Source: a bacterium
GTDB lineage: Bacteria; Verrucomicrobiota; Verrucomicrobiia; Verrucomicrobiales; Akkermansiaceae
NCBI GenBank assembly: GCA_018222765.1
Contig: JAAEZT010000014.1
Span: forward strand, 37,007 to 101,006
Reading direction: 5' to 3'
Length of the DNA stretch: 64,000 bases
This document shows, piece after piece, positions 1 through 64,000 of this stretch. A model generated the notes under the pieces. It made no database searches. It was not told the origin of the DNA and worked only from the letters and a program-made list of their open reading frames with translations. The position numbers and the translations under genes are program-made. Position 1 is the first letter of the stretch, and the number at the start of each line of letters is the position of its first letter.

Positions 1-570
1 AGATTTGAGGGGATTGGAAAGACACAATCCCGTTCGGTGGCCTTTTGGGTTCGGGTTCCGAAGGACTTTGGTGCCAATGAGGGATTTGGAGTAGTGAGTT
101 GGGGGAGCTATCGTACAACCGGAACGGCGTGGCAGGTGGCGATCAATTCTTTGGAAGAAGAAGGCTTGCCCGGGCGCTTGAGAATCGGAACCAACCCAAA
201 GGAGGTGGTGGGCCATACCGATCTGCGCGACGGAAAATGGCATCATTGCGCAGTGGTGCTTTACGGTGATGCGGAAGGTCGAGCGAGTGCCGGGACTCAT
301 GTGCTGCTCTATGTTGATGGACGATTGGAGTCCACAGCTCGCAAGTCGGTCCTGGCTGTGAATACCGACCTCGATCGTCAGTTGAATCGAGACGATCATG
401 GAGCCTGGATTGGTCGAAACCTCGCTTATCGTGATGGAATGTCGCCAGGCCGAGCGGGGAAGTATTTTCGGGGAAGCCTAGACGAGCTCGTCATCTGTGA
501 TTGGGCCTTGGGTCATGACGATGTGAATGCGCTGATGAAGCTCAATCATTTCGCGGGAAACGATGACTAG
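1..570 (+). CDS. LamG (concanavalin-A-like lectin) domain protein, C-terminal part; the 5' end lies outside the window
   Basis: Frame 1 is open from base 1 into the listed ORF 37..570, whose first residue is an internal GTG. The tail ...GKYFRGSLDELVICDWALGHDDVNALMKL parallels the LamG tail of the anti-sigma protein at 20481..22124 (...LNGRMDEIAIYRDALSKSEIAEIF). Confidence 0.6.
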   Translation, partial: RFEGIGKTQSRSVAFWVRVPKDFGANEGFGVVSWGSYRTTGTAWQVAINSLEEEGLPGRLRIGTNPKEVVGHTDLRDGKWHHCAVVLYGDAEGRASAGTHVLLYVDGRLESTARKSVLAVNTDLDRQLNRDDHGAWIGRNLAYRDGMSPGRAGKYFRGSLDELVICDWALGHDDVNALMKLNHFAGNDD

Positions 571-702
571 AAAGGAGGATTCTGTTATTTCTGTATATCG
601 TAGGGGTAGTTTCCGGACTCTTTGAAATTCCCCATCAAGAGGGTGAGCGAGGGAAGAGATTTCAGTGACAAGTGACCATCTGGTATTAAAGTCGCTCTCG
701 TC

Positions 703-1974
703 ATGGATTGGGAGTTGTCGAAGTTTGGAGAAAATCTCTGCGAGGGAAGTGGAATCGGCGAATTGATGGACGATTTGGGCGAGGCTCTCGCGGGTGGAGG
801 CGATGTAAAAATGCTCGGAGGCGGCCAACCGGCACATATTCCCAAGATGGACGAGGTATGGCGTCGTCGTATGGAAGAAATTCTTACTGAGCCTGGTGGC
901 ATGGAGCGAGCCTTGGGCAATTATGATGTCCCGGCCGGTAACGAAGCTTTTCGTGTGGCACTGGCGAACCTTTTCAAAGAGGAATTCGGCTGGGAGGTCA
1001 CCGCGGAAAATTTTGCGGTCACGATGGGCGGGCAGACGGCCTTCTTTATGCTTTTTAATGCGCTGGCCGGACGCTTTGCGGATGGTCGACGAAAGAAAAT
1101 CCTTCTTCCTCTGCTCCCGGAATACATCGGCTACAGCGATCAGGCGGTAGGAGATGATTTTTTTGAGGCCATTCCGGCGAGGATTGAGAAAACCGGGGCA
1201 CATGAATTTAAATACCACGTTGATTTTGATGCGGTGGATCCCGGAGACGATATCGCGGCGATGTGTGTGTCGCGTCCGACCAACCCGTCCGGGAATGTGC
1301 TGACCGATGATGAAATCGAAAATCTTCGCGAGATTGCGCGGGAGAAAGGAATCCCGCTCATCGTTGACAACGCTTATGGCGCTCCTTTTCCCAATGTTAT
1401 CTTTTCCGAAGTAAAGCCGGTTTGGGATGAGGGCATGATTCTTACGTTGAGCCTTTCCAAGATCGGGTTGCCTGGAACGAGAACAGGAATCGTGATCGCC
1501 GATAAAAAGATCTGCCGCGCCCTGTCGTCAATGACATCGATAGTGGGATTGGCCAATCCAAATCTCGGGCAGGAGATCATGCGTCCACTTGTGGAGAGTG
1601 GAGAAGTCTTGCGACTGAGCCGGGAAGTAGTGCGACCTTTCTACGAGGTGCGTTCGCAAATGGCTCAGAGATGGTTTGCGAAGTATCTCCCCGACGAGAT
1701 TCCCTATTATATTCATCGAAGCGAAGGAGCCTTGTTTCTCTGGCTTTGGTTCGAAGGCCTGCCGATCACGTCCAAAGAACTTTACCAGCGACTCAAAGGG
1801 CGAGGAATTCTCGTAGTGCCGAGCGAGTATTTTTTCTTTGGTTTGCCCGAAGGTACAGATTGGCCCCATGTCCGAGAGTGTATTCGTGTCAGTTACACCA
1901 TGCCTGAAGAGGTGGTGGAAGAGGGGATTCGCATCATTGCGGATGAAGTCAGAAAAGCCTACGAAGAAAAATGA
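703..1974 (+). CDS. avtA: Valine--pyruvate aminotransferase (class I/II PLP aminotransferase, AvtA type)
   Basis: 423-aa ORF, colinear from recall with E. coli AvtA over nearly its full length. Shared blocks include MLGGGQPAHIP, KKILLPLLPEYIGY, FKYHVDF, CVSRPTNPSGNVLTDDE, IPLIVDNAYGAPFPNVIFSE, LSLSKIGLPGTRTG and EGALFLWLWFEGLPIT. Confidence 0.85.
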   Translation: MDWELSKFGENLCEGSGIGELMDDLGEALAGGGDVKMLGGGQPAHIPKMDEVWRRRMEEILTEPGGMERALGNYDVPAGNEAFRVALANLFKEEFGWEVTAENFAVTMGGQTAFFMLFNALAGRFADGRRKKILLPLLPEYIGYSDQAVGDDFFEAIPARIEKTGAHEFKYHVDFDAVDPGDDIAAMCVSRPTNPSGNVLTDDEIENLREIAREKGIPLIVDNAYGAPFPNVIFSEVKPVWDEGMILTLSLSKIGLPGTRTGIVIADKKICRALSSMTSIVGLANPNLGQEIMRPLVESGEVLRLSREVVRPFYEVRSQMAQRWFAKYLPDEIPYYIHRSEGALFLWLWFEGLPITSKELYQRLKGRGILVVPSEYFFFGLPEGTDWPHVRECIRVSYTMPEEVVEEGIRIIADEVRKAYEEK

Positions 1975-2747
1975 GAGCGTTATATTTCATCTGGCTAATG
2001 GTTATCGGAACAGCCTCGGGGGAGAGCTCAAAGCTTCCGCCATTAAATCAATACGTGCTGTGGGCCGTGAACCAGATGCCAAAGGGCGGAGGGTATCTGG
2101 CCTCGAAAAAAGCGATCGTGAATTTGCAAAATGGAGTGGCTTTGAGTGATCAGGGTATTAGCACCAAACCCAAAGTTGCGAGCCCTTCATTTTGTTCCGG
2201 AGCAACCTATTGTGTGTTTTTGAAAGTCATCGACAAGCTCATCGAAAATGGTTCCTTGAAAATGACCGGCAAACAGCGATGGGAGTTTTTGAAAATCGAC
2301 GAAGTTCCCGATGGCCACGGTATCTGGGGTAGATGGAATGCCAACGGCCCGGGCACGGCCAAGCTATTTGCCGAACTCAAGTGCGGGAAGAACTTCACGA
2401 GTTACGATCATGCGCTGCCGGGAGACTTTATGAAAATCTGGTGGACGGAAGAAATCGGCGGCAAGGAGCGGGGCCATTTGGTGGTGTATTTGGGAGCGAT
2501 GATGAAAAACGGGAAGAAGCACATTCGATTTTGGTCGTCCAATATCCCCGAAGGCTACGGCGAAAAAGTGGTCCCCCGGGCAGACATTAAACATGTGCTC
2601 TTCAGTCGCTTTGAAAACCACCGCCAGTTGGCCAAAGCCGGAAGCCTTCCAGAAAAGAATCGATTTCTCGAGGACATGCTTCGTAAGAGCTTTACCTGGA
2701 AGCAAGTGGCGAAAGAATGCCGTGTTCATGCCATTCCGGGTGGATGA
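1971..2747 (+). CDS. Secreted hypothetical protein with a possible papain-like (NlpC/P60-type) Cys-His pair
   Basis: 258-aa ORF whose ATG overlaps the avtA stop (ATGA), suggesting translational coupling. It has an N-terminal signal-like segment (MRALYFIWLMVIGTASG). FCSGATYCVF followed later by RGHLVVYLG resembles the nucleophile and His blocks of NlpC/P60 enzymes; this similarity is weak. Confidence 0.5.
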   Translation: MRALYFIWLMVIGTASGESSKLPPLNQYVLWAVNQMPKGGGYLASKKAIVNLQNGVALSDQGISTKPKVASPSFCSGATYCVFLKVIDKLIENGSLKMTGKQRWEFLKIDEVPDGHGIWGRWNANGPGTAKLFAELKCGKNFTSYDHALPGDFMKIWWTEEIGGKERGHLVVYLGAMMKNGKKHIRFWSSNIPEGYGEKVVPRADIKHVLFSRFENHRQLAKAGSLPEKNRFLEDMLRKSFTWKQVAKECRVHAIPGG

Positions 2748-2858
2748 TTTTTTCGGGCGAAATACCATGCGGCATGCGCAGTTAAAAATTTTTCTCTTCC
2801 AGCTCTGGAGCAGATCCGCGTGTTGAGATCCAACTCTCCAACAACCCGGAAGCAGGCG

Positions 2859-5363
2859 CTACTCCTGGATGACCTGTGCGCGACCAGGTTTGCGGAAGAT
2901 GGGGTCGGCCAAGCCTTTGGCGGGGCGGGTGAAGGGCGATGGTTTCCAATTTGGGTTGGTGAAGTCGCCGCTACCGCGGAATTGAAACATTCCTTTTAAT
3001 AGTGTGAGAGGCGTGGTGAGCAAGCCGAGAAGGCCGCGGGCATTGATGCGGACAATCATTTCGATGCGATCGGTGTTGAGATCGATCCATCCTTCACCGG
3101 TGAGATTCAGACTGGTGGAGACAGCGCTGAAATCCTTGGTCATCCAAACTCCGTTCTTAATGGCGAAGGTGGCGGAGGCATCCTTGGCTCGCTCGTATCC
3201 CATCCGTTTGTCCCCCAGAACGCCTGCGATAAGGGGGGAGAGGGGGCCGAAGATGGGGAGGGCGACAAGGTTTCCTTTTTCGATCCCAATGACTCCGGTG
3301 GCGTTGAATTGCCGTAGGTCACTTTCGACTCCGCTAAAGCTGATTTGGCCGGTGAGCCATCCCTTTTCCTTCTCTTTGAATTTGTAGACTTTGGAGATTT
3401 CGGGGAAGTGAAGTCGGGTCCATCTGATGTCACCGGTATACTTTGGGGGGGCTTGTCGGGGAGTGTCGATAACGACCTTACCCGCCGCAGTTCCACCGAC
3501 CGTGGAGAATGACAGCTTGTCCACGGTGATCCGGGAGCGCCGGACGGTGACGTTGGTTTTTAGTTTGGTGACAGGGAGTGGTTTGCCAAGGAAGGGATAG
3601 TCGGTTTGACCTTCGGTCTGGATTTCAACGAGATAAATATTTTTCTCATCGCTTCCGAGTCGATTGTCGAATGATCCGTTGAGCTTGAGAGAAGGCGGCT
3701 GGTGGAAGCGGTAGGTTTTTTCGAGGTGGGCCGATGTCTTTGGGGCGAAAATGCGAACGATGGGCGAGGGCCAGAATTTACCTTGGAGATTGCTGATGAC
3801 GGTTTGTTTTCGTTCGCGATCAACGAGGACACTGTCGATGGTGAGTTCGCTGGAGGCTTTGCCGCGCACACGGGTGCGGGCGACTTCTTTTTCATCGTTG
3901 ATGAGGCACTTGACGTTTTTGAATTCCTGTTTCTTCGGCCCGATTTCAAAGTCCATTGCAAGTCGATGAAGAGCAGTGTCGCGATAGATGAGATTGTTCA
4001 TGTGGGCCTTGCCGGTGGAGGTCCAGGTGGTGAGATCATCGCGGTTGATCTCACCTTGAATGTCGAGATCAAGAAGGGAGTTTTTGCCGAACTTGACGCG
4101 CTCAAGTTCTTTTTTGGTCTTACTTCCCGGAGTGATGAAGGGGTCAAAGGCAGAGAGCGGAAGAGTGGAGGTAAGGTTGTAATTTACTAATCTGCCGCGG
4201 GACAGAATATTGCCATCGAGCTGCCCGTCGGCGTGTTTCACCATGAGGTCCCGGAGGTAGAGGTCTCCATCGTGCCAGGAGAACTGTGAGTTGAGTTCTT
4301 CGTAGCGGGTGCCAAGGAATTGGAAGTTTCCGAGGTGGGCCGAGCCGGATGCTTTCACGGAGAAATTTTGGTCGGAGAGAGCGGTGAAGCTCCCGGAAAC
4401 GGAAATTACCGGCGAGCGGGCCATGTTGAGGCCGGGGAGGATCTCTTTTTTATCATCTTCGATAAAGCAGGAGTTGATGAAATCTATGAATTGAAGACTG
4501 GAGTCGAGATTGAAGCGGCCTTCGCGGCGCGTAATGCTCCAGTCCGCCTGGCCGGAGGCGTGGCCGGTTTCATCCTCGAGGGAGATGGTGTCAAGAGTGA
4601 CAAGTTGGGCCCGGAGATCGCCCTCGATTTTGAGTTTCTTCAAAGAGTAGTCGTTGCGCTTGAGGTTGCGTGCGCTGAAGGAAAATTCGGTGTTGATTCG
4701 TTCGGGATGGTTCAGATCGCCTCGAACGACAAACTCGAGTTCGGGGGATGAATCGCTCGGGAGCTCCCAGCGGTCCATTTCATCAAGAATAAGATGGAGA
4801 ATTTTGTTGGCGGGGCTGGGTTCCTTTTTTAGCCCGTCTTTAGGAGTTCTCTTTTTTTGTATGGGAGCCTTGAAATCAGCTTTGAAGGAAACCTGAATAC
4901 CTTCAATTAAACCTCTGGCATCGTGAAAGCGGATACGTCCGGAATCGGTCATAGTGACCCGGCCGTTGATACCTGAGGCTTCGAGCTTTTCGCCTTCTTT
5001 TTCGGTCGGGACCAAGGTGGAACCATCTATGATGATCAGGTTGATGAGTTTGAACTTCCCCCGAAGGGCCTTGGTCTTATCGAGGTCGAGGGTGATCTCC
5101 TCGGCCTCCAGAATGGGGCTGGAATCTCGCTCATTGGCATAGAATTGGACATCGGTGGCGACCAGCCCACGCCGCGGGTCGAAGCGCAGGGAGGTGAAGT
5201 CAAGATGAAGCCCTCGTCCGGAAAGTTCACTGCGAACCCAGTCACCGTATGGGCCGGGAAAGCCGATCTGGTTGAGGTAGATCAGGCCGCCGGCGATCAC
5301 GAAAAAACCGGCCCCAAGCGCAAGTGCGAAAACGGTTTTGGCGACGCGAAAGGCATATCCCAT
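2859..5363 (-). CDS. Large membrane-anchored AsmA-like / DUF748-type protein
   Basis: 834-aa ORF with a single N-terminal TM helix (FALALGAGFFVIAGGLIYL), then a long beta-rich body. The C-terminal region (...LTGEGWIDLNTDRIEMIVRINARGLLGLL...) is reminiscent of AsmA-family C-termini. It is the last gene of a four-gene minus-strand cluster. Confidence 0.55.
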   Translation of the reverse strand: MGYAFRVAKTVFALALGAGFFVIAGGLIYLNQIGFPGPYGDWVRSELSGRGLHLDFTSLRFDPRRGLVATDVQFYANERDSSPILEAEEITLDLDKTKALRGKFKLINLIIIDGSTLVPTEKEGEKLEASGINGRVTMTDSGRIRFHDARGLIEGIQVSFKADFKAPIQKKRTPKDGLKKEPSPANKILHLILDEMDRWELPSDSSPELEFVVRGDLNHPERINTEFSFSARNLKRNDYSLKKLKIEGDLRAQLVTLDTISLEDETGHASGQADWSITRREGRFNLDSSLQFIDFINSCFIEDDKKEILPGLNMARSPVISVSGSFTALSDQNFSVKASGSAHLGNFQFLGTRYEELNSQFSWHDGDLYLRDLMVKHADGQLDGNILSRGRLVNYNLTSTLPLSAFDPFITPGSKTKKELERVKFGKNSLLDLDIQGEINRDDLTTWTSTGKAHMNNLIYRDTALHRLAMDFEIGPKKQEFKNVKCLINDEKEVARTRVRGKASSELTIDSVLVDRERKQTVISNLQGKFWPSPIVRIFAPKTSAHLEKTYRFHQPPSLKLNGSFDNRLGSDEKNIYLVEIQTEGQTDYPFLGKPLPVTKLKTNVTVRRSRITVDKLSFSTVGGTAAGKVVIDTPRQAPPKYTGDIRWTRLHFPEISKVYKFKEKEKGWLTGQISFSGVESDLRQFNATGVIGIEKGNLVALPIFGPLSPLIAGVLGDKRMGYERAKDASATFAIKNGVWMTKDFSAVSTSLNLTGEGWIDLNTDRIEMIVRINARGLLGLLTTPLTLLKGMFQFRGSGDFTNPNWKPSPFTRPAKGLADPIFRKPGRAQVIQE

Positions 5364-5404
5364 CGGGGGGATTATAAATCAACTTTCTAAAATCAAAAGA
5401 TGAA

Positions 5405-6304
5405 TCAAGGAACAGGGGTCTGTTCGAGGGCGTTTGCGAGGAGAGAGTCGGCGTCGGGCGTTTCTTCGGTCAGAAGTCGGTGGCGCAGGACGAAGGGGAA
5501 AATGTTTTGCACGTGGTCGGGATGGACCTCGCTCCGGCCGTCGAGGAGGGCTGCGGCTTGGGAGGCACGCTGGAGGGCCAGAGTGGCCCGGGTGGAGACG
5601 GAGTGATCTTGCCCGAGGGTGGCGCGGACGGCCTGGCAAAGGGCTAAAAGGTAGCGTTGCAGGGTATCGGAGACAGGGAGGGTAGCGGATTGGGCCTGAA
5701 GTGATTTGAGTGGGTCGAGATCGATGACGGGCTCGACTTCGATCTTCGGCTGCTCCGAATGATAGCGGAGGATTTCCAGTTGGGTTTGGTCATCGGGCAG
5801 GTTCATCGGGATAGAGAGGAGGAAGCGATCGAGTTGTGGCTCGGGTAGAGGAAATGTGCCGGTGGACGAGGTGTCGTTCTGGGTTGCTACCACGAGGAAA
5901 GGGTCGGGAAGTTCTCTGGTTTCGCCGTCGATGGTGACCTGGCGTTCGTTCATTGCTTCGAGAAGAGACGACTGGGTGCGGGGAGAGGCGCGGTTGATCT
6001 CGTCGGCGAGGAGGAGATTGGCGAAAACCGGTCCGGGGATGAATTCGAACTCGCCAATTTGCTGGCGGTAGAGATTGTAACCGAGAATGTCGGACGGTAG
6101 GAGGTCGGGGGTGAATTGCACGCGGCGAAAGCTTCCGCTTAGTGAGGTGGCCAGAGTGTGGGCGAGAGTTGTTTTTCCGATGCCCGGAGGGCCGGTGACC
6201 AAGGCATGTCCGCGAGCGAGAAGGGCTGTGATTAGCAGGTCCACGGAGTCGGCAGATCCGAGAACCGTGGAGAGTAGTTGGTCGCGAAGTTTAGGAAGGG
6301 ACAT
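5405..6304 (-). CDS. MoxR-family AAA+ ATPase
   Basis: 299 aa. Walker A is GPPGIGKTTLA and Walker B is LLADEINRASPRTQSSLLEAM. The VVATQNDTSSTGTFPLPEPQLDRFL block is typical of MoxR/RavA-type ATPases. Confidence 0.85.
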   Translation of the reverse strand: MSLPKLRDQLLSTVLGSADSVDLLITALLARGHALVTGPPGIGKTTLAHTLATSLSGSFRRVQFTPDLLPSDILGYNLYRQQIGEFEFIPGPVFANLLLADEINRASPRTQSSLLEAMNERQVTIDGETRELPDPFLVVATQNDTSSTGTFPLPEPQLDRFLLSIPMNLPDDQTQLEILRYHSEQPKIEVEPVIDLDPLKSLQAQSATLPVSDTLQRYLLALCQAVRATLGQDHSVSTRATLALQRASQAAALLDGRSEVHPDHVQNIFPFVLRHRLLTEETPDADSLLANALEQTPVP

Positions 6305-6313
6305 GAGGGGTTG

Positions 6314-7201
6314 TTACTGACGTAGGAGGAACTCGGAGTAGGGCTCTTCGGTCGGAATGACGACGCGGACCTTGAGGAGGGGGAGGATTTTATTGTCGAT
6401 CGTTTCGAAAGTGAGGATACCGGAGGCCTTTACCCATTCGTCGACGGCGGGGCGTTTGGCGTCGTCGGGGAATTCCATGGAAACACCGACAAACTGGGCA
6501 TCGGCTGCACAGCATGACATGATCTTGCGGAAAATGCGCATGCGGTCACCGGCTTCGTTACCGATTTGCTCAGGGGCGACCCGTCCTTCCAGTTCGACGG
6601 GCAGGCCTTCGTAGATACTCTGAACTTCACGGTCACCGGCGGCCCAGTAGGCGGCGAAAAGTTGAAGTTGAAATTCGCCCTCTTCGTTTTTTGGGACCCG
6701 TTTTTCGAGGTCTTCCCGGGTGAAGGCGGCAGGTGCATCCAGGCCATTGAGGGCGGGTGCTTCGTAGAGGCCTTTCTTGGCCATGCCCCGATTGGACAGT
6801 TTGTCTTGGGTATAGTTCATCGCGACGATGAGGGGGACCAGGGTGAGGAGGTAAGTCGCGACGGGGCCATGACCCTCGTGCTCATGGTCGCAGTCGCCGC
6901 AGTGCTCCTCTTCACCGTGGTCATGGTCGTGGAGGTGTCCTTCATCATCGTGATGATGGTGGTGATCATGGTGGTGGTCGTCATGATCATGTTCGTGGTC
7001 ACAGCTGCTTTTCTTTTCCTGCGGATTGATCAGCGAGTAAAGACCCAAGACGATGATGCCAATTCCTCCGGCGAGGACGAGCGTGTGGAAGTCCTTGGCA
7101 AGGTAATCTTGAATGCGTTGCGAGTGATAGAAATAGATCAGCGCACAGCCCCAGCAAAGGGCGAGCAGTCCAAAGAGCCGGGTGTGGAGAGCTGACATCA
7201 T
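6314..7201 (-). CDS. DUF1980 / TIGR03943-type putative permease subunit with an extreme His/Asp-rich linker
   Basis: The listed ORF is 6314..7219. The ATG at 7201 overlaps the upstream permease stop (ATGA), so it is the likelier start. The protein has two N-terminal TM helices, then CDHEHDHDDHHHDHHHHHDDEGHLHDHDHGEEEHCGDCDHEHEGHG, then a C-terminal soluble domain. Pairing with a UPF0718 permease matches the known ycgR/ycgQ-type gene pair. Confidence 0.7.
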   Translation of the reverse strand: MMSALHTRLFGLLALCWGCALIYFYHSQRIQDYLAKDFHTLVLAGGIGIIVLGLYSLINPQEKKSSCDHEHDHDDHHHDHHHHHDDEGHLHDHDHGEEEHCGDCDHEHEGHGPVATYLLTLVPLIVAMNYTQDKLSNRGMAKKGLYEAPALNGLDAPAAFTREDLEKRVPKNEEGEFQLQLFAAYWAAGDREVQSIYEGLPVELEGRVAPEQIGNEAGDRMRIFRKIMSCCAADAQFVGVSMEFPDDAKRPAVDEWVKASGILTFETIDNKILPLLKVRVVIPTEEPYSEFLLRQ

Positions 7202-8121
7202 GGTTGCGCGGATTCCCAATAGTTTTCGTAAACGGTCTCAGCGAGGATGGAAAATCCTCCAGTGAGAACGAAAAGAGCGGCGAGGAGAATAATGATGAAT
7301 TTCCAGCGGAAGACGGTGGAATAGAGGAAGAGGAGCTTTGCATCCATCATGGGGCCGAACACCATGAAGGCGAGTTTCGGTGCGTAGGAAAAGTTACCGA
7401 TGTTGGCCGCGATGAAGGCGTCGGAGGTGGAGCAGAGGCTGAGAAAGAAGGCCAGACCCATCATGGCGGGAGTGGCCAGAATGGAGTTGTCGGTGAGGCC
7501 TTTCCAGAAGTCGGTGGTGGGGTCGATCCAGGTGGTTTTGAGGAGGGAAGTGAGAATGACGCCGATGGTGAAATATAGTCCGACGTCCATGAAGTCGCGC
7601 AGCGAATTATTCATTGCAGAATTCAGGTTCCGCGGATGATGGTGCTCGTGGCCGGATTCGGCTTGTGCGGAGGGTTTGAGGAATCGTCCGTGGGCAACCC
7701 GCAGGATGGCAATGCCGACGAGAACGGCGATGAGGTATCCCATGCCGAGTCGGGCTCCGACGACGAAGTAGGAATCATTGAAGGCCTTGAAGGTGCTGAT
7801 CGCGGTGACGGGATTGAAAATGGGAGCCGCCAGCATGTAGGCGAGGGCGCAGGAAACGGGGAGGCCGTTTTTAACGAGGCGTCGGATAACTGGCACGACA
7901 GCGCATTCGCAGACGGGGAAAACGGCGCCGAGGAGACCGCTCGCCATGATGGCGAGGATGGGGTTTTTCGGGAGAACCTTCTCGAAGGCGTTGCGCGGGA
8001 GGTAGGTTCCGAGGAAGCCGCTGACGAGGGTACCAAGGAAGATAAATGGAAGGCCCTCGAGGAAGATCGCGAGAAATTCGTATGAGCCGTCCTGAAGCTG
8101 GTCCCTTGTGCTGTCAGTCAC
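7198..8121 (-). CDS. UPF0718 / DUF318 family permease (COG0701-type)
   Basis: 307-aa polytopic membrane protein. It carries a VFPVCECAVVPV motif and an internal HEHHH loop, and is co-oriented and overlapping with the DUF1980 partner gene. Confidence 0.75.
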   Translation of the reverse strand: MTDSTRDQLQDGSYEFLAIFLEGLPFIFLGTLVSGFLGTYLPRNAFEKVLPKNPILAIMASGLLGAVFPVCECAVVPVIRRLVKNGLPVSCALAYMLAAPIFNPVTAISTFKAFNDSYFVVGARLGMGYLIAVLVGIAILRVAHGRFLKPSAQAESGHEHHHPRNLNSAMNNSLRDFMDVGLYFTIGVILTSLLKTTWIDPTTDFWKGLTDNSILATPAMMGLAFFLSLCSTSDAFIAANIGNFSYAPKLAFMVFGPMMDAKLLFLYSTVFRWKFIIILLAALFVLTGGFSILAETVYENYWESAQP

Positions 8122-8209
8122 TTAAAGATAAAGCGCAGATCATGGGCAGTGATCCAATAAAAAAAGCGGGCCCGTGAAGACTCGCTTTTGGAAAGTGATG
8201 ATCCGCGCC

Positions 8210-8557
8210 TCAGTTGACGTTGAAGTTCCAGGTGTATCGGCTGTTGCGGCCGAAGCTTTTGTAACCTGAGATCGTATTCGTATTCTTGGCGGTCGCGGCA
8301 TACTTGTAGAGGCCCGAGTTGAGGCTCACTGTGCGGCTGCCATGGGCGGGGAGTGAGACGAATTTAGTCTCCGGACCGCGGAGTCCCAGCATGATACTTT
8401 TGTGGGAATTGTTCCGGATGGTTACGAGTGGCTTGAAGGCTGCGCGAGGAGTGGGAGTGTCGTTTCTTCTTGGGGTCGGAGACGGGCTACAGCTGAAAAA
8501 AATCAAGGACGTTGCTAAAATTACAAGTGCTGCCCGGGGGCGGGAGAATCTACGCAT
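8210..8557 (-). CDS. Small hypothetical lipoprotein
   Basis: 115-aa ORF with a signal peptide and a Cys at ...LIFFSC-SPSP (non-canonical lipobox). No recognisable domain. Confidence 0.5.
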   Translation of the reverse strand: MRRFSRPRAALVILATSLIFFSCSPSPTPRRNDTPTPRAAFKPLVTIRNNSHKSIMLGLRGPETKFVSLPAHGSRTVSLNSGLYKYAATAKNTNTISGYKSFGRNSRYTWNFNVN

Positions 8558-8657
8558 TGTTTATAGGGATTAGGATTTTGAGCGTGATTTTTTTTGTAAT
8601 GAAAATTGTCTCTTGGTCACATTTTCAAAAACCCGCCCAAATTGCCAGCGGAATGAT

Positions 8658-10661
8658 TTAGGGATTCACTCGAATTACGCGGTAGAACTTGCGTGTCAAT
8701 GAGTTCTCCGTATCCAAGAAACTCGCGTTGGTTCCCTCGTAAGTTTCCACCGGCGAAAGTGTGGTGAAGCTTGCAGGGTCGAGGTTGGTGGATGACTGGA
8801 CCTGGTATTCGTATCCCGGCAGACAAGGCCAGGTAATGGTCATTCCCTCCGGAGACGGAGAAACCGTGCAGGAGAAATTTTCGAGAACGCTCCCGTTGAT
8901 ATACTGCAGTGCTTTGTTAAATGCCCCGATGCCAACTTCCGACCCAATGATGCGCCCGGGGCCGTCGTCGGGAGCGACGTGAATGCCGCCGTAGAGGCGG
9001 GAGATGCCGGCTTGGTCGGCGGCGTCAAAGTAGGTGGCCCATTGAAGTTGGACGTCGGAGGAGGGGCCATATTCAAATTTGAGATGTCCTGCCTCCACGG
9101 TGTGCGTGCCGAGGCCCCCAGGGAAAAACGGGCTTCCGGTAAAGGCGGTGAGGACTTCGGCGGCAGCACGACTGAAGGTGCTGTGACCGGAAACGTATCC
9201 TGCAAAAGCCGGCGTGACGAAAGTGTCGCGTTGGTAAGGAAGCCAGTTTTTCGCAGCAATCCAACCTACGCCGCCGAATTCGGTTTCGGGGTCAGTGGGT
9301 TCTCCCTGCCAGGAGCGGATGGCGATGCTGTTGGGGGTGAGCCCCTCGTGACGTTGGCCAACGGCGGCAGTTTCCACGGTGACGGCTTCGACCAGGTCTG
9401 GTTCGAGAGGGATCCCGCCGGAGTGATAAAGCGGACCGCCGGGATCGGACGATTGACCGAGGCCGCCGAGGTGGCGAATACTGGTGATAGGACGAACGTA
9501 GTCGTATTTTTCTTTATTCCACCAAGCGGCAATAGCGGCATCATGTAAGGCCCCGTTGAGAGCGAGGTAGAGTTTTATATCCCACTCGAGATCACTGAGG
9601 GTGGGGCCGGTTCCGCGGAATTTTTTTTCCAGGCGGGGGTCGTCGGAGACCTCATTGGCGATGGCGTTCCAGTGTCCCGGCGGTGTTTCGGAGGAAGGTC
9701 CGTCAGCCCAAAATTCTGCGACGACGCGGCCGAAGTCGGCGTGGTTGACGATGTTGGGCGTGTAGGGTTCTAGGGCGATGGGATTGTAGGAATACCCCGT
9801 GCCGTTGTTGGTCCCGAGAGGGTTGTCACCCAGGGAGGCCGGAGAAATATCGATCTCGCCCGAAGTGGTCGGATCGAGGTACGAGCTGAGGCGAATGACC
9901 TCGACGTTGTTGTCTTTGAATTCTTGGTCTCCGATTCCGCCCAGAAAGGGTGGTGGTCCGGGATCGATGTTACCGGTGAGAGCAAAGGGAGTGACATTGC
10001 CCCAGTGCGAGCCGATGAATATCTGGACATTGCTGGCGATCTGACCGTTTTGCGTGAAGGCGACATCAAAGGCGAGTGGCTGCCAGCGGTTGGGATCGAC
10101 CAGCGGGCCAGTTCCCGAATTCTGAAGGATGAGCGGCTGGTTGATTGGGAGGTAGCCGTCGAGACCTTGGTAATCTTGCAATTCGTTGGAGCCGTCGTTT
10201 TGTTGTCCTTGAATGATCGCGGCGGCGCAACGGTTGCCGACGACTTGCGGGGTGGTGCCAACGACGGAGGCGCTGGTGACGGGGTAGCCAAATTCCGCCA
10301 TGCGGGCGGTGAGTTCAGCGATTGTTTCTTCCTCTCCAATGGCGCGGGAATAGCGCGAACGGAGCACCCAGTAGGCGGCGTAGCTGATCGCTTCGTGGCG
10401 GGCGGCTTCGAGATCTTCGGCGGCCGCGCTTTCGTTGTGAAAGACACCTACCGCGGTATCATCGTAGGCAGCCCAAGCGTCATACATCGCAGCCGAGCTG
10501 TGGAAAAGATTCCGCGCATGGACGGTGGGCGCGGGGAAATCCCGACGGATCGCCGCGAGGCAATGCTCGTTCCAGATACGGGCGACGGAATCCTCGGCTT
10601 GGGTTTGTCCGCTCAGGAGAATGACTCCAAGAGTGTATTTCGAGAGACGGCAACTAGTCAT
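8658..10661 (-). CDS. PAP2 / vanadium-dependent haloperoxidase superfamily protein with an extra C-terminal beta module
   Basis: The complete tripartite signature is visible: KEKYDYVRP (Kx6RP), YVSGHSTFS (SGH) and SRLYGGIHVAPDD (SRx5Hx3D). The last ~70 aa (8658..8870) form the recurrent ...KFYRVIRVNP tail module. Confidence 0.8.
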   Translation of the reverse strand: MTSCRLSKYTLGVILLSGQTQAEDSVARIWNEHCLAAIRRDFPAPTVHARNLFHSSAAMYDAWAAYDDTAVGVFHNESAAAEDLEAARHEAISYAAYWVLRSRYSRAIGEEETIAELTARMAEFGYPVTSASVVGTTPQVVGNRCAAAIIQGQQNDGSNELQDYQGLDGYLPINQPLILQNSGTGPLVDPNRWQPLAFDVAFTQNGQIASNVQIFIGSHWGNVTPFALTGNIDPGPPPFLGGIGDQEFKDNNVEVIRLSSYLDPTTSGEIDISPASLGDNPLGTNNGTGYSYNPIALEPYTPNIVNHADFGRVVAEFWADGPSSETPPGHWNAIANEVSDDPRLEKKFRGTGPTLSDLEWDIKLYLALNGALHDAAIAAWWNKEKYDYVRPITSIRHLGGLGQSSDPGGPLYHSGGIPLEPDLVEAVTVETAAVGQRHEGLTPNSIAIRSWQGEPTDPETEFGGVGWIAAKNWLPYQRDTFVTPAFAGYVSGHSTFSRAAAEVLTAFTGSPFFPGGLGTHTVEAGHLKFEYGPSSDVQLQWATYFDAADQAGISRLYGGIHVAPDDGPGRIIGSEVGIGAFNKALQYINGSVLENFSCTVSPSPEGMTITWPCLPGYEYQVQSSTNLDPASFTTLSPVETYEGTNASFLDTENSLTRKFYRVIRVNP

Positions 10662-10688
10662 AAGCCCTCAAATCCTAGGCCAATTTCC

Positions 10689-12947
10689 CTAGCGATGCAA
10701 TTCCAAGAGTCGGTTTGATTCCTCGATGAGGAAATCGATTTCCATGAATGGGTCGGCTGAGACGTCGGCCCAGAGAACGCGGCCTTTTCCATCGACGAGG
10801 AAGGTTCCGTGGAGAGGCTGGTTTTCGAAGTCATCGTGTGCAGAGAATCTCTTGAAAATCTCTTTTTGATGATCGGAAACGATGGGGAAGGGAATCTTGC
10901 CTTTTTCGTAGTTGTCTTGGCTCTTCTTGAGGTCGGCGACCTTGTCGGTAGAAATGGCCAGGATGGGGAGCTTGGCCTTTTCAAAGTCCGAGTAGCGGTC
11001 GGCCATGGCGGTGAGTTGTTCGGTGCAGTGAAGGCATCCAGCGCCGAGGTAAAAGACGAGGATGTGCGGTTTACCGGCCATGCTGGAGCTGGAGATTGTT
11101 TTTTGGTGTTGGTCCGGAAGGCTGAAGGCGGGCGCGGCGGGAGGAGTCCAGTGCAGCGGACCGAGGGTGCCGAGATCGGGACGTGGGAGAAGATCGTCGG
11201 CGGGCTTGTGCGCTTGACGCCAGTCGGCAGGGTAGCCGAACTCCTTGGCAATTGGCGCGAGCCGTGCGAAGGGACGGGACTTGAGGTCAACCTCGGAAGA
11301 AAAGACGCGAAGCTTCTCGAATCCTTTTTTTGCATCTTCCTTTTTGCCCATTCGGTGGAAAAGGGTAATGGCGTTGGCGAGTGGAACGGTTTCCTTTTTA
11401 TCGCTATCGAGAACGCTCCGGGCGGTTTTCTCGGCCGCCTCCTTGTTACCGAATTGGAGTTCGCGGAGCGCCTTAAAGGTGGCGGAGCCCGAGGATTTGG
11501 CGAGTGACTCCTTGGCGGTCTTTTCGTCGTCGTTCATTTCGGCGAGATAACCAAGGAGTTCGGTGCAATCTTTTTCGAGCGACCCGATGAGGCGGTTGTA
11601 TTTCTTTCCGGCTGCTGCGACGGCTTTCTTGATTTCGTCTTCCTTCTTTTTCTCTTTGGCGGCCTTCTCTTTGGCCTTATCTTCATCAGCTTGCTTTTTT
11701 GCTCTTTCGTCGGCGAGCAGGTCTTCGACTTGATTAATGATCTGCATCAACTCCACGCGATGGCCGAGGTGGAAATTGGCGATGCCAATTAGTCTGAGCC
11801 GGGCGCGATCATGAGTCGGTTGCTTGGACAGGGTTTCGAGCCACTGGGTGTTTGAGAGCTCGAAGGTCTCCTCCCAGAGTTCAAATTTTTCAAGAGTTTT
11901 GAGGAGATTGTTGCGACCGTATTTGTAGGAATGTGAGCGGCCCTCCAGCGTGTTGAGTTTCGGGTGACGCGGGTTGGCGAGGAGAGACTTGGCCATTGCT
12001 ACGGCGGCGGGGGCATCACCAAGGTGACCGAAGTTGCGCGCGAGCCATTCGTTGTTGTGCGCGTAGTTGTGGATTTGGTCGGGGATGAGGAAATGCTTGG
12101 CCATGTGTGCGTGGTCAACTCGGGCGGATGCCTGTTGGCTGAAGGCGGCATCGTGATAGCGCTTGGCTTTGGAGTAGATGTGTCCGGGCATGTGCCACAT
12201 GTGGGCGATGCTTGGGGCGGTTTTTCCGAGACGGGCGGCGGAATCGAGCGCTTGCTCATGCTTGCGGTTGTCCCAAAGGTGGATGGCGTAGTGGTGGGCG
12301 GGGTGATAAGGATTTTTGGCAAAGATTTGCTCAAGAATAGCGTCGAGTCCGAGGTAACTACTGATGGGAACACCTTTGCGGTTGAACTGCCAGCGGCGGC
12401 AAACGAAGAGGGCCTTGGCTTCGATATCGTCGGGGTGGTTCAGAATGAGGTCTTCGTAAGCGCGGATGAAATTTTTAATGCGCTTTTTGGAGTCCTTCTC
12501 CTTTTTGTCATCGTGATAGGCAATTTCGGCGTCGAGATAGGCGCGTTCGTGAATGGTGATTTTTAAGTTTTCTTTTTTGAGGAGTTCGGTTGCCTTGGCG
12601 ATGAATTCCTTGGCACGTTTCTCGTTAGAGTAATTGGCCTGAGAGAGTCCCCAGTAGGCCATGGCGCAATTGGGATCGTGAGCAAGGATCTTACGGAAGG
12701 AACGTTCTGCTTCGTAGTACCAAAATCCGTGAAGCTGACCAAGGCCCTGGTTGAAGTAGGCCTGCCCTTGACTCCAGGAGCTTGTGATGGGGAGGTGGAC
12801 CTTTCCAGTGTCTCCGATGAGCGGGGACGCCTGGCGTGGTCCCTCGTTGAAGGCGTGGCCCTGATGGGAATGTCCTTCTTTGGTCTCAGTGGGTTCTTCA
12901 CCAGACAGAAGGGAGCAGAACAGGGGTAAAATCCAAAATCGTTTCAT
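10689..12947 (-). CDS. Secreted TPR-like helical protein fused to a C-terminal AhpC/TSA-redoxin (thioredoxin-fold, CxxC) domain
   Basis: The listed ORF extends to 13076. The internal ATG at 12947 begins MKRFWILPLFCSLLSG, a clear signal peptide. The C-terminus reads HILVFYLGAGCLHCTEQL...ISTDKVADLKK...FPIVSDHQKEIFKRF...HGTFLVDGKGRVLW, a redoxin fold. A Lys/Glu-rich coiled segment lies in the middle. Confidence 0.75.
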   Translation of the reverse strand: MKRFWILPLFCSLLSGEEPTETKEGHSHQGHAFNEGPRQASPLIGDTGKVHLPITSSWSQGQAYFNQGLGQLHGFWYYEAERSFRKILAHDPNCAMAYWGLSQANYSNEKRAKEFIAKATELLKKENLKITIHERAYLDAEIAYHDDKKEKDSKKRIKNFIRAYEDLILNHPDDIEAKALFVCRRWQFNRKGVPISSYLGLDAILEQIFAKNPYHPAHHYAIHLWDNRKHEQALDSAARLGKTAPSIAHMWHMPGHIYSKAKRYHDAAFSQQASARVDHAHMAKHFLIPDQIHNYAHNNEWLARNFGHLGDAPAAVAMAKSLLANPRHPKLNTLEGRSHSYKYGRNNLLKTLEKFELWEETFELSNTQWLETLSKQPTHDRARLRLIGIANFHLGHRVELMQIINQVEDLLADERAKKQADEDKAKEKAAKEKKKEDEIKKAVAAAGKKYNRLIGSLEKDCTELLGYLAEMNDDEKTAKESLAKSSGSATFKALRELQFGNKEAAEKTARSVLDSDKKETVPLANAITLFHRMGKKEDAKKGFEKLRVFSSEVDLKSRPFARLAPIAKEFGYPADWRQAHKPADDLLPRPDLGTLGPLHWTPPAAPAFSLPDQHQKTISSSSMAGKPHILVFYLGAGCLHCTEQLTAMADRYSDFEKAKLPILAISTDKVADLKKSQDNYEKGKIPFPIVSDHQKEIFKRFSAHDDFENQPLHGTFLVDGKGRVLWADVSADPFMEIDFLIEESNRLLELHR

Positions 12948-13180
12948 GGTAGGTGTTCGCAGAGTCGGAATACGCGTTGGGTGTGACTTCTTTTGCATCA
13001 GATGGCGATCTTCTTTCTTCGAAGTCGCGTCTCGGTCTTCATTCGAGGGTGTCATCTTCCCTACGTCAGCTGGCATGACTAAAGCATTTGGCTGCTGGAG
13101 GCGGAGTTTTAGGAACGAGGTTGTAACACAGCAAGTTTGAATGGGTCTTCGCCCGTGCGGAAAAGCGACTTGAGTTGGGT

Positions 13181-14548
13181 TTAAGGCTTAAACCTTGGAT
13201 TCTTCTCGGTGGGAATAGGAGCCTTGGTTTTCTTTTGCCAGGCCTTGAGTTCGGCGAGGAGTTCTTTGACTTTCTCGGGCTTCTTGGAAGCAAGGTTGTT
13301 CTTTTCGGAGCGGTCGTTCTTGAGGTTGTAGAGCTCAGCAATGTTGTCTTCGAAGTATTCGATCAATTTCCAATCGCCCTTCCTGATCACGCCGCAGGGT
13401 GTGGTGCGAAAGTGTTGGGAGGCCGAACCGTTCCCGGCGCTATACCCCTGGAGGTAGGCGGGGAAGTGCCAGAAGAGCGGGCGCTCGGGGAGAGCTTCTC
13501 CTTTAAGCGCAGGAAGGATGTTGAGTCCGTCGAGAGAGGAGTTGGGTTCTCCACCGGCTAGTGAAACAAGTGAGGGGAAGAGGTCGACTTGATGAATCGG
13601 AGTGTCATTGGTCGTTCCTGCGTTGATCATACCGGGGAATCGGGCAATGAACGGTTCGCGGATTCCTCCTTCGTAATACATTCCCTTCGATCCCCGTAAG
13701 GGATCGGCGGTGGAGATCGCTCCGTGCGGACCGTTGTCGGAGGTGAAAATGACGAGGGTGTTGTTGGCGATCTTGAGATCATCGAGCGTCTTGAGGACCT
13801 GCCCGATGGCGGTGTCCATGGATTCGATCATGCCGGCGTAGGCCGGGTTGTTGTGGGACTTGTTGCCGGTCTTTTTGGTGTACTTGGCTTTGAGTTCCTT
13901 GGTCGACTGAATGGGGGTGTGCACCGAGTAGAAGGGGAAGTAGACGAAGAAGGGGGACTTGGTGTTCTCCCTGATCCAGCCCGAGACATCGCGGCCGAGG
14001 CGCTCTGGGAGATGTTCTCCTTTCGGTCCGTCTTTGAGGTAGGGATTTTTGTAGGGCGAGAAGTAGGACTTGGGATGTCCCCAAGTGGTGCCGCCAAAGT
14101 TGGTGTGGAAGCCGTCCTTGGTCGGGTCTTTGGTGAGATGCCATTTGCCTGCGACGCAGGTGCGGTAGCCGCGGGCCTGGAGAGCTTCGCCGAGGGTAGT
14201 GAATTTCGGATCGAGGATAGTGGTGTTTTTGATCGGGATGAGCTTGCGGTGCTGCGCTTTGCCCCGATCGGAGTTGCCGACGGTGAAGATTCCATGACGC
14301 GGGGTGTAATGGCCGGTCATCAGGGAAGCTCGGGACGGAGCGCAATTGGCGGCCGAGGCGTAGGCTTGGGTGAAACGCATTCCTTCCTTGGCAAGGCGGT
14401 CGAGGTTGGGGGTTTCGTAGTATGTCGATCCCTGGCAGGCGAGGTCGGTGTAGCCAAGGTCATCAGCGTAGAAGAGGACAATATTGGGCGTTGAGGCACC
14501 CCAGGAATGGAGTGCAGTGATTAAAAAAAATGGGAGTTTCCACGTCAT
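13181..14548 (-). CDS. Sulfatase (formylglycine-dependent, Cys-type)
   Basis: 455 aa with a signal peptide. An N-terminal NIVLFYADDLGY block is followed by the CAPSRASLMTG sulfatase signature (C-x-P-x-R). Confidence 0.85.
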   Translation of the reverse strand: MTWKLPFFLITALHSWGASTPNIVLFYADDLGYTDLACQGSTYYETPNLDRLAKEGMRFTQAYASAANCAPSRASLMTGHYTPRHGIFTVGNSDRGKAQHRKLIPIKNTTILDPKFTTLGEALQARGYRTCVAGKWHLTKDPTKDGFHTNFGGTTWGHPKSYFSPYKNPYLKDGPKGEHLPERLGRDVSGWIRENTKSPFFVYFPFYSVHTPIQSTKELKAKYTKKTGNKSHNNPAYAGMIESMDTAIGQVLKTLDDLKIANNTLVIFTSDNGPHGAISTADPLRGSKGMYYEGGIREPFIARFPGMINAGTTNDTPIHQVDLFPSLVSLAGGEPNSSLDGLNILPALKGEALPERPLFWHFPAYLQGYSAGNGSASQHFRTTPCGVIRKGDWKLIEYFEDNIAELYNLKNDRSEKNNLASKKPEKVKELLAELKAWQKKTKAPIPTEKNPRFKP

Positions 14549-14667
14549 GGCGCCAGTAAATGTTGATAAATAGAAGATTCAATCCTTGAGGCCGTAAAAA
14601 CAGGAATCTTAATTCTCGCTTGCCTAAAAGATTAATTTTTTAGAATATTTCAGTCTTCCGCACCATT

Positions 14668-17600
14668 ATGGCGAAATTTTTTAAAGTTCTAGCGGCGTTT
14701 TGGCTGATGCTGTGTTCCCCGATCTGTGCCCAGGAGGCTGATAAATCCCGTGAGGAACGGGAGAAGCTGATTAAATTGGTTCTCCAGCTCGAAACGGATT
14801 TCGGACAGACCCTGCGGGACTATCGTGCCCTGCAAAAAGATTACGCCAAGCTCGCAAAGCGTCCCCAGGTTCCGGATCAGCGAGGCAAGGTCGAACAACT
14901 GCAGAGGCAGCTTGATGAAGCAGCTCAAAAAATTCGTGAGTATCAGAAGCTTGAGGCCGAGGCTCGCAAGGGCATGAAGGCGCAAGACAACGAGATGGTA
15001 GCTCTTCGGAGAAGGGTCAAAAGCGATTTGGCCGGCTTGCGAAAGTCACTTAGGGAAGAACAATCGGCACTCGCGGTGGCACGGGTGAAGCTTAGCCAGC
15101 TGGAGGCATTGCAGGATCGCACTAATAAGCTGGAAGGACTGCTTCGCGACGAAACCGTCGAACGCTCGACGCTCTTGGGTCAGTATCAAATTTTGCGAGG
15201 CGAGAAGAATGCGCTGATTGCGCGCGTCGATGAACTCTTTAAGCGCGCCTCGGTCGCTGAGGTGGCTCAGATCAAATCGGCCCAGCGGATCGCTTTGCTG
15301 GAAGAACAAGCCGGTGCAATTAAAACTCAACTCGCTTCCCGCGATGCGGAGATCAAGCGCCTCGAAACGGCCAATGCCAAAGGTGGCGTGTTGATGGCGG
15401 ATTTACAAAAAGCTGTGAAGGAGCAGGAGAAGCTCAAAAAGCTTTTGGCGAGCCGTGAATCGGAAATGGCAGAACTCCGGAAAGATCTTGCCGCAGCGAA
15501 AAAGAAAGCGCTCGATGCTCCGGTCCTGATTAAAGTGCGCGACGACCTGCGGGGCAAGTTGGCGATGGCGGCCATAGAGCAGAGGAAGCTCACTGGTGAG
15601 CGGGCTCGCTTGCAGAAGGAATTAGCTGATTCAAATGTCGGACTCGAGCAATCCAAACGCAAAGTGGTGGAGCTTGAGGGTCGTCTGGCCAAGACAATGG
15701 AGCAGACTGCGATGGCTGAAAAAATTGGCAAACAGAACAAGGCGCTTTTGAGGGAGCGTGATGAGCTGGCAAACAAGCTGGAACTCGCGGCGGAAGAAAT
15801 GCTGGTCGCTAAAAATGAGCAGGAAGTCATCAAGGCGGAGCTAAGAAAGAATGTCACCCTCGCGCAGGCTGCGAAGAAATTAGAAGACACTCATAAGAAG
15901 TTGATCGTAGAGCGTGATGGCTTGCAGAAGAAGTTGAGCCAATCAACAAAAGAGTTGGCGCAGCGCCAGAGCGATGCGAAGTCGATGCAGGTCGCGTTGA
16001 CCAAGGCGACGGCGCTTGCCGCCAGTGCCGCCAAGCTAGGGAAAGAAAACCAGGAACTGGTGGCCCGCCGAGATGCTTTGGCCAAGGAGGTGACGCTAGG
16101 GAAGGCTGGAATGACTGCTCTTGAAGAAAAGGTAAAATCTTTGGAGGCTGATCTGGCTAAAAACAGGGAGACCGCGGTGGCGGCGAAGAAGCTGGCCGCT
16201 GCCAACAATAGGTTGACTGGCGAGCTGGCGGACCTTCAGAAGAAATTGACTCAAGATCAAGGGGCCGCGAAGTCCATGCAGGCTGCTTTGACCAAGGCGA
16301 CGGCACTTGCCGCTGGTGCCGCCAAGCTCGGAAAAGAAAACCAGGAATTGGTGGCCCGCCGTGATGCCTTGGCCAAGGAAGTAGCGGCAAGCAACTCTGC
16401 AATGACCACTCTCGAAGGAAAGGTGAAGTCAATGGAGGCTGAGCTGACTAAAAACAGGGAGGCCGCGATGGTCGCAAATAAACTGGCGGCAGAACGTGAC
16501 GATTTGAAGAAGAAGTTGGAGCAAACAACAGTCGAGTTAGCCCAGTTGCGCAATGGCTCGAAGACGATGCAGTCGGATTTGAAAAAGGCGACCGAATTGG
16601 CGGTCAAGGCAGCCCAGCTTGGAAAGGATAATCAGGAACTGGCCGTTCGGCGTGATGCTCTGACCAAGGAAGTGGCTACCAGTAAATCGGCGATGGCGTC
16701 GCTTGAGCAGAAAGTGAAGACTTTGGAAGTCAATCTCGCAAAGAACAAAGACGCCGTAATGGCTGCGAACAAGCTGGCTCGGGAAAAGACTGCGCTCGCA
16801 GCTGACCTTGAGAAGGCGAAGAGAGATTACGAAGGTTCGCAAACATTGTTGAAGGCGATGAGCACCAAGGCTTCTGAAAGCATGAAGCTCGCGGCTTCGG
16901 CCGAGAAGCTGGGTGCCGAGAGGGATCAACTCGGTAAGGAGTTAAAGGCGGCCCAAACCGATTTAAAGGCAGCCCAGAAGACGATGAAGCTTGCCGAAAC
17001 CAAATTGACGGAGAACGCCAAATTGTTCGAAGCTGCCAAGAAACTCGGCAAGGAAAAGGCCGAGCTCTCGGCCAAGAGCAAGCAATTAAATCAAGAGCTG
17101 GAAAGAGCGCGCGCCGCTTTGATTGAGGCCAAAGCTGGTATGAGCACCGCGCAAACGGAGATGGCCAAGAAGATCAAGCTTGCTGAATCTGCCGTTCGTC
17201 TGACTACCGAACGAGACCGACTTCAAAAGATCCTGGCGGAGACGAAGACACGCCTTGCCCGCGCGGAGCTGGAATCAAAGAACGCCACTGTAGTTGCCGC
17301 CGAAGCGAAGCGACTGAAGAAAGATTACGCTGCCGTTTCGGCTCGCGTGGAGGCTCTGGAACAGGACAAGGAAAAGCTAAGTGTAGAGGTGACGAAGAAA
17401 GATGCTGATTTAAAAAAAGCTCGCGCAGGAATGAAGGCAAAGCCAGACCAGCAGGCAAAGCTGGCCAAATTAGAGAGGGAGAAAAACACGCTCAATGCTG
17501 ACTTGGCAGCTAAGACCGCAGACTTAAAGAAGGTTCGCATGGATTTGGGGCGTTTGCATCTTAGTAATGCTTTAATGGAGAAGCAACTTGATCAACTCCG

Positions 17601-17943
17601 GCGCCGTATGGCGACGATTGATCCCATCCGCTATGCCAGGGGAGAGGCCGATGTGAAGGAGCAGCAAACAAGGGTGCTCACCCAGGTGAAGGAGGTGCTT
17701 ATGGTGTATCCCGAGGCTCGTTTTGAGATCGTGGGACACACCTGTGATCTCGGAGGAAGAGCGGGTAATTTGAAGCTGAGCCGCGAACGCTCGAAGGCTC
17801 TTCTCGATTTTCTGGTCAGTCAGGGGGTTCCCGCCGAGCGATTGAAATCTCTTGGTGTCGGAGATAGCCAGCCGGTGGTTCCGAACAAGGATGAGGCCAG
17901 CCGCCGAAAGAATCGCCGGGTCGAAGTTCATATTCTCGATTAG
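14668..17943 (+). CDS. OmpA/MotB-domain protein with a ~950-aa coiled-coil stalk
   Basis: Signal peptide MAKFFKVLAAFWLMLCSPICA, then a K/E/A/L-rich heptad-like sequence. The C-terminal OmpA-like peptidoglycan-binding domain reads FEIVGHTCDLGGRAGNLKLSRERSKALLDFLVSQGVPAERLKSLGVGDSQPV...NRRVEVHIL. Confidence 0.85.
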   Translation: MAKFFKVLAAFWLMLCSPICAQEADKSREEREKLIKLVLQLETDFGQTLRDYRALQKDYAKLAKRPQVPDQRGKVEQLQRQLDEAAQKIREYQKLEAEARKGMKAQDNEMVALRRRVKSDLAGLRKSLREEQSALAVARVKLSQLEALQDRTNKLEGLLRDETVERSTLLGQYQILRGEKNALIARVDELFKRASVAEVAQIKSAQRIALLEEQAGAIKTQLASRDAEIKRLETANAKGGVLMADLQKAVKEQEKLKKLLASRESEMAELRKDLAAAKKKALDAPVLIKVRDDLRGKLAMAAIEQRKLTGERARLQKELADSNVGLEQSKRKVVELEGRLAKTMEQTAMAEKIGKQNKALLRERDELANKLELAAEEMLVAKNEQEVIKAELRKNVTLAQAAKKLEDTHKKLIVERDGLQKKLSQSTKELAQRQSDAKSMQVALTKATALAASAAKLGKENQELVARRDALAKEVTLGKAGMTALEEKVKSLEADLAKNRETAVAAKKLAAANNRLTGELADLQKKLTQDQGAAKSMQAALTKATALAAGAAKLGKENQELVARRDALAKEVAASNSAMTTLEGKVKSMEAELTKNREAAMVANKLAAERDDLKKKLEQTTVELAQLRNGSKTMQSDLKKATELAVKAAQLGKDNQELAVRRDALTKEVATSKSAMASLEQKVKTLEVNLAKNKDAVMAANKLAREKTALAADLEKAKRDYEGSQTLLKAMSTKASESMKLAASAEKLGAERDQLGKELKAAQTDLKAAQKTMKLAETKLTENAKLFEAAKKLGKEKAELSAKSKQLNQELERARAALIEAKAGMSTAQTEMAKKIKLAESAVRLTTERDRLQKILAETKTRLARAELESKNATVVAAEAKRLKKDYAAVSARVEALEQDKEKLSVEVTKKDADLKKARAGMKAKPDQQAKLAKLEREKNTLNADLAAKTADLKKVRMDLGRLHLSNALMEKQLDQLRRRMATIDPIRYARGEADVKEQQTRVLTQVKEVLMVYPEARFEIVGHTCDLGGRAGNLKLSRERSKALLDFLVSQGVPAERLKSLGVGDSQPVVPNKDEASRRKNRRVEVHILD
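15680..17260 (+). repeat. In-frame tandem periodicity of 291 bp (97 codons) inside the OmpA coiled-coil gene
   Basis: The block AKSMQ(V/A)ALTKATALAA(S/G)AAKLGKENQELVARRDALAKEV starts at 15976 and again at 16267. A diverged copy starts at 16558 (SKTMQSDLKKATELAVKAAQLGKDNQELAVRRDALTKEV). Degenerate copies align at about 15688, 16849 and 17140. Confidence 0.85.
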
Positions 17944-18175
17944 GAGGCCGACTTTTTTTAAAAGGTGCAATCTTCTCTTTACGGCACAACTTTGATTGGG
18001 CATCCGTTAAGGTTCTCACCCTTCGAAATGCCAACGGGCTCAAAGAGTAAGTGATCGAATACGGCGCGTGCCGTTACCGTCTTGAAGTTGTTCTGCTCTA
18101 ATCTTTGCGGATCGTGTTCTCCGGACTTGCCAAGATCGGTTTGCTATCAAAGACTCCGCCCAGCCCGGAAGAAAA

Positions 18176-18258
18176 GCCGCCGTGGCGGAATTGGTAGACG
18201 CTGTGGATTTAAAATCCATTGATCCTAGATCGTGCGGGTTCGATCCCCGCCGGCGGTA
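18176..18258 (+). tRNA. tRNA-Leu (anticodon UAA), class II with a long variable arm
   Basis: Hand-folded. Acceptor is GCCGCCG/CGGCGGT (G1-U72 wobble). D arm is GCG-GAATTGGTAGA-CGC. Anticodon stem is GTGGA/TCCAT with loop TT-TAA-AA. Variable arm is GATC-CTA-GATC. T arm is GCGGG-TTCGATC-CCCGC, discriminator A. No CCA is encoded. Confidence 0.9.
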
Positions 18259-18301
18259 TTTTTCGTGAGCTTGAGAAGCCTCGTTGATGAATCAGCTCAT
18301 C

Positions 18302-18823
18302 CTATCGGCTCAGTTCGGCAATTTTTTCGAGAAGTTCTTCGGCTTGCTTTGCAGCATCGACTTTGGGGAAGTGGTGGACGAGCTTCCCGTTGCGGAAGAG
18401 AAAGGTTTCCCGGTTAGGTTTTTTATCGGGGTGGACGACCTTGAAGGCATCACAAATTTTTCCATCGGTGTCCGCGAGGAGCGGGAAGGTGAGCCGTGAT
18501 TTGTCAGAAAAGGCTTTTTGGTCTGCCACGGTGTCCATGGAGACTCCGATGACTTGGATCTTTTTTTCGGTGAAAGTGGGCGCAGCAGCCTGCAGCGATT
18601 TGACTTGTTTCGCTCACCAGAATGTATTCGCGACCGGATAAAAGAAGATAGCGGCCCAAGGCCCGCTGAGGGCGTATTTGAGATCAACCAGTTGTCCGGT
18701 TTGGGCGGCGGCAGTAAGTTTGGGAGTCACCCAGCCTGCGGGGCGGGGTTCGACTTCTTCGTGGGTGGCGCAGCTTGAGAGAAGAATGGCAAGCAAGACG
18801 AGAAAGTTTGAGATGCGCATCAC
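18302..18823 (-). CDS. Bcp/PrxQ-type peroxiredoxin lipoprotein with in-frame UGA (18614..18616) at the peroxidatic Cys position; candidate selenoprotein
   Basis: ORFs 18614..18823 and 18302..18538 are in the same frame, separated by one TGA plus 25 sense codons. Read-through gives MMRISNFLVLLAILLSSC (lipobox) ...IFFYPVANTFW[UGA]AKQVKSLQAAAPTFTEKKIQVIGVSMDTVADQKAFSDKSRLTFPLLADTDG...RETFLFRNGKLV. The PxxxTxxC motif is matched with UGA at the C position. Confidence 0.65.
18580..18596 (-). promoter_or_regulatory. Candidate bacterial SECIS hairpin downstream of the peroxiredoxin UGA
   Basis: The mRNA reads GC(U)GCAG-GCUG-CUGCGC: a 6-bp stem with a bulged U and a G/U-containing tetraloop. The loop begins about 25 nt after the UGA. 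Folded by hand only. Confidence 0.35.
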
Positions 18824-18944
18824 TAAGAAAAATGGATGCCGGCTCCACGAGACGCAACGAAAATCTTGATGCGTTCCCGAATTGGTAGGGGGCTAAGCTC
18901 CAAAATTTCATTGATTGGAGGTAGAGAGGGGGCATGGTGGAATC

Positions 18945-19877
18945 GTGAATAAGGTGCTGTTGATCCTATTGAGCGTCTCTTTGTGGTCTTCTGCCGAAGT
19001 CCGGACATGGACGACCGGGGAAGGTGGAAAGACGATTCGGGCTGAATTTGTAAAGTCATCGGACGGGAAGGTGACGATCCGGAGGTCGAGAGACCGAAAG
19101 GTGTTCACTATTCAATTGGCGATATTGTCCGAAGCCGACCAGGAATGGGTGAAAGCGAAGCTGGTTGAAATGGAGGAGGCCGAGGCTGCAAAGAATGGCA
19201 AGGTGGCGACGGATGACTTTGCCAAGTTGTTAACGGGTGACTGGGAGCGCACGGAGGGACATGGCCTGAAGTATCGCATTTTCGGTGAGCGGAAGATGAA
19301 GAAATCGAAGGACGTCGGCTATCCCCTCGTGGTGTGGTTACATGGCCGGGGAGGCGATGTCATGACGCCGGATTCGCCCGGGCAGGCACGGACCTTTGCG
19401 AGTGGTGATAATTTTAGGAAGCGACCTTGTTTTATCATCTCGCCGCAGAATCCGGATCAGTTGGGTTGGAATGGTGCGAAGGCCGATGGCGTGGTGGAGA
19501 TTGTGAAGGAACTATTGAAGAACCTTCCGATTGATGAAAAACGGGTTTATATTGCGGGATACTCGATGGGCGGTTACGGGACCTTTCACATCTTGGCGCA
19601 GGAGCCGAAGTTGTTCGCGGCGGGTGTGCCCATCGCGGGGGGAGGGAATCCGGGATCGGCTTCAAGTATGAGGAAAGTGCCGATCTGGGTTTTCCACGGC
19701 GCGAAAGATGCCATCGTGAGGGTGAGCCAAAGCCAGGGGATGGTGGAGGCGCTGAAGAAGGCGCGCGCCGAGGTGAAATACACCGAATATCCCGACGGAA
19801 ACCATGGGATTGTTGGAGAAGTTCTCCGCACTACTGAGCTGCACGAATGGTTGTTTGAGCAGGCAAAAGGCAAGTAA
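18945..19877 (+). CDS. Secreted SHD1-domain / alpha-beta hydrolase (esterase-type) protein
   Basis: The listed ORF starts at a TTG (18915). The in-frame GTG at 18945 gives a clean signal peptide (NKVLLILLSVSLWSSA). RTWTTGEGGKTIRAEFVKSSDGKVTIRRSRDRKVFTIQLAILSEADQEWV is SHD1-like. The nucleophile elbow is GYSMGG, followed by later FHGAKD and DGNHG blocks. Confidence 0.75.
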   Translation: MNKVLLILLSVSLWSSAEVRTWTTGEGGKTIRAEFVKSSDGKVTIRRSRDRKVFTIQLAILSEADQEWVKAKLVEMEEAEAAKNGKVATDDFAKLLTGDWERTEGHGLKYRIFGERKMKKSKDVGYPLVVWLHGRGGDVMTPDSPGQARTFASGDNFRKRPCFIISPQNPDQLGWNGAKADGVVEIVKELLKNLPIDEKRVYIAGYSMGGYGTFHILAQEPKLFAAGVPIAGGGNPGSASSMRKVPIWVFHGAKDAIVRVSQSQGMVEALKKARAEVKYTEYPDGNHGIVGEVLRTTELHEWLFEQAKGK

Positions 19878-19929
19878 CGAGGTTGGAGCGTTAGATTTTT
19901 GAGGAGCGGCAGTATTAGGGCGGAGAGCC

Positions 19930-20484
19930 ATGCCCCAATCTGAAAAAGAATCCGCCGAGGAAGACCTCCGATACGAGGCTTATATCCAAAGGTTTACTCA
20001 TTGTGAGCCGGACTTGCGGCGTTTTATCCGTTCCTTGCTGCCGACGTGGTCAGATGCGGACGAGGTGATGCAGCAGACCGCTATCGTGGCTTGGCGGAAA
20101 TTCGAGCAATATGATCTCGAGACGAATTTCATGAAATGGGCCTGCGTGATTGCGCGGTTTGAAGCCCTCGCTTATCGCCGGAAAATGGCGCGGGACCGGT
20201 TGGTGTTTAGAGAGGATATCTTTGATTTGATGGCGAATGAAGGTGTGGAGGAAATCGAGACCCGCCGGAAGGAGCATTCCGCATTGGAGGAATGTTTGTC
20301 GGCGATGCCGGACAAGCAACGGCAGTTTATTACTCTGGCTTATACGCCGGGAATCAAGGTGAAGGAGATGGCTGAGGAGGCCGGGAGTAGTGCGGCGGCA
20401 TTTTACATGCGGCTTAAGAGGCTGCGTCATCAGTTGATGGGATGTGTGGAAGGAAAAATCTCAGAGGCAAACCAGACCTCATGA
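19930..20484 (+). CDS. ECF-type RNA polymerase sigma-70 family factor (Rhodopirellula/Verrucomicrobium-type)
   Basis: 184 aa. Region 2 reads ADEVMQQTAIVAWRKFEQYDLETNFMKWACVIARFEALAYRR. Region 4 reads MPDKQRQFITLAYTPGIKVKEMAEEAGSSAAAFYMRLKRLR. Its stop overlaps the start of the anti-sigma gene. Confidence 0.85.
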   Translation: MPQSEKESAEEDLRYEAYIQRFTHCEPDLRRFIRSLLPTWSDADEVMQQTAIVAWRKFEQYDLETNFMKWACVIARFEALAYRRKMARDRLVFREDIFDLMANEGVEEIETRRKEHSALEECLSAMPDKQRQFITLAYTPGIKVKEMAEEAGSSAAAFYMRLKRLRHQLMGCVEGKISEANQTS

Positions 20485-22124
20485 AAAAGGATCAATTTTC
20501 CCAACTCTCGCCGGGTGAGCAGGAATGGCTCGACTCTTATCTTGATGGTGAGTTGAGCCCAGAGGACTTCGAGGCGATGCAGGATAAGATGATAGAGAGT
20601 GCGGAGTATCGAAAGATCATGCGGCGTTATCTTTCGGTCGATCACTCGCTTGAGATGTTGGAAGGCGAGACCCCGTTCGAGGTGGTACCAGAAGAGAAAG
20701 TGGTGACGAAATTTCCATCGCCGGTTCGATTGACCTTGGCTGCGGCCGTTGCCTTTTTCTTTGGTGTTCTGGGGATGTATTGGATGAACGACGATCAGCC
20801 GGAAGAAGCTGCTGAAGTGGAATCGCAAGAGACGGTTTCCCCGTCGGCGGAGGGCTTTGCGGTGGTGAGTGGATTGTTCGGGGAAGAATGGAATGAGGAT
20901 TCTTCCGGCTATGTGGAAGGCGATACTCTGGGCCCGGAGGTTTTTCGTCTCGCGTCTGGAACAGCTGAAATCAAATTTTTCTCCGGAGCCAATATGACGG
21001 TGGAGGGGCCGGCGGAGATCTTGTTGAAGTCAGCCTGGGAAGCCGAGTGTCGTGATGGTTTGGTGCGGATGCAGGTGCCTCCGGCAGCGCGTGGATTTAA
21101 GCTTCAGGCGCCGTCGACAGAGATCATTGATTTGGGAACGGAGTTTGGTCTCTCGGTGAGAGATGGGAAAGGGCAGGTCGAGGTCTTTGACGGGGAGATT
21201 TCCATTCGCCATCAGGACGAAGAGAAGCAAATTTTGGAAAAAGGTGCGGCTTTCATACTGCCGTCAGATGGGTTGGCGATTGCGACGGAGAAAGGTGGAG
21301 TGTCCTATCCCGATGCGACTAAGTTCAAAAAGATGGCGGAAGAGGAGCGCCGCAATTCGAGGGAAGTCTGGCAGGCGGAGCGCGCGGAGTTGGTGAAAGA
21401 CGATCGGTTATTGGCCTATTATTGTTTTGAGAATGCTAACGGGCTGAGCCTCGTTCCGAATTTGGCGGAGCCACGAAATCCGGAAACGGACGGAGCGATT
21501 ATTCTTGCCGAGCCAGTGACCGGGCGTTGGTCCGGAGTGCAGTCGGCGCTGGAATTCCGGCGTCCGGGATCAAGGGTGAGGGTGAACATTCCTGGAGAAT
21601 TTGAAGCCTTCACCTTTATGAGCTGGGTGCGCATCGACAGCCTCGATCGTCAGTATAATGCGCTTTTCCTTGGCGATGGTTATGAAAACGGGGAACCGCA
21701 TTGGCAGATTCGCGAAGACGGAAAACTCATGCTCTCAGTGATGGTTGATGAGGATCGGCCGCATCCGGTTTCCAAAGGCAGGCGCTTTCACCGGCTGTAT
21801 TATTCGCCTCCGATTTGGGACCTTTCCATGAGCGGGCAGTGGCTGCACCTCACGTCCGTGTATGATCCCGACCAGCGCCTGGTTTCTCACTTTGTTGACG
21901 GAGAGATGGTCTCGAGGGAGGAGATCCCCGACGAATATTTGGTGAAAACCTTGCGGATTGGAAATGGTGAGATTGGAAACTGGGGTGAGCCGTTCCGAGA
22001 GGATCCGAGTTGGGCCATTCGGAATCTCAATGGACGAATGGATGAGATTGCCATATACAGAGACGCCCTTAGTAAGAGTGAGATAGCAGAGATCTTTGCG
22101 AGGAGTCGGTCCGGTCGCCGATAG
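20481..22124 (+). CDS. FecR-like transmembrane anti-sigma factor with a C-terminal LamG domain
   Basis: The ATG at 20481 overlaps the sigma stop (ATGA); the listed ORF starts earlier at 20442. Features are an N-terminal anti-sigma segment (EQEWLDSYLDGELSPEDFEAM), one TM helix (LTLAAAVAFFFGVLGMYWM), a FecR-like beta region and a LamG-like tail (FTFMSWVRIDSLDRQYNALFLGDG...LNGRMDEIAIYRDALS). Confidence 0.75.
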   Translation: MKKDQFSQLSPGEQEWLDSYLDGELSPEDFEAMQDKMIESAEYRKIMRRYLSVDHSLEMLEGETPFEVVPEEKVVTKFPSPVRLTLAAAVAFFFGVLGMYWMNDDQPEEAAEVESQETVSPSAEGFAVVSGLFGEEWNEDSSGYVEGDTLGPEVFRLASGTAEIKFFSGANMTVEGPAEILLKSAWEAECRDGLVRMQVPPAARGFKLQAPSTEIIDLGTEFGLSVRDGKGQVEVFDGEISIRHQDEEKQILEKGAAFILPSDGLAIATEKGGVSYPDATKFKKMAEEERRNSREVWQAERAELVKDDRLLAYYCFENANGLSLVPNLAEPRNPETDGAIILAEPVTGRWSGVQSALEFRRPGSRVRVNIPGEFEAFTFMSWVRIDSLDRQYNALFLGDGYENGEPHWQIREDGKLMLSVMVDEDRPHPVSKGRRFHRLYYSPPIWDLSMSGQWLHLTSVYDPDQRLVSHFVDGEMVSREEIPDEYLVKTLRIGNGEIGNWGEPFREDPSWAIRNLNGRMDEIAIYRDALSKSEIAEIFARSRSGRR

Positions 22125-22390
22125 GACGGGGCTTGGGAAGATTTCACTGCTGGCCGGTTACTTGAGATCGAGACGAGAAAATTTTAAATTTGGGGGGAAC
22201 ACATTACTGATTCTGCGGATTCAACGATGGGAAACGGCCTTTCTCTCCCCTCCGGCCCCCTCGCCGCAAGCGGGCCTGAGCTCCGCTTTTTAAACAATTA
22301 TCTGGGAGGTAGGCGAGGTTGTTAGCGTTGTTTTTTCGGCAAAAGGCCTCGCCTACATTTACCTCCACGAATATAAAAAACACCGCAATA

Positions 22391-24703
22391 ATGAACTCTT
22401 CATTTTCGAATAACTTCTTCTTTATCCTCTCGGCAGTGGCGATTTTCGCCTCGAATTCCACTGCCAAACTAGTCGCCTGGTATCCTCTGGACGAATCTTC
22501 GGCCGCGGCCCTACCGGTGACGGAAAATGTCTCGGGAAACGATGGTTCTTTGATTGGCTACGATGCCGACCCTGCTTTCTCCTACGTTACTCGGGGTGTT
22601 TCTTCCGCGCGTCAAAATCTCGGACTGGCGTATCAGTTTGATAAAGACAACACCATTCCGGCCGGCGGTGGATTTGATCTGGGAGCCGTGGCAGCCGTGC
22701 AGCCGACGGATCAATTTACAATTGCCTTCTTCTTTCAGCCCCAGACCTTCGATCCCTTTGATCGGTTTTTTGAGACCCTAGTGGGAAACAACAATGCACA
22801 GCAGGGGATACGCATCGACACCGGTGCTGCGGGAAACCGGGTGCGGGCCCTGGTGCGTTCGGCAGCTGCAGGCAATACCAACTTTACGCATCCGACTGTT
22901 CTGAAGAATGACGGGACCTGGTACTTCTTTGCCTTTCGCTATGATAGCACGGGGTTGGATCCCTTCCGCCTTACCTTGATTGAGATGAATAGTGACCCGG
23001 TTGACGAGGCGGCCGTTACCTTGGCAACTTCCGCCGCTCCTACTCTCAATACCGGCGCGATGTCTTTTCCTCATGAGGGAAATAGTTTAGTGGGGGTGCA
23101 GCTCCCCGGTGCCGATAACCCCAACAACTTCGGCGGCGTTATCGACGAGTTTGCGATTTTCGACAACTCCGACGGCAATGGCGTGCTTTCGGATGCGCAG
23201 CTTCTCGACGTCTTCAATTTCGGACCTTCGGGGGTGGAGTTGATTTCTTCGTTTACGACCGATGTGGCGTCTGCTTCTCCGGGAAACCCGGCGACCTTGT
23301 CGTGGGTCGTTGATGATTCTTTGGATTCGTTGGTGCTGGATGACGGGAACGGTGGAACGGTCGACCTGTTGCCTTTTACGACTGCGGGAGAAGGGTCGAC
23401 GGCAGTCACTCCGGCTGAGTCGACGACCTACACGGTGCGCGCGGTCAAGGGAGACGCGGCCAATGTTTCCACGATCAGAATTCTCGCCGGAGCGGCTCCG
23501 GAGATCGCGAGCTTTTCATCATCAGATGGTTTAATTTCCCCGGGATCATCGGTCGATCTGACTTGGTCGGTGGCTGGGGCCGATTCGCTGAGCCTCGATC
23601 CCGATGGTGTTGATGTTACCGCTACTACAACCATCAATCTGACCCCGGTGGAAACGACGAACTATGTTCTCAGGGCGACCAATGGTTTCGGGACCTCGAC
23701 AGCAATGGTGTCGGTCGAGGTGATTGACGGCCCGGTGCCCGTGCATCGCTACGTCTCTTCAATCCTGGGCGAGGTTAATGAAAGCATTTGGAATGATTTG
23801 GTGGGGGATCGGGATTGGGGTTTTACTGGAGGATTACTTGGTGATCCGCTGAACCCGCCGAGTGCCAATACCAATATTGTGGTCCCGTATACCACTGTCC
23901 TTACCGATGGATCAAACGGAGCAAGTGCGGGGACCTTCCAGTATAACCAATTTTCGGCAGAAATTTGGTTCCGTCCGGGAGAGCTGACCGCTGATCACCA
24001 GGTGCTTTTTGAGACAGGGGGTGGACAGAATGGGCTTGGTGCCTTGATTACGGATACGAATATTCGATTGATTGGAAGCACCCTGAATGTGCGAAATCTC
24101 GACGTGACCATTTCCACGGTCGGTCTGAATTTGGCGGACTTCATTCAGTTGGTGATCACCAACGATGCGGATGCCGATCTGTTCACGGCATCCTTGCGCG
24201 ACACCTTCGGGAATGTTCGTTCGGTGAGCGAGGCTACGGATGTTACCGTTGGTGGAAATGGTGCGGGCCTCTTTACCTGGGCGTCGATCAATCTGGGGGC
24301 TTCTCCAAGTGATCTCGGTGGGCGGACCGAACTGCCGGACGCCTCGCCGGCGGGCTTGACCGGATTTTCCGGTGAGATCGGCATCGTGAATATTTATGAC
24401 CAGGTCCTCGACGACACAGCGATCGGCGAAGCCTTTGATCGGGTAGCGACAATTGGGCAGGCTCCGGATGGATTGGCGGTGACAGCGATTTCGTTTGATG
24501 ATGATACGAACCAGCTCACTCTCACATGGAACTCGATCAATGGGCAATCATACCTCGTCGAGTTTTCGTCGTCGATGGAGGATGAGACGTGGTTTGAGCT
24601 GGATGATCCGATTGTTGCTGATAGCGATGAGACAACTCAAGTCTTCGGACTCCCCCCGAACCTCAGCAAATTGTTTTTCAGGGTGGTTATTGCTACGCCG
24701 TAG
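22391..24703 (+). CDS. Secreted multi-domain protein: LamG, two Ig-like repeats, LamG, and the recurrent C-terminal module
   Basis: The ATG at 22391 gives signal peptide MNSSFSNNFFFILSAVAIFASNSTA. The N-terminal LamG is a clear paralogue of the one at 55937.. (DQFTIAFFFQP...GIRIDTGAAGNRVRALVR...GTWYFFAFRYDS...IDEFAIFDN). There are two ~85-aa repeats (..ATLSWVV.. and ..VDLTWSV..). The tail reads ...LTLTWNSINGQSYLVEFSSSMEDETW...KLFFRVVIATP. Confidence 0.75.
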   Translation: MNSSFSNNFFFILSAVAIFASNSTAKLVAWYPLDESSAAALPVTENVSGNDGSLIGYDADPAFSYVTRGVSSARQNLGLAYQFDKDNTIPAGGGFDLGAVAAVQPTDQFTIAFFFQPQTFDPFDRFFETLVGNNNAQQGIRIDTGAAGNRVRALVRSAAAGNTNFTHPTVLKNDGTWYFFAFRYDSTGLDPFRLTLIEMNSDPVDEAAVTLATSAAPTLNTGAMSFPHEGNSLVGVQLPGADNPNNFGGVIDEFAIFDNSDGNGVLSDAQLLDVFNFGPSGVELISSFTTDVASASPGNPATLSWVVDDSLDSLVLDDGNGGTVDLLPFTTAGEGSTAVTPAESTTYTVRAVKGDAANVSTIRILAGAAPEIASFSSSDGLISPGSSVDLTWSVAGADSLSLDPDGVDVTATTTINLTPVETTNYVLRATNGFGTSTAMVSVEVIDGPVPVHRYVSSILGEVNESIWNDLVGDRDWGFTGGLLGDPLNPPSANTNIVVPYTTVLTDGSNGASAGTFQYNQFSAEIWFRPGELTADHQVLFETGGGQNGLGALITDTNIRLIGSTLNVRNLDVTISTVGLNLADFIQLVITNDADADLFTASLRDTFGNVRSVSEATDVTVGGNGAGLFTWASINLGASPSDLGGRTELPDASPAGLTGFSGEIGIVNIYDQVLDDTAIGEAFDRVATIGQAPDGLAVTAISFDDDTNQLTLTWNSINGQSYLVEFSSSMEDETWFELDDPIVADSDETTQVFGLPPNLSKLFFRVVIATP

Positions 24704-24719
24704 CACATTTCGTTTATAG

Positions 24720-25132
24720 GCTGAGATTATTCCTACCACGCCATCACTTTCTAAGCTGACGGCGGTTGTTACCTTCATTTCGATACCGCTTTTCGCAGCT
24801 CCGCAGATCACGGAATTTGTCGCGGTCAATGCGAACTCACAGACCGGGTTCCAGCGACAGTCTTCCTTTTGAAGGTGGGACACTCGTTGATTATGTCTTA
24901 GGCGGAACGCCTTCAACTAATGGAGCACTTTGCACTTTTGTGGTGAAACTAGGCGGCGGATGGGGGCTCGGTAATGGTGCAACATTCCGACGATTTGAAA
25001 AATTAGAGCACCATTTTTACCGCGATTTTGAGTCAGGAACTGACGCCTGATGGCTTGGGTCGAAAGATCACGCTGGAGATGTCGGAGGGGGTGAGTGGAT
25101 TTGGGCGGGTGAGAGTGAGCCCCAGAGAATAA
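24720..25132 (+). pseudogene. Possible decayed, internally deleted remnant of an LTD / C-terminal-module protein gene
   Basis: Three short stretches in three different frames resemble landmarks of the LTD-CotH genes. LTAVVTFISIPLFAAPQITEFVAVNANS (24756..) resembles a signal-peptide end plus LTD start (compare APQISEFVASNSEF at 55937..). ...TLVDYVLGGTPS... resembles the (E/S)YA(Y/F)G motif. ...GFGRVRVSPRE-stop (to 25132) resembles the FFRV tail. No intact ORF exists. Confidence 0.3.
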
Positions 25133-25253
25133 GTCTCCAGGCGAGAGCGGCGCTTTATATCAATTGTTTCAAAATTGTTCCATGAATTTGAGTCACAATC
25201 TTGCCACATAATATTAGGCGCGGAAATTCGCGAGTGGCTCTACACGTGCTGAC

Positions 25254-25685
25254 ATGAGCCGAAAGGGTTCAGTCACCATGTGTGAAGAAATAGAAATCGA
25301 CCCCGTTGGGGATCATTGTTGGAACCGTTCGAGTCTGGAGCAGTTGAAGAGAAATCTTCAGTGTTCGGATTCCGAGCTCTGTGAGATTTTACTTCGGGAG
25401 GAATTCCATCCCTCGTTCGATGCCTTGAAAGTCAGAGATGCCTTGCGAGAGGAACATGAGCTGGGACGAGATCCATACCTCTTGGTGATGGGTCAGTTGG
25501 AGTTCGCGTCCTTTCTCCATTTTGTCTATCGCGGTTTTGGCGAGGAATCTGGGAGTGCTTACCGTAAACTCTACTTCCTGGGAGTGAAGGTGGCTTCCGT
25601 TTCGGGGGCTTCCCACCTCGAATTTATTTCCGATCCAAGCCATCCGGTTTGGGGAGGAGGAGAATTCCATCCGCAAGTCGCGTAA
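25254..25685 (+). CDS. Hypothetical cytoplasmic protein
   Basis: 143-aa ORF with no signal peptide and no recognisable motif. Four Cys lie in the first 45 residues. Coding status rests only on ORF length and codon look. Confidence 0.4.
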   Translation: MSRKGSVTMCEEIEIDPVGDHCWNRSSLEQLKRNLQCSDSELCEILLREEFHPSFDALKVRDALREEHELGRDPYLLVMGQLEFASFLHFVYRGFGEESGSAYRKLYFLGVKVASVSGASHLEFISDPSHPVWGGGEFHPQVA

Positions 25686-25727
25686 AATTAGATTTCGTTG
25701 AGCTGAATTCGAAATTAAAGTCCCCCC

Positions 25728-26432
25728 GTGAGACGGGCATTTCCGACAACTCTGGGGCTGAGCCTTTCAGCGGTGGCATTCATTGTGGCTTGCAGTAGCA
25801 GCACCCGGTGGGAAGGCGGAAACCCTGTTTTGAGTGATCTGCCTGTTTCCAAGTCACCTGTTTTAGCCAAAGCGGGCTTGATTGAGATCTCGGAGGTCGA
25901 TCCGTCGATCAAGATCGATCTTCGCTACACCCGCAATTCGGCGATTGCGAAAAAAGCTCTTTATCAGTCCGGCATGCCCGCCTTGCTGCGGCCTGAGACC
26001 GCAGTGCGTCTGCGCCGGGCCAATGAAAAGGTGAAGCTTCATGGTTATCGGATTATGGTCTGGGATGCTTATCGACCTCCGAGTGCCCAGCTGGTGTTGT
26101 GGGATGCTTCGGGGCACGACGATCGATATGTCGCGAATCCCTTCAGCAAGCCGTCCCAGCATTCCTGTGGCACCGCAGTCGATGTGACCTTGGTGACTTC
26201 TTCGGGAGAGCCCGTCGAGATGCCTACCGGTTTTGACAGCTTTACTGCGGAAGCTGCGGCCATGTATAAACATCCTGATCAGGAAGTGATGGAGCGAAAG
26301 CACATTCTGCAGCGGGCCATGATAGAGGCTGGATTTTTTCCGCTGCCAAACGAATGGTGGCATTTTACCGATCGTCGTTTTAAAGCTTATCCCGAGACCA
26401 TTGCACTCTCCGAGATTAAATCTGCTCTATGA
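25728..26432 (+). CDS. D-alanyl-D-alanine dipeptidase (peptidase M15D, VanX/DdpX type), lipoprotein
   Basis: GTG start with lipobox ...AFIVAC-SSS. The catalytic blocks are SQHSCGTAVDVTL (SxHxxGxAxD) and NEWWHF (EWWH). Confidence 0.8.
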   Translation: MRRAFPTTLGLSLSAVAFIVACSSSTRWEGGNPVLSDLPVSKSPVLAKAGLIEISEVDPSIKIDLRYTRNSAIAKKALYQSGMPALLRPETAVRLRRANEKVKLHGYRIMVWDAYRPPSAQLVLWDASGHDDRYVANPFSKPSQHSCGTAVDVTLVTSSGEPVEMPTGFDSFTAEAAAMYKHPDQEVMERKHILQRAMIEAGFFPLPNEWWHFTDRRFKAYPETIALSEIKSAL

Positions 26433-27835
26433 AAGTTTTTCTTTTTCTCTTCGTCGGTCTCGCTTCCCTCTCCGCACAGATCAAGCCACTCGTCGGCACC
26501 TATCTGGGCGACAACCAGCGGAATTTTTACGGTAACGTCGCGCCGTCAAAGCTCAGGGTGAAATGGAAAACCTACCTCGGATCAGGCAAGACCACCTTCG
26601 GCAATGGCGACACCCGCACTTGGAAGGGGGCAGGATGGACGGGACAGCCTTTGGTTATTCAGGAGGGAAAGGAACTCTACTTGATTCAGGGAACGCTCAG
26701 CCATCACGTCAAAAAAATCCGCGCTCGCGACGGCAAGGTGATTTGGTCCACAAGCGTCGGCGATGTCATTAAAGGAACCCCCACCTTCATGGATGTCGGT
26801 GGCCCGGCGGAGTCACGCTACGTCCTGATCGTGGGAAGCCGAAGCGGCTACGGCCAACATTGGCGGACTGGAACCGCGCATAGCTTGCATGGAATTTCCT
26901 ATCTGAGTGGAAAAATTCTTTGGCGTCACAATAGTGTCGCGACCGCCTCGAATAGCCGCGACGTCGATGCCTCGGCAATCGATTTAGGAGGGAAGGCCGC
27001 AATTCCATTGGAGAATGGATTTTTTACGGTTTTCTCACCTGATGCCCGCAAGGCTTCCGGAAAGGCGGGCTTCCCGACCCCCAAGATCTATAAACAGATG
27101 AAGCTGTTCAAGGAGAGTGACCGTCAGCTTTATCGTAGTGAGCTTTGTTGTGAATCATCACCAACCGTCTATCGGGGGACAGCTTACATTGCGGCCGGAG
27201 TGGGTCGGGTCTATGCCTGTGGATTTGGATTTTTCGGCGGACTTGGTTGGAGCCTCGATGTCGGAGGCGACCTCAATGGCACCATGCCGCTGACCAATGA
27301 CGACCACCTCCTGCTAGGCATCGAAAAGCAGTTCATCAACGGCCGTGGGGGCGTGATGAAATTCAAACCCAAGGGCGGCGTGAAGTGGTATCACCCGCTT
27401 CCCGATCGTAAATGGTATACTTGGAATGGTGGATTAGTCGGTAGTCCCGCTGTGAACCACCGTTACCAATCGGATGTTTCCAAAGACCTCGCTTGCTTCG
27501 TCGGAATCGATGGGGTTTTGACTCTCATTAATCACAAGCAAGTGCAGCCCGGGGTCGTGGCACCCGGCCCACGTGGCCTGAAGCAATATCCCACCCCGCT
27601 TGTTCTGGATCGGGTGGAACTTCCTCAGGGTTCGATTTCCACTCCACTTTTCGTCGGAAACAAAATCATCGTCGGCTACGACAATGGCATGGATCTCTAC
27701 GAGGTCACTCCCGCTGGCAAACTCCAGCGACTCGACCGCCTCAGTGGGCCCATGTTCGATGCCACTCCGATCGTCTGGAACGGTCGAGTCTATGCCGGCT
27801 CCAAGAACGGAAATCTCTATTGCCTCGGGAACTAA
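26429..27835 (+). CDS. PQQ-like / BamB-like beta-propeller repeat protein, secreted
   Basis: 468 aa with signal peptide MKVFLFLFVGLASLSAQ. The ATG overlaps the upstream stop (ATGA). It has repeated G-x-V/I-W and ...Y(A/C)(G/L)..(N)G.LY.. propeller-blade endings. Confidence 0.65.
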   Translation: MKVFLFLFVGLASLSAQIKPLVGTYLGDNQRNFYGNVAPSKLRVKWKTYLGSGKTTFGNGDTRTWKGAGWTGQPLVIQEGKELYLIQGTLSHHVKKIRARDGKVIWSTSVGDVIKGTPTFMDVGGPAESRYVLIVGSRSGYGQHWRTGTAHSLHGISYLSGKILWRHNSVATASNSRDVDASAIDLGGKAAIPLENGFFTVFSPDARKASGKAGFPTPKIYKQMKLFKESDRQLYRSELCCESSPTVYRGTAYIAAGVGRVYACGFGFFGGLGWSLDVGGDLNGTMPLTNDDHLLLGIEKQFINGRGGVMKFKPKGGVKWYHPLPDRKWYTWNGGLVGSPAVNHRYQSDVSKDLACFVGIDGVLTLINHKQVQPGVVAPGPRGLKQYPTPLVLDRVELPQGSISTPLFVGNKIIVGYDNGMDLYEVTPAGKLQRLDRLSGPMFDATPIVWNGRVYAGSKNGNLYCLGN

Positions 27836-28068
27836 GGGCGCTACTCGAGATCAGAAAAGACCGTTCCGCGGTCCCCTAACCGAGATTTTTTTATTTTTGG
27901 CGTAGGCCATGGTGGCGGTTTCGCGGATTTCTTTTTCCATTGCGAAGCCAAACCTCCAGAGCGTCGTGGAAAAAAGAAGGACCCTTTTCATTGTTTCAGG
28001 AAGTGTTGCCTATAAACTCTATTATCTCAGGGCTTGGAGCTTTTTGAAAATGGTGCACCCTGTCTCCA

Positions 28069-29913
28069 GTGACTTTTCTCGCTTATCTTGCCTTCCTTCT
28101 ACTTCTTGGCGTCGTTGCTCAGTGGACCGCCTGGAGATTGAAACTTCCCTCTATTCTTCTCCTTCTCGTCTTTGGTTTTGCGCTGTCTCAATTTACTGGG
28201 ACGCGTATCGATGATTATCTCGCCAACGAATCGGCGCTGCTGAGTTTGGTGGGATTTTTTGTGGCGGTCATTCTTTTCGAAGGAGGCCTGACCTTGAAAA
28301 TCTCGGAACTTAAGGAAGCCGGAACGCCGGTCTTTCGTCTTTGCACCATTGCGGTGGTGATCGCGTTCGGGCTGACCACCGTCGCGGCCCGGGTGAGCCT
28401 TGGATATCATTGGCAAATTTGCGCGCTTCTCGGAGCAATTCTTGTCGTGACCGGCCCGACGGTGGTGGCGCCGCTTCTTCGCCTCATCAAACCCCGCCGC
28501 AAGGTGGCGTCGATTGTGAAATGGGAGGGCATTGTCGTCGATCCCATCGGTGCCGTTCTCGCTGTGCTCGTGTTCATCATTATCCAGCAAGGCGGACTGG
28601 AACAGGGCTGGGATAATGCGGCCATGGCAATTTTCAAGACCGTTGTAATCGGCATCGGAGTCGGCTGGTCGCTCGCCAAGCTCACGGAGTATCTCATGGC
28701 GGAGCATCTCATTCCGGACTTTCTCGAAACGATGTTTTTCCTGGCCCTCATTGGGGTCGCCTTCGCGGGATCAAATGCCTTGCAGCATGAATCCGGGCTC
28801 CTCACCGTGACCGTGATGGGTGTGGCCCTGGCCAATCAAAAACGGGTCTCGGTTCGTCATATTCTAGAGTTCAAAGAAAACCTCCGCGTTCTCATCATCT
28901 CGCTGCTCTTCCTCATGCTTTCCGGGCGAATCGGGCTCGATGAACTTCAAGCGGTCTGGAAGAAGGGCCTCTTCTTCCTCGCTCTCCTCATTCTCGTGGT
29001 GCGACCGATCTCAGTGTTTCTCTCTAATCTTGGCTCGAACAAAACCTCTTTTCGAGAGCAGCTCTTTCTCGCCTTGCTCGCTCCCCGTGGGATCGTGGCT
29101 GCGGCGGTGACTTCGGTTTTTGCGCTCGAGATCTTGCATACCGCCGAGCACCACCCGGACAATGAAACCTACGCTGCTTTGGCTGCTGAAGCGGGGGAAC
29201 TGGTGCCACTTGTATTTATCGTCATTTTTGGAACGGTGACCTTTTATGGACTCCTCGCCGCGCCTTTGGCCCGCCGACTTGGTCTTTCCGATGGCAACCC
29301 GACCGGCATTCTTTTTGCCGGTGCCAATTCCTGGATCCGAGTGGTTGCCAAGGGGCTCGTTGCCGAAGGGCATCAAGTGCTTCTCCTTGATACCCAATAC
29401 GAAAACATCGCCGCCGCCCGTCTTGATGGACTCCGAGCGGTGCGGGCTAATATACTTTCCGAATATGCCGAAGAAGAAATCGATCTCTCCGGCCTTGGTC
29501 ATCTCGTTGCAGCAACCCCCAACAACGAAGTGAACTCGCTCGCGGCTCAGGAGTTTCAGCACCACTTTGGAAAAGCCAAGGTCTGGCAAATCACTCCGCA
29601 GGACGTCGACGCCCATCATTCCAAAGCCGTTGCCAATCACATGCGCGGACGGTTCTGTTTCTTCGGCGGCCCCAAGCTCCGGGACCTCGGCGTGCTCGTT
29701 GCGAAAGGAGCGGTCATGAAAGCGACCCAACTCACCGAGAAATTCACTCTCGATGATTTCCGTGAGACTCACGGCGACGATGCCCTCATTCTCTTCCAGT
29801 CCGACGAAGAAAAAGGCCTCCGTCCCATCATGGCAGATGCCGAAGACATTGAGGGGCCGACGACCATTCTATCCTTGGTTTTGGAAAAAGAAGACCCCAC
29901 ACCAGCAGGATGA
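28069..29913 (+). CDS. Cation:proton antiporter (CPA1, NhaP-type Na+/H+ exchanger) with a C-terminal cytoplasmic domain
   Basis: GTG start. About 12 TM helices with blocks typical of the Na+/H+ exchanger family (FEGGLTL, LLGAILVVTGPTVV, LAPRGIVAAAVTS). A Rossmann-like tail follows (ILFAGANSWIRVVAKGLVAEGHQVLLLD). Confidence 0.8.
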   Translation: MTFLAYLAFLLLLGVVAQWTAWRLKLPSILLLLVFGFALSQFTGTRIDDYLANESALLSLVGFFVAVILFEGGLTLKISELKEAGTPVFRLCTIAVVIAFGLTTVAARVSLGYHWQICALLGAILVVTGPTVVAPLLRLIKPRRKVASIVKWEGIVVDPIGAVLAVLVFIIIQQGGLEQGWDNAAMAIFKTVVIGIGVGWSLAKLTEYLMAEHLIPDFLETMFFLALIGVAFAGSNALQHESGLLTVTVMGVALANQKRVSVRHILEFKENLRVLIISLLFLMLSGRIGLDELQAVWKKGLFFLALLILVVRPISVFLSNLGSNKTSFREQLFLALLAPRGIVAAAVTSVFALEILHTAEHHPDNETYAALAAEAGELVPLVFIVIFGTVTFYGLLAAPLARRLGLSDGNPTGILFAGANSWIRVVAKGLVAEGHQVLLLDTQYENIAAARLDGLRAVRANILSEYAEEEIDLSGLGHLVAATPNNEVNSLAAQEFQHHFGKAKVWQITPQDVDAHHSKAVANHMRGRFCFFGGPKLRDLGVLVAKGAVMKATQLTEKFTLDDFRETHGDDALILFQSDEEKGLRPIMADAEDIEGPTTILSLVLEKEDPTPAG

Positions 29914-30653
29914 ATTCCGGATACCACGGCCTCGAAGCCCTCTGGCACGACCTCTTCTGGGAAGCCGAAGAAGCTCCCAGCGAGATTCATCTCATCGATG
30001 ATTTCTTACGCGATCACGATGGAACGTCTCTCTACGTTGGCAGCGGTTCCGGGCGGCTTTTGGGACCTCTGATTGCAGCGGGGCATCGGCTCACCGGATT
30101 GGAGATCTCCCCAGAGATGGTCGCGCTTTCCCGCGAGAGCTTTCCGGACGTTTCCGTTATTGAATCTTCCTGGCAGGAGCACGAGGCTGATGAGAAATAT
30201 TCTTCCATCCTCATTCCCGCGTTTACCTTTCAGCTTTTCCCCGATCCGCAAAAGCAGCTCCAGCGCCTTCGCGCGCAAACGGATTATCTTTATCTCACTC
30301 TCTTTTTTCCATGGGCCGAAGTGACGGGAGATCTTCCGCAGAACGAATGGTATTTTGATCGTGCCATTCGACTCCCTACTGGGGAAATGGGCGAGCTCGA
30401 GACTCGTCACAAGATCAAGGAGTCTTCCGGCTCCCTGACCCGGAGGCACCGCTACACCCTCAAAGACAAATCAGGGAGTGTTGTTCGGGAGGAAATCACG
30501 GAACAGGCCCTGCGCTTCTTCCCCGACGCCTCCCTCAAAAAACTCCTCAAGAACACTGGTTGGGAAATTGAGAAAGAGATCTACAACCTAGGGGAGTCAG
30601 AAGAGGAAGATTTGGTCTACGTAGCGACGATGCATCTTCGTGGCTCTGCGTGA
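29910..30653 (+). CDS. Class I SAM-dependent methyltransferase
   Basis: 247 aa. The ATG overlaps the antiporter stop. Motif I is LYVGSGSGRLLGPLIAAGHRLTGLEISPEMV. Confidence 0.7.
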   Translation: MNSGYHGLEALWHDLFWEAEEAPSEIHLIDDFLRDHDGTSLYVGSGSGRLLGPLIAAGHRLTGLEISPEMVALSRESFPDVSVIESSWQEHEADEKYSSILIPAFTFQLFPDPQKQLQRLRAQTDYLYLTLFFPWAEVTGDLPQNEWYFDRAIRLPTGEMGELETRHKIKESSGSLTRRHRYTLKDKSGSVVREEITEQALRFFPDASLKKLLKNTGWEIEKEIYNLGESEEEDLVYVATMHLRGSA

Positions 30654-30716
30654 GGCCTGATTCCCCCCATCCTTGACCTTTTCGCCCTCTCTGCCTAGCG
30701 TCCCGCCTCTAGCGCT

Positions 30717-33437
30717 ATGAGCACTCCAGAAGGTAAATCCTACAAAGACACCCTGTTCCTGCCCAAGACAGATTTCCCCATGAAGGGAAACCTGACGGTC
30801 CGGGAGCCGGCTCGACTCGAAAAGTGGAATTCTGAAGGTCTCTATTCGCGAATTATTGCCAAGCGTAAGGCCGAAGGCGCCCCGCGCTTCATCCTCCATG
30901 ACGGCCCTCCCTTTGCCAATGGCGACGTCCACATGGGCACTGGCCTGAACAAGGTTCTCAAGGACTTCGTGGTGAAATCCAAAACGATGGCGGGCTTCGA
31001 AACCCCCTACATCCCGGGCTGGGATTGCCACGGACTACCCATCGAATTTAAGGTGATGCAGGGCGACGATGCCCGCGACGTCGAGCCCGCCGAAATCCGC
31101 CGCCGCTGCGAAACCTTCGCTCGCGGATGGATCGATACCCAGCGCGAGTCCTTTAAGCGCCTCGGCGTCTTTGGTGATTGGGACAACCCCTACCTCACTC
31201 TCGATCCCGGCTACGAAGCCAACATCATCCGCACCTTCGCGGCTCTCATCGAGAAAGGCTGCGTCTATCAGTCGAAAAAACCCGTTCAGTGGTCCTACGG
31301 TGCCAAGACCGCACTCGCAGAAGCGGAGGTGGAATATCAGGAGAAGAAGTCGACTGCGGTCTTCGTGAATTTTGATCTCGCGGACACTCCCGATTCTGTT
31401 CCCGCCGGTGCTTCCATCGCGATCTGGACCACTACTCCGTGGACTCTTCCCGCCAACCTCGGCATCGCGGTGCACGAGCGCTTCGTCTACACCATCGGAA
31501 AATACTCGAATGGCAAAACCATCATCGTGGCCCGCGATCTCCTCTCCGAGTTTCAGGAGAAGACCGGCCTAACCCTTGAAGAAGATCTTGGTGAGGTCAA
31601 AGGCTCCGAGCTCGAGGGTCACCAGGCCCAGCACCCATTCCTCGATCGCACTTCGAAGATCATCCTTGCTCCTTTCGTCACCACCGAATCCGGAACCGGC
31701 GCGGTGCACATCGCTCCCGGTCACGGTGCGGACGACTACGTGGTCGGCCAGCAGAATGGACTCGATGTTCTCAGCCCGGTTGACGACGACGGTAAGTTCA
31801 CCGACGAATGCGGCCTGCCTGATCTCGTCGGCGTGCACGTCTTCAAGGCGAACCAATCCATCGTCGAATTGCTCCAGGAAAAAGGCGCACTGCTCGGGGA
31901 GGAAACCTACGAGCACAGCTACCCGCATTGCTGGCGTTCCAAGACCCCCATCATCTTCCGCGCGGTCGAGCAGTTCTTCATCTCTATTGATCAACTCCGC
32001 GAAAAAGCGCTCAGCGAAATCGATGAAGTCGAGTGGCTTCCCAAGTGGGGCCGCAACCGCATCTATGGCACTGTCGAGGCCCGTCCCGACTGGTGTATCT
32101 CCCGTCAGCGCACTTGGGGCGTTCCGCTTCCGGTCTTTTTCGACAAAGACGGCGGGCCCATTGTCTCCGCCGAGTTGGCCAAGAAAGTCGCCGACCTCGT
32201 CGAGAAAGAAGGCACCAACGTTTGGTTCGAAAAATCCGACGCCGAACTCGCCGAGCTCTTCGGCCTTCCCGAAGGTTCTACGAAGTGCCGCGACACCCTC
32301 GACGTTTGGATCGACTCCGGTTCCAGCCACGTCGCCGTGATGGATGCTCATCCCGAACTCAGCTGCCCGGCCGACCTCTACCTCGAGGCTACCGACCAGC
32401 ACCGCGGATGGTTCCAAAGCTCGCTCATGCTCTCCGTCGGAGTGCGTGACAAGGCTCCTTACAAAACGGTTCTCACCCACGGCTTCGTTGTCGATACCGA
32501 GACTGGAAAGAAGACTTCCAAATCCGACGCCAAGAAAAAGGGTAAGCCCACCGACGCTGCGCACTTCTACAACAAGTACGGCGCCGACATTCTCCGCCTT
32601 TGGGTTTCCTCTGTCGATTGGCAGAATGAAGTGCCTTTCAGCGAAGCTCTCTTTACCCAAGTCAGCCAGCCTTACCGCCAGTTCCGGAACACCTTCAAGA
32701 TCCTTCTGGGCAATATGCGCGACGAACAAGTCAGCGAGCCTGCTGAACTTCCCCTGATCGACCAGTGGATTATGGAACGCCTTCAAGTCGTGATTGGTGA
32801 AGTAAGAGAGGCCTACGAAAAGTATGACTTTCGCAAAGTCTTCTCAACGATGAGTCAGTTCGCTTCTTCCGATCTGAGCGCCCACTACATCGATATCACC
32901 AAGGACCGCCTCTACTGCGATGCGAAGGGTTCCGAGCGCCGCAAGGCGAGTGTTTGGGTAATGGGTCAGATCTTCGATGCTCTGGTTAAACTCCTCGCGC
33001 CTGTTCTCGCCTACACCGCCGAGGAGGCTTGGGAACACGCCGGGCGCGAAGGCAGCATTCACGAACAGGATTTCCCCAAAGTAAATGCCAAATACGCTGG
33101 GACCGAAGCCACCGACAAAGTGGCCAAACTTCTCGAAGTGAAAGCCGTCATGCAGACTGCGATTGAGGAGAAGGTACAAGCCAAGGAGTTCAAGAAGAAC
33201 AACGAAGCCAACGTCCTCCTCTCAGTTCCCGCGAATCATCCCTCGCTCGAACTTCTCAAGGATTCGGAGTTCGCCAAAGAGTTCTTTATCGTCAGTGAAC
33301 TGAACGTGGTCGAAGGAGAAGCGCTCGCCGCGACGGTATCTGCCACCGGTTATCAAATGTGCCCCCGCTGCCGTCGCTACGAGCCCGCCGTCAACGACGA
33401 AGGACTCTGCCAACGCTGCGCAGATGCAGTGTCCTGA
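30717..33437 (+). CDS. ileS: Isoleucine--tRNA ligase
   Basis: 906 aa. The HIGH-type motif is PPFANGDVHMGTGLNKVLKDF and the KMSKS-type motif is GKKTSKS. IleRS-typical blocks are GWDCHGLPIE and CWRSKTPIIFRAVEQFF. A C-terminal Zn-finger reads CPRCRRY...CQRC. Confidence 0.9.
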   Translation: MSTPEGKSYKDTLFLPKTDFPMKGNLTVREPARLEKWNSEGLYSRIIAKRKAEGAPRFILHDGPPFANGDVHMGTGLNKVLKDFVVKSKTMAGFETPYIPGWDCHGLPIEFKVMQGDDARDVEPAEIRRRCETFARGWIDTQRESFKRLGVFGDWDNPYLTLDPGYEANIIRTFAALIEKGCVYQSKKPVQWSYGAKTALAEAEVEYQEKKSTAVFVNFDLADTPDSVPAGASIAIWTTTPWTLPANLGIAVHERFVYTIGKYSNGKTIIVARDLLSEFQEKTGLTLEEDLGEVKGSELEGHQAQHPFLDRTSKIILAPFVTTESGTGAVHIAPGHGADDYVVGQQNGLDVLSPVDDDGKFTDECGLPDLVGVHVFKANQSIVELLQEKGALLGEETYEHSYPHCWRSKTPIIFRAVEQFFISIDQLREKALSEIDEVEWLPKWGRNRIYGTVEARPDWCISRQRTWGVPLPVFFDKDGGPIVSAELAKKVADLVEKEGTNVWFEKSDAELAELFGLPEGSTKCRDTLDVWIDSGSSHVAVMDAHPELSCPADLYLEATDQHRGWFQSSLMLSVGVRDKAPYKTVLTHGFVVDTETGKKTSKSDAKKKGKPTDAAHFYNKYGADILRLWVSSVDWQNEVPFSEALFTQVSQPYRQFRNTFKILLGNMRDEQVSEPAELPLIDQWIMERLQVVIGEVREAYEKYDFRKVFSTMSQFASSDLSAHYIDITKDRLYCDAKGSERRKASVWVMGQIFDALVKLLAPVLAYTAEEAWEHAGREGSIHEQDFPKVNAKYAGTEATDKVAKLLEVKAVMQTAIEEKVQAKEFKKNNEANVLLSVPANHPSLELLKDSEFAKEFFIVSELNVVEGEALAATVSATGYQMCPRCRRYEPAVNDEGLCQRCADAVS

Positions 33438-33476
33438 TTCGGAGTATGGGGTTCCAGCCTTTCGCCATTTAACTTC

Positions 33477-33507
33477 AAAAGCCGGAGCCTATTGCCCCGG
33501 CTTTTTT
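33477..33507. terminator. Bidirectional Rho-independent terminator between ileS and the convergent sulfatase gene
   Basis: AAAAGCCGG-(11-nt loop)-CCGGCTTTTTT: a GC stem flanked by an A-run upstream and a T-run downstream. Confidence 0.7.
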
Positions 33508-33566
33508 CTCTGATCCAAAGTTTGACCGAGTATGGACCTTCGTCAGGGTTTGATAGGGAAAGCGCT

Positions 33567-35006
33567 CTATCGATCCCGCCTCTTGGTCTCTTTGTAGATT
33601 TTCTGGAATCCGGGGTATTTTTTCCATTCTGCAAAACGTTTTTGGTAGCGCTTGTCGGAGGTCCAGAATTTGGGTTGGGGGACGGAGTCGGGATCGAAGT
33701 CCTCGGGATAGTCTTTGCCAGCGATGCTGTCTTCGACAGATTGATACCACTTGAGGTAGTGGACGGTCATCTTTTGGAATTGTTCTGTTGATTCTTTGGA
33801 GATGTCCTTGGTTTCACCGGGGTCGGTGGCGAGATCGTAGAGGGCGAATGTATTCTTCTGCACGTTCGAGGCGACCAACTTGAAGTTATTGTCGACGAGA
33901 GCTCCTTTGGTCTGGTAGCGGAAAGGGATGGCGTTTTCGCGTCTTTTGAGATCCTTGGTGAAGAGAGCTTTGAGTGATTCTCCGTCGACGGGTTTGAGAA
34001 AGCTATCTTGGGGAAGTTCGAGGAGGTCTGCGATGGTTGGGAAGATATCCATTGTGGAAGAGGGGTAGGAAGTGATGCGGGGTTTGATGCCGGAGGGCCA
34101 TTCGAGGATGGCGGGGACGCGTAGGCCGCCTTCGTAAACAGTGCCTTTGTTGCCACGGAGATTACCCACGGTGGTGGGCTTGATTTTTGGGAGGCCTCCA
34201 TTGTCGCTGCAAAACCAGACCAGAGTGTCGTCGGCTATTTTGAGATCGCGGAGGGTCTTGCGGAGGACCCCGACACTGCGGTCGAAGGCGACGAGCTCGG
34301 CGTAGTGTTTCTGGCTATTTTTATCGAGATCCTTAAAGGGTGCGATGTCTTCCACGCTTGCTTCGAATGGGGAGTGTGGCGATCCATCCCAGATTACAGC
34401 GAGGAAGGGCTTCTCGGCATCCTTTTGTTTTTTGATGAAGGAGAGGGCTTGGTTGACGATGATCTCAGACGAGTCGCCTTTGAATTGATGCACACCCTGG
34501 GCCGAGCCCATAAGCGGATCGAGATCGAAGAAGTTGGTCACGGTCATCCAAGTCTCGAATCCAAACCCTTTGGGGCCGTAGGGATCCTCGTCTAGAATGG
34601 GAGCCCCGGGACCACGAAGGCCGTTGAGGTGCCACTTTCCGAAGTGGCCGGTGGCGTAGCCTGCTTGCTTGAGAGCGGAGGCGATGGTTTTTTCCTGAAG
34701 CCGGAGGGCGTGCCCGTGACTGGGAACGCCGGTGCGGTTGTTGGCCCGGCCGGTGAGGACGGAGGCGCGAGTCGGAGAGCATACGGGAGCCCCGGCGTAG
34801 AAGCGATCGAAGCGTAGTCCATTGGCCGCCATGGCGTCGAGGTTGGGAGTCTTGAGAAGGGGATGCTTGTAGTAGCCGGTTTGCCCCCATCCCTGATCAT
34901 CGGTCATGATGAGGATGATGTTGGGCTTTGGGCTGGTCTGCGGCGGGCTTTGAGCCCAGAGCCACGGGCTTTGGAACAGGAGAAAAAAGAGGGTGAGAAA
35001 TTTCAT
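33567..35006 (-). CDS. Sulfatase (Cys-type)
   Basis: 479 aa with a signal peptide. Blocks are PNIILIMTDDQGW and PVCSPTRASVLTG (C-x-P-x-R). Confidence 0.85.
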   Translation of the reverse strand: MKFLTLFFLLFQSPWLWAQSPPQTSPKPNIILIMTDDQGWGQTGYYKHPLLKTPNLDAMAANGLRFDRFYAGAPVCSPTRASVLTGRANNRTGVPSHGHALRLQEKTIASALKQAGYATGHFGKWHLNGLRGPGAPILDEDPYGPKGFGFETWMTVTNFFDLDPLMGSAQGVHQFKGDSSEIIVNQALSFIKKQKDAEKPFLAVIWDGSPHSPFEASVEDIAPFKDLDKNSQKHYAELVAFDRSVGVLRKTLRDLKIADDTLVWFCSDNGGLPKIKPTTVGNLRGNKGTVYEGGLRVPAILEWPSGIKPRITSYPSSTMDIFPTIADLLELPQDSFLKPVDGESLKALFTKDLKRRENAIPFRYQTKGALVDNNFKLVASNVQKNTFALYDLATDPGETKDISKESTEQFQKMTVHYLKWYQSVEDSIAGKDYPEDFDPDSVPQPKFWTSDKRYQKRFAEWKKYPGFQKIYKETKRRDR

Positions 35007-35060
35007 TTTTTTAGCGAAGGTGAATGTTGAGCGCGGCAGAGAGATGTTAATTTTTTCAGG

Positions 35061-36581
35061 CTATCTGCCAATGCAGATCAGGTCCTGAATGGTGTGGGCA
35101 TAGGCTTTGCCATTGGCGAATGAAAGGCTGGCGCGGGAGTAGGATTTTCCGGCAAGGCCGAGGTCGTTGATGGCGACGATGGCATTTTCGTCGAGGGCTT
35201 TGGCTTTCCAGTTGATGACGTAAATCGTGCCGTTCATGACTGGCACGTAGAGGTGGTCGCCGGCGACACTGGGGGAGGGAGCTGCGACATGGCCCCAGCC
35301 ACTGCCTTTGGATCGCTTGTCTCCAAACACGACGAGGCCGCGGGAGTTCTTCATTTCGTTGGGGACGATGGTTTGAGTTTCGATCTTCTTCTTGGCGATA
35401 TCGAACCAGAGGAGTTGATCGTCTTGTCCGGGAGCTCGTGAAAGTTGAAGAGGCAGTTCGAGATACTCGACGGTGTGGGTATCGATATTGACCCGGCCCA
35501 ACAGGGGTTTCTTGTAGTGCCGGAAGTAGTTCCACTTTCCGACGAGGAGGTTGGAGGTCTGGGTGATGTTTCGACTTCCTGCTTTCTTGAGCGTTTTGGT
35601 TTCTGTCATTCGACTGCCTTTGTTCCAGGCGCACACCGGGACGTCCTTGATGATGGAAATCTGCTTGGCTATTTTTCCGGTAGCGGTATCCACGGAGAGG
35701 TGATTTGGGCCGTGGAAGAAATGCACCTGATCATTACGGATCCCAAAGCTCATCGTGGCGTTGAATTTTTCAAGAGGAAGAGTCCAGAGAGTCTTCCCGT
35801 TGTCGAGGTCGACCAGAGAAATCCCGTGGGGTTTTTCCGGTGGCCCGTGTCCGCCTCCGCGGCCGGTGACGACGACCTTGCGACCGTCGTTGAGCTTTTG
35901 AGGATTGACCGAAACACCCATGTTAATGCCGCATTCGGTGGTCCAGACAATCTTGCCGGTCTTGAAGTCGAGAGCTTGAAGCTGGGTCCACATTTCCTTT
36001 GGCGCATTGGCATACTTGTGAGGAAACTTTCCGTTTGGTTCCGGAGTATAGATTTGTCGGGTGAAGACAAATTTCCCGTCATGAAGGAAAGGAAGCCCTC
36101 GTCCAACGGTGAAGAATTCTTGTTTCCAAACCGGTTCGCCATCGATGGTGAAGCACGCGATGCCGGATGAGGCATTTGTGAAGACGACGTGTTCACCATC
36201 GGTGACGGCCGGTGGAGCGCTGCTGTCGCTGAAGCATCCGGAAAGCTTTAGGGGATGTTTGCCGATGATCCCTTTTTTCCAAAGGACCTTCCCGGTAGAG
36301 GCATCACAGCACCAAGCGATGATGTCCTTTCCGATCTCAGCATCGGATTCGAATGGCTTCAGGGTCGTGAAGAAAACTTTTCCGTTTGAAACGACCGGAG
36401 TGCTTTGGCCGGTTTCCGGAAGGGTGATTTTCCAGGCGATATTTTGATCAAGAGCGACACTCCATTTTGTTGGACCTGATTTCGGAGTTTGAAAATTTCC
36501 TCCGCCTCCACTGGCTTGCGGCCAATCATGGGCATGGAGTAGGCAGGTGCAGGCGAGAAGGGTTTGGAGAAAAATTTTCAT
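35061..36581 (-). CDS. Secreted PQQ-like beta-propeller repeat protein
   Basis: The listed ORF runs to 36836, but the ATG at 36581 begins MKIFLQTLLACTCLLHA (signal peptide). It has propeller-like repeats (...GKV(F/L)W..., ...DGKFVF..., ...NGTIYVINW...). It lies between two sulfatase genes. Confidence 0.7.
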   Translation of the reverse strand: MKIFLQTLLACTCLLHAHDWPQASGGGGNFQTPKSGPTKWSVALDQNIAWKITLPETGQSTPVVSNGKVFFTTLKPFESDAEIGKDIIAWCCDASTGKVLWKKGIIGKHPLKLSGCFSDSSAPPAVTDGEHVVFTNASSGIACFTIDGEPVWKQEFFTVGRGLPFLHDGKFVFTRQIYTPEPNGKFPHKYANAPKEMWTQLQALDFKTGKIVWTTECGINMGVSVNPQKLNDGRKVVVTGRGGGHGPPEKPHGISLVDLDNGKTLWTLPLEKFNATMSFGIRNDQVHFFHGPNHLSVDTATGKIAKQISIIKDVPVCAWNKGSRMTETKTLKKAGSRNITQTSNLLVGKWNYFRHYKKPLLGRVNIDTHTVEYLELPLQLSRAPGQDDQLLWFDIAKKKIETQTIVPNEMKNSRGLVVFGDKRSKGSGWGHVAAPSPSVAGDHLYVPVMNGTIYVINWKAKALDENAIVAINDLGLAGKSYSRASLSFANGKAYAHTIQDLICIGR

Positions 36582-36756
36582 GGAGTAGCTGAGGATTTGA
36601 ATACTCGATTCCAACGCCACCCGTATCAAGGATGTTTCCTGAGGGCTCGTCGGGGGTGAGGGTAGGTGAATGGTGGAGAAAGGTGGGTTCTGGTACGGAA
36701 TGTCGACTGTGTCGTTGACGTCTTTGGAGAAATCATTACGAGTCTCTGGTAAGAAT

Positions 36757-38232
36757 ATGAAGCAACTGATCATTCTCACTCTCTTCCTCCTGACCCGGTT
36801 GGGTGGTGCTGAATCTCCGCCGCGGCCGAATATCATTCTCCTGATGGGGGATGACCATGGCTGGGAAGAAGTGGGTTACAATGGGCATCCTTATCTGAAG
36901 ACGCCCTTTCTCGATGAGATGGCCGCCTCCGGATTGCGACTCGATAATTTCTATGCCCAACCGGTTTGCTCTCCTACCCGGGGCAATGTCCTGACTGGTC
37001 GGCATCCCAATCGTTACGGAACCTTTACTCCCGGTTGCTCGCTTCGGCCCGAGGAGATTACGGTGGCTCATCTTCTGAGCAAGGCGGGATACGGGACAGG
37101 GCATTTTGGGAAGTGGCATGTTGGCCCGGTGAAGAAAGAGTCGCCCACCAACCCAGGCGCGATGGGTTTTGATGAATGGCTTTCGCATGATAATTTCTTC
37201 GAGATGGATCCGGTCTTCTCCCGTAACGGGGGAGCGCCCAAAAAATTCTACGGCGAAAGTTCGGAAATTCTCATCGATGAAGCGATTAACTATATCGAGA
37301 AGAAGAAAAATGCGGAGGCGCCCTTCTTCACTGTCATTTGGTTTGGCTCTCCGCACGAACCGTATAGCGGATTGGAAACCGACCTGGCCCTCTATCGTGA
37401 TCTCCCCAAAGAGTTTGCACCAGGAGAGGTGAGTTTAACTTCCAACGAAACCGGGTCGCGAGTCAAGAGACCTCAGCGGGAGGTCTTGATTGAACGCTTT
37501 GCGGAGATCACTGCGATGGATCGATCGATTGGGAAATTACGTAATGCTCTCAAAACACTCGGGCTGCGGGACAATACCTTGCTATGGTATTGCGGCGATA
37601 ATGGCACGCCTCCAAGCGCCTTAACGAAGTCCCGCTTTCGTGGTGTGAAGGGAAAGGTTTACGAGAACGGGATTCGTGTTCCCGGAGTGATTGAATGGCC
37701 CAATGGGATTTCGAGGCCTCGCACTTCGAGTGTGAATTCTGTGACCTCTGATATCCTACCAACCTTGTGTGCCCTGGCTGGCGCAAAGACGCCGAAAGTG
37801 CCTTTGGATGGCGTTAATCTCGTTCCGGTTTTTAATGGAGAGATGAAAAAGCGTGGCGAAGCGATTGAGTTTTGGAACATTCGTGGAATGGGATCGGGAA
37901 AGCCTTATATCGATCCGGAGCTTCAGAAAGGAACCACTCCTTTGGTGAAGAAAATGGGAAATATCTTCACGCGTAATTTTCGGAACGATCATTACGAGGA
38001 AATCAGGGAGAAGGATTTCCTTGGAGCGCGCGCGATTTTGACGGATGATTATAAGTTGGTTATTGATGGCGGGAAGGGAACGGGGGCTGAACTCTTCGAT
38101 CTCAAGAAAGACTCCGGGGAGAAAAATAATATTGCGGTAGAGAACCCGGATGTTGTGGAGAAATTGACGAAGCAGTTGCGTGGCTGGCAGGAGAGCGTTT
38201 TGAACAGCCTGATGGGAAAGGATTATAAGTAG
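36757..38232 (+). CDS. Sulfatase (Cys-type)
   Basis: The ATG at 36757 begins MKQLIILTLFLLTRLGGA (signal peptide); the listed ORF starts upstream at 36670. Blocks are PNIILLMGDDHGW and PVCSPTRGNVLTG. Confidence 0.85.
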   Translation: MKQLIILTLFLLTRLGGAESPPRPNIILLMGDDHGWEEVGYNGHPYLKTPFLDEMAASGLRLDNFYAQPVCSPTRGNVLTGRHPNRYGTFTPGCSLRPEEITVAHLLSKAGYGTGHFGKWHVGPVKKESPTNPGAMGFDEWLSHDNFFEMDPVFSRNGGAPKKFYGESSEILIDEAINYIEKKKNAEAPFFTVIWFGSPHEPYSGLETDLALYRDLPKEFAPGEVSLTSNETGSRVKRPQREVLIERFAEITAMDRSIGKLRNALKTLGLRDNTLLWYCGDNGTPPSALTKSRFRGVKGKVYENGIRVPGVIEWPNGISRPRTSSVNSVTSDILPTLCALAGAKTPKVPLDGVNLVPVFNGEMKKRGEAIEFWNIRGMGSGKPYIDPELQKGTTPLVKKMGNIFTRNFRNDHYEEIREKDFLGARAILTDDYKLVIDGGKGTGAELFDLKKDSGEKNNIAVENPDVVEKLTKQLRGWQESVLNSLMGKDYK

Positions 38233-38275
38233 CTTTCGTATTTTATAGGTCCTCTTTCCCGGGAGGATCAGGTTG

Positions 38276-39487
38276 CTATTTGGCAGAGGAGGATACCAAC
38301 TTGCCGTCAATGATGACATACGTGGTATGAGTGGTGGTTTCGAGCGGGTCGCCGTCGAAGAGGGCGAGGTCGGCATCTTTGCCTTTTTGGAGGGAGCCGA
38401 TTTTGTCGTCGAGGTCGAGGATCTGAGCTGGGTAGAGAGTGCAAGCGGCGAGGGCGATTTCTTGAGGAAGTCCGTAGGCGGCGGCGAGGGCGGCTTCGAA
38501 GTGGACCACGCGGGTTTTGGGAACGTATTTTTCGTAGCCGGACTGGAAGGCGAAGGGGATGCCTTTTTTGTGGAGTTGGGCGGCGAGGGTGAAGGTCATG
38601 TTTTCGAGGTCACCGTAGGGGCGGGCCATGGTGGGGTGGACGATGACGGGAATGCCGGCTGCTTTGATTTCGTTGAGTAGGAGGTAGGCCTCGGAAGCGC
38701 CATCGAGGATGAGATCGAAGCCAAATTCTTCGCGTAGGCGAAGGGCGGCGGCGATGTCCTGATGACGGTGGGCGTTGATGAGGAGCGGAGTCTTTTTGTT
38801 CAGAACATTGGCGAGGGTTTGCAGCTTGATGTTGCGCGGAGGGGCGTCTTTCTCGGGATCATCGTTGGCTTGGGCAATTTTGGTGGCGTGGGTCCGGGCT
38901 TTGAGGAACTCGGCGCGGAGGAGGGCGATCGCTTTGGAGCGGGTGCCAGGGGATTTGCTGAGAGCTCCCTTTCCGAGAGTGGCGGCGACGGCGGAGGTGG
39001 GAGCGAGGGTGTCCCTGATCGAGGTGATGGAGGGGACGTTGGTTTTGACGACCATGAGCTGGCCGGAGATGAGCGTTCCGGGGGAGTGGCCGGTGTGGAG
39101 GGTGGTGACGCCGAGATCACGGATCCACTTCACGAGCGGATCGCGTCCGTTGTAGGCATCGATGGCGCGGAGTTCGGGTTGGATGGGCGCGGATTTATCG
39201 AGTTGTTCTTGGTCGTGTTGGGGGGAGTTGAGAATGCCGGAAAGCCCGACGGTGGTGTGGGCGTCGATGATGCCGGGAGTGGCGACTTTGGCAGTGATGG
39301 TTTGATAGCCGGCGGGGATTTTGAGGTTGCTACCGACAGCCTCGATTTTTCCGTCGGGTCCGCAGAGGACGATGGCCTTCTTGATCGGCTTCAGGTCGCC
39401 GGTCATGGGGAAGAGGAGATCGGCTTTGACCGCGATTTGGCCGGAGGCCGTTGCCGAGAGGAGAATGAGGATGAGAGATTTGAACAT
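38276..39487 (-). CDS. Secreted amidohydrolase-superfamily protein (COG1228-like)
   Basis: 403 aa with a signal peptide. Blocks are PGIIDAHTTVG, a later INAHRHQDI and DADLALFDGDPLE, typical of metal-dependent amidohydrolases. Confidence 0.7.
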   Translation of the reverse strand: MFKSLILILLSATASGQIAVKADLLFPMTGDLKPIKKAIVLCGPDGKIEAVGSNLKIPAGYQTITAKVATPGIIDAHTTVGLSGILNSPQHDQEQLDKSAPIQPELRAIDAYNGRDPLVKWIRDLGVTTLHTGHSPGTLISGQLMVVKTNVPSITSIRDTLAPTSAVAATLGKGALSKSPGTRSKAIALLRAEFLKARTHATKIAQANDDPEKDAPPRNIKLQTLANVLNKKTPLLINAHRHQDIAAALRLREEFGFDLILDGASEAYLLLNEIKAAGIPVIVHPTMARPYGDLENMTFTLAAQLHKKGIPFAFQSGYEKYVPKTRVVHFEAALAAAYGLPQEIALAACTLYPAQILDLDDKIGSLQKGKDADLALFDGDPLETTTHTTYVIIDGKLVSSSAK

Positions 39488-39505
39488 GGTTCGAGGAAAG
39501 TTGGA

Positions 39506-40831
39506 TTAACGATAGAAGCAGCAGCCAGCGGCTTTGCGGTTGTGTCCGGCGCCGTAGCCGCCCTCCGCGAAGAGGCGGTCTTGTTTGTTGGCAAGGTCGA
39601 AAACTTTAGTGCCTTCGATATGGGTTTCGAGGACGCGGGTGTAGATGGAGAAGGGATCGCCAGAGAGCATGACGAAGTCGGCTTGCTTACCGGGTGCGAG
39701 TGAGCCAGTGGATTTGTCGAGGTCGAGCATTTTGGCGCCGGCGAGGGTGAGGCCTTCGAGGGCTTTCTCCCGGGACATCCCGGCCCGGACGCCGATGGCG
39801 GCATTGCGGAGGAACCAGCGTGAGTCGTTGATGGGATCGTCGGTGTGGAAGGCGGTGAGGACGCCGCGTTTTTCGAGCTCGGCTCCGTTTTTCCATTCGA
39901 AGTCGCGGGCCTCCAGTTTGCCGCCGGGTGAGTCGAGGAAGATGATCGAGCATGCCACATCGGCGGCCGCAATTTCGTCGGCCACTTTCCAGGCCTCGGA
40001 GACGTGGTGGAGGACGACTTTGAAACCGAACTCTTCTTTTAGGCGAAGGACGGTGAGGATGTCATCGTGACGATGAGTGTGATGATGGACAGTGCGTTTT
40101 CCCTCGAGAATGTCGGCGAGAGTTTCAAGGGCGAGATCGCGTTCGAAGGGTTTCTCGGGATCAGCTTTGGCGCGCTTTATTTGGTAGGCTTGTGCGTCGA
40201 GGAATTTTTGGCGCACGAGCGCGGCGGATTTTCCACGAGTGCCGGGGAAGGGACCGGATTCGCGGATGGAATTGGTGCCGTTAGCCATCTTGACCCCTCC
40301 GGCGAGCGAGCCGTCGGGAAGTTTGATGGTGAGGTCCTCTACGGTGTTTCCTTTGCGGAGTTTGAGGTAGATCGTTTGGCCGGAAAGGAGATGGCCGGAG
40401 CCGGACATGAGGTTGACGGTGGTGACGCCACCGGCGCGGGCTTTATCGATGGAGGTGTCACGGACGTCGATGGAATCCATGACACGGACTTCGGGTTGGA
40501 TGGGCGATGAGCTATCGCCTCCGGAGACTTGACCAATGTGGGAGTGGGTACAAATCAGGCCGGGGATGATGGTCTTTCCGGTGCAATCGATTTGCTCGGC
40601 ACCGGCGGGAATGTCTACTGTCTCGGAGGGCCCGACCGAGATGATGGTGGTGCCTTTGATAAGGAGGGTGCCTTTTTCGATCTTGCCCGAAGAGACCGGG
40701 TAGATCGTGGCGTTTGTATAGGCCTTGATCTTTGGAGACGGATCGGATTCCGAAGAATCCTGAGCCGAAGAAAAGAGCAGTAGTCCGGCGAGAGGTGCCA
40801 GGGCGAGAAAGAGGAGCTTGCGGGTTCGCAT
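39506..40831 (-). CDS. Secreted amidohydrolase-superfamily protein (COG1228-like), paralogue of the downstream gene
   Basis: 441 aa with a signal peptide. Blocks are PGLICTHSHIG, VHHHTHRHDDI and QADFVMLSGDPFS. It lies 18 nt upstream of the paralogue on the same strand. Confidence 0.7.
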   Translation of the reverse strand: MRTRKLLFLALAPLAGLLLFSSAQDSSESDPSPKIKAYTNATIYPVSSGKIEKGTLLIKGTTIISVGPSETVDIPAGAEQIDCTGKTIIPGLICTHSHIGQVSGGDSSSPIQPEVRVMDSIDVRDTSIDKARAGGVTTVNLMSGSGHLLSGQTIYLKLRKGNTVEDLTIKLPDGSLAGGVKMANGTNSIRESGPFPGTRGKSAALVRQKFLDAQAYQIKRAKADPEKPFERDLALETLADILEGKRTVHHHTHRHDDILTVLRLKEEFGFKVVLHHVSEAWKVADEIAAADVACSIIFLDSPGGKLEARDFEWKNGAELEKRGVLTAFHTDDPINDSRWFLRNAAIGVRAGMSREKALEGLTLAGAKMLDLDKSTGSLAPGKQADFVMLSGDPFSIYTRVLETHIEGTKVFDLANKQDRLFAEGGYGAGHNRKAAGCCFYR

Positions 40832-40919
40832 GGCGTGAGAGTGCAGGGTGAATTATGAAGAGTGAAGGCTGAATCCCGAGAGTTGTCTCTTTCTGGGATC
40901 TGAAATAGAACGATGGCAG

Positions 40920-41933
40920 ATGATGAAAGCGATTCAGTTTATTCGGAATAGCAGCGAGGCGGGAGCTGCCGTTGATGTTGAGTTGCCGCTACCAGTGGCG
41001 GGAGGGTATGATCTTTTGGTAAAGATCGAGGCCATTGCGATGAATCCGGTGGACTACAAGGTGCGTCCGGCTGAGGGATCTGATCCGAAGACGCTGGGAT
41101 TTGATGCCGCGGGTACGGTGGTAGGTGTTGGTGATGAAGTTACTCTCTTCGCGGAAGGTGATGAGGTTTACTTCGCAGGAGATGTCACGCGTCCGGGGAC
41201 GAATGCGGAGTATCAGTTGGTGGATGAGCGTATCGTAGCGAAACGTCCTACGACGCTCGATGTCGTGAAGAGCGCGGCGCTTCCATTGACAGCTCTCACG
41301 GCTTGGGAGTCGTTGTTTGATCGACTTGGAATTGATTTTGATAACGCGAACGGAAATGTCGGAAAGTCGCTTCTCATTATTGGAGGCGCTGGTGGTGTGG
41401 GATCGATGGCCATGCAATTGGCGAAGCTCGCGGGCTTGACGGTAATCGCGACAGCTTCGCGTTCTGAAAGTAGTGAGTGGTGTCGAAATCTCGGAGCTGA
41501 CCACATTATCAATCATCACGGAGACATGCCGGAGCAGGTTCGGGAGTTGGGCTTGGAGACCGTGGACTATATTGCGAACTTTAATGAGGTCGACAAAGTC
41601 TGGGAGGCCATGGGCGAGATGATTGCGCCGCAAGGGAGCCTTGTCTTGATCACCGGGCACCGTAGTCATCTTGACATGGTGGGAGCCTTCAAGATGAAGA
41701 GCGTGAGGATTTGTTGGGAGTTCATGTTTACTCGTTCGATGTTCGGAACCTACGATCTCATCGAGCAACATGAGATCCTCAAGCGAGTGGCAAACTTGGT
41801 CGATGAAGGAAAGATCATCGCGACTGCTAACGAAACACTCAGCCCGATCAATGCGGAAAATATTCTCGAGGGACATCGAAAGCTTGAGGCCGGATCGTCG
41901 ATTGGGAAACTTGTCATTTCAGGTTGGGAGTAA
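40920..41933 (+). CDS. Zinc-type alcohol dehydrogenase / quinone oxidoreductase family protein (MDR superfamily)
   Basis: 337 aa. Blocks are NPVDYKVR, GFDAAGTVVGVGDEVTLFAEGDEVYFAG and the Rossmann motif LLIIGGAGGVGSMAMQLAK. Confidence 0.8.
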   Translation: MMKAIQFIRNSSEAGAAVDVELPLPVAGGYDLLVKIEAIAMNPVDYKVRPAEGSDPKTLGFDAAGTVVGVGDEVTLFAEGDEVYFAGDVTRPGTNAEYQLVDERIVAKRPTTLDVVKSAALPLTALTAWESLFDRLGIDFDNANGNVGKSLLIIGGAGGVGSMAMQLAKLAGLTVIATASRSESSEWCRNLGADHIINHHGDMPEQVRELGLETVDYIANFNEVDKVWEAMGEMIAPQGSLVLITGHRSHLDMVGAFKMKSVRICWEFMFTRSMFGTYDLIEQHEILKRVANLVDEGKIIATANETLSPINAENILEGHRKLEAGSSIGKLVISGWE

Positions 41934-42184
41934 AACCATTACAAAGAGATTCATGTTTAAACTCACCATCGTGGCCAACATCTGCGCCTAGGCCGGGAAA
42001 ATTGGTTTTGTGAAAGTCGAGCTGCTGAAACTGATCGATCCCACCTGTTCAAAGTCGGGCAGCTTGCTAGCAGCTAGAACAGTGCGTTGAGGTGTTGAGG
42101 GTCCTCATTGGTGGGGCGGCAGCCTGATCTTGACGGAAGAGGGAGCTGCGACTAATAAGACGGATCCATTTCCGGAACATAGCA

Positions 42185-42712
42185 ATGCAAAACAATTTGA
42201 TTCTCAATTCTGTTCTTTGTCTTCTTCTATCGATTTCTGCCGTTGCTCAAGAAGATGTTGAAAGTCCTTCACTCAAAACGCTGCATCAGGCGATCGCTGA
42301 ACTAGTTGTCCGGCATTATCCCAAGGCAACCTCGCATGTCTTTGAGCGAACAATAGGGTTTGAATATTCGACGCGCGTCTATGTCACGTCAGTCGTATCT
42401 AAGAGACTCCCTGGATCGGAAGTGCTTCTTGCTCCGGAACGCGGCCCAATGGACGATGGTGTCTGGTGTAACGTTTGGTGCCGCAAAGGGGACTTGGAAA
42501 CAGAGCCAGCCTACGCTAGAAGTGAGGGGGTAACGACGCGAAAATTTTTCAAAGAACACATCTACTATCCGAACGACAGTCGAAAGAAGTGCCATTTGCT
42601 GGTCACCTTGCGACTTCCAATAGAGACAACAAATGAACAAAGGAAATTCGTTAAGGAGTTGCGTGGATTGTTAAACCAGTTTGGAAAATATCTGCCTGCA
42701 AAGAATGGCTAA
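42185..42712 (+). CDS. Hypothetical secreted protein (orphan) in a locally A+T-richer stretch
   Basis: 175-aa ORF with signal peptide MQNNLILNSVLCLLLSISAVAQ. No motif recognised. Codons are visibly more A/T-ending than in neighbouring genes. Confidence 0.5.
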   Translation: MQNNLILNSVLCLLLSISAVAQEDVESPSLKTLHQAIAELVVRHYPKATSHVFERTIGFEYSTRVYVTSVVSKRLPGSEVLLAPERGPMDDGVWCNVWCRKGDLETEPAYARSEGVTTRKFFKEHIYYPNDSRKKCHLLVTLRLPIETTNEQRKFVKELRGLLNQFGKYLPAKNG

Positions 42713-42894
42713 CCATCGCGTGAACCGGAGCGGAGAATCCTCTTCGAGGAGTCGGTTTCCAAGATGCGGCGACTACCAATGACGACGCCGAAGAGTAGCC
42801 AGTTCTGGGAAAGGGCTATGGTGCTTCCGGAGGGGGTGTCAATGAGGTTCCTCCTCTGCCTTGACTGCTGCCGCGGACAAGCTCTTGCCCTAGT

Positions 42895-45800
42895 TTAGGT
42901 GAGCTTGTGATGTTCTTGCAGCGGAGTCACTGTGAATTCTCTGTCTTGCAATGAGCGGATGGCTTTGACAGAGGCTTCGGCGGCGCTGAGGTTGGTGCAG
43001 TGACTGATCTTGTGCTGCACGGCACTGGAGCGGATTTTGATTTCGTCCTCGCGGGCTTCGTGGCCGCTCGGGGTGTTGATGATGAAGTCGATGTCGCCGT
43101 TTTTCATCATGTCGATGACATTGGGGCGTTTTTGCTCGGCGAGTTTGTAGAGGCGGTTGACTTCGATGCCTTCGACTTCGAGGCGTTTGAAGGTGCCACC
43201 AGTGGCGTGGATCTTGAAACCGAGGTTGGCGAGGTCTCTTGCGATGGTGACGGCGCGGTCTTTGTCGCGGTCGTTGACGGAGAAGAAGACGTTGCCTTCC
43301 TTTGGCAGCGGGTTGAAGGCGCTGATCTGAGCCTTGGCGTATGCCATGCCGAGGTCTTGGTCGGCTCCCATGACTTCGCCGGTGGATTTCATTTCCGGTC
43401 CGAGGACGATGTCGATGCCGGGGAAGCGGCCCCAGGGGAAGACGGCTTCTTTTACGCAGAAGCACGGGGGCATGGTCTCTTCAGTAAAGCCGAGGTCGAC
43501 GAGCTTTTCACCAACCATGATCTTGGCGGCGAGTTTGGCGAGCGGGATGCCGATGGATTTGGAGACGAAAGGCACGGTGCGGGAGGCCCGTGGGTTGACT
43601 TCGATGACGTAGAGTTCGTCGTCTTTGACCGCGAACTGGATGTTCATGAGGCCGCGAACTTCGAGTTCCTTGGCGAGGGCTTTCGCTCCGATAAGGATTT
43701 CGTTTTTGATTTTGTCACTGAGTGAGAAGGCCGGGATGACGCAGGCGGAGTCGCCCGAGTGGATGCCGGCTTGCTCGATGTGCTCCATGATGGCGCCGAC
43801 CACGGAGGTGTCGCCGTCGGAGATACAGTCAACGTCAACTTCGGTGGCGTTCTCGAGGAAGCGGTCGACGAGGATGGGACGATCGGGAGCGATGTCGGTG
43901 GCGTTCTTGATGTAGGTGCGGAGTTCGTCGTCGTTGTAAACGATCATCATACCGCGTCCGCCGAGGACGAAGCTGGGGCGGACGAGAACAGGGAAGCCAA
44001 TGCGGTCTGCGATGGCGACGGCCTCGTCCTCAGAAACCGCGGTACCGGCTTCGGCTTGCTTGAGGCCAATCTTGTCGAGGAGGGTAGAGAAGAACTTTCG
44101 GTCCTCGGCGAGCTCGATGGACTTGGGAGAGGTGCCGATGATGGGGACGCCGTGGCGTTCGAGATCGGCGGCAAGGTTGAGCGGAGTTTGACCTCCGAAC
44201 TGGACGATAACGCCGTCGGGCTTTTCTTGATCGCAGATGTTGAGAACGTCCTCGAGAGTGAGGGGCTCGAAGTAAAGCTTGTCCGAGGTGTCGTAGTCTG
44301 TGGAGACGGTCTCGGGGTTGGAGTTGACCATGACGGATTCGTATCCGAGCTCGCGGAGGGCGAAGGAGGCGTGGACGCAGCAGTAATCGAATTCAATTCC
44401 TTGGCCGATGCGGTTCGGGCCGCCGCCGAGGATGACGATTTTCTTGGCGTCGGATTCGCGGGCTTCGTTTTCGTCGCCGTAGGTCGAGTAGTAGTAAGGT
44501 GTGGCGGCTTCGAATTCTGCAGCGCAGGTATCGACGAGGCGGTAAGTCGGAATGATGCCCTTTTCTTTCCTTTCGGCGCGAACGTCGTCCTGAGAAATAC
44601 CACGTGCGTGGGCGATTTGGACGTCGGAGAAGCCGAGCTTCTTAGCGCGGCGGAGGTCGAGGTTGGCGAGGTTGCTTCCTTCTTCCACGATGGTTCGCAT
44701 GTTCTCGAGGAACCACGGATCAATTTGGGTGGCGTCGAAGATTTCCTCGATGGTCCAACCTTGTTCGAAGGCAACCTTCAGCCAGAAGATACGCTCGGCG
44801 TTTGGCACGATGAGCTTCCGCTCGATCTGTTCGCGAGTAGCCTCAGGATCTTTTCCGTCGAAGCCGAAGCCAAAGCGTCCGGTCTCGAGTGAGCGGAGAG
44901 ATTTTTGGAGAGATTCTTTAAAGGTGCGTCCGATGGACATGGCTTCACCGACGGCCTTCATGGAAGTGGTGAGAACGGGATCGGCGGTGGGGAATTTTTC
45001 GAAAGTGAAGCGGGGAACCTTGGTGACGACGTAGTCGATGGAAGGCTCGAAGCTGGCGGGAGTTTCGCGGGTGATGTCGTTGGGGAGTTCGTCGAGGGTG
45101 TAACCGACGGCGAGCTTAGCGGCGATCTTGGCGATGGGGAACCCGGTGGCTTTGGAGGCGAGCGCGGAAGAGCGGCTCACGCGGGGGTTCATTTCGATAA
45201 CGATGCAGCGGCCGGTTTTGGGATCAACGGAGAACTGGATGTTGGATCCGCCGGTTTCGACGCCGATTTCGCGGATGACGGCGAAGGAAGCATCGCGCAT
45301 GATTTGGTATTCGCGATCGGAGAGAGTCTGGGCGGGAGCGACCGTGATGGAGTCGCCGGTGTGGACGCCCATCGGGTCGAGGTTTTCAATGGAGCAAATG
45401 ACGACGCAGTTGTCGGCGTGGTCACGCATGACTTCCATTTCGTATTCCTTCCAACCGAGGAGGCATTCTTCGACGAGGACTTCGGTGGTGGGTGAGAGGT
45501 CGAGTCCGCGGTGGACGATGGTTTCAAATTCTTCTTTGTTGTAGGCGATGCCTCCGCCGGTGCCGCCGAGGGTGAAGGCCGGGCGGATGACGAGGGGCAT
45601 GGAGCCAATTTCGGCGGCGATTGCTTTCGCTTCCTCCATCGAGTGGGCCACACCGGAGACGGGAAGATCGAGGCCGATCTTAATCATGGCGTCTTTGAAA
45701 CGCTGGCGGTTTTCGCCCTTGTCGATGGCGTCGGCATTGGCGCCGATCATGCGGACGCCGTGTTTGTCGAGAGTGCCTGTTTCGAAGAGTTCGATGGAAA

Positions 45801-46092
45801 CGTTGAGGGCGGTTTGTCCGCCGAGGGTGGGGAGAAGAGCATCGGGCTTCTCCTTGATGATGATTTTTTCGATGGACTCGGGCGTGATGGGCTCGATGTA
45901 GGTCCGCTCCGCGAATTGCGGATCGGTCATGATGGTAGCCGGGTTGGAGTTGACCAAGACGACCTCGTATCCTTCTTCGCGTAGGGCCTTGCAGGCCTGG
46001 GTGCCGGAATAGTCGAATTCGCATCCCTGTCCGATGACAATGGGGCCTGCTCCGACAACGAGAATTTTTTTGATGCTGGTATCCTTGGGCAT
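42895..46092 (-). CDS. carB: Carbamoyl-phosphate synthase large subunit
   Basis: 1065 aa with a duplicated ATP-grasp architecture. Blocks are [24 protein letters not shown], a second [25 protein letters not shown], and a C-terminal MGS-like domain. Confidence 0.95.
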
Positions 46093-46356
46093 GTTTCTAC
46101 AGCGGTATGGCTAAAACTTCGTGTATCTGCCAAGGGGGGGAGGTTTTGTAAAGCCCCTTCGCTTTAAATGGGGGGAGAGTGCCTGAATTGGCAGAGTTAG
46201 CCTTGAGTCGGGAGCTTCGGACGGGCGGTTTTCCTGTTTGAGGAGTCAGATGGCAATTTGGGAGAAATTGCGATTGTGAGGGAGAAAATTGAGGCAGTTG
46301 CTCATGGGACGAAGAGGGTTTAGGCTTGTAATGTTTGAGGGATTGAAAAGACGATT

Positions 46357-46824
46357 ATGGGCATTTTAAAGAAACCGGCGACCTGGGTGGCGGAGAAGAT
46401 TGCGGATGTCCTGCTTGGAGGGGATGTATTGGCGCCGGAGCGAGAGGGGACGGAGATCGATTGGCAGGGGATGGAGATCGAAAAACCGCGGAAGTTGGTG
46501 ACGGCGGGGATTCCGAGGATTCAGCTGGAATTGGCGATCGGAGCGGCGAATCGGCGTTTGGAAGAGAAAATGGATGCGGATGGCTGCCGAGCTTTGGTCA
46601 AGCGGGCTCCGGAGATCGAGCCGGGGGAAATGATGGTGGTGAAGCTGGGAGAGTCGTGTTCACTGACGATTGAGGGGCGGGATGGGAAATTGCTTTGGCT
46701 GGAATTGGTGGGAAGCGGGACGATGAATGAGTTTTTTTGGGATGAGATCTTGGGACGGGCCAGTGAGGTGGGGAGACCTGATGAGAGAAAAAAAAGGCCG
46801 CACTCCGGAGAGGGCGGCCTTTGA
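46357..46824 (+). CDS. Hypothetical protein
   Basis: 155-aa ORF with no recognised motif. Its last ~12 codons are encoded by the terminator hairpin at 46788..46822, so the 3' end and coding status are uncertain. Confidence 0.35.
   Translation: MGILKKPATWVAEKIADVLLGGDVLAPEREGTEIDWQGMEIEKPRKLVTAGIPRIQLELAIGAANRRLEEKMDADGCRALVKRAPEIEPGEMMVVKLGESCSLTIEGRDGKLLWLELVGSGTMNEFFWDEILGRASEVGRPDERKKRPHSGEGGL
46788..46822. terminator. Strong Rho-independent terminator, best oriented for the minus-strand mini-lipoprotein gene
   Basis: AAAAAAAAGGCCGC-(loop)-GCGGCCTTT. On the minus strand the perfect GC-rich stem is followed by a run of eight U. Confidence 0.75.
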
Positions 46825-46848
46825 AAAGAATTGATGAGAAGAAATTTA

Positions 46849-46989
46849 TTATTTATCTCCACCGCCGCAGCTTCCGCAGCAGGATTTCTTCTCAGTGGAG
46901 CATTCTCCGCAGCAGCTTCCGCCAGTGGAGGCACAAGAAGCGAGGGCGAAGGCCGCCCCAGCGGTCAGTAGGATGATGAATTTTTTCAT
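46849..46989 (-). CDS. Unlisted 46-codon Cys-rich mini-lipoprotein
   Basis: Hand translation gives MKKFIILLTAGAAFALASCASTGGSCCGECSTEKKSCCGSCGGGDK-stop. It has a canonical signal peptide plus lipobox (LASC). The mature 28-aa peptide has 7 Cys arranged CC-x2-C ... CC-x2-C. A strong terminator lies 27 nt downstream. It is below the 60-aa cut-off of the ORF track. Confidence 0.6.
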   Translation of the reverse strand: MKKFIILLTAGAAFALASCASTGGSCCGECSTEKKSCCGSCGGGDK

Positions 46990-47180
46990 AATAGCTGGAT
47001 TTTCGTTGTTGGAAGGAGTTTCCGAGGTAAGAATTACCGATTTTTGGGATTAATCAAGTCCTGACTTAAATTTGCACGTTTTGGGGGAAAGAGAGCATGC
47101 TAGCGAGGGGAGTGGAACTTTTCCCCGATGGGCGGGTGTTTCTCCTCATAAGTTCATCATTAGACGCCTCGGCGAGCTTC

Positions 47181-50100
47181 TTATCGTTGATACACCCGCA
47201 GGCGAACGAAGAACTTGGTTACATCCGTGGCCGCTTCCGGAGTTCGCAGGGTGAATGTGGAGGTGCCGTCGCCGTTGTGGGTTTCGTTTTCGTGCTCGAG
47301 GGTTTCTCCGGTGGGCGTCCAAGTGACCATGTCGGTGGACACTTCGACGACGACGAGGGCATCATCGGCGGCGAGGTTTTTGGGGAAGCTCACGGTGAAC
47401 CGTCCGTTGGAGTCGACACTTGAGGTGATGATTTGTCCGCCGAAGACGAGGTCGCTGGTGCCGTAGGCGTATTCGGCGAAGGCATTGAGTCCGTCGCCAT
47501 CGTTGTCGATAGTTCTGTCTCCGGGGCCGAAGGGGGCGGCATCGCTGCTGCCGGCGCTTCCGGTTGCAGCAACGCTGGCGCGCCAGTTGACAGCGTCATC
47601 ATGGTTGGGATTTGAGATTGGAGCGATAAGGACGAGGCTGGGGCCGTCGCCATCCGCAGTTTCAGGCCAGGGGTATTTGTCATTGTAGGTGAAGTTGCGA
47701 ATATCACCTCCGAAGCCCATCAGGATGATTTGCTCACCGCTGCCGGAGAGACCTGAGTCGTTAGCGAATTCTCCGGCGATGAGATTGGAGACTCCTAAGC
47801 CGTAGCGATATTCGAAGGCGGCCTGATCGCGGACCACGAGAACGCGCTCGCCGGGAGGGAGAACCGTGATGGCAGCGCCGACGAAAGAGAAATCGATCCC
47901 GTCGGTGAAGCTGACATTGGTCAGGTCGAGGATGTTGCCGGAGATGTTGAGGAGCTCTAGGTATTCGAATTGGTTGTTGTTGGTAAAGCCGGCGTTGATT
48001 TCGTCCTGTGTGGGTTCGGCCGGCTGATACATGATCTCGGAGATGACGAGATTGTTTGGGCCGGCAAGGTCGGCACCGATGACGAAGGTAGCAGAAGTGG
48101 GGGCACCCCATTGAGCACCATCGTAGGCCCGAGCGGTGACGGTAGTGGTTTCGTTCAGCGTGACGCTGCTTCCGTTGAACGAGCTCGCGGAGGGGCTCCC
48201 ACCCGGAGCGCGGGGGTCACTGCCATCGGCAGTGTAGTAAACACCACCCAGGGGCGCGGTCATATTGAGTTGAAAGCCATTCGCGACGATGCCTCCGTTC
48301 TGGCTGAAGGTCGGCGGGCCGAAGAATTGGTCATCGATCCATTCAGAGCGGGCTTTGAGCCATCCTTTGAGGTGCGAAATTTGCCGGTTCCAGCCGGTTC
48401 CTTCGGTGGCAAAGTTGGTTCCCGAGATGGAATTGATATTGAGAGAGCTCCATTTGTTAAAGTTGCGGACCTGAGCTTCGGAGAGTTCGGCGGCCATCTC
48501 GTCGACGATAGCCTCGAGGTTGGATTGCGAGAATTTGTCACTTCTCAGAGCGTACCACCGGTCGATGACTTTTTGGAAGACATCGGGCCTGGAAGTCTTG
48601 AGCTGGGGATTGGACATATTGCGAGTATCATCATCTGAGGGTTCAAATCCGAATAGCAGTCCGAACCACTCGAATTGGAGGTCAAACCAAGTAGAGCTGG
48701 TGTCATTGGTGTTGGCTTCCCAGCGACGAGGATTGTCATCGCGGCCATCACGGGAGCCCATGGTGCGGTCGTAGTCCCAAATGGGACCAGCGACGATCTT
48801 GCCGTCGCGATCTTTGTAGAAGAACTGGCTGAGGCGTCCCCAATCGGGATCCATGGCAAGGATGTTGAGCCAGAAATGATCGATGAAGGCATCGACATCG
48901 AGGTATTCCGAGAAGTGCAATCCGGTAGTAGGGTGAATGCCATTGGCCTGCCGCAGGGCGACAGTGACTTCGTTGGCGTGGGTTGTGATGTAGGATTTTT
49001 GAGTGGAGGTAATTTCAATGCCGTCGGGATCGCCGTGGACCAGGGCGCGTTGGAACCCACTGACATTGAAGGTTGGTTCACCAGGATCGGGGCGGTCGTT
49101 TTTGAAGACGTAGCCGCCGGTCACTTCTTCGGGTGAGTTTTCCCAGGGATCGAGTTTGCTGATATCGAGACGATTGTTATCGGGTTCGATTTTCTCCATG
49201 AGGGTGTAGACGCCGAAGTAGTCGGCGGAAGTGACATTCCCGCCGTTGACGTCGTTGTAGAGTTCGACGAAGCGGGTTTTCACGGCCCATTGCCCGATCT
49301 GGTTACTGAGTTCATAGAGGAAAGGATTGCGGATGAGGGAGTAGTCGAAAGTGTAGCGTGCGTTAAGAATCCAATCGGCCTCAGCGGACAGGCCAAGGGG
49401 TTTGATATTCTGATCCTCGTTGAATTCATCCCATGATTCGAGCGACATGGCATACTTGGGGAAGCCGGCTGAGCTGGAGCCACGCTTACGAATACCGCTG
49501 CGAGTGGAGATGGAAGGCGTTGCAGAAAACGAGGCCCGTCCGGTTTCGGGGTCGGGTTCGTAGATGAGCATGAAGCTTTCTTTTCGAGTGGTCGCGCCGG
49601 AGGCCGGTGGAGATCCTCCCCCGTAAGTCGAGAGAAGAACGATGGGGAGGTTTGAGCTAAAGTCTGCTTCGGAAGGATCCAGAAGGAAGTATCCTTCCGT
49701 GCGTCCTTCTCCGGGAAGAGATCCAGGGAGATAGGCGCGCGCGCGCACGAGGGTAGTGCTGTCTATGGTGATAGGGTCGCTGTAGACCGAAGAGGGGTCG
49801 TCGGTTGAGTTGGAAGGGAGGCTGCCATCGAGAGTGTAGTAAATGACGGCTCCGGATTCGGGGACGCTGAGGCTCAGATCGAATTCTTCGGTGAAGGCAC
49901 GGCTGGTGATGTCGAAGTCTACTTTGCTCGGAGGGGCGAGACTGGGAATGCCGTTGTTGTTGTTGGGAGTGGGTGTCGAGAGGTAGGCGGGCCCGGGGAG
50001 GGGAGTGGTGCTTTGCACTTCTCCAATCAATTCAGGAATGAGTAGGAAGTCGGAGCTGCCCGGTGAGTCATTGAGTCCGTGGAGAGCGAGGATGTTTTCA

Positions 50101-51002
50101 CCCGCCTGAAGACGGCCTGCGAAATTGAGGGTGAAGGATTCGAACTGATCACCGGCTCTGATTTCTTCACGCTGGGTAGACTTGGAATTGTAAACGAGTG
50201 GATTGGCTTTGTTTTTCGAGGCAACTTCGAATCCATTCAAGTAGGCGACAAAACCGTCATCTACCTTCATTTTAAGCACAAGCCCGTTGATCCCGGCGGG
50301 GTCATCGATTTGGAAAGGAAGGCGAAGATACACCGAGGCGTTTTTGCCTCTCATCGGCGTGGTCAAATCTCCATCCTCGGGAATGATGTCGTCGAACAAG
50401 GAATTATATCCCCAACCAACGGCGGAATGTCCGGCAGTCCAGAGGTCGTCATTGAAAGCGGGCGTTTTCCAAGTGCTGCCAATGTCTTCGGTGGGAACGA
50501 GATAAGTGAGAGGATCGCCGATGGCGTGGAGGGTGGTGTTGAAGACGGGGCCGCCGAGTCCGTTGCCGTAGGTTATGTCGGGATATTGCTCGGGATACTC
50601 CGGGCTGAAAAGGGTCACAGTGGAGGTGCCGTCGGGTTTGACCAAGGCGAGGAATTCCCCATCAATATCAAGGCTGAAGTTGGCGTGAAGAGGTTGTCCG
50701 GTCGCGGTGCGGTCTTTGCCGGTCGCGTAGACGAGGAGATATCCATTGGCAGGAATAGTGACGTTGGGGAAGGTCCACTTGGTGAGATTAGTGGGGTCAT
50801 CAGTGAGGTGGTAACCATTGATTGAGGCCGTCGGGCCGGGATTGTGAATTTCGATCCAGTCGGCGGGGAATCCGTCTTCATCGTTGAAAGAGGTGCCGGT
50901 GTTTTCGGCGAGGAATTCGTTGATCAGAAATTCGGCCCGGGAAAATTGAGCGAGAAAAAGCGTCAGCGCGAGAGCGGTAAATGAGGTCCTTGTTTGAATC
51001 AT
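47181..51002 (-). CDS. Giant secreted LTD - CotH kinase-family - LTD protein with the recurrent C-terminal module
   Basis: The ATG at 51002 gives signal peptide MIQTRTSFTALALTLFLAQFSRA. The N-terminal lamin-tail domain reads FLINEFLAENTG...ADWIEIHNPG...INGYHLTDD. CotH blocks are FGVYTLMEKIE and GPIWDYDRTMGS. A second LTD reads LVISEIMYQP...FEYLELLNISG. Next comes DNDGDGLNAFAEYAYG, then the tail ...KNLAADDALVVVEVSTDMVTWT...KFFVRLRVYQR. Confidence 0.8.
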   Translation of the reverse strand: MIQTRTSFTALALTLFLAQFSRAEFLINEFLAENTGTSFNDEDGFPADWIEIHNPGPTASINGYHLTDDPTNLTKWTFPNVTIPANGYLLVYATGKDRTATGQPLHANFSLDIDGEFLALVKPDGTSTVTLFSPEYPEQYPDITYGNGLGGPVFNTTLHAIGDPLTYLVPTEDIGSTWKTPAFNDDLWTAGHSAVGWGYNSLFDDIIPEDGDLTTPMRGKNASVYLRLPFQIDDPAGINGLVLKMKVDDGFVAYLNGFEVASKNKANPLVYNSKSTQREEIRAGDQFESFTLNFAGRLQAGENILALHGLNDSPGSSDFLLIPELIGEVQSTTPLPGPAYLSTPTPNNNNGIPSLAPPSKVDFDITSRAFTEEFDLSLSVPESGAVIYYTLDGSLPSNSTDDPSSVYSDPITIDSTTLVRARAYLPGSLPGEGRTEGYFLLDPSEADFSSNLPIVLLSTYGGGSPPASGATTRKESFMLIYEPDPETGRASFSATPSISTRSGIRKRGSSSAGFPKYAMSLESWDEFNEDQNIKPLGLSAEADWILNARYTFDYSLIRNPFLYELSNQIGQWAVKTRFVELYNDVNGGNVTSADYFGVYTLMEKIEPDNNRLDISKLDPWENSPEEVTGGYVFKNDRPDPGEPTFNVSGFQRALVHGDPDGIEITSTQKSYITTHANEVTVALRQANGIHPTTGLHFSEYLDVDAFIDHFWLNILAMDPDWGRLSQFFYKDRDGKIVAGPIWDYDRTMGSRDGRDDNPRRWEANTNDTSSTWFDLQFEWFGLLFGFEPSDDDTRNMSNPQLKTSRPDVFQKVIDRWYALRSDKFSQSNLEAIVDEMAAELSEAQVRNFNKWSSLNINSISGTNFATEGTGWNRQISHLKGWLKARSEWIDDQFFGPPTFSQNGGIVANGFQLNMTAPLGGVYYTADGSDPRAPGGSPSASSFNGSSVTLNETTTVTARAYDGAQWGAPTSATFVIGADLAGPNNLVISEIMYQPAEPTQDEINAGFTNNNQFEYLELLNISGNILDLTNVSFTDGIDFSFVGAAITVLPPGERVLVVRDQAAFEYRYGLGVSNLIAGEFANDSGLSGSGEQIILMGFGGDIRNFTYNDKYPWPETADGDGPSLVLIAPISNPNHDDAVNWRASVAATGSAGSSDAAPFGPGDRTIDNDGDGLNAFAEYAYGTSDLVFGGQIITSSVDSNGRFTVSFPKNLAADDALVVVEVSTDMVTWTPTGETLEHENETHNGDGTSTFTLRTPEAATDVTKFFVRLRVYQR

Positions 51003-51113
51003 CGTGTGTTGTGCATCTTCTTTAACTATCGACAATGTTACAGACTTTTCTAGCGGGAATCTCGAAAAGGGCGCCCTTCTTTACTTAGGAACATTGGGAG
51101 GATAGATTGTGTC

Positions 51114-51464
51114 ATGAAAGTTGCCATTCTTGGAGCGAGTTCGAAGCCGGAGCGGTTTTCGCATCAGGCGCAGTTATTGTTGTCCGAGCATGGTCATAAG
51201 GTCTTTCCTGTGAGTCCGACAGGCCGCGAGATTCTGGGGGTTACCGGAATGACAAAGGTGCCGTCGGAGATGGATACGGTGACGCTTTATCTTGGTCCTG
51301 ATCGCTTGTTGCCGGTATTGGATGCTCTGATCGAAGCCGCGCCACGACGGGTGATTTTTAATCCGGGGACGGAGAGTTCGGAGGGCAAGGAAAGATTGGA
51401 GGCAGCCGGAATTGAAACGGAGGAAGCTTGTACTCTGGTGATGCTCCGGACGGGCTCCTTTTAA
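51114..51464 (+). CDS. CoA-binding domain protein (YccU-like)
   Basis: 116 aa. MKVAILGASSKPERFSHQAQLLLSEHGHKVFPVSP matches the CoA-binding (Rossmann-like) small-protein pattern. Confidence 0.7.
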   Translation: MKVAILGASSKPERFSHQAQLLLSEHGHKVFPVSPTGREILGVTGMTKVPSEMDTVTLYLGPDRLLPVLDALIEAAPRRVIFNPGTESSEGKERLEAAGIETEEACTLVMLRTGSF

Positions 51465-51988
51465 GTAATGGGATCAGGACAGGTGTCACGGCGTTGGCAG
51501 TTTTGGCAGAATTCGCCGAGGTAGAGTTGGTCGATCCATTCCATCATTGGCCCGAGGTGTTTTTTCTCGTCGGTGACGAAGCCGGCTTCGAAATTTCGGC
51601 GGAGCGGACTCTTAGCTCCCACGCCGGCTCCGGTGAGATTTGCCGAGCCGATGAAGCCCTCTTTCCCATCGACGATGATCGTTTTGGTGTGAATGCGAGG
51701 GCAGAGGATGCGCTCGAAGAGATCGCTTTCGATGAGCGAAGGATAGCGATCGAAGTCCTCGCGGAAGCGCGGTCCCGGCTCCTTGGCATGGAAGAGGCGA
51801 ACGGCGACTCCTTCGTTGACGAGGTCTGAGAGAATCTCCAGAAGCGGGACAAAGCGGCGGCCTTTCTTGACGTGGAGATCCTTGAGGTCGGCGGTGACGA
51901 TCCAGAGGTATCGCTTCGCCCGGGGGAGCATTTCCACGATCACCCGTTGGTGGATGTCTTCGTTGAGAACCAAATCAATCACGGGCAC
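51461..51988 (-). CDS. Single-HKD phospholipase D / Nuc-like family protein
   Basis: 175 aa. The complete HKD motif is HTKTIIVDGKEGFIGSANLT (HxKx4Dx6GSxN). A Cys cluster CQNCQRRDTC lies at the C-terminus. The 3' end overlaps the convergent CoA-binding gene by 4 nt. Confidence 0.75.
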   Translation of the reverse strand: MPVIDLVLNEDIHQRVIVEMLPRAKRYLWIVTADLKDLHVKKGRRFVPLLEILSDLVNEGVAVRLFHAKEPGPRFREDFDRYPSLIESDLFERILCPRIHTKTIIVDGKEGFIGSANLTGAGVGAKSPLRRNFEAGFVTDEKKHLGPMMEWIDQLYLGEFCQNCQRRDTCPDPIT

Positions 51989-52273
51989 CAGTGTATCGAA
52001 TAAAATTAAAAACCGCCACCCTGTGACTGGAAGATTGAGGATGCCGGTTCATGGGTGAACTCAGCGCTCAAAATCGACAGGAACAGACTGTTCGGATTTC
52101 CTTTGAGAAAAATGTCGTTCTCCGTTGTCTGTTCCAGGCTGTTCTGGTTCTTCAGGTTTTGGTGTTTAATTGTGGAAGTCGCAGATCTTGAGATATTCCC
52201 AATTATTTTTCATATCCCGACTTGCACTTATCTGCGAATAATCCGCCCCATCCAAGCTCTCTGTCCCCAGTCC

Positions 52274-53608
52274 ATGATCATCACTCAATTATTAGAAAAT
52301 TTCCCGCCCGAGGGGGAGGAGGATCTCATTCCTAAAATCCATCAACAACTGGAGGATTCTGGGAAGACGCTGGTCATTCTCGATGACGATCCGACGGGAG
52401 CCCGGACGGTTTTTGATGTCCCTGTTCTGACGTCGCTTGATCCGGTTGATGTTGAAGCGGCTCTCGATGAAGAGCCACCGGTGCTTTTTATTCTTACGAA
52501 TTCGCGGGCGCTGACACCGGAGCAGACGACGGTGTTGCATCGCAAGCTGGGAGCGGTCCTCAAGAAATTTGCGGATGATCTCATCGTTGTTTCACGGTCC
52601 GATTCAACTCTTCGCGGGCACTTCCCGCTCGAAACCAACATTCTTCGAGAGACGCTTGCTCTTCCGAATGCGCCCACTCTGTTCATTCCATTCTGCGAGC
52701 TCGAAGGTCGATTGACCGTGAACGACATTCATTATGTGGTTGAGGGTGATACCGCCACGCCAGCGCACCTCACGCCTTTCGCTAGGGACAAGGCTTTCCC
52801 ATTCTCACATTCGTATTTGCCGGATTACATCGCTGAAAAGGCCGGAGGCCCGGTGGAGGTGCAGAGCATTTCGTTGGAGCAACTCCGGTCCGGAGATATC
52901 ACGGCCGAGCTTGCGGCCCTTTCCGATGGTTGCACCTGTATTATCAATGCCGCATCGCGCAAGGACCTCGATGTTCTCTCGCATGCCCTCTACCAAAGCG
53001 AGCGTCAGTTCATCTTCCGCTCGGCGGCCTCTTTCGTGCAGTCCTTCGCAGGGATTACTTCACGCCCCCCTCTCCAGTCCTGGCAGATGCAGGATCTTGA
53101 TCCCAACCCCAACGGCGGCTTGATCGTGGTCGGTTCCCATGATTCCAAGACCTCGGACCAGCTCGCTGATCTTCTGGAAAATGCTCCTGATGCCGTGGTG
53201 ATGGAGTTGGATGTTCCCGCCCTGGTATCCGGAGAGACTCCGGAACTGCCATTGAACGAAACAATCGCCTCGGGGAAGACCGTCATTCTTCACACCTCCT
53301 GGGAACGCATTGAAGTCGATGACAATCTCGCGCTTTCAACGAGTGTTTCTAATGCCTTGGTTGCTCTCGTGAAGTCGGTGGAGGCCCGTCCATCTTTCAT
53401 CATTGCCAACGGAGCAATGACTGCATCCGAAATCGCGACCCAAGCACTCGGCATTAAGAACGCCCGCGTTCTGGGTCAAATACTGCCGGGTATCCCGGTC
53501 TGGACAATGGGAAATGAGACCCGTCATCCCGGACTCATTTATGTCATTTTCCCTGGCGATGTCGGAAGCGACGATGAGCTCACCCAAGCTTATTTGAAGC
53601 TGAAGTAG
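52274..53608 (+). CDS. Four-carbon acid sugar kinase family protein (DUF1537, OtnK/DtnK-like)
   Basis: The ATG at 52274 (MIITQLLENF...) is preferred over the listed start at 52055, whose extension is hydrophobic nonsense in an A+T-rich spacer. It has the hallmark N-terminal LVILDDDPTGARTV block and a C-terminal nucleotide-binding half. Confidence 0.7.
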   Translation: MIITQLLENFPPEGEEDLIPKIHQQLEDSGKTLVILDDDPTGARTVFDVPVLTSLDPVDVEAALDEEPPVLFILTNSRALTPEQTTVLHRKLGAVLKKFADDLIVVSRSDSTLRGHFPLETNILRETLALPNAPTLFIPFCELEGRLTVNDIHYVVEGDTATPAHLTPFARDKAFPFSHSYLPDYIAEKAGGPVEVQSISLEQLRSGDITAELAALSDGCTCIINAASRKDLDVLSHALYQSERQFIFRSAASFVQSFAGITSRPPLQSWQMQDLDPNPNGGLIVVGSHDSKTSDQLADLLENAPDAVVMELDVPALVSGETPELPLNETIASGKTVILHTSWERIEVDDNLALSTSVSNALVALVKSVEARPSFIIANGAMTASEIATQALGIKNARVLGQILPGIPVWTMGNETRHPGLIYVIFPGDVGSDDELTQAYLKLK

Positions 53609-53702
53609 ATCACCATGCGAAACATGGAAACATCCGAAGAATTCATTTTCGGCGCGCCGGGTTTTAGCGACTTCCTTCTCATAAAGCGTTTTGGCGAGAG
53701 AG

Positions 53703-53738
53703 AAAAAACCCCCGGGATTTGAGCCTGGGGGTCTTGTT
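53703..53738. terminator. Rho-independent terminator between convergent genes, strongest for the minus-strand thioredoxin-like gene
   Basis: AAAAAA-CCCCCGG-(loop)-CC(T)GGGGG-TCTTGTT. On the minus strand the stem is followed by UUUUUU. Confidence 0.7.
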
Positions 53739-53759
53739 CGGTTGAGAATTGACGAAAGG

Positions 53760-54155
53760 TTACCTCTTCGCGAGAAGCTTGGTCACGACAGCTTCTACTT
53801 CCTTCTTGCCATAGCGATGGCCGTCGATGGTCTGGACGAGTTTGCCATCTTTGTCGTTGGCGATGATGCCGTGGCCTTTGAGTTTGGCTTTTTTAATTTC
53901 CTCGGCGCTCTTGCCGGATCCGACGAGAACGTTCTGGAATTTGATCTTATTTCCCTTTGTCTTTTTGAGATCATTCACGATGACCTTGATTTTCGCACAC
54001 ATCGGTCATCCATCGTAGTAGTAGAATGAGAGAGTCGGCGTTTTTGCAGCGGTAGCTTTCTCGGCGTTTGGTTTAGAGGGCTCCTGGGCGGAGACCGGAT
54101 TGATTAAGAGGACCGGCGCCAGTGCAACTGCCAGCCATAGCATGGATTTTTTCAT
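53760..54155 (-). CDS. Secreted thioredoxin-fold protein with in-frame UGA (54006..54008) in a U-x-x-C redox motif; candidate selenoprotein
   Basis: The listed ORF 53760..54002 begins at the Met inside the motif. Reading the same frame upstream gives MKKSMLWLAVALAPVLLINPVSAQEPSKPNAEKATAAKTPTLSFYYYDG-[UGA]-PMCAKIKVIVNDLKK...IKFQNVLVG...GHGIIANDKDGKLVQTIDG... This is a signal peptide, then beta1, then the [U]PMC position of a thioredoxin fold. The upstream part is below the 60-aa ORF cut-off. Confidence 0.6.
53968..53986 (-). promoter_or_regulatory. Candidate bacterial SECIS hairpin downstream of the thioredoxin-like UGA
   Basis: The mRNA reads AGGUCAU-CGUGA-AUGAUCU, a 7-bp stem including one G-U pair. 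The apical loop contains GU and begins about 27 nt after the UGA. Folded by hand only. Confidence 0.3.
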
Positions 54156-54266
54156 CGCCCGACGATATCGAATTTGAGGGAGAGCACAATGAAAGACTCT
54201 GCGCGACTCTTACTTCGAGAAATCGCCGGGTTGCATTATCCCGGCGATTCCGAAGGTGAGTTGGGT

Positions 54267-55658
54267 TTATCTTCCGCCGCCGCGTCCACCACGACCCCTG
54301 AAGTCGAAGCCGCCCCCGCGGCCTGGTTCGGTAATTCTTTTAACCGTTTCCTCAGGAAGGTTGGCGGCGGCGATCCATTCGTTGGCAGCGGTTTTGTCAT
54401 CGCGATACCAATCGCGTGCGACGTCGATTTGAGTTTCCAGTTTGAGATCGGCGTTGGAAATCGTATCGGCCCACTCCATGGCGGCAACGGGGTCATCATT
54501 GGCGACGCGTTCAGCGAAGGCTCCCACCGCAGAGTCACGCTCGGGTGAGGGATCGAGGTCGCCGATAAATTCAGCGACTTCTTCCGGGCTTTCACGAACC
54601 CAGGATTCGACAGCTTCTTCGTAGGCTTCGGCTTTGGCTTTTCCGGAGAGGTTATCCGCCCACTTAAGGACTGCTTCCGGGTCCTCGCGGGCCCAGGAAT
54701 CGGCGAGACGGTTCGCGGCAGTGGCGATGGCTTCGTCTTCACCATTTTTAACGATGTATTCGGCTGCCGCTTCGCGGTCGTCGCGCATGAGTTCTCTGGT
54801 GACTTCGGTGAAGGCTCCGGAGCGGAGCTTGGGGTCCGTGACGGTGCTGGCCCAGCTTTGAGCGGTGTCGAGTCCCTGCTCGATCATTTCGCTGGTGATC
54901 ATCGACATATAGTAGCCTTTTTCGCGGCCATCGCCTTCACCCTCGGGGAGGGATTGCACGAAGCCCATCGCATCGTCGACGCCGTTGACAAGCATGCCCT
55001 GGATGATTCCGGCGGCGCCAAATCGTTTTTCCATTCCGTCTTCCAATCCTTCGAAATGGGCAATGGCGGCTCCACTGTCGGAGGTGGCCCAGCCGGAGAG
55101 GGCGGAGATCATTTCCCGACCGAGACCACCAGGGCCTCCGCGACCACCACGGCCGCCTTCGCCTCCCATTGCATCGGACATTTCCTTGAGCGCTGCGATG
55201 GCACCGGCACCGTCGATACGTCCCCAGGCATTGGCGAGGAGTCGGAGCTCGTCCTCGCCACCGCGACCCATCGGTCCGCCACGGCGGTTTTTCTGCAGAG
55301 CAAGGAAGGCGTCCTTGGCATTTTCAGGAGTGAGTTTTTCGAGGAGAAGAGCGAGCATCTTCTGTCGCAGGAGGGGATCGTTGGTTTCCGAAAGCTCTTT
55401 GATGGCGGATGCCATGTCTTGAGGAGAAATTTCGCCCACCTGGAGGTACTTCGAGAGAAAGCGGCTTTCGGCGCTGCCGCTTGATGCGCTTCCTCCTGGT
55501 CCGCGATTGTCGCTGGAAATGACACGTTGCCGGGTGTTGGCATCGTCGGGATTGGCTGCTTGATCGGAATCCGCGGAGTCCGGACGGGCGACCCACCCGA
55601 GGCCAAAAGCTGCGGCCGCTGTCAGAGTAACGAGAGGGATGATGGTAGAGTTTTTCAT
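54267..55658 (-). CDS. Secreted or anchored helical-repeat protein with RGG-rich segments
   Basis: 463 aa with an N-terminal signal/anchor (IIPLVTLTAAAAFGLGWV). It has repeated ~35-aa helical units of the form (S/D)W(A/V)RE(D/S)PE(A/E)V..(W/F). There is an internal GGEGGRGGRGGPGGLGR and a C-terminal GRGGGFDFRGRGGRGGGR. Confidence 0.6.
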   Translation of the reverse strand: MKNSTIIPLVTLTAAAAFGLGWVARPDSADSDQAANPDDANTRQRVISSDNRGPGGSASSGSAESRFLSKYLQVGEISPQDMASAIKELSETNDPLLRQKMLALLLEKLTPENAKDAFLALQKNRRGGPMGRGGEDELRLLANAWGRIDGAGAIAALKEMSDAMGGEGGRGGRGGPGGLGREMISALSGWATSDSGAAIAHFEGLEDGMEKRFGAAGIIQGMLVNGVDDAMGFVQSLPEGEGDGREKGYYMSMITSEMIEQGLDTAQSWASTVTDPKLRSGAFTEVTRELMRDDREAAAEYIVKNGEDEAIATAANRLADSWAREDPEAVLKWADNLSGKAKAEAYEEAVESWVRESPEEVAEFIGDLDPSPERDSAVGAFAERVANDDPVAAMEWADTISNADLKLETQIDVARDWYRDDKTAANEWIAAANLPEETVKRITEPGRGGGFDFRGRGGRGGGR

Positions 55659-55936
55659 GATGGGATCAATTGGAATCGCCCCTTAAACCGGTTAGGAGCG
55701 GAGAGGTTGCGTTTTTTTTTGGATTTTAGAGTGTGCCACCTGCCCTGTGTGCCCCTTCCCTCGTTTATCACCGTCCTTTTTCGGAGGCTTCTCGGAATGG
55801 TGGGGCATTTGTCCCGGCTGACGAGAGCATTACGGTGACCTTTGCGGAATTGCTTTCCCGTAGGCGTAAGTGGTCTGAATGAGAGTGCCTTACTTTAGAG
55901 GCTGATTTTTTTTTGAAGGGCGGTAGAATCCCCCTG

Positions 55937-58900
55937 ATGAGATTCTTTGGCTTGATCCCTTTGGTCACGGTAGCGCTGCTCGCCCCTGCGAAGGCTGATT
56001 TGGTGGCTCACTATGCTCTGGATGAGGCCGGGGGCGGAAGCGTAGTGACTGATTCGTTGGGAAATAATCCCGGGGCTTTGATTGGATCGGGGACCGCAAC
56101 GAAAGGGGTCTCCGCGCCCCACGGAACGGGCTATGATTTTGAGCTGAGATCCGGGTTTAGTATTCCGCCGACTGCGGCGGTGCGGCCAAGCGATCAATTC
56201 ACCATCACCTGGTGGTTTAAGCCCACCACGCTGAATGCTTTTGATCGCATGTATGAATCGCTTGCGGGAACGGGAAATGATGGGAACGGCATCCGCATTG
56301 ATTTGGGAGGTTCACCGGGGAATAAAGTGCGCGCTCTTTTACGCGATGGCAATGGCTCGACGAATACCGTTGTGACCAATCCGCTCGTGCTTTCGACAGG
56401 CAATTGGTATTTCTTTGCGCTGCGTTACGATTCGCTCCTTGGGGAATGTAAAGTGACTGTCCTTCAGGATACCGGAGGGAATATCGCGGGTTCGGCGATC
56501 ACGGGGGCAACGCAGACTAGCACGTCCCTGGGGACGAATGCCATCACCCATGCCACCGGGGTCTTTATCGCGGCCGATGAAGGCAGTGCGGCGGGGGGCA
56601 ACGACTTTGGCGGGGCGATGGATGATATCGCGATTTTTCAAACCGGCGATGCCTTTGGTGTGCTGACTGATGCGGAGTTGGCGGAAGTCTACAATGGTGG
56701 AGCGTTGGCTTTTGACCCCCCCGCTCCGCGGCCGACGATCAATTCGTTTTCAGCCGACTCGACTTCGGTGAGCAGCGGGCAACTTGTGACGCTGAGCTGG
56801 GATGTGGCCATGGCGGATACGATTGAAATCACTCCTGGATTTGGTCTTGTCAGCGGGGCCACGGGGTCGGTTGTTTTCAATGTTTCGGCGACCGAGATTT
56901 ATACTCTCACCGCGACGAATGCCGAGGGCAGCGTGAGTCAGAATTTGCAGATTACCGTCGACGGTCTCGATCTCGCTCCGCAGATCAGCGAATTCGTTGC
57001 GAGCAATTCCGAGTTTGACGATGGTGATGGCAATTCGACGGATTGGATTGAGATTCATAATCGCAATGTCACGTCTTTCGATCTCAGCGGGTATTATTTG
57101 ACGGACGACGCGAACCAACTTTCGAAGTGGGCTTTTCCGGCCGGGACCACGTTGACCGGAGAAGAGTATTTCGTGGTCTTTGCCTCCGGGACGAACGCGC
57201 CTGACAGCGCCGGGAATTTGCATACCAACTTCAGCCTGAAATCCGGCGGGGAATATCTCGCGCTCGTTGCGCCGAATGGCACCACGGTGATACAGGAATT
57301 TTCGCCGACGTATCCGGAGCAGAAGACGAACGCGAGTTATACTTCGGCGGGATATCTTTTGGAGCCCACGCCGCGAGCCGCGAATATTGGAACAGCGCAG
57401 GCGGGATTTGTGAAGGACACTTCTTTTGATGTCGACCGCGGGCATTACACCTCCGCGTTTGATGTCACGATTACGACCTCCACACCTGGAGCGGACATTT
57501 ATTACACTACCGACGGCACCGTTCCGTCGCCCGGTAATGGCACCTTGTATGCCGGCCCGGTGACGATCGCCACCACCACTGTCTTGAAAGCGGCGGCGTA
57601 TCAGAGCGGGTTTATTCCGACCGATGTCGATACGCAGAGTTATCTCTTCCTCAATGATGTTCTCACGCAGCCAAATAATCCGCCAAACACCACGACGACC
57701 TGGGCAGGTAAGATTGCTGATTACGAAATGGATCCCGATATCGTGACCGACCCGGCATACGCCAGCGACATGATCCCGGCTTTGCAGAAATTTCCTTCCT
57801 TGTCGCTGACTTTGGATCCCGATGATTTTTATGGTCCGCAGGGAATTTACCAAAATCCGCAAAGCGATGGCTCGAATTGGGAGCGCGCGGTTTCGGCGGA
57901 ATTACTCCCACACGACGGAAGTGAAGCGGGATTCCAAATCGACGCCGGGATTCGGATTCAAGGTGGCAGCAGCCGGAATCCCGATACGCCGAAGCACAGC
58001 ATGAGCCTGCGCTTTCGTAATGACTACGGCGCGGGGAAATTGAACTACCCGCTCTTCCGTGATTCACCGGATGGCCGGGATGCTGTGGAGAAATTCGATA
58101 CGCTGCAACTTCGTTCGGGATACAACTACGGCTGGACCCACCGTCACCCCTGGCAGTCGGACTACGCGCAATACAACCGTGATCAATTTTCAAACGACCT
58201 TTTTCGTGCGATGGGAAATCATGGCACCCACGGTCGATGGGTGCATCTCTACATCAATGGAATCTATTGGGGGATTTACCACATTCACGAACGTCCCGAT
58301 CAAGATTACATGGCGTCTTACTTTGGGGGGGAATCTGATGATTATGATGCCATCAATTCAGGGGCGGCGAAATCGGGGACGACGACGGCCTACAATGCCA
58401 TGGTGAATGTCGCCAAAGGAAATATTTCCGATTCTTCGGTATACGCCACGATGAAAACGCATCTCGATGTCGATGCCATGATTGACTACATGCTCATGAA
58501 TTTCTTTGTCGGGAACAACGACTGGGATGGTCACAACTGGCGGGCCGCGGGAACCGGTCCGACCGGAGTTCCATTCCAGTTTTTTGCCTGGGATACCGAA
58601 TTCGCGATCTCTCAAAATCGAAATGGAACTACTCCGATCAGCGGAGCGTTGATGATGAATGTCACAGGGAAAAATGGAAACAATCGCCCGACCGGAGTGC
58701 ACCAGGATCTCACTGGCAATGCGGACTATGTGATGCAATTTGCTGATCGGGCTCACGCGATGTTTTTCAATGGCGGCTTGTTTACTCCTTCGGGAGCAGA
58801 GGCGATTTGGCGTCGACGATCCGACGAAATGGATGTTGCGATCGTGGCGGAGTCCGCGCGTTGGGGAGACTACCGGGTTCACGTGCAGGCGGCGAGTAAT

Positions 58901-59980
58901 TGGAGTCAATCGGACTACGATCTGTATACCAGAGATGATCATTATTTCCCAAATCAGAACTGGATCACGGGAACCTATTTGCAACAACGTCCGGCGATTG
59001 TCCTTCAGCAACTCCGGGATCGGAATCTCTATCCGGATGTTGATGCGCCGGTTTACGGTCAGGTTGGAGGGGTTCTGACGATGACCAACCCCAATGGCTC
59101 TGGCACGATTTACTTTACCACCGATGGCTCCGATCCGCGTGACCAGGGTTCGCCGATCTATAGTGCGCCGATCAATCTCGTGACCAGTGCGACCTACAAT
59201 TCACGGGTTCTAGAAGGGGGAGTTTGGTCGGCACTGCAGTCGATGGATATTCTTACCGGTGTTCCTGCTAACGCCACGAACCTCGTTATCTCCGAAATCT
59301 ATTACAACGAGCCCGGTTCCGGAGAAGCGAATGAGTTCATCGAATTGACGAATATCTCTGAAGTGGAAATCAACTTGAGCAATCTTACCTTCACCGAGGG
59401 GCTGACCTATACCTTCCCGGTAGGAAATGTGTTGGCGCCTGGAGCACAACTCGTGCTTCGCCCAACCGACTATACCGGCAGTCTCGATAACGGTGGCGAG
59501 ACCATCACCTTAAATGATGCCAGTGGTGCGATCATCGAAAGCTTCACTTATGGCGATTCCCTGCCTTGGCCGGAAGCGGCGGACGGAGGAGGTCATAGTC
59601 TCGTGCGCATCAGTCCGGCTTCGCAACTCAACCCTCACGATGCAACAAGCTGGCGTGCCAGCACGGCGGTGGGAGGAAATGCCGGAACGACGGATTCCAC
59701 GACCTTCCCTGGTGGTGATGATGCGGCGTTGTTGTCTTATGCCTTCGGGGACAGTGATGTTGATTTGGGCGCAGTCTTGGGAACCGTGGTGGTGCCAAGA
59801 AATCTCGCCGCCGATGATGTCATCGTCACGGTGCAGACTTCCATCGATCTTATCAACTGGACCGATCTCACGGAGGTCTCGGATGAAACCCTCCCTGCAG
59901 GCGGCCTCAGTTCACAGACCTACACCGTGGATCCCGAAGGCCTGAAAAGATTCTTCAGGGTGGCTATGCAGTTGCGTTAG
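55937..59980 (+). CDS. Giant secreted LamG - Ig-like - LTD - CotH - LTD protein with the recurrent C-terminal module
   Basis: The ATG at 55937 gives MRFFGLIPLVTVALLAPAKA; the listed ORF starts at a TTG (55913). The LamG is paralogous to the one at 22391.. The first LTD reads ISEFVASNSEFDDGDGNSTDWIEIHNRN..LSGYYLTDD. CotH blocks are HGRWVHLYINGIYWGIYHIHERPD and NDWDGHNW. The second LTD reads LVISEIYYNEPGSGEANEFIELTNIS. The tail reads ...RNLAADDVIVTVQTSIDLINWT...KRFFRVAMQLR. Confidence 0.8.
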   Translation: MRFFGLIPLVTVALLAPAKADLVAHYALDEAGGGSVVTDSLGNNPGALIGSGTATKGVSAPHGTGYDFELRSGFSIPPTAAVRPSDQFTITWWFKPTTLNAFDRMYESLAGTGNDGNGIRIDLGGSPGNKVRALLRDGNGSTNTVVTNPLVLSTGNWYFFALRYDSLLGECKVTVLQDTGGNIAGSAITGATQTSTSLGTNAITHATGVFIAADEGSAAGGNDFGGAMDDIAIFQTGDAFGVLTDAELAEVYNGGALAFDPPAPRPTINSFSADSTSVSSGQLVTLSWDVAMADTIEITPGFGLVSGATGSVVFNVSATEIYTLTATNAEGSVSQNLQITVDGLDLAPQISEFVASNSEFDDGDGNSTDWIEIHNRNVTSFDLSGYYLTDDANQLSKWAFPAGTTLTGEEYFVVFASGTNAPDSAGNLHTNFSLKSGGEYLALVAPNGTTVIQEFSPTYPEQKTNASYTSAGYLLEPTPRAANIGTAQAGFVKDTSFDVDRGHYTSAFDVTITTSTPGADIYYTTDGTVPSPGNGTLYAGPVTIATTTVLKAAAYQSGFIPTDVDTQSYLFLNDVLTQPNNPPNTTTTWAGKIADYEMDPDIVTDPAYASDMIPALQKFPSLSLTLDPDDFYGPQGIYQNPQSDGSNWERAVSAELLPHDGSEAGFQIDAGIRIQGGSSRNPDTPKHSMSLRFRNDYGAGKLNYPLFRDSPDGRDAVEKFDTLQLRSGYNYGWTHRHPWQSDYAQYNRDQFSNDLFRAMGNHGTHGRWVHLYINGIYWGIYHIHERPDQDYMASYFGGESDDYDAINSGAAKSGTTTAYNAMVNVAKGNISDSSVYATMKTHLDVDAMIDYMLMNFFVGNNDWDGHNWRAAGTGPTGVPFQFFAWDTEFAISQNRNGTTPISGALMMNVTGKNGNNRPTGVHQDLTGNADYVMQFADRAHAMFFNGGLFTPSGAEAIWRRRSDEMDVAIVAESARWGDYRVHVQAASNWSQSDYDLYTRDDHYFPNQNWITGTYLQQRPAIVLQQLRDRNLYPDVDAPVYGQVGGVLTMTNPNGSGTIYFTTDGSDPRDQGSPIYSAPINLVTSATYNSRVLEGGVWSALQSMDILTGVPANATNLVISEIYYNEPGSGEANEFIELTNISEVEINLSNLTFTEGLTYTFPVGNVLAPGAQLVLRPTDYTGSLDNGGETITLNDASGAIIESFTYGDSLPWPEAADGGGHSLVRISPASQLNPHDATSWRASTAVGGNAGTTDSTTFPGGDDAALLSYAFGDSDVDLGAVLGTVVVPRNLAADDVIVTVQTSIDLINWTDLTEVSDETLPAGGLSSQTYTVDPEGLKRFFRVAMQLR

Positions 59981-60066
59981 TGAATATGGAGAGGGTGATC
60001 AAGATGGTCGCGATCTCTATAATTGGGCTCGCCGGTGCCTAGAATTTTCATCACAATGGCTGCATA

Positions 60067-60849
60067 ATGATTCATTCAATTTGTTTATTTCTGGCCCTGA
60101 TAGCGGGAATAGCTATGGCGGCCGAGCCAATCCGTGATGTGAAGTATGATGACAAGCATCAGCGCAATGTGCTTGATTTCTGGCCAGCCCTGAAGAAGGA
60201 GAAGGCGGCTCCGGTTTTTGTGTGGTTCCACGGCGGAGGATTTCGCAACGGCGATAAATCCCAGTTGGAGAAAAGGCGTCGATCGTCTCTGGATGCCTAC
60301 CGGAAGGCGGGCTATGCGGTGGTGAGCTGCAATTATCCCTTCCTCGCCAAGGACATGGACTATCGGCAGATTGCGCATCATTGCGCACGGGCGGTGCAGT
60401 TTATCCGGTCAAAATCAGGGGATTGGAATATTGATCCGAAGCGCCTTTGTTGCGGTGGAGTTTCGGCAGGAGCATTGATCAGTGAATTTCTGGGCTATCA
60501 CGATGACTTCGCTAATCCCAAGGCGAAGGATGTGGTGACCCGCCAAAGTTCACGCCCCGGAGTGGTGGTGAGCATTATGCAGCCAATCGGAACGAAGGAC
60601 TTTGCCCTGCGATATATGGATAAGGGGGAGGCTCCGATTTTCATTTATTCCGACGCCCGGCCCAATGACCGAATTCACCCGCCGCAGCAGGCAGCCTTGC
60701 TTCATGAAAAAGCGAAAGCGCTGGGAATTCCCTCGGTCATTCATGGTGGAGGGCGCAATGACTTACCGAAAATCAACGGCGGTAAAACCTGGTTGGAGTT
60801 GCAGTTGGAATTTTGTCGGAAGCATCTCTCGGAAAAGGTAGCGAATTAA
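60067..60849 (+). CDS. Secreted alpha/beta hydrolase (HGG-type carboxylesterase/lipase fold)
   Basis: 260 aa with a signal peptide. The oxyanion block is VWFHGGGF and the nucleophile elbow is GGVSAGA (GxSxG). Confidence 0.7.
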   Translation: MIHSICLFLALIAGIAMAAEPIRDVKYDDKHQRNVLDFWPALKKEKAAPVFVWFHGGGFRNGDKSQLEKRRRSSLDAYRKAGYAVVSCNYPFLAKDMDYRQIAHHCARAVQFIRSKSGDWNIDPKRLCCGGVSAGALISEFLGYHDDFANPKAKDVVTRQSSRPGVVVSIMQPIGTKDFALRYMDKGEAPIFIYSDARPNDRIHPPQQAALLHEKAKALGIPSVIHGGGRNDLPKINGGKTWLELQLEFCRKHLSEKVAN

Positions 60850-60851
60850 GT

Positions 60852-61622
60852 ATGAAGAATTTGTTGCTCGGCATTTTTGCTTGTTTGGTTTCTTTGGGAA
60901 ATGCCGCGGAGAAGAATTTGCCTATCAAGGGAGGTGAGGTGTTTGAGGTGGATGGTCGGACTGCCTTTTTAATTCTGCCAGAGAAGAAGGCCGGGCCAAC
61001 TCCGTGGGTGTGGTATGCCCCGACCTTGCCGAGGTTGCCGGGGAACGAGGAGGTCTGGATGTTTGAGCAGTTTTTGGCGAAGGGAATTGCGATCGCGGGG
61101 ATTGATGTGGGGGAGTCATTTGGGAGCCCGGACGGGCGGGCCCATTATTCGAAGTTCCATAAACATTTGGTTGAGAAGCGTGGTATGGCGAAGAAGGCTT
61201 GTCTGATGGCGCGAAGCCGGGGAGGGCTCATGCTCTACAATTGGGCGGTCGAGCATCCTGAGTCGGTGGCCTGCATTGTGGGAGTTTATCCGGTGGGAAA
61301 TTTGACAAGCTACCCCGGATTGCCGAGGGCGTCGGGGGCTTACAAGATAAGCGCGGAGCAACTCGGTGCGAAGTTAAAAGCGCATAATCCCGTCGAGAGA
61401 CTGGCCCCACTGGCCAAAGCCAAGGTGCCGATTTTTCACATTCACGGTGACAGAGACAAGGTGGTCCCTCTGGAGGCGAATTCAGGATTAATCAAGGAGC
61501 GCTACGAAGCGCTGGGTGGCAAGATGATCCTGGAAGTTGTTCCGGGGAAAGGTCACGACATGTGGGTCGGATGGTTTCAAAGCCAGACGCTAGTCGATTT
61601 CTTGATCGCAAACGCCAGTTAG
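60852..61622 (+). CDS. Secreted alpha/beta hydrolase (dienelactone hydrolase / prolyl-oligopeptidase-like)
   Basis: The ATG at 60852 gives MKNLLLGIFACLVSLGNA; the listed ORF starts at 60813 inside the previous gene. It has an ARSRGG nucleophile-elbow variant and late HIHGDRDKVV and GKGHDMW blocks. Confidence 0.65.
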   Translation: MKNLLLGIFACLVSLGNAAEKNLPIKGGEVFEVDGRTAFLILPEKKAGPTPWVWYAPTLPRLPGNEEVWMFEQFLAKGIAIAGIDVGESFGSPDGRAHYSKFHKHLVEKRGMAKKACLMARSRGGLMLYNWAVEHPESVACIVGVYPVGNLTSYPGLPRASGAYKISAEQLGAKLKAHNPVERLAPLAKAKVPIFHIHGDRDKVVPLEANSGLIKERYEALGGKMILEVVPGKGHDMWVGWFQSQTLVDFLIANAS

Positions 61623-63025
61623 AACTTCAGGGAAATTCCGGTGCTCACGGTGGTGTCGTCTTTTCCTCGGTCGACGGCCGGGGCGTTGTCGTAGGCCCAG
61701 GTGGCTGTAATTTGCCAGGAGAGCATGGCAGAGATTTTGAGATTCAGTTGAGCGTCGGCAGCGAGAGAATAGTTGTCGCTGTTGGATGGATCGAGAATGG
61801 CGGAGAGGGATTGTTTGAATTCTGTAATTTCATTGATGGACCAGGTGAATTTTTCGGCGGCCGAGACTGAAAAGTAGTCATCAGTGATCCCACCGACCTT
61901 TTCGAAGGTCACCCCGGGGCCGGCTTCGATGCTTAAGCTCATATCGTCTTCCTTGACGAGATAGTGACCCAGAGTGACAGAGGGAGTGATGCGATAGCTC
62001 ATGTCGGAGAGTTGATTGCGGAGGTAGCCGAGTCCGGCTCCGAGGTAAGACTTTTTACTAAAAAAGTGATTGTACTGGGCATTAGCACGGAGGGTGTCGG
62101 TGTCGGTCGAATTGTCATTTTCAGCAAAGTTGTATTTGCTACTGAGGAGAACTTCGCGGTTATCTTCTTTGTAGGAACTATTGAACGAGAGCACGATGGT
62201 TTTACTCTCCGAGTTCCCACTATTAAGACCAAGGCCGAGGGAGGTAGCGGTGTTCCAGGAATTGGCAATAGATTCGGAGCCAGTTGGTTTCAGATCATCA
62301 AATCCTCCCAATGAATAGGAAAGTCCCATGAGGAGGGTGGTGTCGTCGGACTGGCGTCCGGCAGCAGGGGAGCTGTCGTATTGATAGCGAATCGAGCTCC
62401 GGAGAGCCCAGTGCTCGGAGATTGTGGTGTCGATGCCTGCCTCTGCGATGAGATTGTAGTCGTTAAAGTCATCGAACTTGGGTGTGAAGGCGATGCTTTG
62501 CCAAATCTTGGCACGTTTGCTGAGCTGGTGCTCGAAGCGTTGGACGAAGCGGTTGATCACGAGGTCGTGGTTCTCGCGACCTTGTTCTTCCCAGGCCATG
62601 CCGAGACCGGTTTCCAGAGAGAGGGAGGTGTTGTCGTTTTTGATCAAGTGATACCCCAGGCTTAATCCGAGCTCGGTGCGGTAGTCGAGGTCGGCGACGC
62701 GGTCGGTAAAATAAGAACCATTGAGACCATGGAAAAGTCTCTCGGTAAGCTGCCGGTTGTATTGTCCCTGAATCCGAAATGAGTCGGTGGAGGTGTCGCC
62801 GTCACTCTCCGAATAGAGCCAGTCGGCACCCAATAATACTTCGTTTTTGTCTTTGGCATACTTGGCGGACAACTGCAGCGAATGACTGGCGCTATCCGAG
62901 TTTCCGCTGGCGTAAGCAAGGGAGGCCGCGCCGGCGACCTTCCAAGGGGAGTCCGGCTGTGTCTCCTCGGAATACGCAAGATTTGAGAGGCCAAGAAAGG
63001 TCAGGAGAGTGAGGGATTTGTTCAT
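61619..63025 (-). CDS. Outer-membrane beta-barrel protein made of two DUF481 (YdiY-like) modules
   Basis: The ATG at 63025 gives MNKSLTLLTFLGLSNLAYS. There are two halves with the same pattern (...ASGNSDS... / ...NSGNSES..., alternating beta-strand sequence). It ends ...TTVSTGISLKF with an aromatic C-terminal residue typical of OMPs. Confidence 0.65.
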   Translation of the reverse strand: MNKSLTLLTFLGLSNLAYSEETQPDSPWKVAGAASLAYASGNSDSASHSLQLSAKYAKDKNEVLLGADWLYSESDGDTSTDSFRIQGQYNRQLTERLFHGLNGSYFTDRVADLDYRTELGLSLGYHLIKNDNTSLSLETGLGMAWEEQGRENHDLVINRFVQRFEHQLSKRAKIWQSIAFTPKFDDFNDYNLIAEAGIDTTISEHWALRSSIRYQYDSSPAAGRQSDDTTLLMGLSYSLGGFDDLKPTGSESIANSWNTATSLGLGLNSGNSESKTIVLSFNSSYKEDNREVLLSSKYNFAENDNSTDTDTLRANAQYNHFFSKKSYLGAGLGYLRNQLSDMSYRITPSVTLGHYLVKEDDMSLSIEAGPGVTFEKVGGITDDYFSVSAAEKFTWSINEITEFKQSLSAILDPSNSDNYSLAADAQLNLKISAMLSWQITATWAYDNAPAVDRGKDDTTVSTGISLKF

Positions 63026-63103
63026 CGAGAGAATGCAGGGCCGAGAATGTCTTAATGCCTCGACACAGCAACTCATCGTGAGACTCTTTGCAAGAACACT
63101 CAC

Positions 63104-63982
63104 ATGCGGATTGGCGATTTATTGATTCTTTTTTTGTTGGCCGGTCTGTGGGGAGCTTCTTTTCTCTTCATGCGAATTTCCGCGCCGGATTTTGGACCGG
63201 TGCCTTTGGTGGCGTTGCGGATGACCTTGGCGGGAGTGTTTCTGGCTCCGGTTTTTCTCAGAAAAGAGGCCCGGGAAATAGCAAAGAAGTATTGGTGGCA
63301 ATTGTTGGTGAGCGGCGTGATGGGGTCGGCGATTTCCTTTGTGCTGCTCTCGTACGCTTCGTTAACCTTGAGTGCGGGCTTCACCTCATTGATGAATTCC
63401 AGCGTGCCTATTTTTAGCGCGGTCATCGCGGCGGTTTGGTTGGGCGAAAAGTTGCGGGTATCGCAGATTATTGGTTTGGGGTTTGGTATTCTCGGAGTGG
63501 TAATTTTGGTGTGGGATAAATTAGATTTCAGTGACGCCGGACTGGGCTGGCCAATCGGGGCCTGCATCTTATCTTGTTTGTGTTACGGCTTCGGAGCGAG
63601 CTGGATGAAAAGTAGGCTTCAAAAAGTGCGCCCCTTGGTCGGTTCGGCCGGGAGTCTTTTAGGTGCGGGATTTATGATGATTCCCTTGGCCTTGGTTCGG
63701 TTGCCCGAGACGATGCCGTCAGCTAAGAGCTGGCTCAGTGTCATAACCCTCGCGCTCCTTTGTACTGCTTTGGCCTTTGTCTTATTTTTTAAACTCATTC
63801 AGCGGTCTGGTGCCACCGTAGCGACCTCGGTGACGTTCCTGATTCCTTTTTTCGGAATCTTCTGGGGCTGGTTGATTTTGGATGAGGTCGTGACTGGGAG
63901 AATGGTATTGGGTTTGTTGGTCACCCTCTTTGGGACTTCGCTGATTACCGGGATGGTTGGTTCCAGAGTCCCCCGGCAATAA
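63104..63982 (+). CDS. DMT-superfamily transporter (EamA/RhaT-like)
   Basis: 292 aa with ten predicted TM helices in two similar halves. The N-terminus (LLAGLWGASFLFMRI) and mid-protein repeat are typical of EamA domains. Confidence 0.75.
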   Translation: MRIGDLLILFLLAGLWGASFLFMRISAPDFGPVPLVALRMTLAGVFLAPVFLRKEAREIAKKYWWQLLVSGVMGSAISFVLLSYASLTLSAGFTSLMNSSVPIFSAVIAAVWLGEKLRVSQIIGLGFGILGVVILVWDKLDFSDAGLGWPIGACILSCLCYGFGASWMKSRLQKVRPLVGSAGSLLGAGFMMIPLALVRLPETMPSAKSWLSVITLALLCTALAFVLFFKLIQRSGATVATSVTFLIPFFGIFWGWLILDEVVTGRMVLGLLVTLFGTSLITGMVGSRVPRQ

Positions 63983-64000
63983 ACCGAAGGAGTAATTCTC

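What the first reader, a model, noticed from the sequence alone, without database searches (positions are those of the whole stretch)
18302..18823. In-frame UGA exactly at the peroxidatic-Cys position of a peroxiredoxin lipoprotein: candidate selenoprotein split into two ORFs
Seen in the sequence:
- Minus-strand ORFs 18614..18823 and 18302..18538 share one frame (18823-18538 = 285 nt). They are separated only by a TGA (18614..18616) and 25 sense codons.
- Read-through yields one coherent Bcp/PrxQ-like sequence: lipobox LLSSC ...GPWAAIFFYPVANTFW-[UGA]-AKQVKSLQAAAPTFTEKKIQVIGVSMDTVADQKAFSDKSRLTFPLLADTDGKICDAFKVV...RETFLFRNGKLVHHF.
- A hairpin GC(U)GCAG-GCUG-CUGCGC (18580..18596) starts 17 nt after the UGA. 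It has a bulged U, and its loop begins about 25 nt downstream.
- A second UGA-at-redox-Cys gene at 53760..54155 independently supports Sec use.

Established knowledge:
- AhpC/TSA peroxiredoxins carry PxxxTxxC with the peroxidatic Cys. Here P-VAN-T-FW-[UGA] places the stop on that Cys.
- Sec-for-Cys peroxiredoxin-like proteins are a recognised bacterial selenoprotein class.
- Bacterial SECIS elements are hairpins immediately 3' of the UGA.

Inference:
- This is a Sec-decoding gene that ordinary callers would truncate or report as two fragments.
Basis: partly seen in the sequence, partly recalled or inferred. Interest (0 to 1): 0.8.

Follow-up and report, generated by a model that had tools for sequence, protein, structure and literature searches.

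The report
Selenocysteine peroxiredoxin lipoprotein, mis-annotated as fragments
The in-frame TGA is almost certainly a selenocysteine codon at the catalytic residue of an exported PrxQ-type peroxiredoxin from a marine Verrucomicrobiota bacterium. This is a real gene that public annotation truncates, but it belongs to a selenoprotein class known for about 20 years.

Summary
On the minus strand, 18823..18302 is one frame with a single TGA (18616..18614). Read through, it gives a 173-aa AhpC/TSA protein (Pfam E 5.6e-27). The TGA aligns with the peroxidatic Cys48 of Xanthomonas Bcp, giving P63-x3-T67-x2-U70 with Arg138 kept.

Nine related loci from independent assemblies (six distinct protein sequences, 76-93% identical to the window where compared) carry TGA at the same codon. 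No Cys form of this clade was found. The nearest Cys homologues are under 40% identical. Downstream of the TGA, dN/dS is 0.05-0.09 at dS above 1, so that part is translated in frame.

TGA ends 13 of 42 long ORFs in the window, so this is not code 4.

A hairpin 20-36 nt after the UGA, with loop AGGCU, fits the bacterial SECIS consensus. It is not statistically distinctive and shows no covariation.

The second gene (54155..53760) is a secreted thioredoxin-fold U-x-x-C protein. Its TGA is conserved in every relative examined, and one compensatory change supports its hairpin.

selA, selB, selD and tRNA-Sec are not in the window and could not be searched. GenBank annotates only a 97-aa C-terminal fragment.

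Verdict: a genuine Sec-peroxiredoxin, a new member of a known kind.

The parts
18302..18823 (-). Full read-through coding sequence of the Sec-peroxiredoxin: 173 codons plus a TAG stop. The start is GTG at 18823 or ATG at 18820.
   Evidence: Searches give the frame. Pfam AhpC-TSA, 94.6 bits, residues 33-150, spanning the TGA; nine other loci have the same architecture.
18770..18823 (-). Signal peptide and lipobox (MMRISNFLVLLAILL-S-S-C18). Predicted lipoprotein, hence extracytoplasmic.
   Evidence: Read from the sequence. The [LF]-S-S-C motif is kept in all orthologues. This is a match to the lipobox pattern [LVI][ASTVI][GAS]C; no signal-peptide predictor was available.
18614..18637 (-). Active-site motif P63-V-A-N-T67-F-W-U70. 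The UGA (Sec70) is at 18616..18614.
   Evidence: alignment to the X. campestris Bcp structures puts the TGA on Cys48 (Cp). TGA is invariant in 10 loci. The PxxxTxxU motif for Sec-Prx is given in PMC13188914.
18581..18597 (-). Candidate bacterial SECIS hairpin: CGCUGC-AGGCU-GC(U/A)GCG, positions 20-36 from the U of UGA.
   Evidence: There is a perfect 6-7 bp stem in L003, L005, L011 and L012 (-10.1 kcal/mol). The loop AGGCU fits the N1-G-[G|U]-N-N2 pattern and lies 22-23 nt after the UGA, within the 16-37 nt rule. It is not statistically distinctive, and no compensatory changes were seen.
18410..18412 (-). Codon for Arg138, the conserved peroxiredoxin active-site arginine.
   Evidence: query N-R-E-T-F-L aligns with E-R-S-T-F-L of Bcp. 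Invariant in the three sequences aligned, and visible in the other translations.
18452..18454 (-). Codon for Cys124, the only mature-chain cysteine and a possible resolving residue.
   Evidence: Present in all ten orthologue translations; absent from the Cys-type homologues P0003-P0008. The canonical resolving positions are not Cys: Cp+5 is Lys75, and the X. campestris Cys84 position is Ser106. The resolving role is inference only.
53760..54155 (-). Second candidate selenoprotein gene: a secreted thioredoxin-fold protein of 131 codons with U-P-M-C. The UGA is at 54008..54006.
   Evidence: about 70 truncated clusters and 7 clusters with 'W' at this position; those W residues are TGA in the DNA. 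TGA is kept in all 8 further loci (five further distinct sequences), and twice in a two-module Rubritalea protein; beta-alpha-beta-alpha-beta-beta-alpha fold, with thioredoxins and ResA as the best PDB matches.
53968..53986 (-). Candidate SECIS hairpin of the second gene: AGGUCAU-CGUGA-AUGAUCU, positions 23-41 from the U of UGA.
   Evidence: The hairpin is present after all 7 UGA sites examined. L024 changes G24-C40 to A24-U40 (compensatory) and G25.U39 to G25-C39. The loop CGUGA has G-U at positions 2-3 and starts 26 nt after the UGA.

Best explanation
The region 18823..18302 (minus strand) is a single gene for a lipoprotein-anchored, extracytoplasmic PrxQ/BCP-type peroxiredoxin. Its peroxidatic residue is selenocysteine, encoded by UGA at 18616..18614.

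Shown here:
- The single frame and the AhpC/TSA domain spanning the UGA.
- The UGA sits on the catalytic Cys column.
- The UGA is conserved in nine other loci.
- The downstream part is under purifying selection in frame.
- TGA otherwise acts as a normal stop in this genome.

Inferred mechanism:
- During translation, SelB carrying Sec-tRNA(Sec) binds the hairpin about 20-36 nt downstream (apical loop AGGCU) and inserts Sec at the UGA, in competition with RF2.
- The protein is exported through the Sec translocon, lipidated at Cys18 and anchored outside the cytoplasm.
- The Sec70 selenolate, positioned by Pro63, Thr67 and Arg138, reduces H2O2 or organic hydroperoxides and becomes a selenenic acid.
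- The canonical PrxQ resolving cysteines are absent. The enzyme is therefore recycled either through a selenenylsulfide with Cys124 or directly by an external thiol or selenol oxidoreductase.
- Speculative reductants are the secreted UxxC thioredoxin-fold selenoprotein at 54155..53760, or the CxxC Prx-like domain of the 795-aa protein at 13076..10689.
For: - Frame and sequence.
- Pfam AhpC-TSA, E 5.6e-27, residues 33-150.
- TGA aligned to Cp Cys48 and Arg138 to the active-site Arg of X. campestris Bcp.
- TGA at the same codon in L001-L006, L011, L012 and L016. These are independent ENA and JGI metagenomes and three GTDB-species MAGs labelled Verrucomicrobiaceae TMED86, Akkermansiaceae and Verrucomicrobiales NP53.
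- A DNA pattern allowing TGA, TGC or TGT at that codon found only TGA forms.
- The nearest full-length Cys homologues are 38% identical or less and carry ...DTPGC-TKQG-C.
- NG86 dN/dS downstream of the TGA is 0.052 (window against L003, dS 1.9), 0.085 and 0.080. The 25 codons between the TGA and the next ATG stay open in all ten loci and differ from L003 by both synonymous and nonsynonymous changes.
- Stop usage in 42 long ORFs is TAA 17, TGA 13, TAG 12. Long table-11 ORFs cover 89% of the window.
- The hairpin meets the published bSECIS constraints (PMC13188914).
- An independent second UGA gene has a conserved TGA, a thioredoxin fold and one compensatory change in its hairpin.
- Sec-Prx with TxxU is an established family: PMC1088965, PMC2398784.
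Against: - No selA, selB or selD was found among about 40 window ORFs. No tRNA-Sec was found in the window or in 12 related loci. The rest of the genome could not be searched, so the machinery is unverified.
- Rfam gives no SECIS hit.
- The gene-1 hairpin has no covariation. It is weak in L002 (-4.3 kcal/mol), its folding z-scores are insignificant, and 5-13% of random TGAs in the window have a comparable hairpin.
- One orthologue (L006) has an additional TAG in the preceding codon, and dN/dS against L004 is about 0.8-1.4. The gene can therefore decay in some lineages.
- There are no expression or selenium-incorporation data.
Confidence: 0.9

Rival explanations
1. Decaying pseudogene. A TGY-to-TGA nonsense mutation at the catalytic Cys codon inactivated an ordinary Cys-peroxiredoxin, and the rest of the frame has not yet degraded.
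For: A Cys codon is one substitution from TGA. One relative (L006, MAG NP53) has a second stop (TGG to TAG) immediately upstream and elevated dN/dS.
Against: The same TGA is present in 10 loci spanning dS above 1. There are no other stops or frameshifts in nine of them. Downstream dN/dS is 0.05-0.09. No Cys-bearing member of the clade exists in three collections. All catalytic residues are kept.
Confidence: 0.03
2. The UGA is recoded, but not as selenocysteine. Either UGA means Trp (code 4, reported in some Verrucomicrobiota), or Cys is inserted at UGA by a SelB-dependent tRNA-Sec-like tRNA(Cys).
For: UGA-to-Trp reassignment is reported for some Verrucomicrobiota (abstract of PMC13462651). Some metagenome pipelines translated the second gene with W at the TGA. 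SelB-dependent Cys insertion at UGA has been described in other phyla; this is from my own knowledge and was not checked here.
Against: TGA terminates 13 of 42 long ORFs, and table-11 ORFs cover 89% of the window, so code 4 is excluded. Trp at the peroxidatic position would kill the enzyme. The W calls are caller artefacts, because the DNA is TGA. Cys insertion cannot be excluded without the tRNA complement, but it is rare.
Confidence: 0.04
3. A genuinely split gene. Translation stops at the UGA and a separate C-terminal polypeptide is made from a downstream start (CTG or ATG), so there are two fragments and no recoding.
For: This is how PGAP and metagenome callers annotate it: a 97-aa or 78-aa C-terminal piece, and a 69-115-aa N-terminal piece.
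Against: The codons between the TGA and the candidate restarts are conserved as coding sequence in frame. The N-terminal piece would end one residue before the catalytic residue. The C-terminal piece would lack a signal peptide and half of the thioredoxin fold. No ribosome-binding site or promoter signal was found.
Confidence: 0.02

Closest known systems
Sec-containing peroxiredoxins (Prx, PF00578/COG1225, TxxU motif). The family includes PrxU of Eubacterium acidaminophilum and the marine metagenomic Prx selenoproteins (43 in the Sargasso Sea, 253 in GOS).
   Same: AhpC/TSA domain. UGA at the peroxidatic position within PxxxTxxU. Hairpin shortly downstream of the UGA. Cys-containing homologues are widespread. 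Marine origin.
   Different: It is not an equivalog of PrxU (NCBIfam NF040737: 35.6 bits against a cut-off of 270); it is BCP/PrxQ-like instead. It carries a lipoprotein signal, an unusual T-F/P-W-U active-site turn in place of T-P-G-C, and no canonical resolving Cys. The host lineage (Akkermansiaceae/Verrucomicrobiaceae) did not turn up in the three selenoprotein literature searches run on the held library.
Bacterial BCP/PrxQ thiol peroxidases, for example X. campestris Bcp (PDB 3GKK, 5IPH) and E. coli Bcp (NCBIfam PRK09437).
   Same: Best structural and sequence relatives (E 7.5e-13). Best NCBIfam hit (61.9 bits). The same Pro, Thr and Arg catalytic residues.
   Different: The score is below the equivalog cut-off of 140. 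Sec replaces Cp. Cp+5 is Lys and the Xc-Cys84 position is Ser, so the atypical 2-Cys mechanism of BCPs cannot operate as described. The protein is exported and lipidated rather than cytoplasmic.
The E. coli fdhF SECIS and the general bacterial SECIS consensus (bSECISearch model).
   Same: A small hairpin whose apical loop has G-G or G-U in the first positions, 16-37 nt after the UGA. In the window there is an unpaired or mismatched U three pairs below the loop, reminiscent of the bulged U of fdhF. The fdhF comparison is from my own knowledge; the consensus is from PMC13188914.
   Different: The loop lies about 5 nt further from the UGA than in fdhF. There is no Rfam match. The stem is only 5-7 bp and its energy is marginal in some orthologues.
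Extracytoplasmic thioredoxin-fold UxxC selenoproteins: the Trx-like, DsbA-like and thiol:disulfide interchange families of the GOS and Sargasso surveys. This comparison is for the second gene.
   Same: A signal peptide, a beta1-UxxC-alpha1 thioredoxin fold, and marine distribution.
   Different: No Pfam or NCBIfam model reaches threshold. Whether it equals one of the GOS 'Trx-like' subfamilies could not be tested.

Membership tests
Sec-containing peroxiredoxin (Prx selenoprotein, TxxU) | AhpC/TSA thioredoxin-fold domain covering the recoded codon | tested here: met
   Pfam PF00578: 94.6 bits (cut-off 26), residues 33-150 of the read-through protein.
Sec-containing peroxiredoxin (Prx selenoprotein, TxxU) | In-frame UGA at the peroxidatic Cys of PxxxTxxC, with the active-site Arg retained | tested here: met
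   P63-x3-T67-x2-U70 aligns with P41-x3-T45-x2-C48 of X. campestris Bcp. R138 aligns with its active-site Arg.
Sec-containing peroxiredoxin (Prx selenoprotein, TxxU) | UGA conserved in orthologues, Cys in more distant homologues, and the downstream sequence under coding constraint | tested here: met
   10 of 10 loci have TGA. P0003-P0008 have Cys. dN/dS is 0.05-0.09 downstream.
Sec-containing peroxiredoxin (Prx selenoprotein, TxxU) | [quoted passage not shown] | tested here: inconclusive
   The geometry and loop rule are met in all sequences. The energy is -7.3 in the window and -10.1 in four orthologues, but -4.3 in L002. There is no covariation. The background rate among random TGAs is 5-13%. 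There is no Rfam hit.
Sec-containing peroxiredoxin (Prx selenoprotein, TxxU) | The genome encodes selA, selB, selD and tRNA-Sec | not testable with these tools
   They are absent from the 64-kb window and from the held loci.
Sec-containing peroxiredoxin (Prx selenoprotein, TxxU) | Selenium incorporated in the protein | not testable with these tools
   Requires 75Se labelling or mass spectrometry.
PrxU equivalog (NCBIfam NF040737) | Score at or above the curated cut-off of 270 bits | tested here: not met
   35.6 bits.
BCP/PrxQ thiol peroxidase (NCBIfam PRK09437; atypical 2-Cys) | Equivalog-level similarity (at least 140 bits) | tested here: not met
   61.9 bits. It is the best hit, but below the cut-off.
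BCP/PrxQ thiol peroxidase (NCBIfam PRK09437; atypical 2-Cys) | Resolving Cys at Cp+5 or at the alpha3 position (Xc Cys84) | tested here: not met
   Cp+5 is Lys75, and the Xc-Cys84 position is Ser106. Only Cys124 remains, and it aligns with the non-catalytic Xc Cys102.
Bacterial lipoprotein | N-terminal signal peptide ending in a lipobox [LVI][ASTVI][GAS]-C | tested here: met
   MMRISNFLVLLAILL-S-S-C18. S-S-C is conserved in all orthologues. This is a pattern match only; no SPase II predictor was run.

The most novel reading that the evidence does not exclude
Marine Akkermansiaceae/Verrucomicrobiaceae may run an extracytoplasmic, selenium-based peroxide-detoxifying relay. In this reading, a lipid-anchored '1-Sec' PrxQ that has lost both canonical resolving cysteines is recycled by a secreted UxxC thioredoxin-fold selenoprotein. 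That second protein belongs to a family matching no Pfam or NCBIfam model, and in Rubritalea it is duplicated into a two-Sec tandem protein. This would be a periplasmic Sec-Sec redox couple, not yet described.
Probability: 0.12. Interest if true: 0.55.

Novelty: new member of a known kind. Interest (0 to 1): 0.3.

Why it matters
The result corrects an annotation. GenBank and metagenome pipelines record this gene only as fragments, for example MBR9760552.1 and OUV16963.1 as 97-aa 'redoxin domain-containing' or 'hypothetical' proteins. They translate the companion thioredoxin-like gene as fragments, or with Trp under code 4.

It adds marine Akkermansiaceae/Verrucomicrobiaceae to the lineages with good in-silico evidence for Sec decoding.

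It also shows an exported, lipidated Sec-peroxiredoxin with an unusual T-F-W-U active site and no canonical resolving Cys. That may interest peroxiredoxin enzymologists. It does not change what is known about selenoprotein biology.

Tried and rejected
- **Rfam:** the whole window at gathering thresholds, and 18480..18680 at E up to 10, gave only tRNA-Leu and chance hits, with no SECIS family.
- **Folding z-scores:** the segments downstream of the UGA are not significant for gene 1. I therefore did not use folding energy as evidence.
- **Lower stem:** a GGUGA/UCACC stem that includes the UGA, and a GCGA/UCGC stem predicted in the window, are not conserved in the orthologues. Both were dropped.
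- **Code 4 or 25 reassignment:** rejected from stop usage and coding density.
- **Sec machinery:** a Pfam scan of 40 window ORFs and an ARAGORN scan of 12 loci found nothing. This is uninformative for a 64-kb slice.
- **Further in-frame TGA candidates:** a systematic scan of the window and all held loci returned only these two genes plus out-of-frame artefacts. The candidate at 24766..25185 has no redox motif and no support.
- **Metagenome DNA pattern:** F-Y-P-x3-T-x-W-[U/C]-x-K-Q gave 10 hits, of which 7 are chance and 3 are real, all TGA.
- **Structure prediction of the gene-1 read-through protein:** The spatial relation of Cys124 to Sec70 could not be examined.
- **Literature:** the three selenoprotein literature searches in the held library returned no paper on Sec use in Verrucomicrobiota.

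Full report
**Observation**

Reading the minus strand from 18823 gives one open frame to the TAG at 18304..18302. It is interrupted only by TGA at 18616..18614. The translation matches what was quoted. It includes the N-terminal MMRISNFLVLLAILL-S-S-C lipobox and ...FFYPVANTFW-[TGA]-AKQVKSLQAAAP...

**What the protein is**

- With the stop replaced by Cys, the 173-aa product matches Pfam AhpC-TSA (E 5.6e-27, 94.6 bits, residues 33-150) and Redoxin. The domain therefore spans the TGA.
- Against solved structures, the best matches are BCP/PrxQ proteins. In the alignment to X. campestris Bcp, the TGA falls on Cys48, the peroxidatic cysteine (FYPKDSTPGC against FYPVANTFW-U). Arg138 falls on the active-site arginine.
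- NCBIfam agrees on the type: the best hit is the Bcp model PRK09437. No equivalog cut-off is reached, and the PrxU model scores only 35.6 of 270 bits.
- The usual PrxQ resolving cysteines are missing. Cp+5 is Lys75, and the Xc-Cys84 position is Ser106. The nearest Cys-type homologues have ...DTPGC-TKQG-C.
- One cysteine, Cys124, is invariant in the Sec clade.

**Is the TGA a conserved codon or damage?**

- A protein search found two clusters called as N-terminal fragments ending exactly at ...TFW or ...TPW (P0001, P0002). It found no full-length homologue above 40% identity.
- Their contigs (L001-L003) show TGA at that codon followed by the conserved in-frame C-terminal part.
- A scan of one genome per GTDB species found three more. 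These are Verrucomicrobiaceae TMED86, an Akkermansiaceae MAG and Verrucomicrobiales NP53 (L004-L006).
- A metagenome scan used a DNA pattern that allowed TGA, TGC or TGT at the critical codon. It found three further loci, all TGA (L011, L012, L016), and seven chance hits.
- In total, 10 of 10 loci have TGA, and no Cys form of this clade was seen.
- Nei-Gojobori dN/dS for the 103 codons after the TGA is 0.052 (window against L003, dS 1.9), 0.085 and 0.080. The 25 codons before the next ATG stay open in all ten loci and show mixed synonymous and nonsynonymous change against L003. The downstream part is therefore translated in this frame, which a pseudogene or a restart at the ATG would not explain.
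- The exception is L006 (NP53). The preceding Trp codon is TAG there, and dN/dS to its nearest relative is about 0.8-1.4. That copy may be decaying, or it may carry an assembly error.

**Is TGA otherwise a stop here?**

Among 42 non-overlapping ORFs of at least 100 aa, 13 end in TGA, 17 in TAA and 12 in TAG. After the two spurious ORFs over the candidate genes are set aside, the remaining long ORFs cover 89% of the window under table 11. This excludes the UGA-to-Trp reassignment reported for some Verrucomicrobiota (PMC13462651).

**SECIS**

- Positions 20-36 after the U of UGA (18597..18581) form CGCUGC-AGGCU-GCNGCG. The stem is perfect in L003, L005, L011 and L012 (-10.1 kcal/mol).
- In the window, L004, L006 and L016 there is a U.U mismatch.
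- The hairpin is weaker in L001 and L002. The loop starts 22-23 nt after the UGA.
- The geometry fits, but I do not regard it as independent proof. There are no compensatory changes. The folding z-scores are insignificant. Rfam finds nothing. A comparable perfect-stem hairpin follows 5% of the 2213 TGA trinucleotides in the window at -7.5 kcal/mol or better, and 13% at -5 or better.

**The second gene**

- 54155..53760 (minus strand) encodes a signal peptide followed by ...TLSFYYYDG-[TGA 54008..54006]-PMCAKIKVIVNDL....
- A homologue search returned 82 clusters. Most are 72-83-aa fragments beginning at the Met after the TGA. Seven 'full-length' proteins show W at that position. Their DNA has TGA, so the W comes from callers using code 4.
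- TGA is kept in all eight further loci examined (five further distinct sequences, 58-99% identical to the window). A Rubritalea protein has two tandem modules, each with its own TGA.
- An AlphaFold model (mean pLDDT 72; 74-88 per ten-residue block over the domain) has the thioredoxin beta-alpha-beta-alpha-beta-beta-alpha topology, with U-x-x-C at the start of helix 1. Its best PDB matches are thioredoxins, ResA and TrxP.
- Its hairpin AGGUCAU-CGUGA-AUGAUCU (53986..53968, loop 26 nt after the UGA) follows all seven UGA sites. In L024 it shows a compensatory G-C to A-U change plus G.U to G-C.
- This is good independent evidence that the lineage decodes UGA as Sec. No Pfam or NCBIfam family reaches threshold for this protein.

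**Machinery and source**

- The window holds only tRNA-Leu(UAA). None of about 40 ORFs is SelA, SelB or SelD. No tRNA-Sec is present in the 12 related loci. The rest of the genome was out of reach.
- Exact-sequence look-ups tie the window to an NCBI MAG labelled 'bacterium' (sigma factor MBR9760555.1, contig of 103,552 bp). There the peroxiredoxin is annotated only as a 97-aa 'redoxin domain-containing protein', MBR9760552.1, starting at a CTG after the TGA.
- Akkermansiaceae and TMED86 entries are truncated in the same way.

**Comparison with what is known**

Sec-containing peroxiredoxins with TxxU are an established, experimentally supported family. They are among the most abundant marine selenoproteins, with 43 genes in the Sargasso Sea and 253 in GOS (PMC13188914, PMC1088965, PMC2398784).

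This gene meets the sequence-level criteria of that class. It differs in four details:
- It is BCP/PrxQ-like rather than PrxU-like.
- It has a lipoprotein signal.
- It has a T-F/P-W-U turn.
- It has no canonical resolving Cys.

It is therefore a new member of a known kind.

**Verdict**

The claimed interest is overstated, and I score it 0.3. The main residual uncertainty is the unverified Sec machinery. The most interesting open possibility is an extracytoplasmic Sec-Prx/Sec-Trx couple, which is speculative.

Noticed in passing
window 53760..54155 (-); L017, L019, L020-L024: A secreted thioredoxin-fold protein family with a conserved Y-Y-Y-x-D-[GQ]-U-x-x-C motif matches no Pfam or NCBIfam model at threshold. 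Public databases hold it as about 80-aa fragments, as code-4 translations with W at the Sec position, or (JGI) mislabelled 'YdbL (DUF1318)'. It may be an uncatalogued selenoprotein family, or one of the GOS 'Trx-like' subfamilies.
   Followed up: partly
L020 424..1131 and L021 1291..1998 (Rubritalea sp. MAG / metagenome): This is a two-module version of the same thioredoxin-like protein. Each module carries its own in-frame TGA and its own downstream hairpin, making it a candidate double selenoprotein.
   Followed up: partly
L006 (PBTU01000122.1, Verrucomicrobiales NP53), codon before the TGA: The Trp codon preceding the Sec codon is TAG (TGG to TAG). dN/dS against the nearest orthologue is about 0.8-1.4. 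This suggests recent pseudogenisation of the Sec-Prx in this MAG, or a consensus error.
   Followed up: partly
window 10689..13076 (-): A 795-aa protein has a C-terminal AhpC-TSA/Redoxin-like domain carrying G-C-L-H-C, a CxxC motif of TlpA/ResA type. It lies about 5 kb from the Sec-Prx, and the synteny is kept in L001 and L002. It is a possible extracytoplasmic reductant, but this was not tested.
   Followed up: partly
window 18176..18258 (+): tRNA-Leu(UAA) lies 44 nt beyond the stop of the Sec-Prx gene, convergent with it. The arrangement is conserved in 8 of the 9 orthologous loci, all except L003.
   Followed up: yes
window 19930..24703 (+): An ECF sigma factor is followed by two large Laminin_G_3 (LamG) proteins, the first overlapping the sigma gene by 43 nt. 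This looks like a sigma/anti-sigma-like module and is conserved in L001 and L002.
   Followed up: no
window 47181..51035 (-) and 55913..59980 (+): Two very large proteins (1284 and 1355 aa) combine CotH kinase, lamin-tail (LTD) and chitobiase C-terminal/Fn3-associated domains. A homologue also neighbours the thioredoxin-like selenoprotein gene in L022.
   Followed up: no
window 13181..14548 (-), 33567..35006 (-), 36670..38232 (+): There are three sulfatase genes. The 36670..38232 ORF overlaps the 35061..36836 PQQ-like ORF by about 170 nt on the opposite strand. Multiple sulfatases are typical of polysaccharide-degrading marine Verrucomicrobiota.
   Followed up: no

What the first reader, a model, noticed from the sequence alone, without database searches (positions are those of the whole stretch)
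53760..54155. Secreted thioredoxin-fold protein with UGA in a U-x-x-C motif: second candidate selenoprotein, currently seen only as an 80-aa ORF
Seen in the sequence:
- The listed ORF (53760..54002) starts at the Met that lies inside the redox motif.
- The same frame continues upstream through one TGA (54006..54008) to an ATG at 54155.
- This gives MKKSMLWLAVALAPVLLINPVSA|QEP...TPTLSFYYYDG-[UGA]-PMCAKIKVIVNDLKK..IKFQNVLVG..GHGIIANDKDGKLVQTIDG..
- A 7-bp hairpin with a CGUGA loop (53968..53986) has its loop beginning about 27 nt after the UGA.
- A strong terminator follows the gene.

Established knowledge:
- In thioredoxin-fold proteins the CxxC motif follows beta-1 at the N-terminus of helix 1 (...F(W/Y)A.WC..C...). 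The UGA falls on the first Cys.
- Thioredoxin- and DsbA-like UxxC/CxxU proteins are known bacterial selenoprotein families.

Inference:
- This is a Sec-containing periplasmic oxidoreductase.
- Finding two such genes 35 kb apart makes coincidence by nonsense mutation unlikely.
Basis: partly seen in the sequence, partly recalled or inferred. Interest (0 to 1): 0.8.

Follow-up and report, generated by a model that had tools for sequence, protein, structure and literature searches.

The report
Exported thioredoxin-fold selenoprotein, mis-annotated everywhere
This gene most likely encodes a small secreted thioredoxin-like protein whose key active-site residue is selenocysteine, read from a UGA "stop" codon; it belongs to a family of marine Verrucomicrobia proteins that no curated database holds and that public gene calls always truncate.

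Summary
On the minus strand one frame runs from ATG 54155 through a single TGA (54006..54008) to TAA 53760. It gives a 131-residue protein: signal peptide, ...FYYYDG-U-PMC..., thioredoxin fold.

Comparative evidence supports selenocysteine strongly:
- The codon is TGA in 45/45 gene copies in the window and 43 related Verrucomicrobiales loci, and in two distant subfamily members.
- Remote homologues (<35% identity) carry Cys (CxxC) at that column.
- Both sides of the TGA are under purifying selection (dN/dS 0.18-0.26 upstream, 0.15 downstream).
- The V-I-V-N codons 22-33 nt after the UGA show almost no synonymous change.
- They form a 6-bp hairpin with a CGUGA loop, paired in every sequence, with compensatory changes in distant TGA forms and absent from Cys forms.
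- It fits the published bacterial SECIS model.
- TGA is an ordinary stop elsewhere in the window.
- One family-bearing contig carries tRNA-Sec.
- The window holds a second TGA-at-Cys gene (AhpC/TSA).

selA/B/D could not be checked for this genome. The family reaches no Pfam or NCBIfam threshold. It has His-Gly where thioredoxins have the cis-Pro, and a second invariant His. Its substrate is unknown. Verdict: a new family of a well-known kind.

The parts
53760..54155 (-). Full read-through coding sequence: 131 residues (130 standard plus Sec at position 50), then the TAA stop
   Evidence: Frame read directly. The same architecture is present in 43 related loci. dN/dS is below 0.3 on both sides of the TGA.
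54087..54155 (-). Signal peptide, residues 1-23: MKKSMLWLAVALAPVLLINPVSA, with likely cleavage before QEP
   Evidence: Sequence features: a KK n-region, a hydrophobic core and a V-S-A cleavage motif. This is inference, as no signal-peptide predictor was run. An equivalent N-terminal hydrophobic segment, or a lipobox Cys, is present in all homologues.
54006..54008 (-). In-frame UGA, proposed selenocysteine codon (residue 50)
   Evidence: TGA in 45/45 family copies and in the distant members L046 and L048. It aligns with Cys (TGT) in remote homologues.
53997..54008 (-). U-P-M-C redox motif, at the end of strand beta-1 and the N-terminus of helix alpha-1
   Evidence: AF2 model of the orthologue P0001: beta-1 spans residues 34-39, the helix starts at 44, and the U position is 43. 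[U/C]-x-x-C is invariant across the superfamily.
53969..53985 (-). SECIS-like hairpin GGUCAU-CGUGA-AUGAUC (loop at 53975..53979); it lies within the VIVND codons of helix alpha-1
   Evidence: Codon entropy is 0-0.15 at V-I-V-N, against 0.8-1.9 at other invariant columns. All 6 pairs are kept in 40/40 and 22/22 sequences. Two pairs show compensatory changes, and 0/500 shuffles reach the covariation score. The hairpin is absent at this register in four Cys forms. It fits the bSECIS constraints in PMC13188914.
53868..53873 (-). Invariant His95-Gly96, immediately before strand beta-3, the position of the cis-Pro in thioredoxins
   Evidence: Invariant in Sec and Cys forms. Its position relative to beta-3 comes from the model. 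The equivalence to the cis-Pro loop is inference from thioredoxin-fold topology.
53817..53822 (-). Gly112-His113 in the beta-4/alpha-3 loop; the His is invariant across the superfamily
   Evidence: position from the model.
53703..53731 (-). Likely intrinsic terminator: a GC-rich interrupted stem followed by UUUUUU
   Evidence: Fold. The consensus scan did not flag it.
53760..54002 (-). 80-aa ORF as called in public databases (artefact: the C-terminal 61% of the protein)
   Evidence: The exact 80-aa product is called on 20 metagenome contigs. About 70 clusters of such fragments were found.
54006..54155 (-). 49-aa N-terminal ORF ending at the UGA (artefact when called separately)
   Evidence: It is called as a separate gene in L177. 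P0079 and P0080 are fragments of this kind.

Best explanation
The locus encodes one 131-residue pre-protein.

Proposed course of events (inferred):
- Translation starts at ATG 54155.
- At UGA 54008..54006, SelB carrying Sec-tRNA(Sec) is recruited by a small mRNA hairpin (GGUCAU-CGUGA-AUGAUC) whose loop starts 27 nt downstream.
- Selenocysteine is inserted and translation continues to TAA 53760.
- The signal peptide sends the protein across the inner membrane.
- The mature ~108-residue domain is a minimal thioredoxin fold (b1-a1-b2-a2-b3-b4-a3) with a U-P-M-C motif at the start of helix 1. It most likely cycles between a selenol/thiol and a selenylsulfide, acting as a periplasmic oxidoreductase.
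- Two invariant histidines sit in the two loops that flank the active site in thioredoxin folds: H-G replacing the usual cis-Pro, and G-H after beta-4. They probably take part in catalysis or in binding a metal or substrate.

Shown here: the frame, TGA conservation, Sec/Cys pairing with homologues, purifying selection on both sides, RNA-level constraint and covariation of the hairpin, the predicted fold, and standard use of TGA elsewhere in the window.

Inferred: actual Sec insertion, export, redox chemistry, and the role of the histidines. The substrate is unknown.
For: - Frame and motif.
- TGA at the same column in 45/45 copies from 43 species-level genomes plus the window. Also in two members of a distant lipoprotein subfamily.
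- Genuine Cys (TGT) forms with CxxC at the same column.
- dN/dS is 0.26 for the 45 codons upstream, 0.18 for the 13 codons just before the TGA, and 0.15 downstream.
- Synonymous sites are frozen at GTC ATC GTG AAT (45/45, 44/45, 44/45, 45/45), while other invariant columns vary freely.
- The hairpin is 100% paired, with compensatory U:A to C:G and G:C to A:U changes; 0/500 shuffles reach the covariation score. L046 reads GACCAU-CGUGA-AUGGUC and L048 reads GGCCAU-GGUUC-AUGGCC at the same register.
- The hairpin fits the bSECIS model (3-9 nt loop, at least 4 bp, G then U/G within the first loop positions, 16-37 nt from the UGA): PMC13188914. The 56 nt from the UGA fold to -7.7 kcal/mol.
- AF2 model: pLDDT above 90 over the domain, thioredoxin topology. 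Foldseek top hits are thioredoxins, TM 0.6-0.72, probability 1.00.
- TGA ends 6 of 31 long ORFs and TGG makes up 1.57% of codons, so the code is standard.
- tRNA-Sec (ARAGORN; Rfam RF01852, 63.2 bits) lies on family-bearing contig L041.
- A second TGA-at-catalytic-Cys gene (AhpC/TSA, 94.6 bits) is in the same window.
Against: - No tRNA-Sec, selA, selB or selD was found in the 64-kb window or in the 43 loci other than L041. The Sec trait of this genome is therefore inferred, not shown.
- No Rfam SECIS family matches.
- The window's hairpin is thermodynamically weak, and a competing helix that pairs the UGA is preferred in the single-sequence fold.
- Stem variation is limited: most pairs never vary within the main family, so covariation rests on a few sequences.
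- No protein-level evidence exists.
- Function: there is no conserved gene neighbourhood across the family, and no family HMM reaches threshold. The cis-Pro expected of classical thiol-disulfide oxidoreductases is missing.
Confidence: 0.9

Rival explanations
1. The UGA is read through or recoded with a standard amino acid (Trp, Cys or Arg by near-cognate decoding, or a lineage-specific UGA-to-Trp code), not with selenocysteine. The hairpin only stimulates read-through.
For: Public gene callers already give 'W' at this position on short contigs. UGA-to-Trp reassignment is reported in some Verrucomicrobiota (abstract of PMC13462651). The Sec machinery was not seen for this genome.
Against: TGA terminates 6 of 31 long ORFs in the window, and TGG is used normally at 1.57% of codons. 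The column aligns with the first Cys of CxxC in homologues, not with Trp. The hairpin has the G-U loop signature and spacing of SelB-dependent elements. tRNA-Sec lies on a family-bearing contig. A second UGA-at-catalytic-Cys gene is in the window. The 'W' entries translate as stops with table 11.
Confidence: 0.04
2. Termination at the UGA is the main outcome. The locus gives a 49-residue exported peptide and/or a separately initiated 80-residue cytoplasmic protein, as the databases annotate it.
For: An ATG follows the UGA by one codon in the window. UGA recoding is known to compete with RF2 termination (established knowledge; abstract of PMC4513850). All public annotations call the 80-aa ORF.
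Against: Strand beta-1 and the first redox residue lie upstream of the UGA. Without them the 80-aa product lacks one strand of the sheet and half of the U/CxxC motif. The U-V-L/F-C subgroup has no ATG at that place. The upstream part is under purifying selection in the same frame. Cys homologues are single continuous proteins.
Confidence: 0.04
3. The gene is a pseudogene inactivated by a nonsense mutation of a Cys (TGT/TGC to TGA).
For: A single base change converts TGY to TGA. In one sequence alone this cannot be excluded.
Against: The TGA is present in 47/47 sequences spanning 43-99% protein identity, with no frameshifts or further stops, and dN/dS is 0.15-0.26 on both sides. The tandem two-domain version has the TGA in both domains.
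Confidence: 0.01

Closest known systems
Bacterial thioredoxin-like and glutaredoxin-like UxxC selenoproteins (Trx PF00085, Grx PF00462 and the exported 'thiol:disulfide interchange', DsbA-like and DsbG-like forms listed in Table 1 of PMC13188914)
   Same: Thioredoxin fold. Sec replaces the first Cys of CxxC at the N-terminus of helix 1. The SECIS hairpin lies in the coding region just downstream of the UGA. Cys homologues exist. Several of these families are exported.
   Different: The Pfam models for Thioredoxin, Glutaredoxin/Glrx-like, Redoxin and Thioredoxin_5 score 13-15 bits against cut-offs of 23-27. The cis-Pro position holds His-Gly instead, and there is a second invariant His. Within Verrucomicrobiales no Cys orthologue was found; Sec is used in every copy.
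NCBIfam curated (seleno)protein families, e.g. DF family NF049942, VPGUxxT NF041383, Uxx-star NF041212, GOS_C NF045500, SaoT NF040730
   Same: Small proteins, often truncated in databases at an in-frame UGA, with a thioredoxin- or glutaredoxin-like N-terminal beta-1/U-x-x motif.
   Different: The best match is the DF family at 12.7 bits against a cut-off of 70. The others do not appear at E<=1 for the window protein. So this is not a member of any curated family in release 20.0.
E. coli fdhF/fdnG-type bacterial SECIS and the general bSECIS model
   Same: A stem-loop in the ORF downstream of the UGA. The small apical loop has G followed by U near its 5' side. Its distance from the UGA is within 16-37 nt.
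   Different: The stem is only 6 bp, with no conserved lower helix or bulged U detected. The loop lies about 8 nt further from the UGA than in fdhF (from memory, not checked). No Rfam SECIS model matches.
Sco/SenC copper chaperones (thioredoxin fold, CxxxC plus a distal His binding Cu)
   Same: An exported thioredoxin-fold protein in which active-site cysteines plus histidine are the conserved residues. It is a possible analogy for a metal-handling role.
   Different: The motif spacing is U/C-x-x-C, not C-x-x-x-C. There is no Pfam SCO1-SenC hit at E<=1. There are two His rather than one. Metal binding is untested.

Membership tests
Bacterial selenoprotein gene (SelB/SECIS-dependent UGA recoding) | In-frame UGA conserved in orthologues, with coding conservation on both sides | tested here: met
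   TGA in 45/45 copies plus 2 distant members. dN/dS is 0.18-0.26 upstream and 0.15 downstream.
Bacterial selenoprotein gene (SelB/SECIS-dependent UGA recoding) | Homologues with Cys at the aligned position (Sec/Cys pair) | tested here: met
   CxxC forms P0113, P0120, P0127, P0129, P0142 and P0162 are confirmed as TGT or as continuous ORFs.
Bacterial selenoprotein gene (SelB/SECIS-dependent UGA recoding) | [quoted passage not shown] | tested here: met
   6-7 bp stem, loop C-G-U-G-A, 26 nt of spacing. The 56 nt from the UGA fold to -7.7 kcal/mol, only just within the limit.
Bacterial selenoprotein gene (SelB/SECIS-dependent UGA recoding) | selA, selB, selC (tRNA-Sec) and selD present in the same genome | tested here: inconclusive
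   None are in the 64-kb window or in 42 of the 43 loci. tRNA-Sec is on family-bearing contig L041. Whole genomes could not be scanned with these tools.
Bacterial selenoprotein gene (SelB/SECIS-dependent UGA recoding) | Selenium demonstrated in the protein (75Se labelling or mass spectrometry) | not testable with these tools
   An experiment is required.
Rfam SECIS families | Covariance-model match at or near the gathering score | tested here: not met
   No SECIS hit with gathering thresholds on the window, or at E<=10 on 53700..54200.
Thioredoxin-fold superfamily | b1-a1-b2-a2-b3-b4-a3 topology with the redox motif at the N-terminus of a1 | tested here: met
   AF2 model with pLDDT above 90 over the domain. 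Foldseek top 50 against PDB is dominated by thioredoxins, TM 0.5-0.76, probability 1.00.
Thioredoxin-fold superfamily | Conserved cis-Pro in the loop before b3 | tested here: not met
   That position holds the invariant His-Gly; no Pro is present there in any member. The positional equivalence is inferred from topology.
Pfam Thioredoxin (PF00085) / Glutaredoxin (PF00462) / Glrx-like (PF05768) / Redoxin (PF08534) | Score at or above the Pfam gathering threshold | tested here: not met
   12.8-15 bits against cut-offs of 23.5-26.6 for the window protein with U changed to C. Nine of ten Cys homologues are also below threshold.
NCBIfam curated selenoprotein families (DF family NF049942 and others) | Score at or above the curated cut-off | tested here: not met
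   The DF family scores 12.7 bits against 70. The best of all models is TrxA NF047697 at 24.4 bits against 140.
Genomes with UGA reassigned to Trp (tables 4/25) | TGA absent as a stop and frequent in-frame at Trp positions | tested here: not met
   TGA ends 6 of 31 long ORFs. ORFs of up to 1355 codons have no internal TGA. TGG makes up 1.57% of codons.
Sco/SenC copper chaperones | CxxxC motif plus SCO1-SenC family homology | tested here: not met
   The motif is UxxC, and PF02630 does not appear at E<=1.

The most novel reading that the evidence does not exclude
The four invariant residues (Sec/Cys, Cys, His of the H-G that replaces the cis-Pro, and His of the G-H loop) form a periplasmic metal site with a selenolate ligand, or a metal-dependent catalytic site, on a thioredoxin scaffold. 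This would be a Sco-like metal-handling protein (Cu, Zn or Hg), and not a plain disulfide oxidoreductase. It would also explain why every Verrucomicrobiales copy keeps Sec.
Probability: 0.2. Interest if true: 0.7.

Novelty: new member of a known kind. Interest (0 to 1): 0.45.

Why it matters
Thioredoxin-fold UxxC selenoproteins are a well-known kind. A 2026 review (PMC13188914) lists 119 prokaryotic selenoprotein families.

This family matters in four ways:
- It matches none of the curated models.
- It is Sec-only across a whole order of abundant marine bacteria.
- It is systematically mis-annotated in public data: about 70 protein clusters appear as 72-83-aa fragments, some appear as 'W' forms produced by table-4 gene calls, and the N-terminal part is sometimes called as a separate 49-aa ORF.
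- It places selenocysteine use in marine Akkermansiaceae, Verrucomicrobiaceae, Rubritalea and Roseibacillus.

It also gives a clean example of an mRNA element that freezes the amino-acid sequence of a helix (VIVND). The Sec-Cys-His-His constellation without cis-Pro is an unusual active site that is worth biochemical study.

Tried and rejected
- Rfam, gathering and E<=10 modes: no SECIS family matched.
- tblastn with E. coli SelA, SelB and SelD against the window and 43 loci: nothing found.
- Metagenome scan with the tRNA-Sec pattern of L041: 120 contigs were returned, many with selA/selB/selD. The contigs whose tRNA-Sec is 89% or more identical to L041's carry no sel genes in the stretch fetched, and none carries the family gene. 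No verrucomicrobial SelA/SelB was obtained, so no link to family-bearing genomes could be made.
- Gene neighbourhood: synteny holds only among genus-level relatives (L001, L002, L018). There is no family-wide partner. The Cys subfamily has its own conserved gene row (224-aa, 107-aa, 300-500-aa, alpha/beta-hydrolase) that is absent from the window. Single neighbours such as Metal_resist, Rhodanese and An_peroxidase were not recurrent.
- PDB sequence search with the family profile: nothing below E=0.38.
- P0087 (5514 aa, 22 stretches) and P0130 from the exhaustive search are repeat-protein false positives.
- The rival helix GAUGACC/GGUCAUC that pairs the UGA is preferred by the single-sequence MFE. 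It was rejected as the conserved structure: it is broken in the UGA-GUG subgroup and in L046 and L048, without compensation.
- The AhpC-like selenoprotein of the window was not found in the other loci.
- The consensus terminator scan was negative; the terminator call rests on folding.

Full report
**What is in the sequence**

On the minus strand a single frame runs from ATG 54153..54155 through one TGA (54006..54008) to TAA 53760..53762. The mechanical ORF list shows it as two pieces: 49 aa (54006..54155) and 80 aa (53760..54002).

The read-through product is MKKSMLWLAVALAPVLLINPVSA|QEPSKPNAEKATAAKTPTLSFYYYDG-[UGA]-PMCAKIKVIVNDLKK...GHGIIANDKDGKLVQTIDGHRYGKKEVEAVVTKLLAKR.

**Is the TGA more than a chance stop?**

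A protein search found about 70 clusters of 72-83-aa proteins that start at or next to the internal Met. It also found N-terminal fragments ending ...YYYDG, and seven 'full-length' 124-130-aa proteins with W at the TGA column. The W forms come from short contigs and are table-4 gene calls: the same genes read as stops with table 11.

A scan of one genome per species returned 43 loci. They are marine Akkermansiaceae, Verrucomicrobiaceae, Rubritalea and Roseibacillus, plus two bins labelled otherwise. In every one the frame continues upstream through a signal peptide and ...L[TS][FY]YY[FY]DG. The codon at the motif is TGA in 45/45 copies, counting the window, L041 and both domains of a tandem two-domain version in L036.

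Nei-Gojobori dN/dS over 325-503 sequence pairs:

| Region | dN/dS |
|---|---|
| 45 codons upstream of the TGA | 0.26 |
| 13 codons immediately before the TGA | 0.18 |
| Downstream of the TGA | 0.15 |

Both halves are therefore translated in this frame. A pseudogene and two independent ORFs are excluded. The U-V-L/F-C subgroup has no ATG after the TGA at all.

**Genetic code**

TGA ends 6 of 31 long ORFs in the window. ORFs of up to 1355 codons contain no TGA. TGG makes up 1.57% of codons. The UGA-to-Trp reassignment reported for some Verrucomicrobiota (PMC13462651) does not apply here.

**Sec/Cys pairing**

An exhaustive profile search of 1.84 billion representatives, and a second profile search, found remote homologues at 24-35% identity. 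They are continuous proteins with C-x-x-C at the same column:
- PGCPIC, PGCPLC, PECFLC and PxCFLC forms, confirmed as TGT or uninterrupted ORFs.
- A further lipoprotein subfamily..IVYYAIPG-[TGA]-PFCAK.., that again has TGA.

Across all of these the invariant columns are a Tyr in beta-1, [U/C], C, H-G and a second H.

**The RNA element**

In a codon alignment of the 45 copies, the four codons V-I-V-N (22-33 nt after the UGA) are GTC 45/45, ATC 44/45, GTG 44/45 and AAT 45/45, with entropy 0-0.15 bits. Other invariant Val, Ile, Asn, Gly and Lys columns of the same gene have entropy 0.7-1.9. This is a nucleotide-level constraint on top of the protein constraint.

The constrained bases form GGUCAU-CGUGA-AUGAYC:
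- All six pairs hold in 40/40 sequences.
- The D codon GAT/GAC toggles G:U and G:C. L033 carries a compensatory G:C to A:U change.
- The distant TGA forms keep a hairpin at exactly the same register with different letters: L046 GACCAU-CGUGA-AUGGUC and L048 GGCCAU-GGUUC-AUGGCC.
- On 22 diverse sequences the helix is 100% paired, two pairs show double changes, and 0/500 column shuffles reach the covariation score.
- Four Cys forms have no hairpin at that register.

The single-sequence MFE prefers a competing helix, GAUGACC/GGUCAUC, that includes the UGA. It is broken without compensation in the UGA-GUG subgroup and in L046 and L048.

The element meets the published bSECIS constraints: loop of 3-9 nt, stem of at least 4 bp, G followed by G/U in the first loop positions, and 16-37 nt from the UGA (PMC13188914). 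The energy criterion is met only narrowly: -7.7 kcal/mol for the 56 nt from the UGA, and -5.3 kcal/mol for the hairpin alone. No Rfam SECIS model matches.

One consequence is that the helix-1 sequence VIVND is frozen in the Sec forms but variable in the Cys forms (PIVDG, AAMTD, PMLAD, PLVTG).

**Sec machinery**

The window holds only tRNA-Leu(UAA) and no selA, selB or selD. The same is true of 42 of the 43 loci.

L041, a Roseibacillus MAG, carries a tRNA-Sec (anticodon UCA; Rfam RF01852, 63.2 bits against a gathering score of 47) 6 kb from its family gene.

The window also contains a second gene with TGA at a catalytic Cys column. It is an AhpC/TSA protein (94.6 bits) reading FFYPVANTFW-[UGA]-AKQ. 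This is the T-x-x-U arrangement of peroxiredoxin, a family listed as an experimentally verified selenoprotein.

An attempt to reach verrucomicrobial sel genes through tRNA-Sec-bearing metagenome contigs failed. The Sec trait of this particular genome is therefore a strong inference, not a demonstration.

**The protein**

An AlphaFold2 model of orthologue P0001 (51-sequence alignment) has pLDDT above 90 over residues 31-120. Its topology is b1(34-39)-a1(44-60)-b2-a2-b3(89-93)-b4(99-104)-a3, with the UGA residue at position 43, just before helix 1.

Foldseek against PDB returns thioredoxins at TM 0.6-0.72 and probability 1.00. At sequence level nothing reaches threshold:

| Library | Result |
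|---|---|
| Pfam (Thioredoxin, Glrx-like, Redoxin) | 13-15 bits against cut-offs of 23-27 |
| NCBIfam, best model (TrxA) | 24 bits against 140 |
| NCBIfam, nearest curated selenoprotein family (DF family) | 12.7 bits against 70 |
| PDB sequence search | nothing below E=0.38 |
| Pfam/NCBIfam on the ten Cys homologues scanned | nine below threshold in Pfam (P0145 reaches Pfam cut-offs); all below in NCBIfam |

The invariant H-G lies directly before b3, where thioredoxins, glutaredoxins and Dsb proteins have the cis-Pro. The invariant G-H lies in the b4-a3 loop. Both loops flank the CxxC in this fold, which is established fold knowledge.

All forms have a signal peptide or a lipobox, so the family is exported.

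**Mechanism and function**

The most likely reading has three parts: SelB/SECIS-directed insertion of Sec at residue 50, export, and a periplasmic selenol/thiol to selenylsulfide redox function.

The base after the UGA is C in 38 copies and G in 7. UGA-C is the weakest RF2 context in E. coli (from memory), which would favour recoding.

The two histidines and the missing cis-Pro set the family apart from classical disulfide oxidoreductases. They leave open a metal-binding or metal-dependent site (probability about 0.2).

Gene context gives no help. The gene is monocistronic with its own terminator-like hairpin (53703..53731). Its neighbours are conserved only within the genus.

**Novelty**

A 2026 review lists 119 prokaryotic selenoprotein families, most with NCBIfam or Pfam identifiers (PMC13188914). 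None of those models captures this protein. Earlier metagenome surveys may have lumped such reads under generic 'Trx-like' categories; I could not check this.

It is therefore a new family of a well-known kind, not a new kind. Its notable features are:
- Sec in every copy across an order of marine bacteria, with Cys only in remote relatives.
- A very small, almost sequence-invariant SECIS.
- A tandem two-Sec version (L036).
- Uniform mis-annotation in public databases: the exact 80-aa fragment is called on 20 contigs, and in L177 the 49-aa N-terminal piece is called as a separate gene.

Noticed in passing
window 18302..18823 (minus strand); TGA at 18614..18616: A second split ORF. It is an exported AhpC/TSA-family protein (Pfam 94.6 bits) with an in-frame TGA at the peroxidatic T-x-x-C column (FFYPVANTFW-U-AKQ). 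That makes it a peroxiredoxin-type selenoprotein candidate. It lies just downstream of tRNA-Leu(UAA) at 18176..18258. A small hairpin (GCAG-GCUG-CUGC) lies about 21-32 nt after the UGA, but the fold is no more stable than shuffles.
   Followed up: partly
L036 10082..10700 (also proteins P0064 and P0071): A Rubritalea-like relative has two tandem copies of the domain in one reading frame. Each copy has its own TGA and an identical GGUCAUCGUGAAUGAUC hairpin, so this is a predicted two-Sec protein. Database entries are the fragment between the two TGAs.
   Followed up: partly
window 54003..54014 and the aligned columns in L001-L043: Synonymous sites next to the UGA are also biased: the Gly codon before it is GGA in 37/42, and the Pro codon after it is CCG in 30/38. 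The resulting GGAUGACC is complementary to the 5' arm of the SECIS hairpin and mimics its 3' arm. Whether this is a codon-context effect or a real alternative pairing is unexplained.
   Followed up: partly
L041 16298..16391 (minus strand): tRNA-Sec (UCA), scoring 63.2 bits with Rfam, lies in a Roseibacillus MAG 6 kb from its family gene. Identical copies occur on the marine metagenome contigs L099, L132 and L135. No selA, selB or selD is adjacent.
   Followed up: partly
L009 (bin labelled Crocinitomicaceae) and L042 (bin labelled Lentisphaerales): Both carry the family gene at 54-70% identity to the Verrucomicrobiales copies, with the same TGA and hairpin. This could be mis-binning or lateral transfer.
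   Followed up: no
L178 4359..7429, L179 3802..7402, L181 3422..7420: The Cys subfamily (..RPTLSFYHIPxCFLC.., lipoproteins) sits at the end of a conserved row of genes without Pfam hits (224-aa coiled-coil/TM, 107-aa TM, 300-500-aa), in two of the three loci followed by an alpha/beta-hydrolase. In two of the three loci the row lies next to a lactate permease gene. This row is absent from the window.
   Followed up: partly
L031 5245..8182 and L032 3687..6549: tRNA-Leu(UAA) and a tmRNA (tag ADSNELALAA) lie a few kb from the family gene in two Akkermansiaceae MAGs. In the window the same tRNA-Leu is 35 kb away.
   Followed up: no
window 55913..59980 (plus strand): A 1355-aa secreted protein with LamG, LTD, CotH, CHB_HEX_C and Fn3_assoc domains (from precomputed Pfam hits on the identical contigs L173 and L174). 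It is divergently oriented from the 463-aa gene upstream of the selenoprotein gene, which has no Pfam hit.
   Followed up: no
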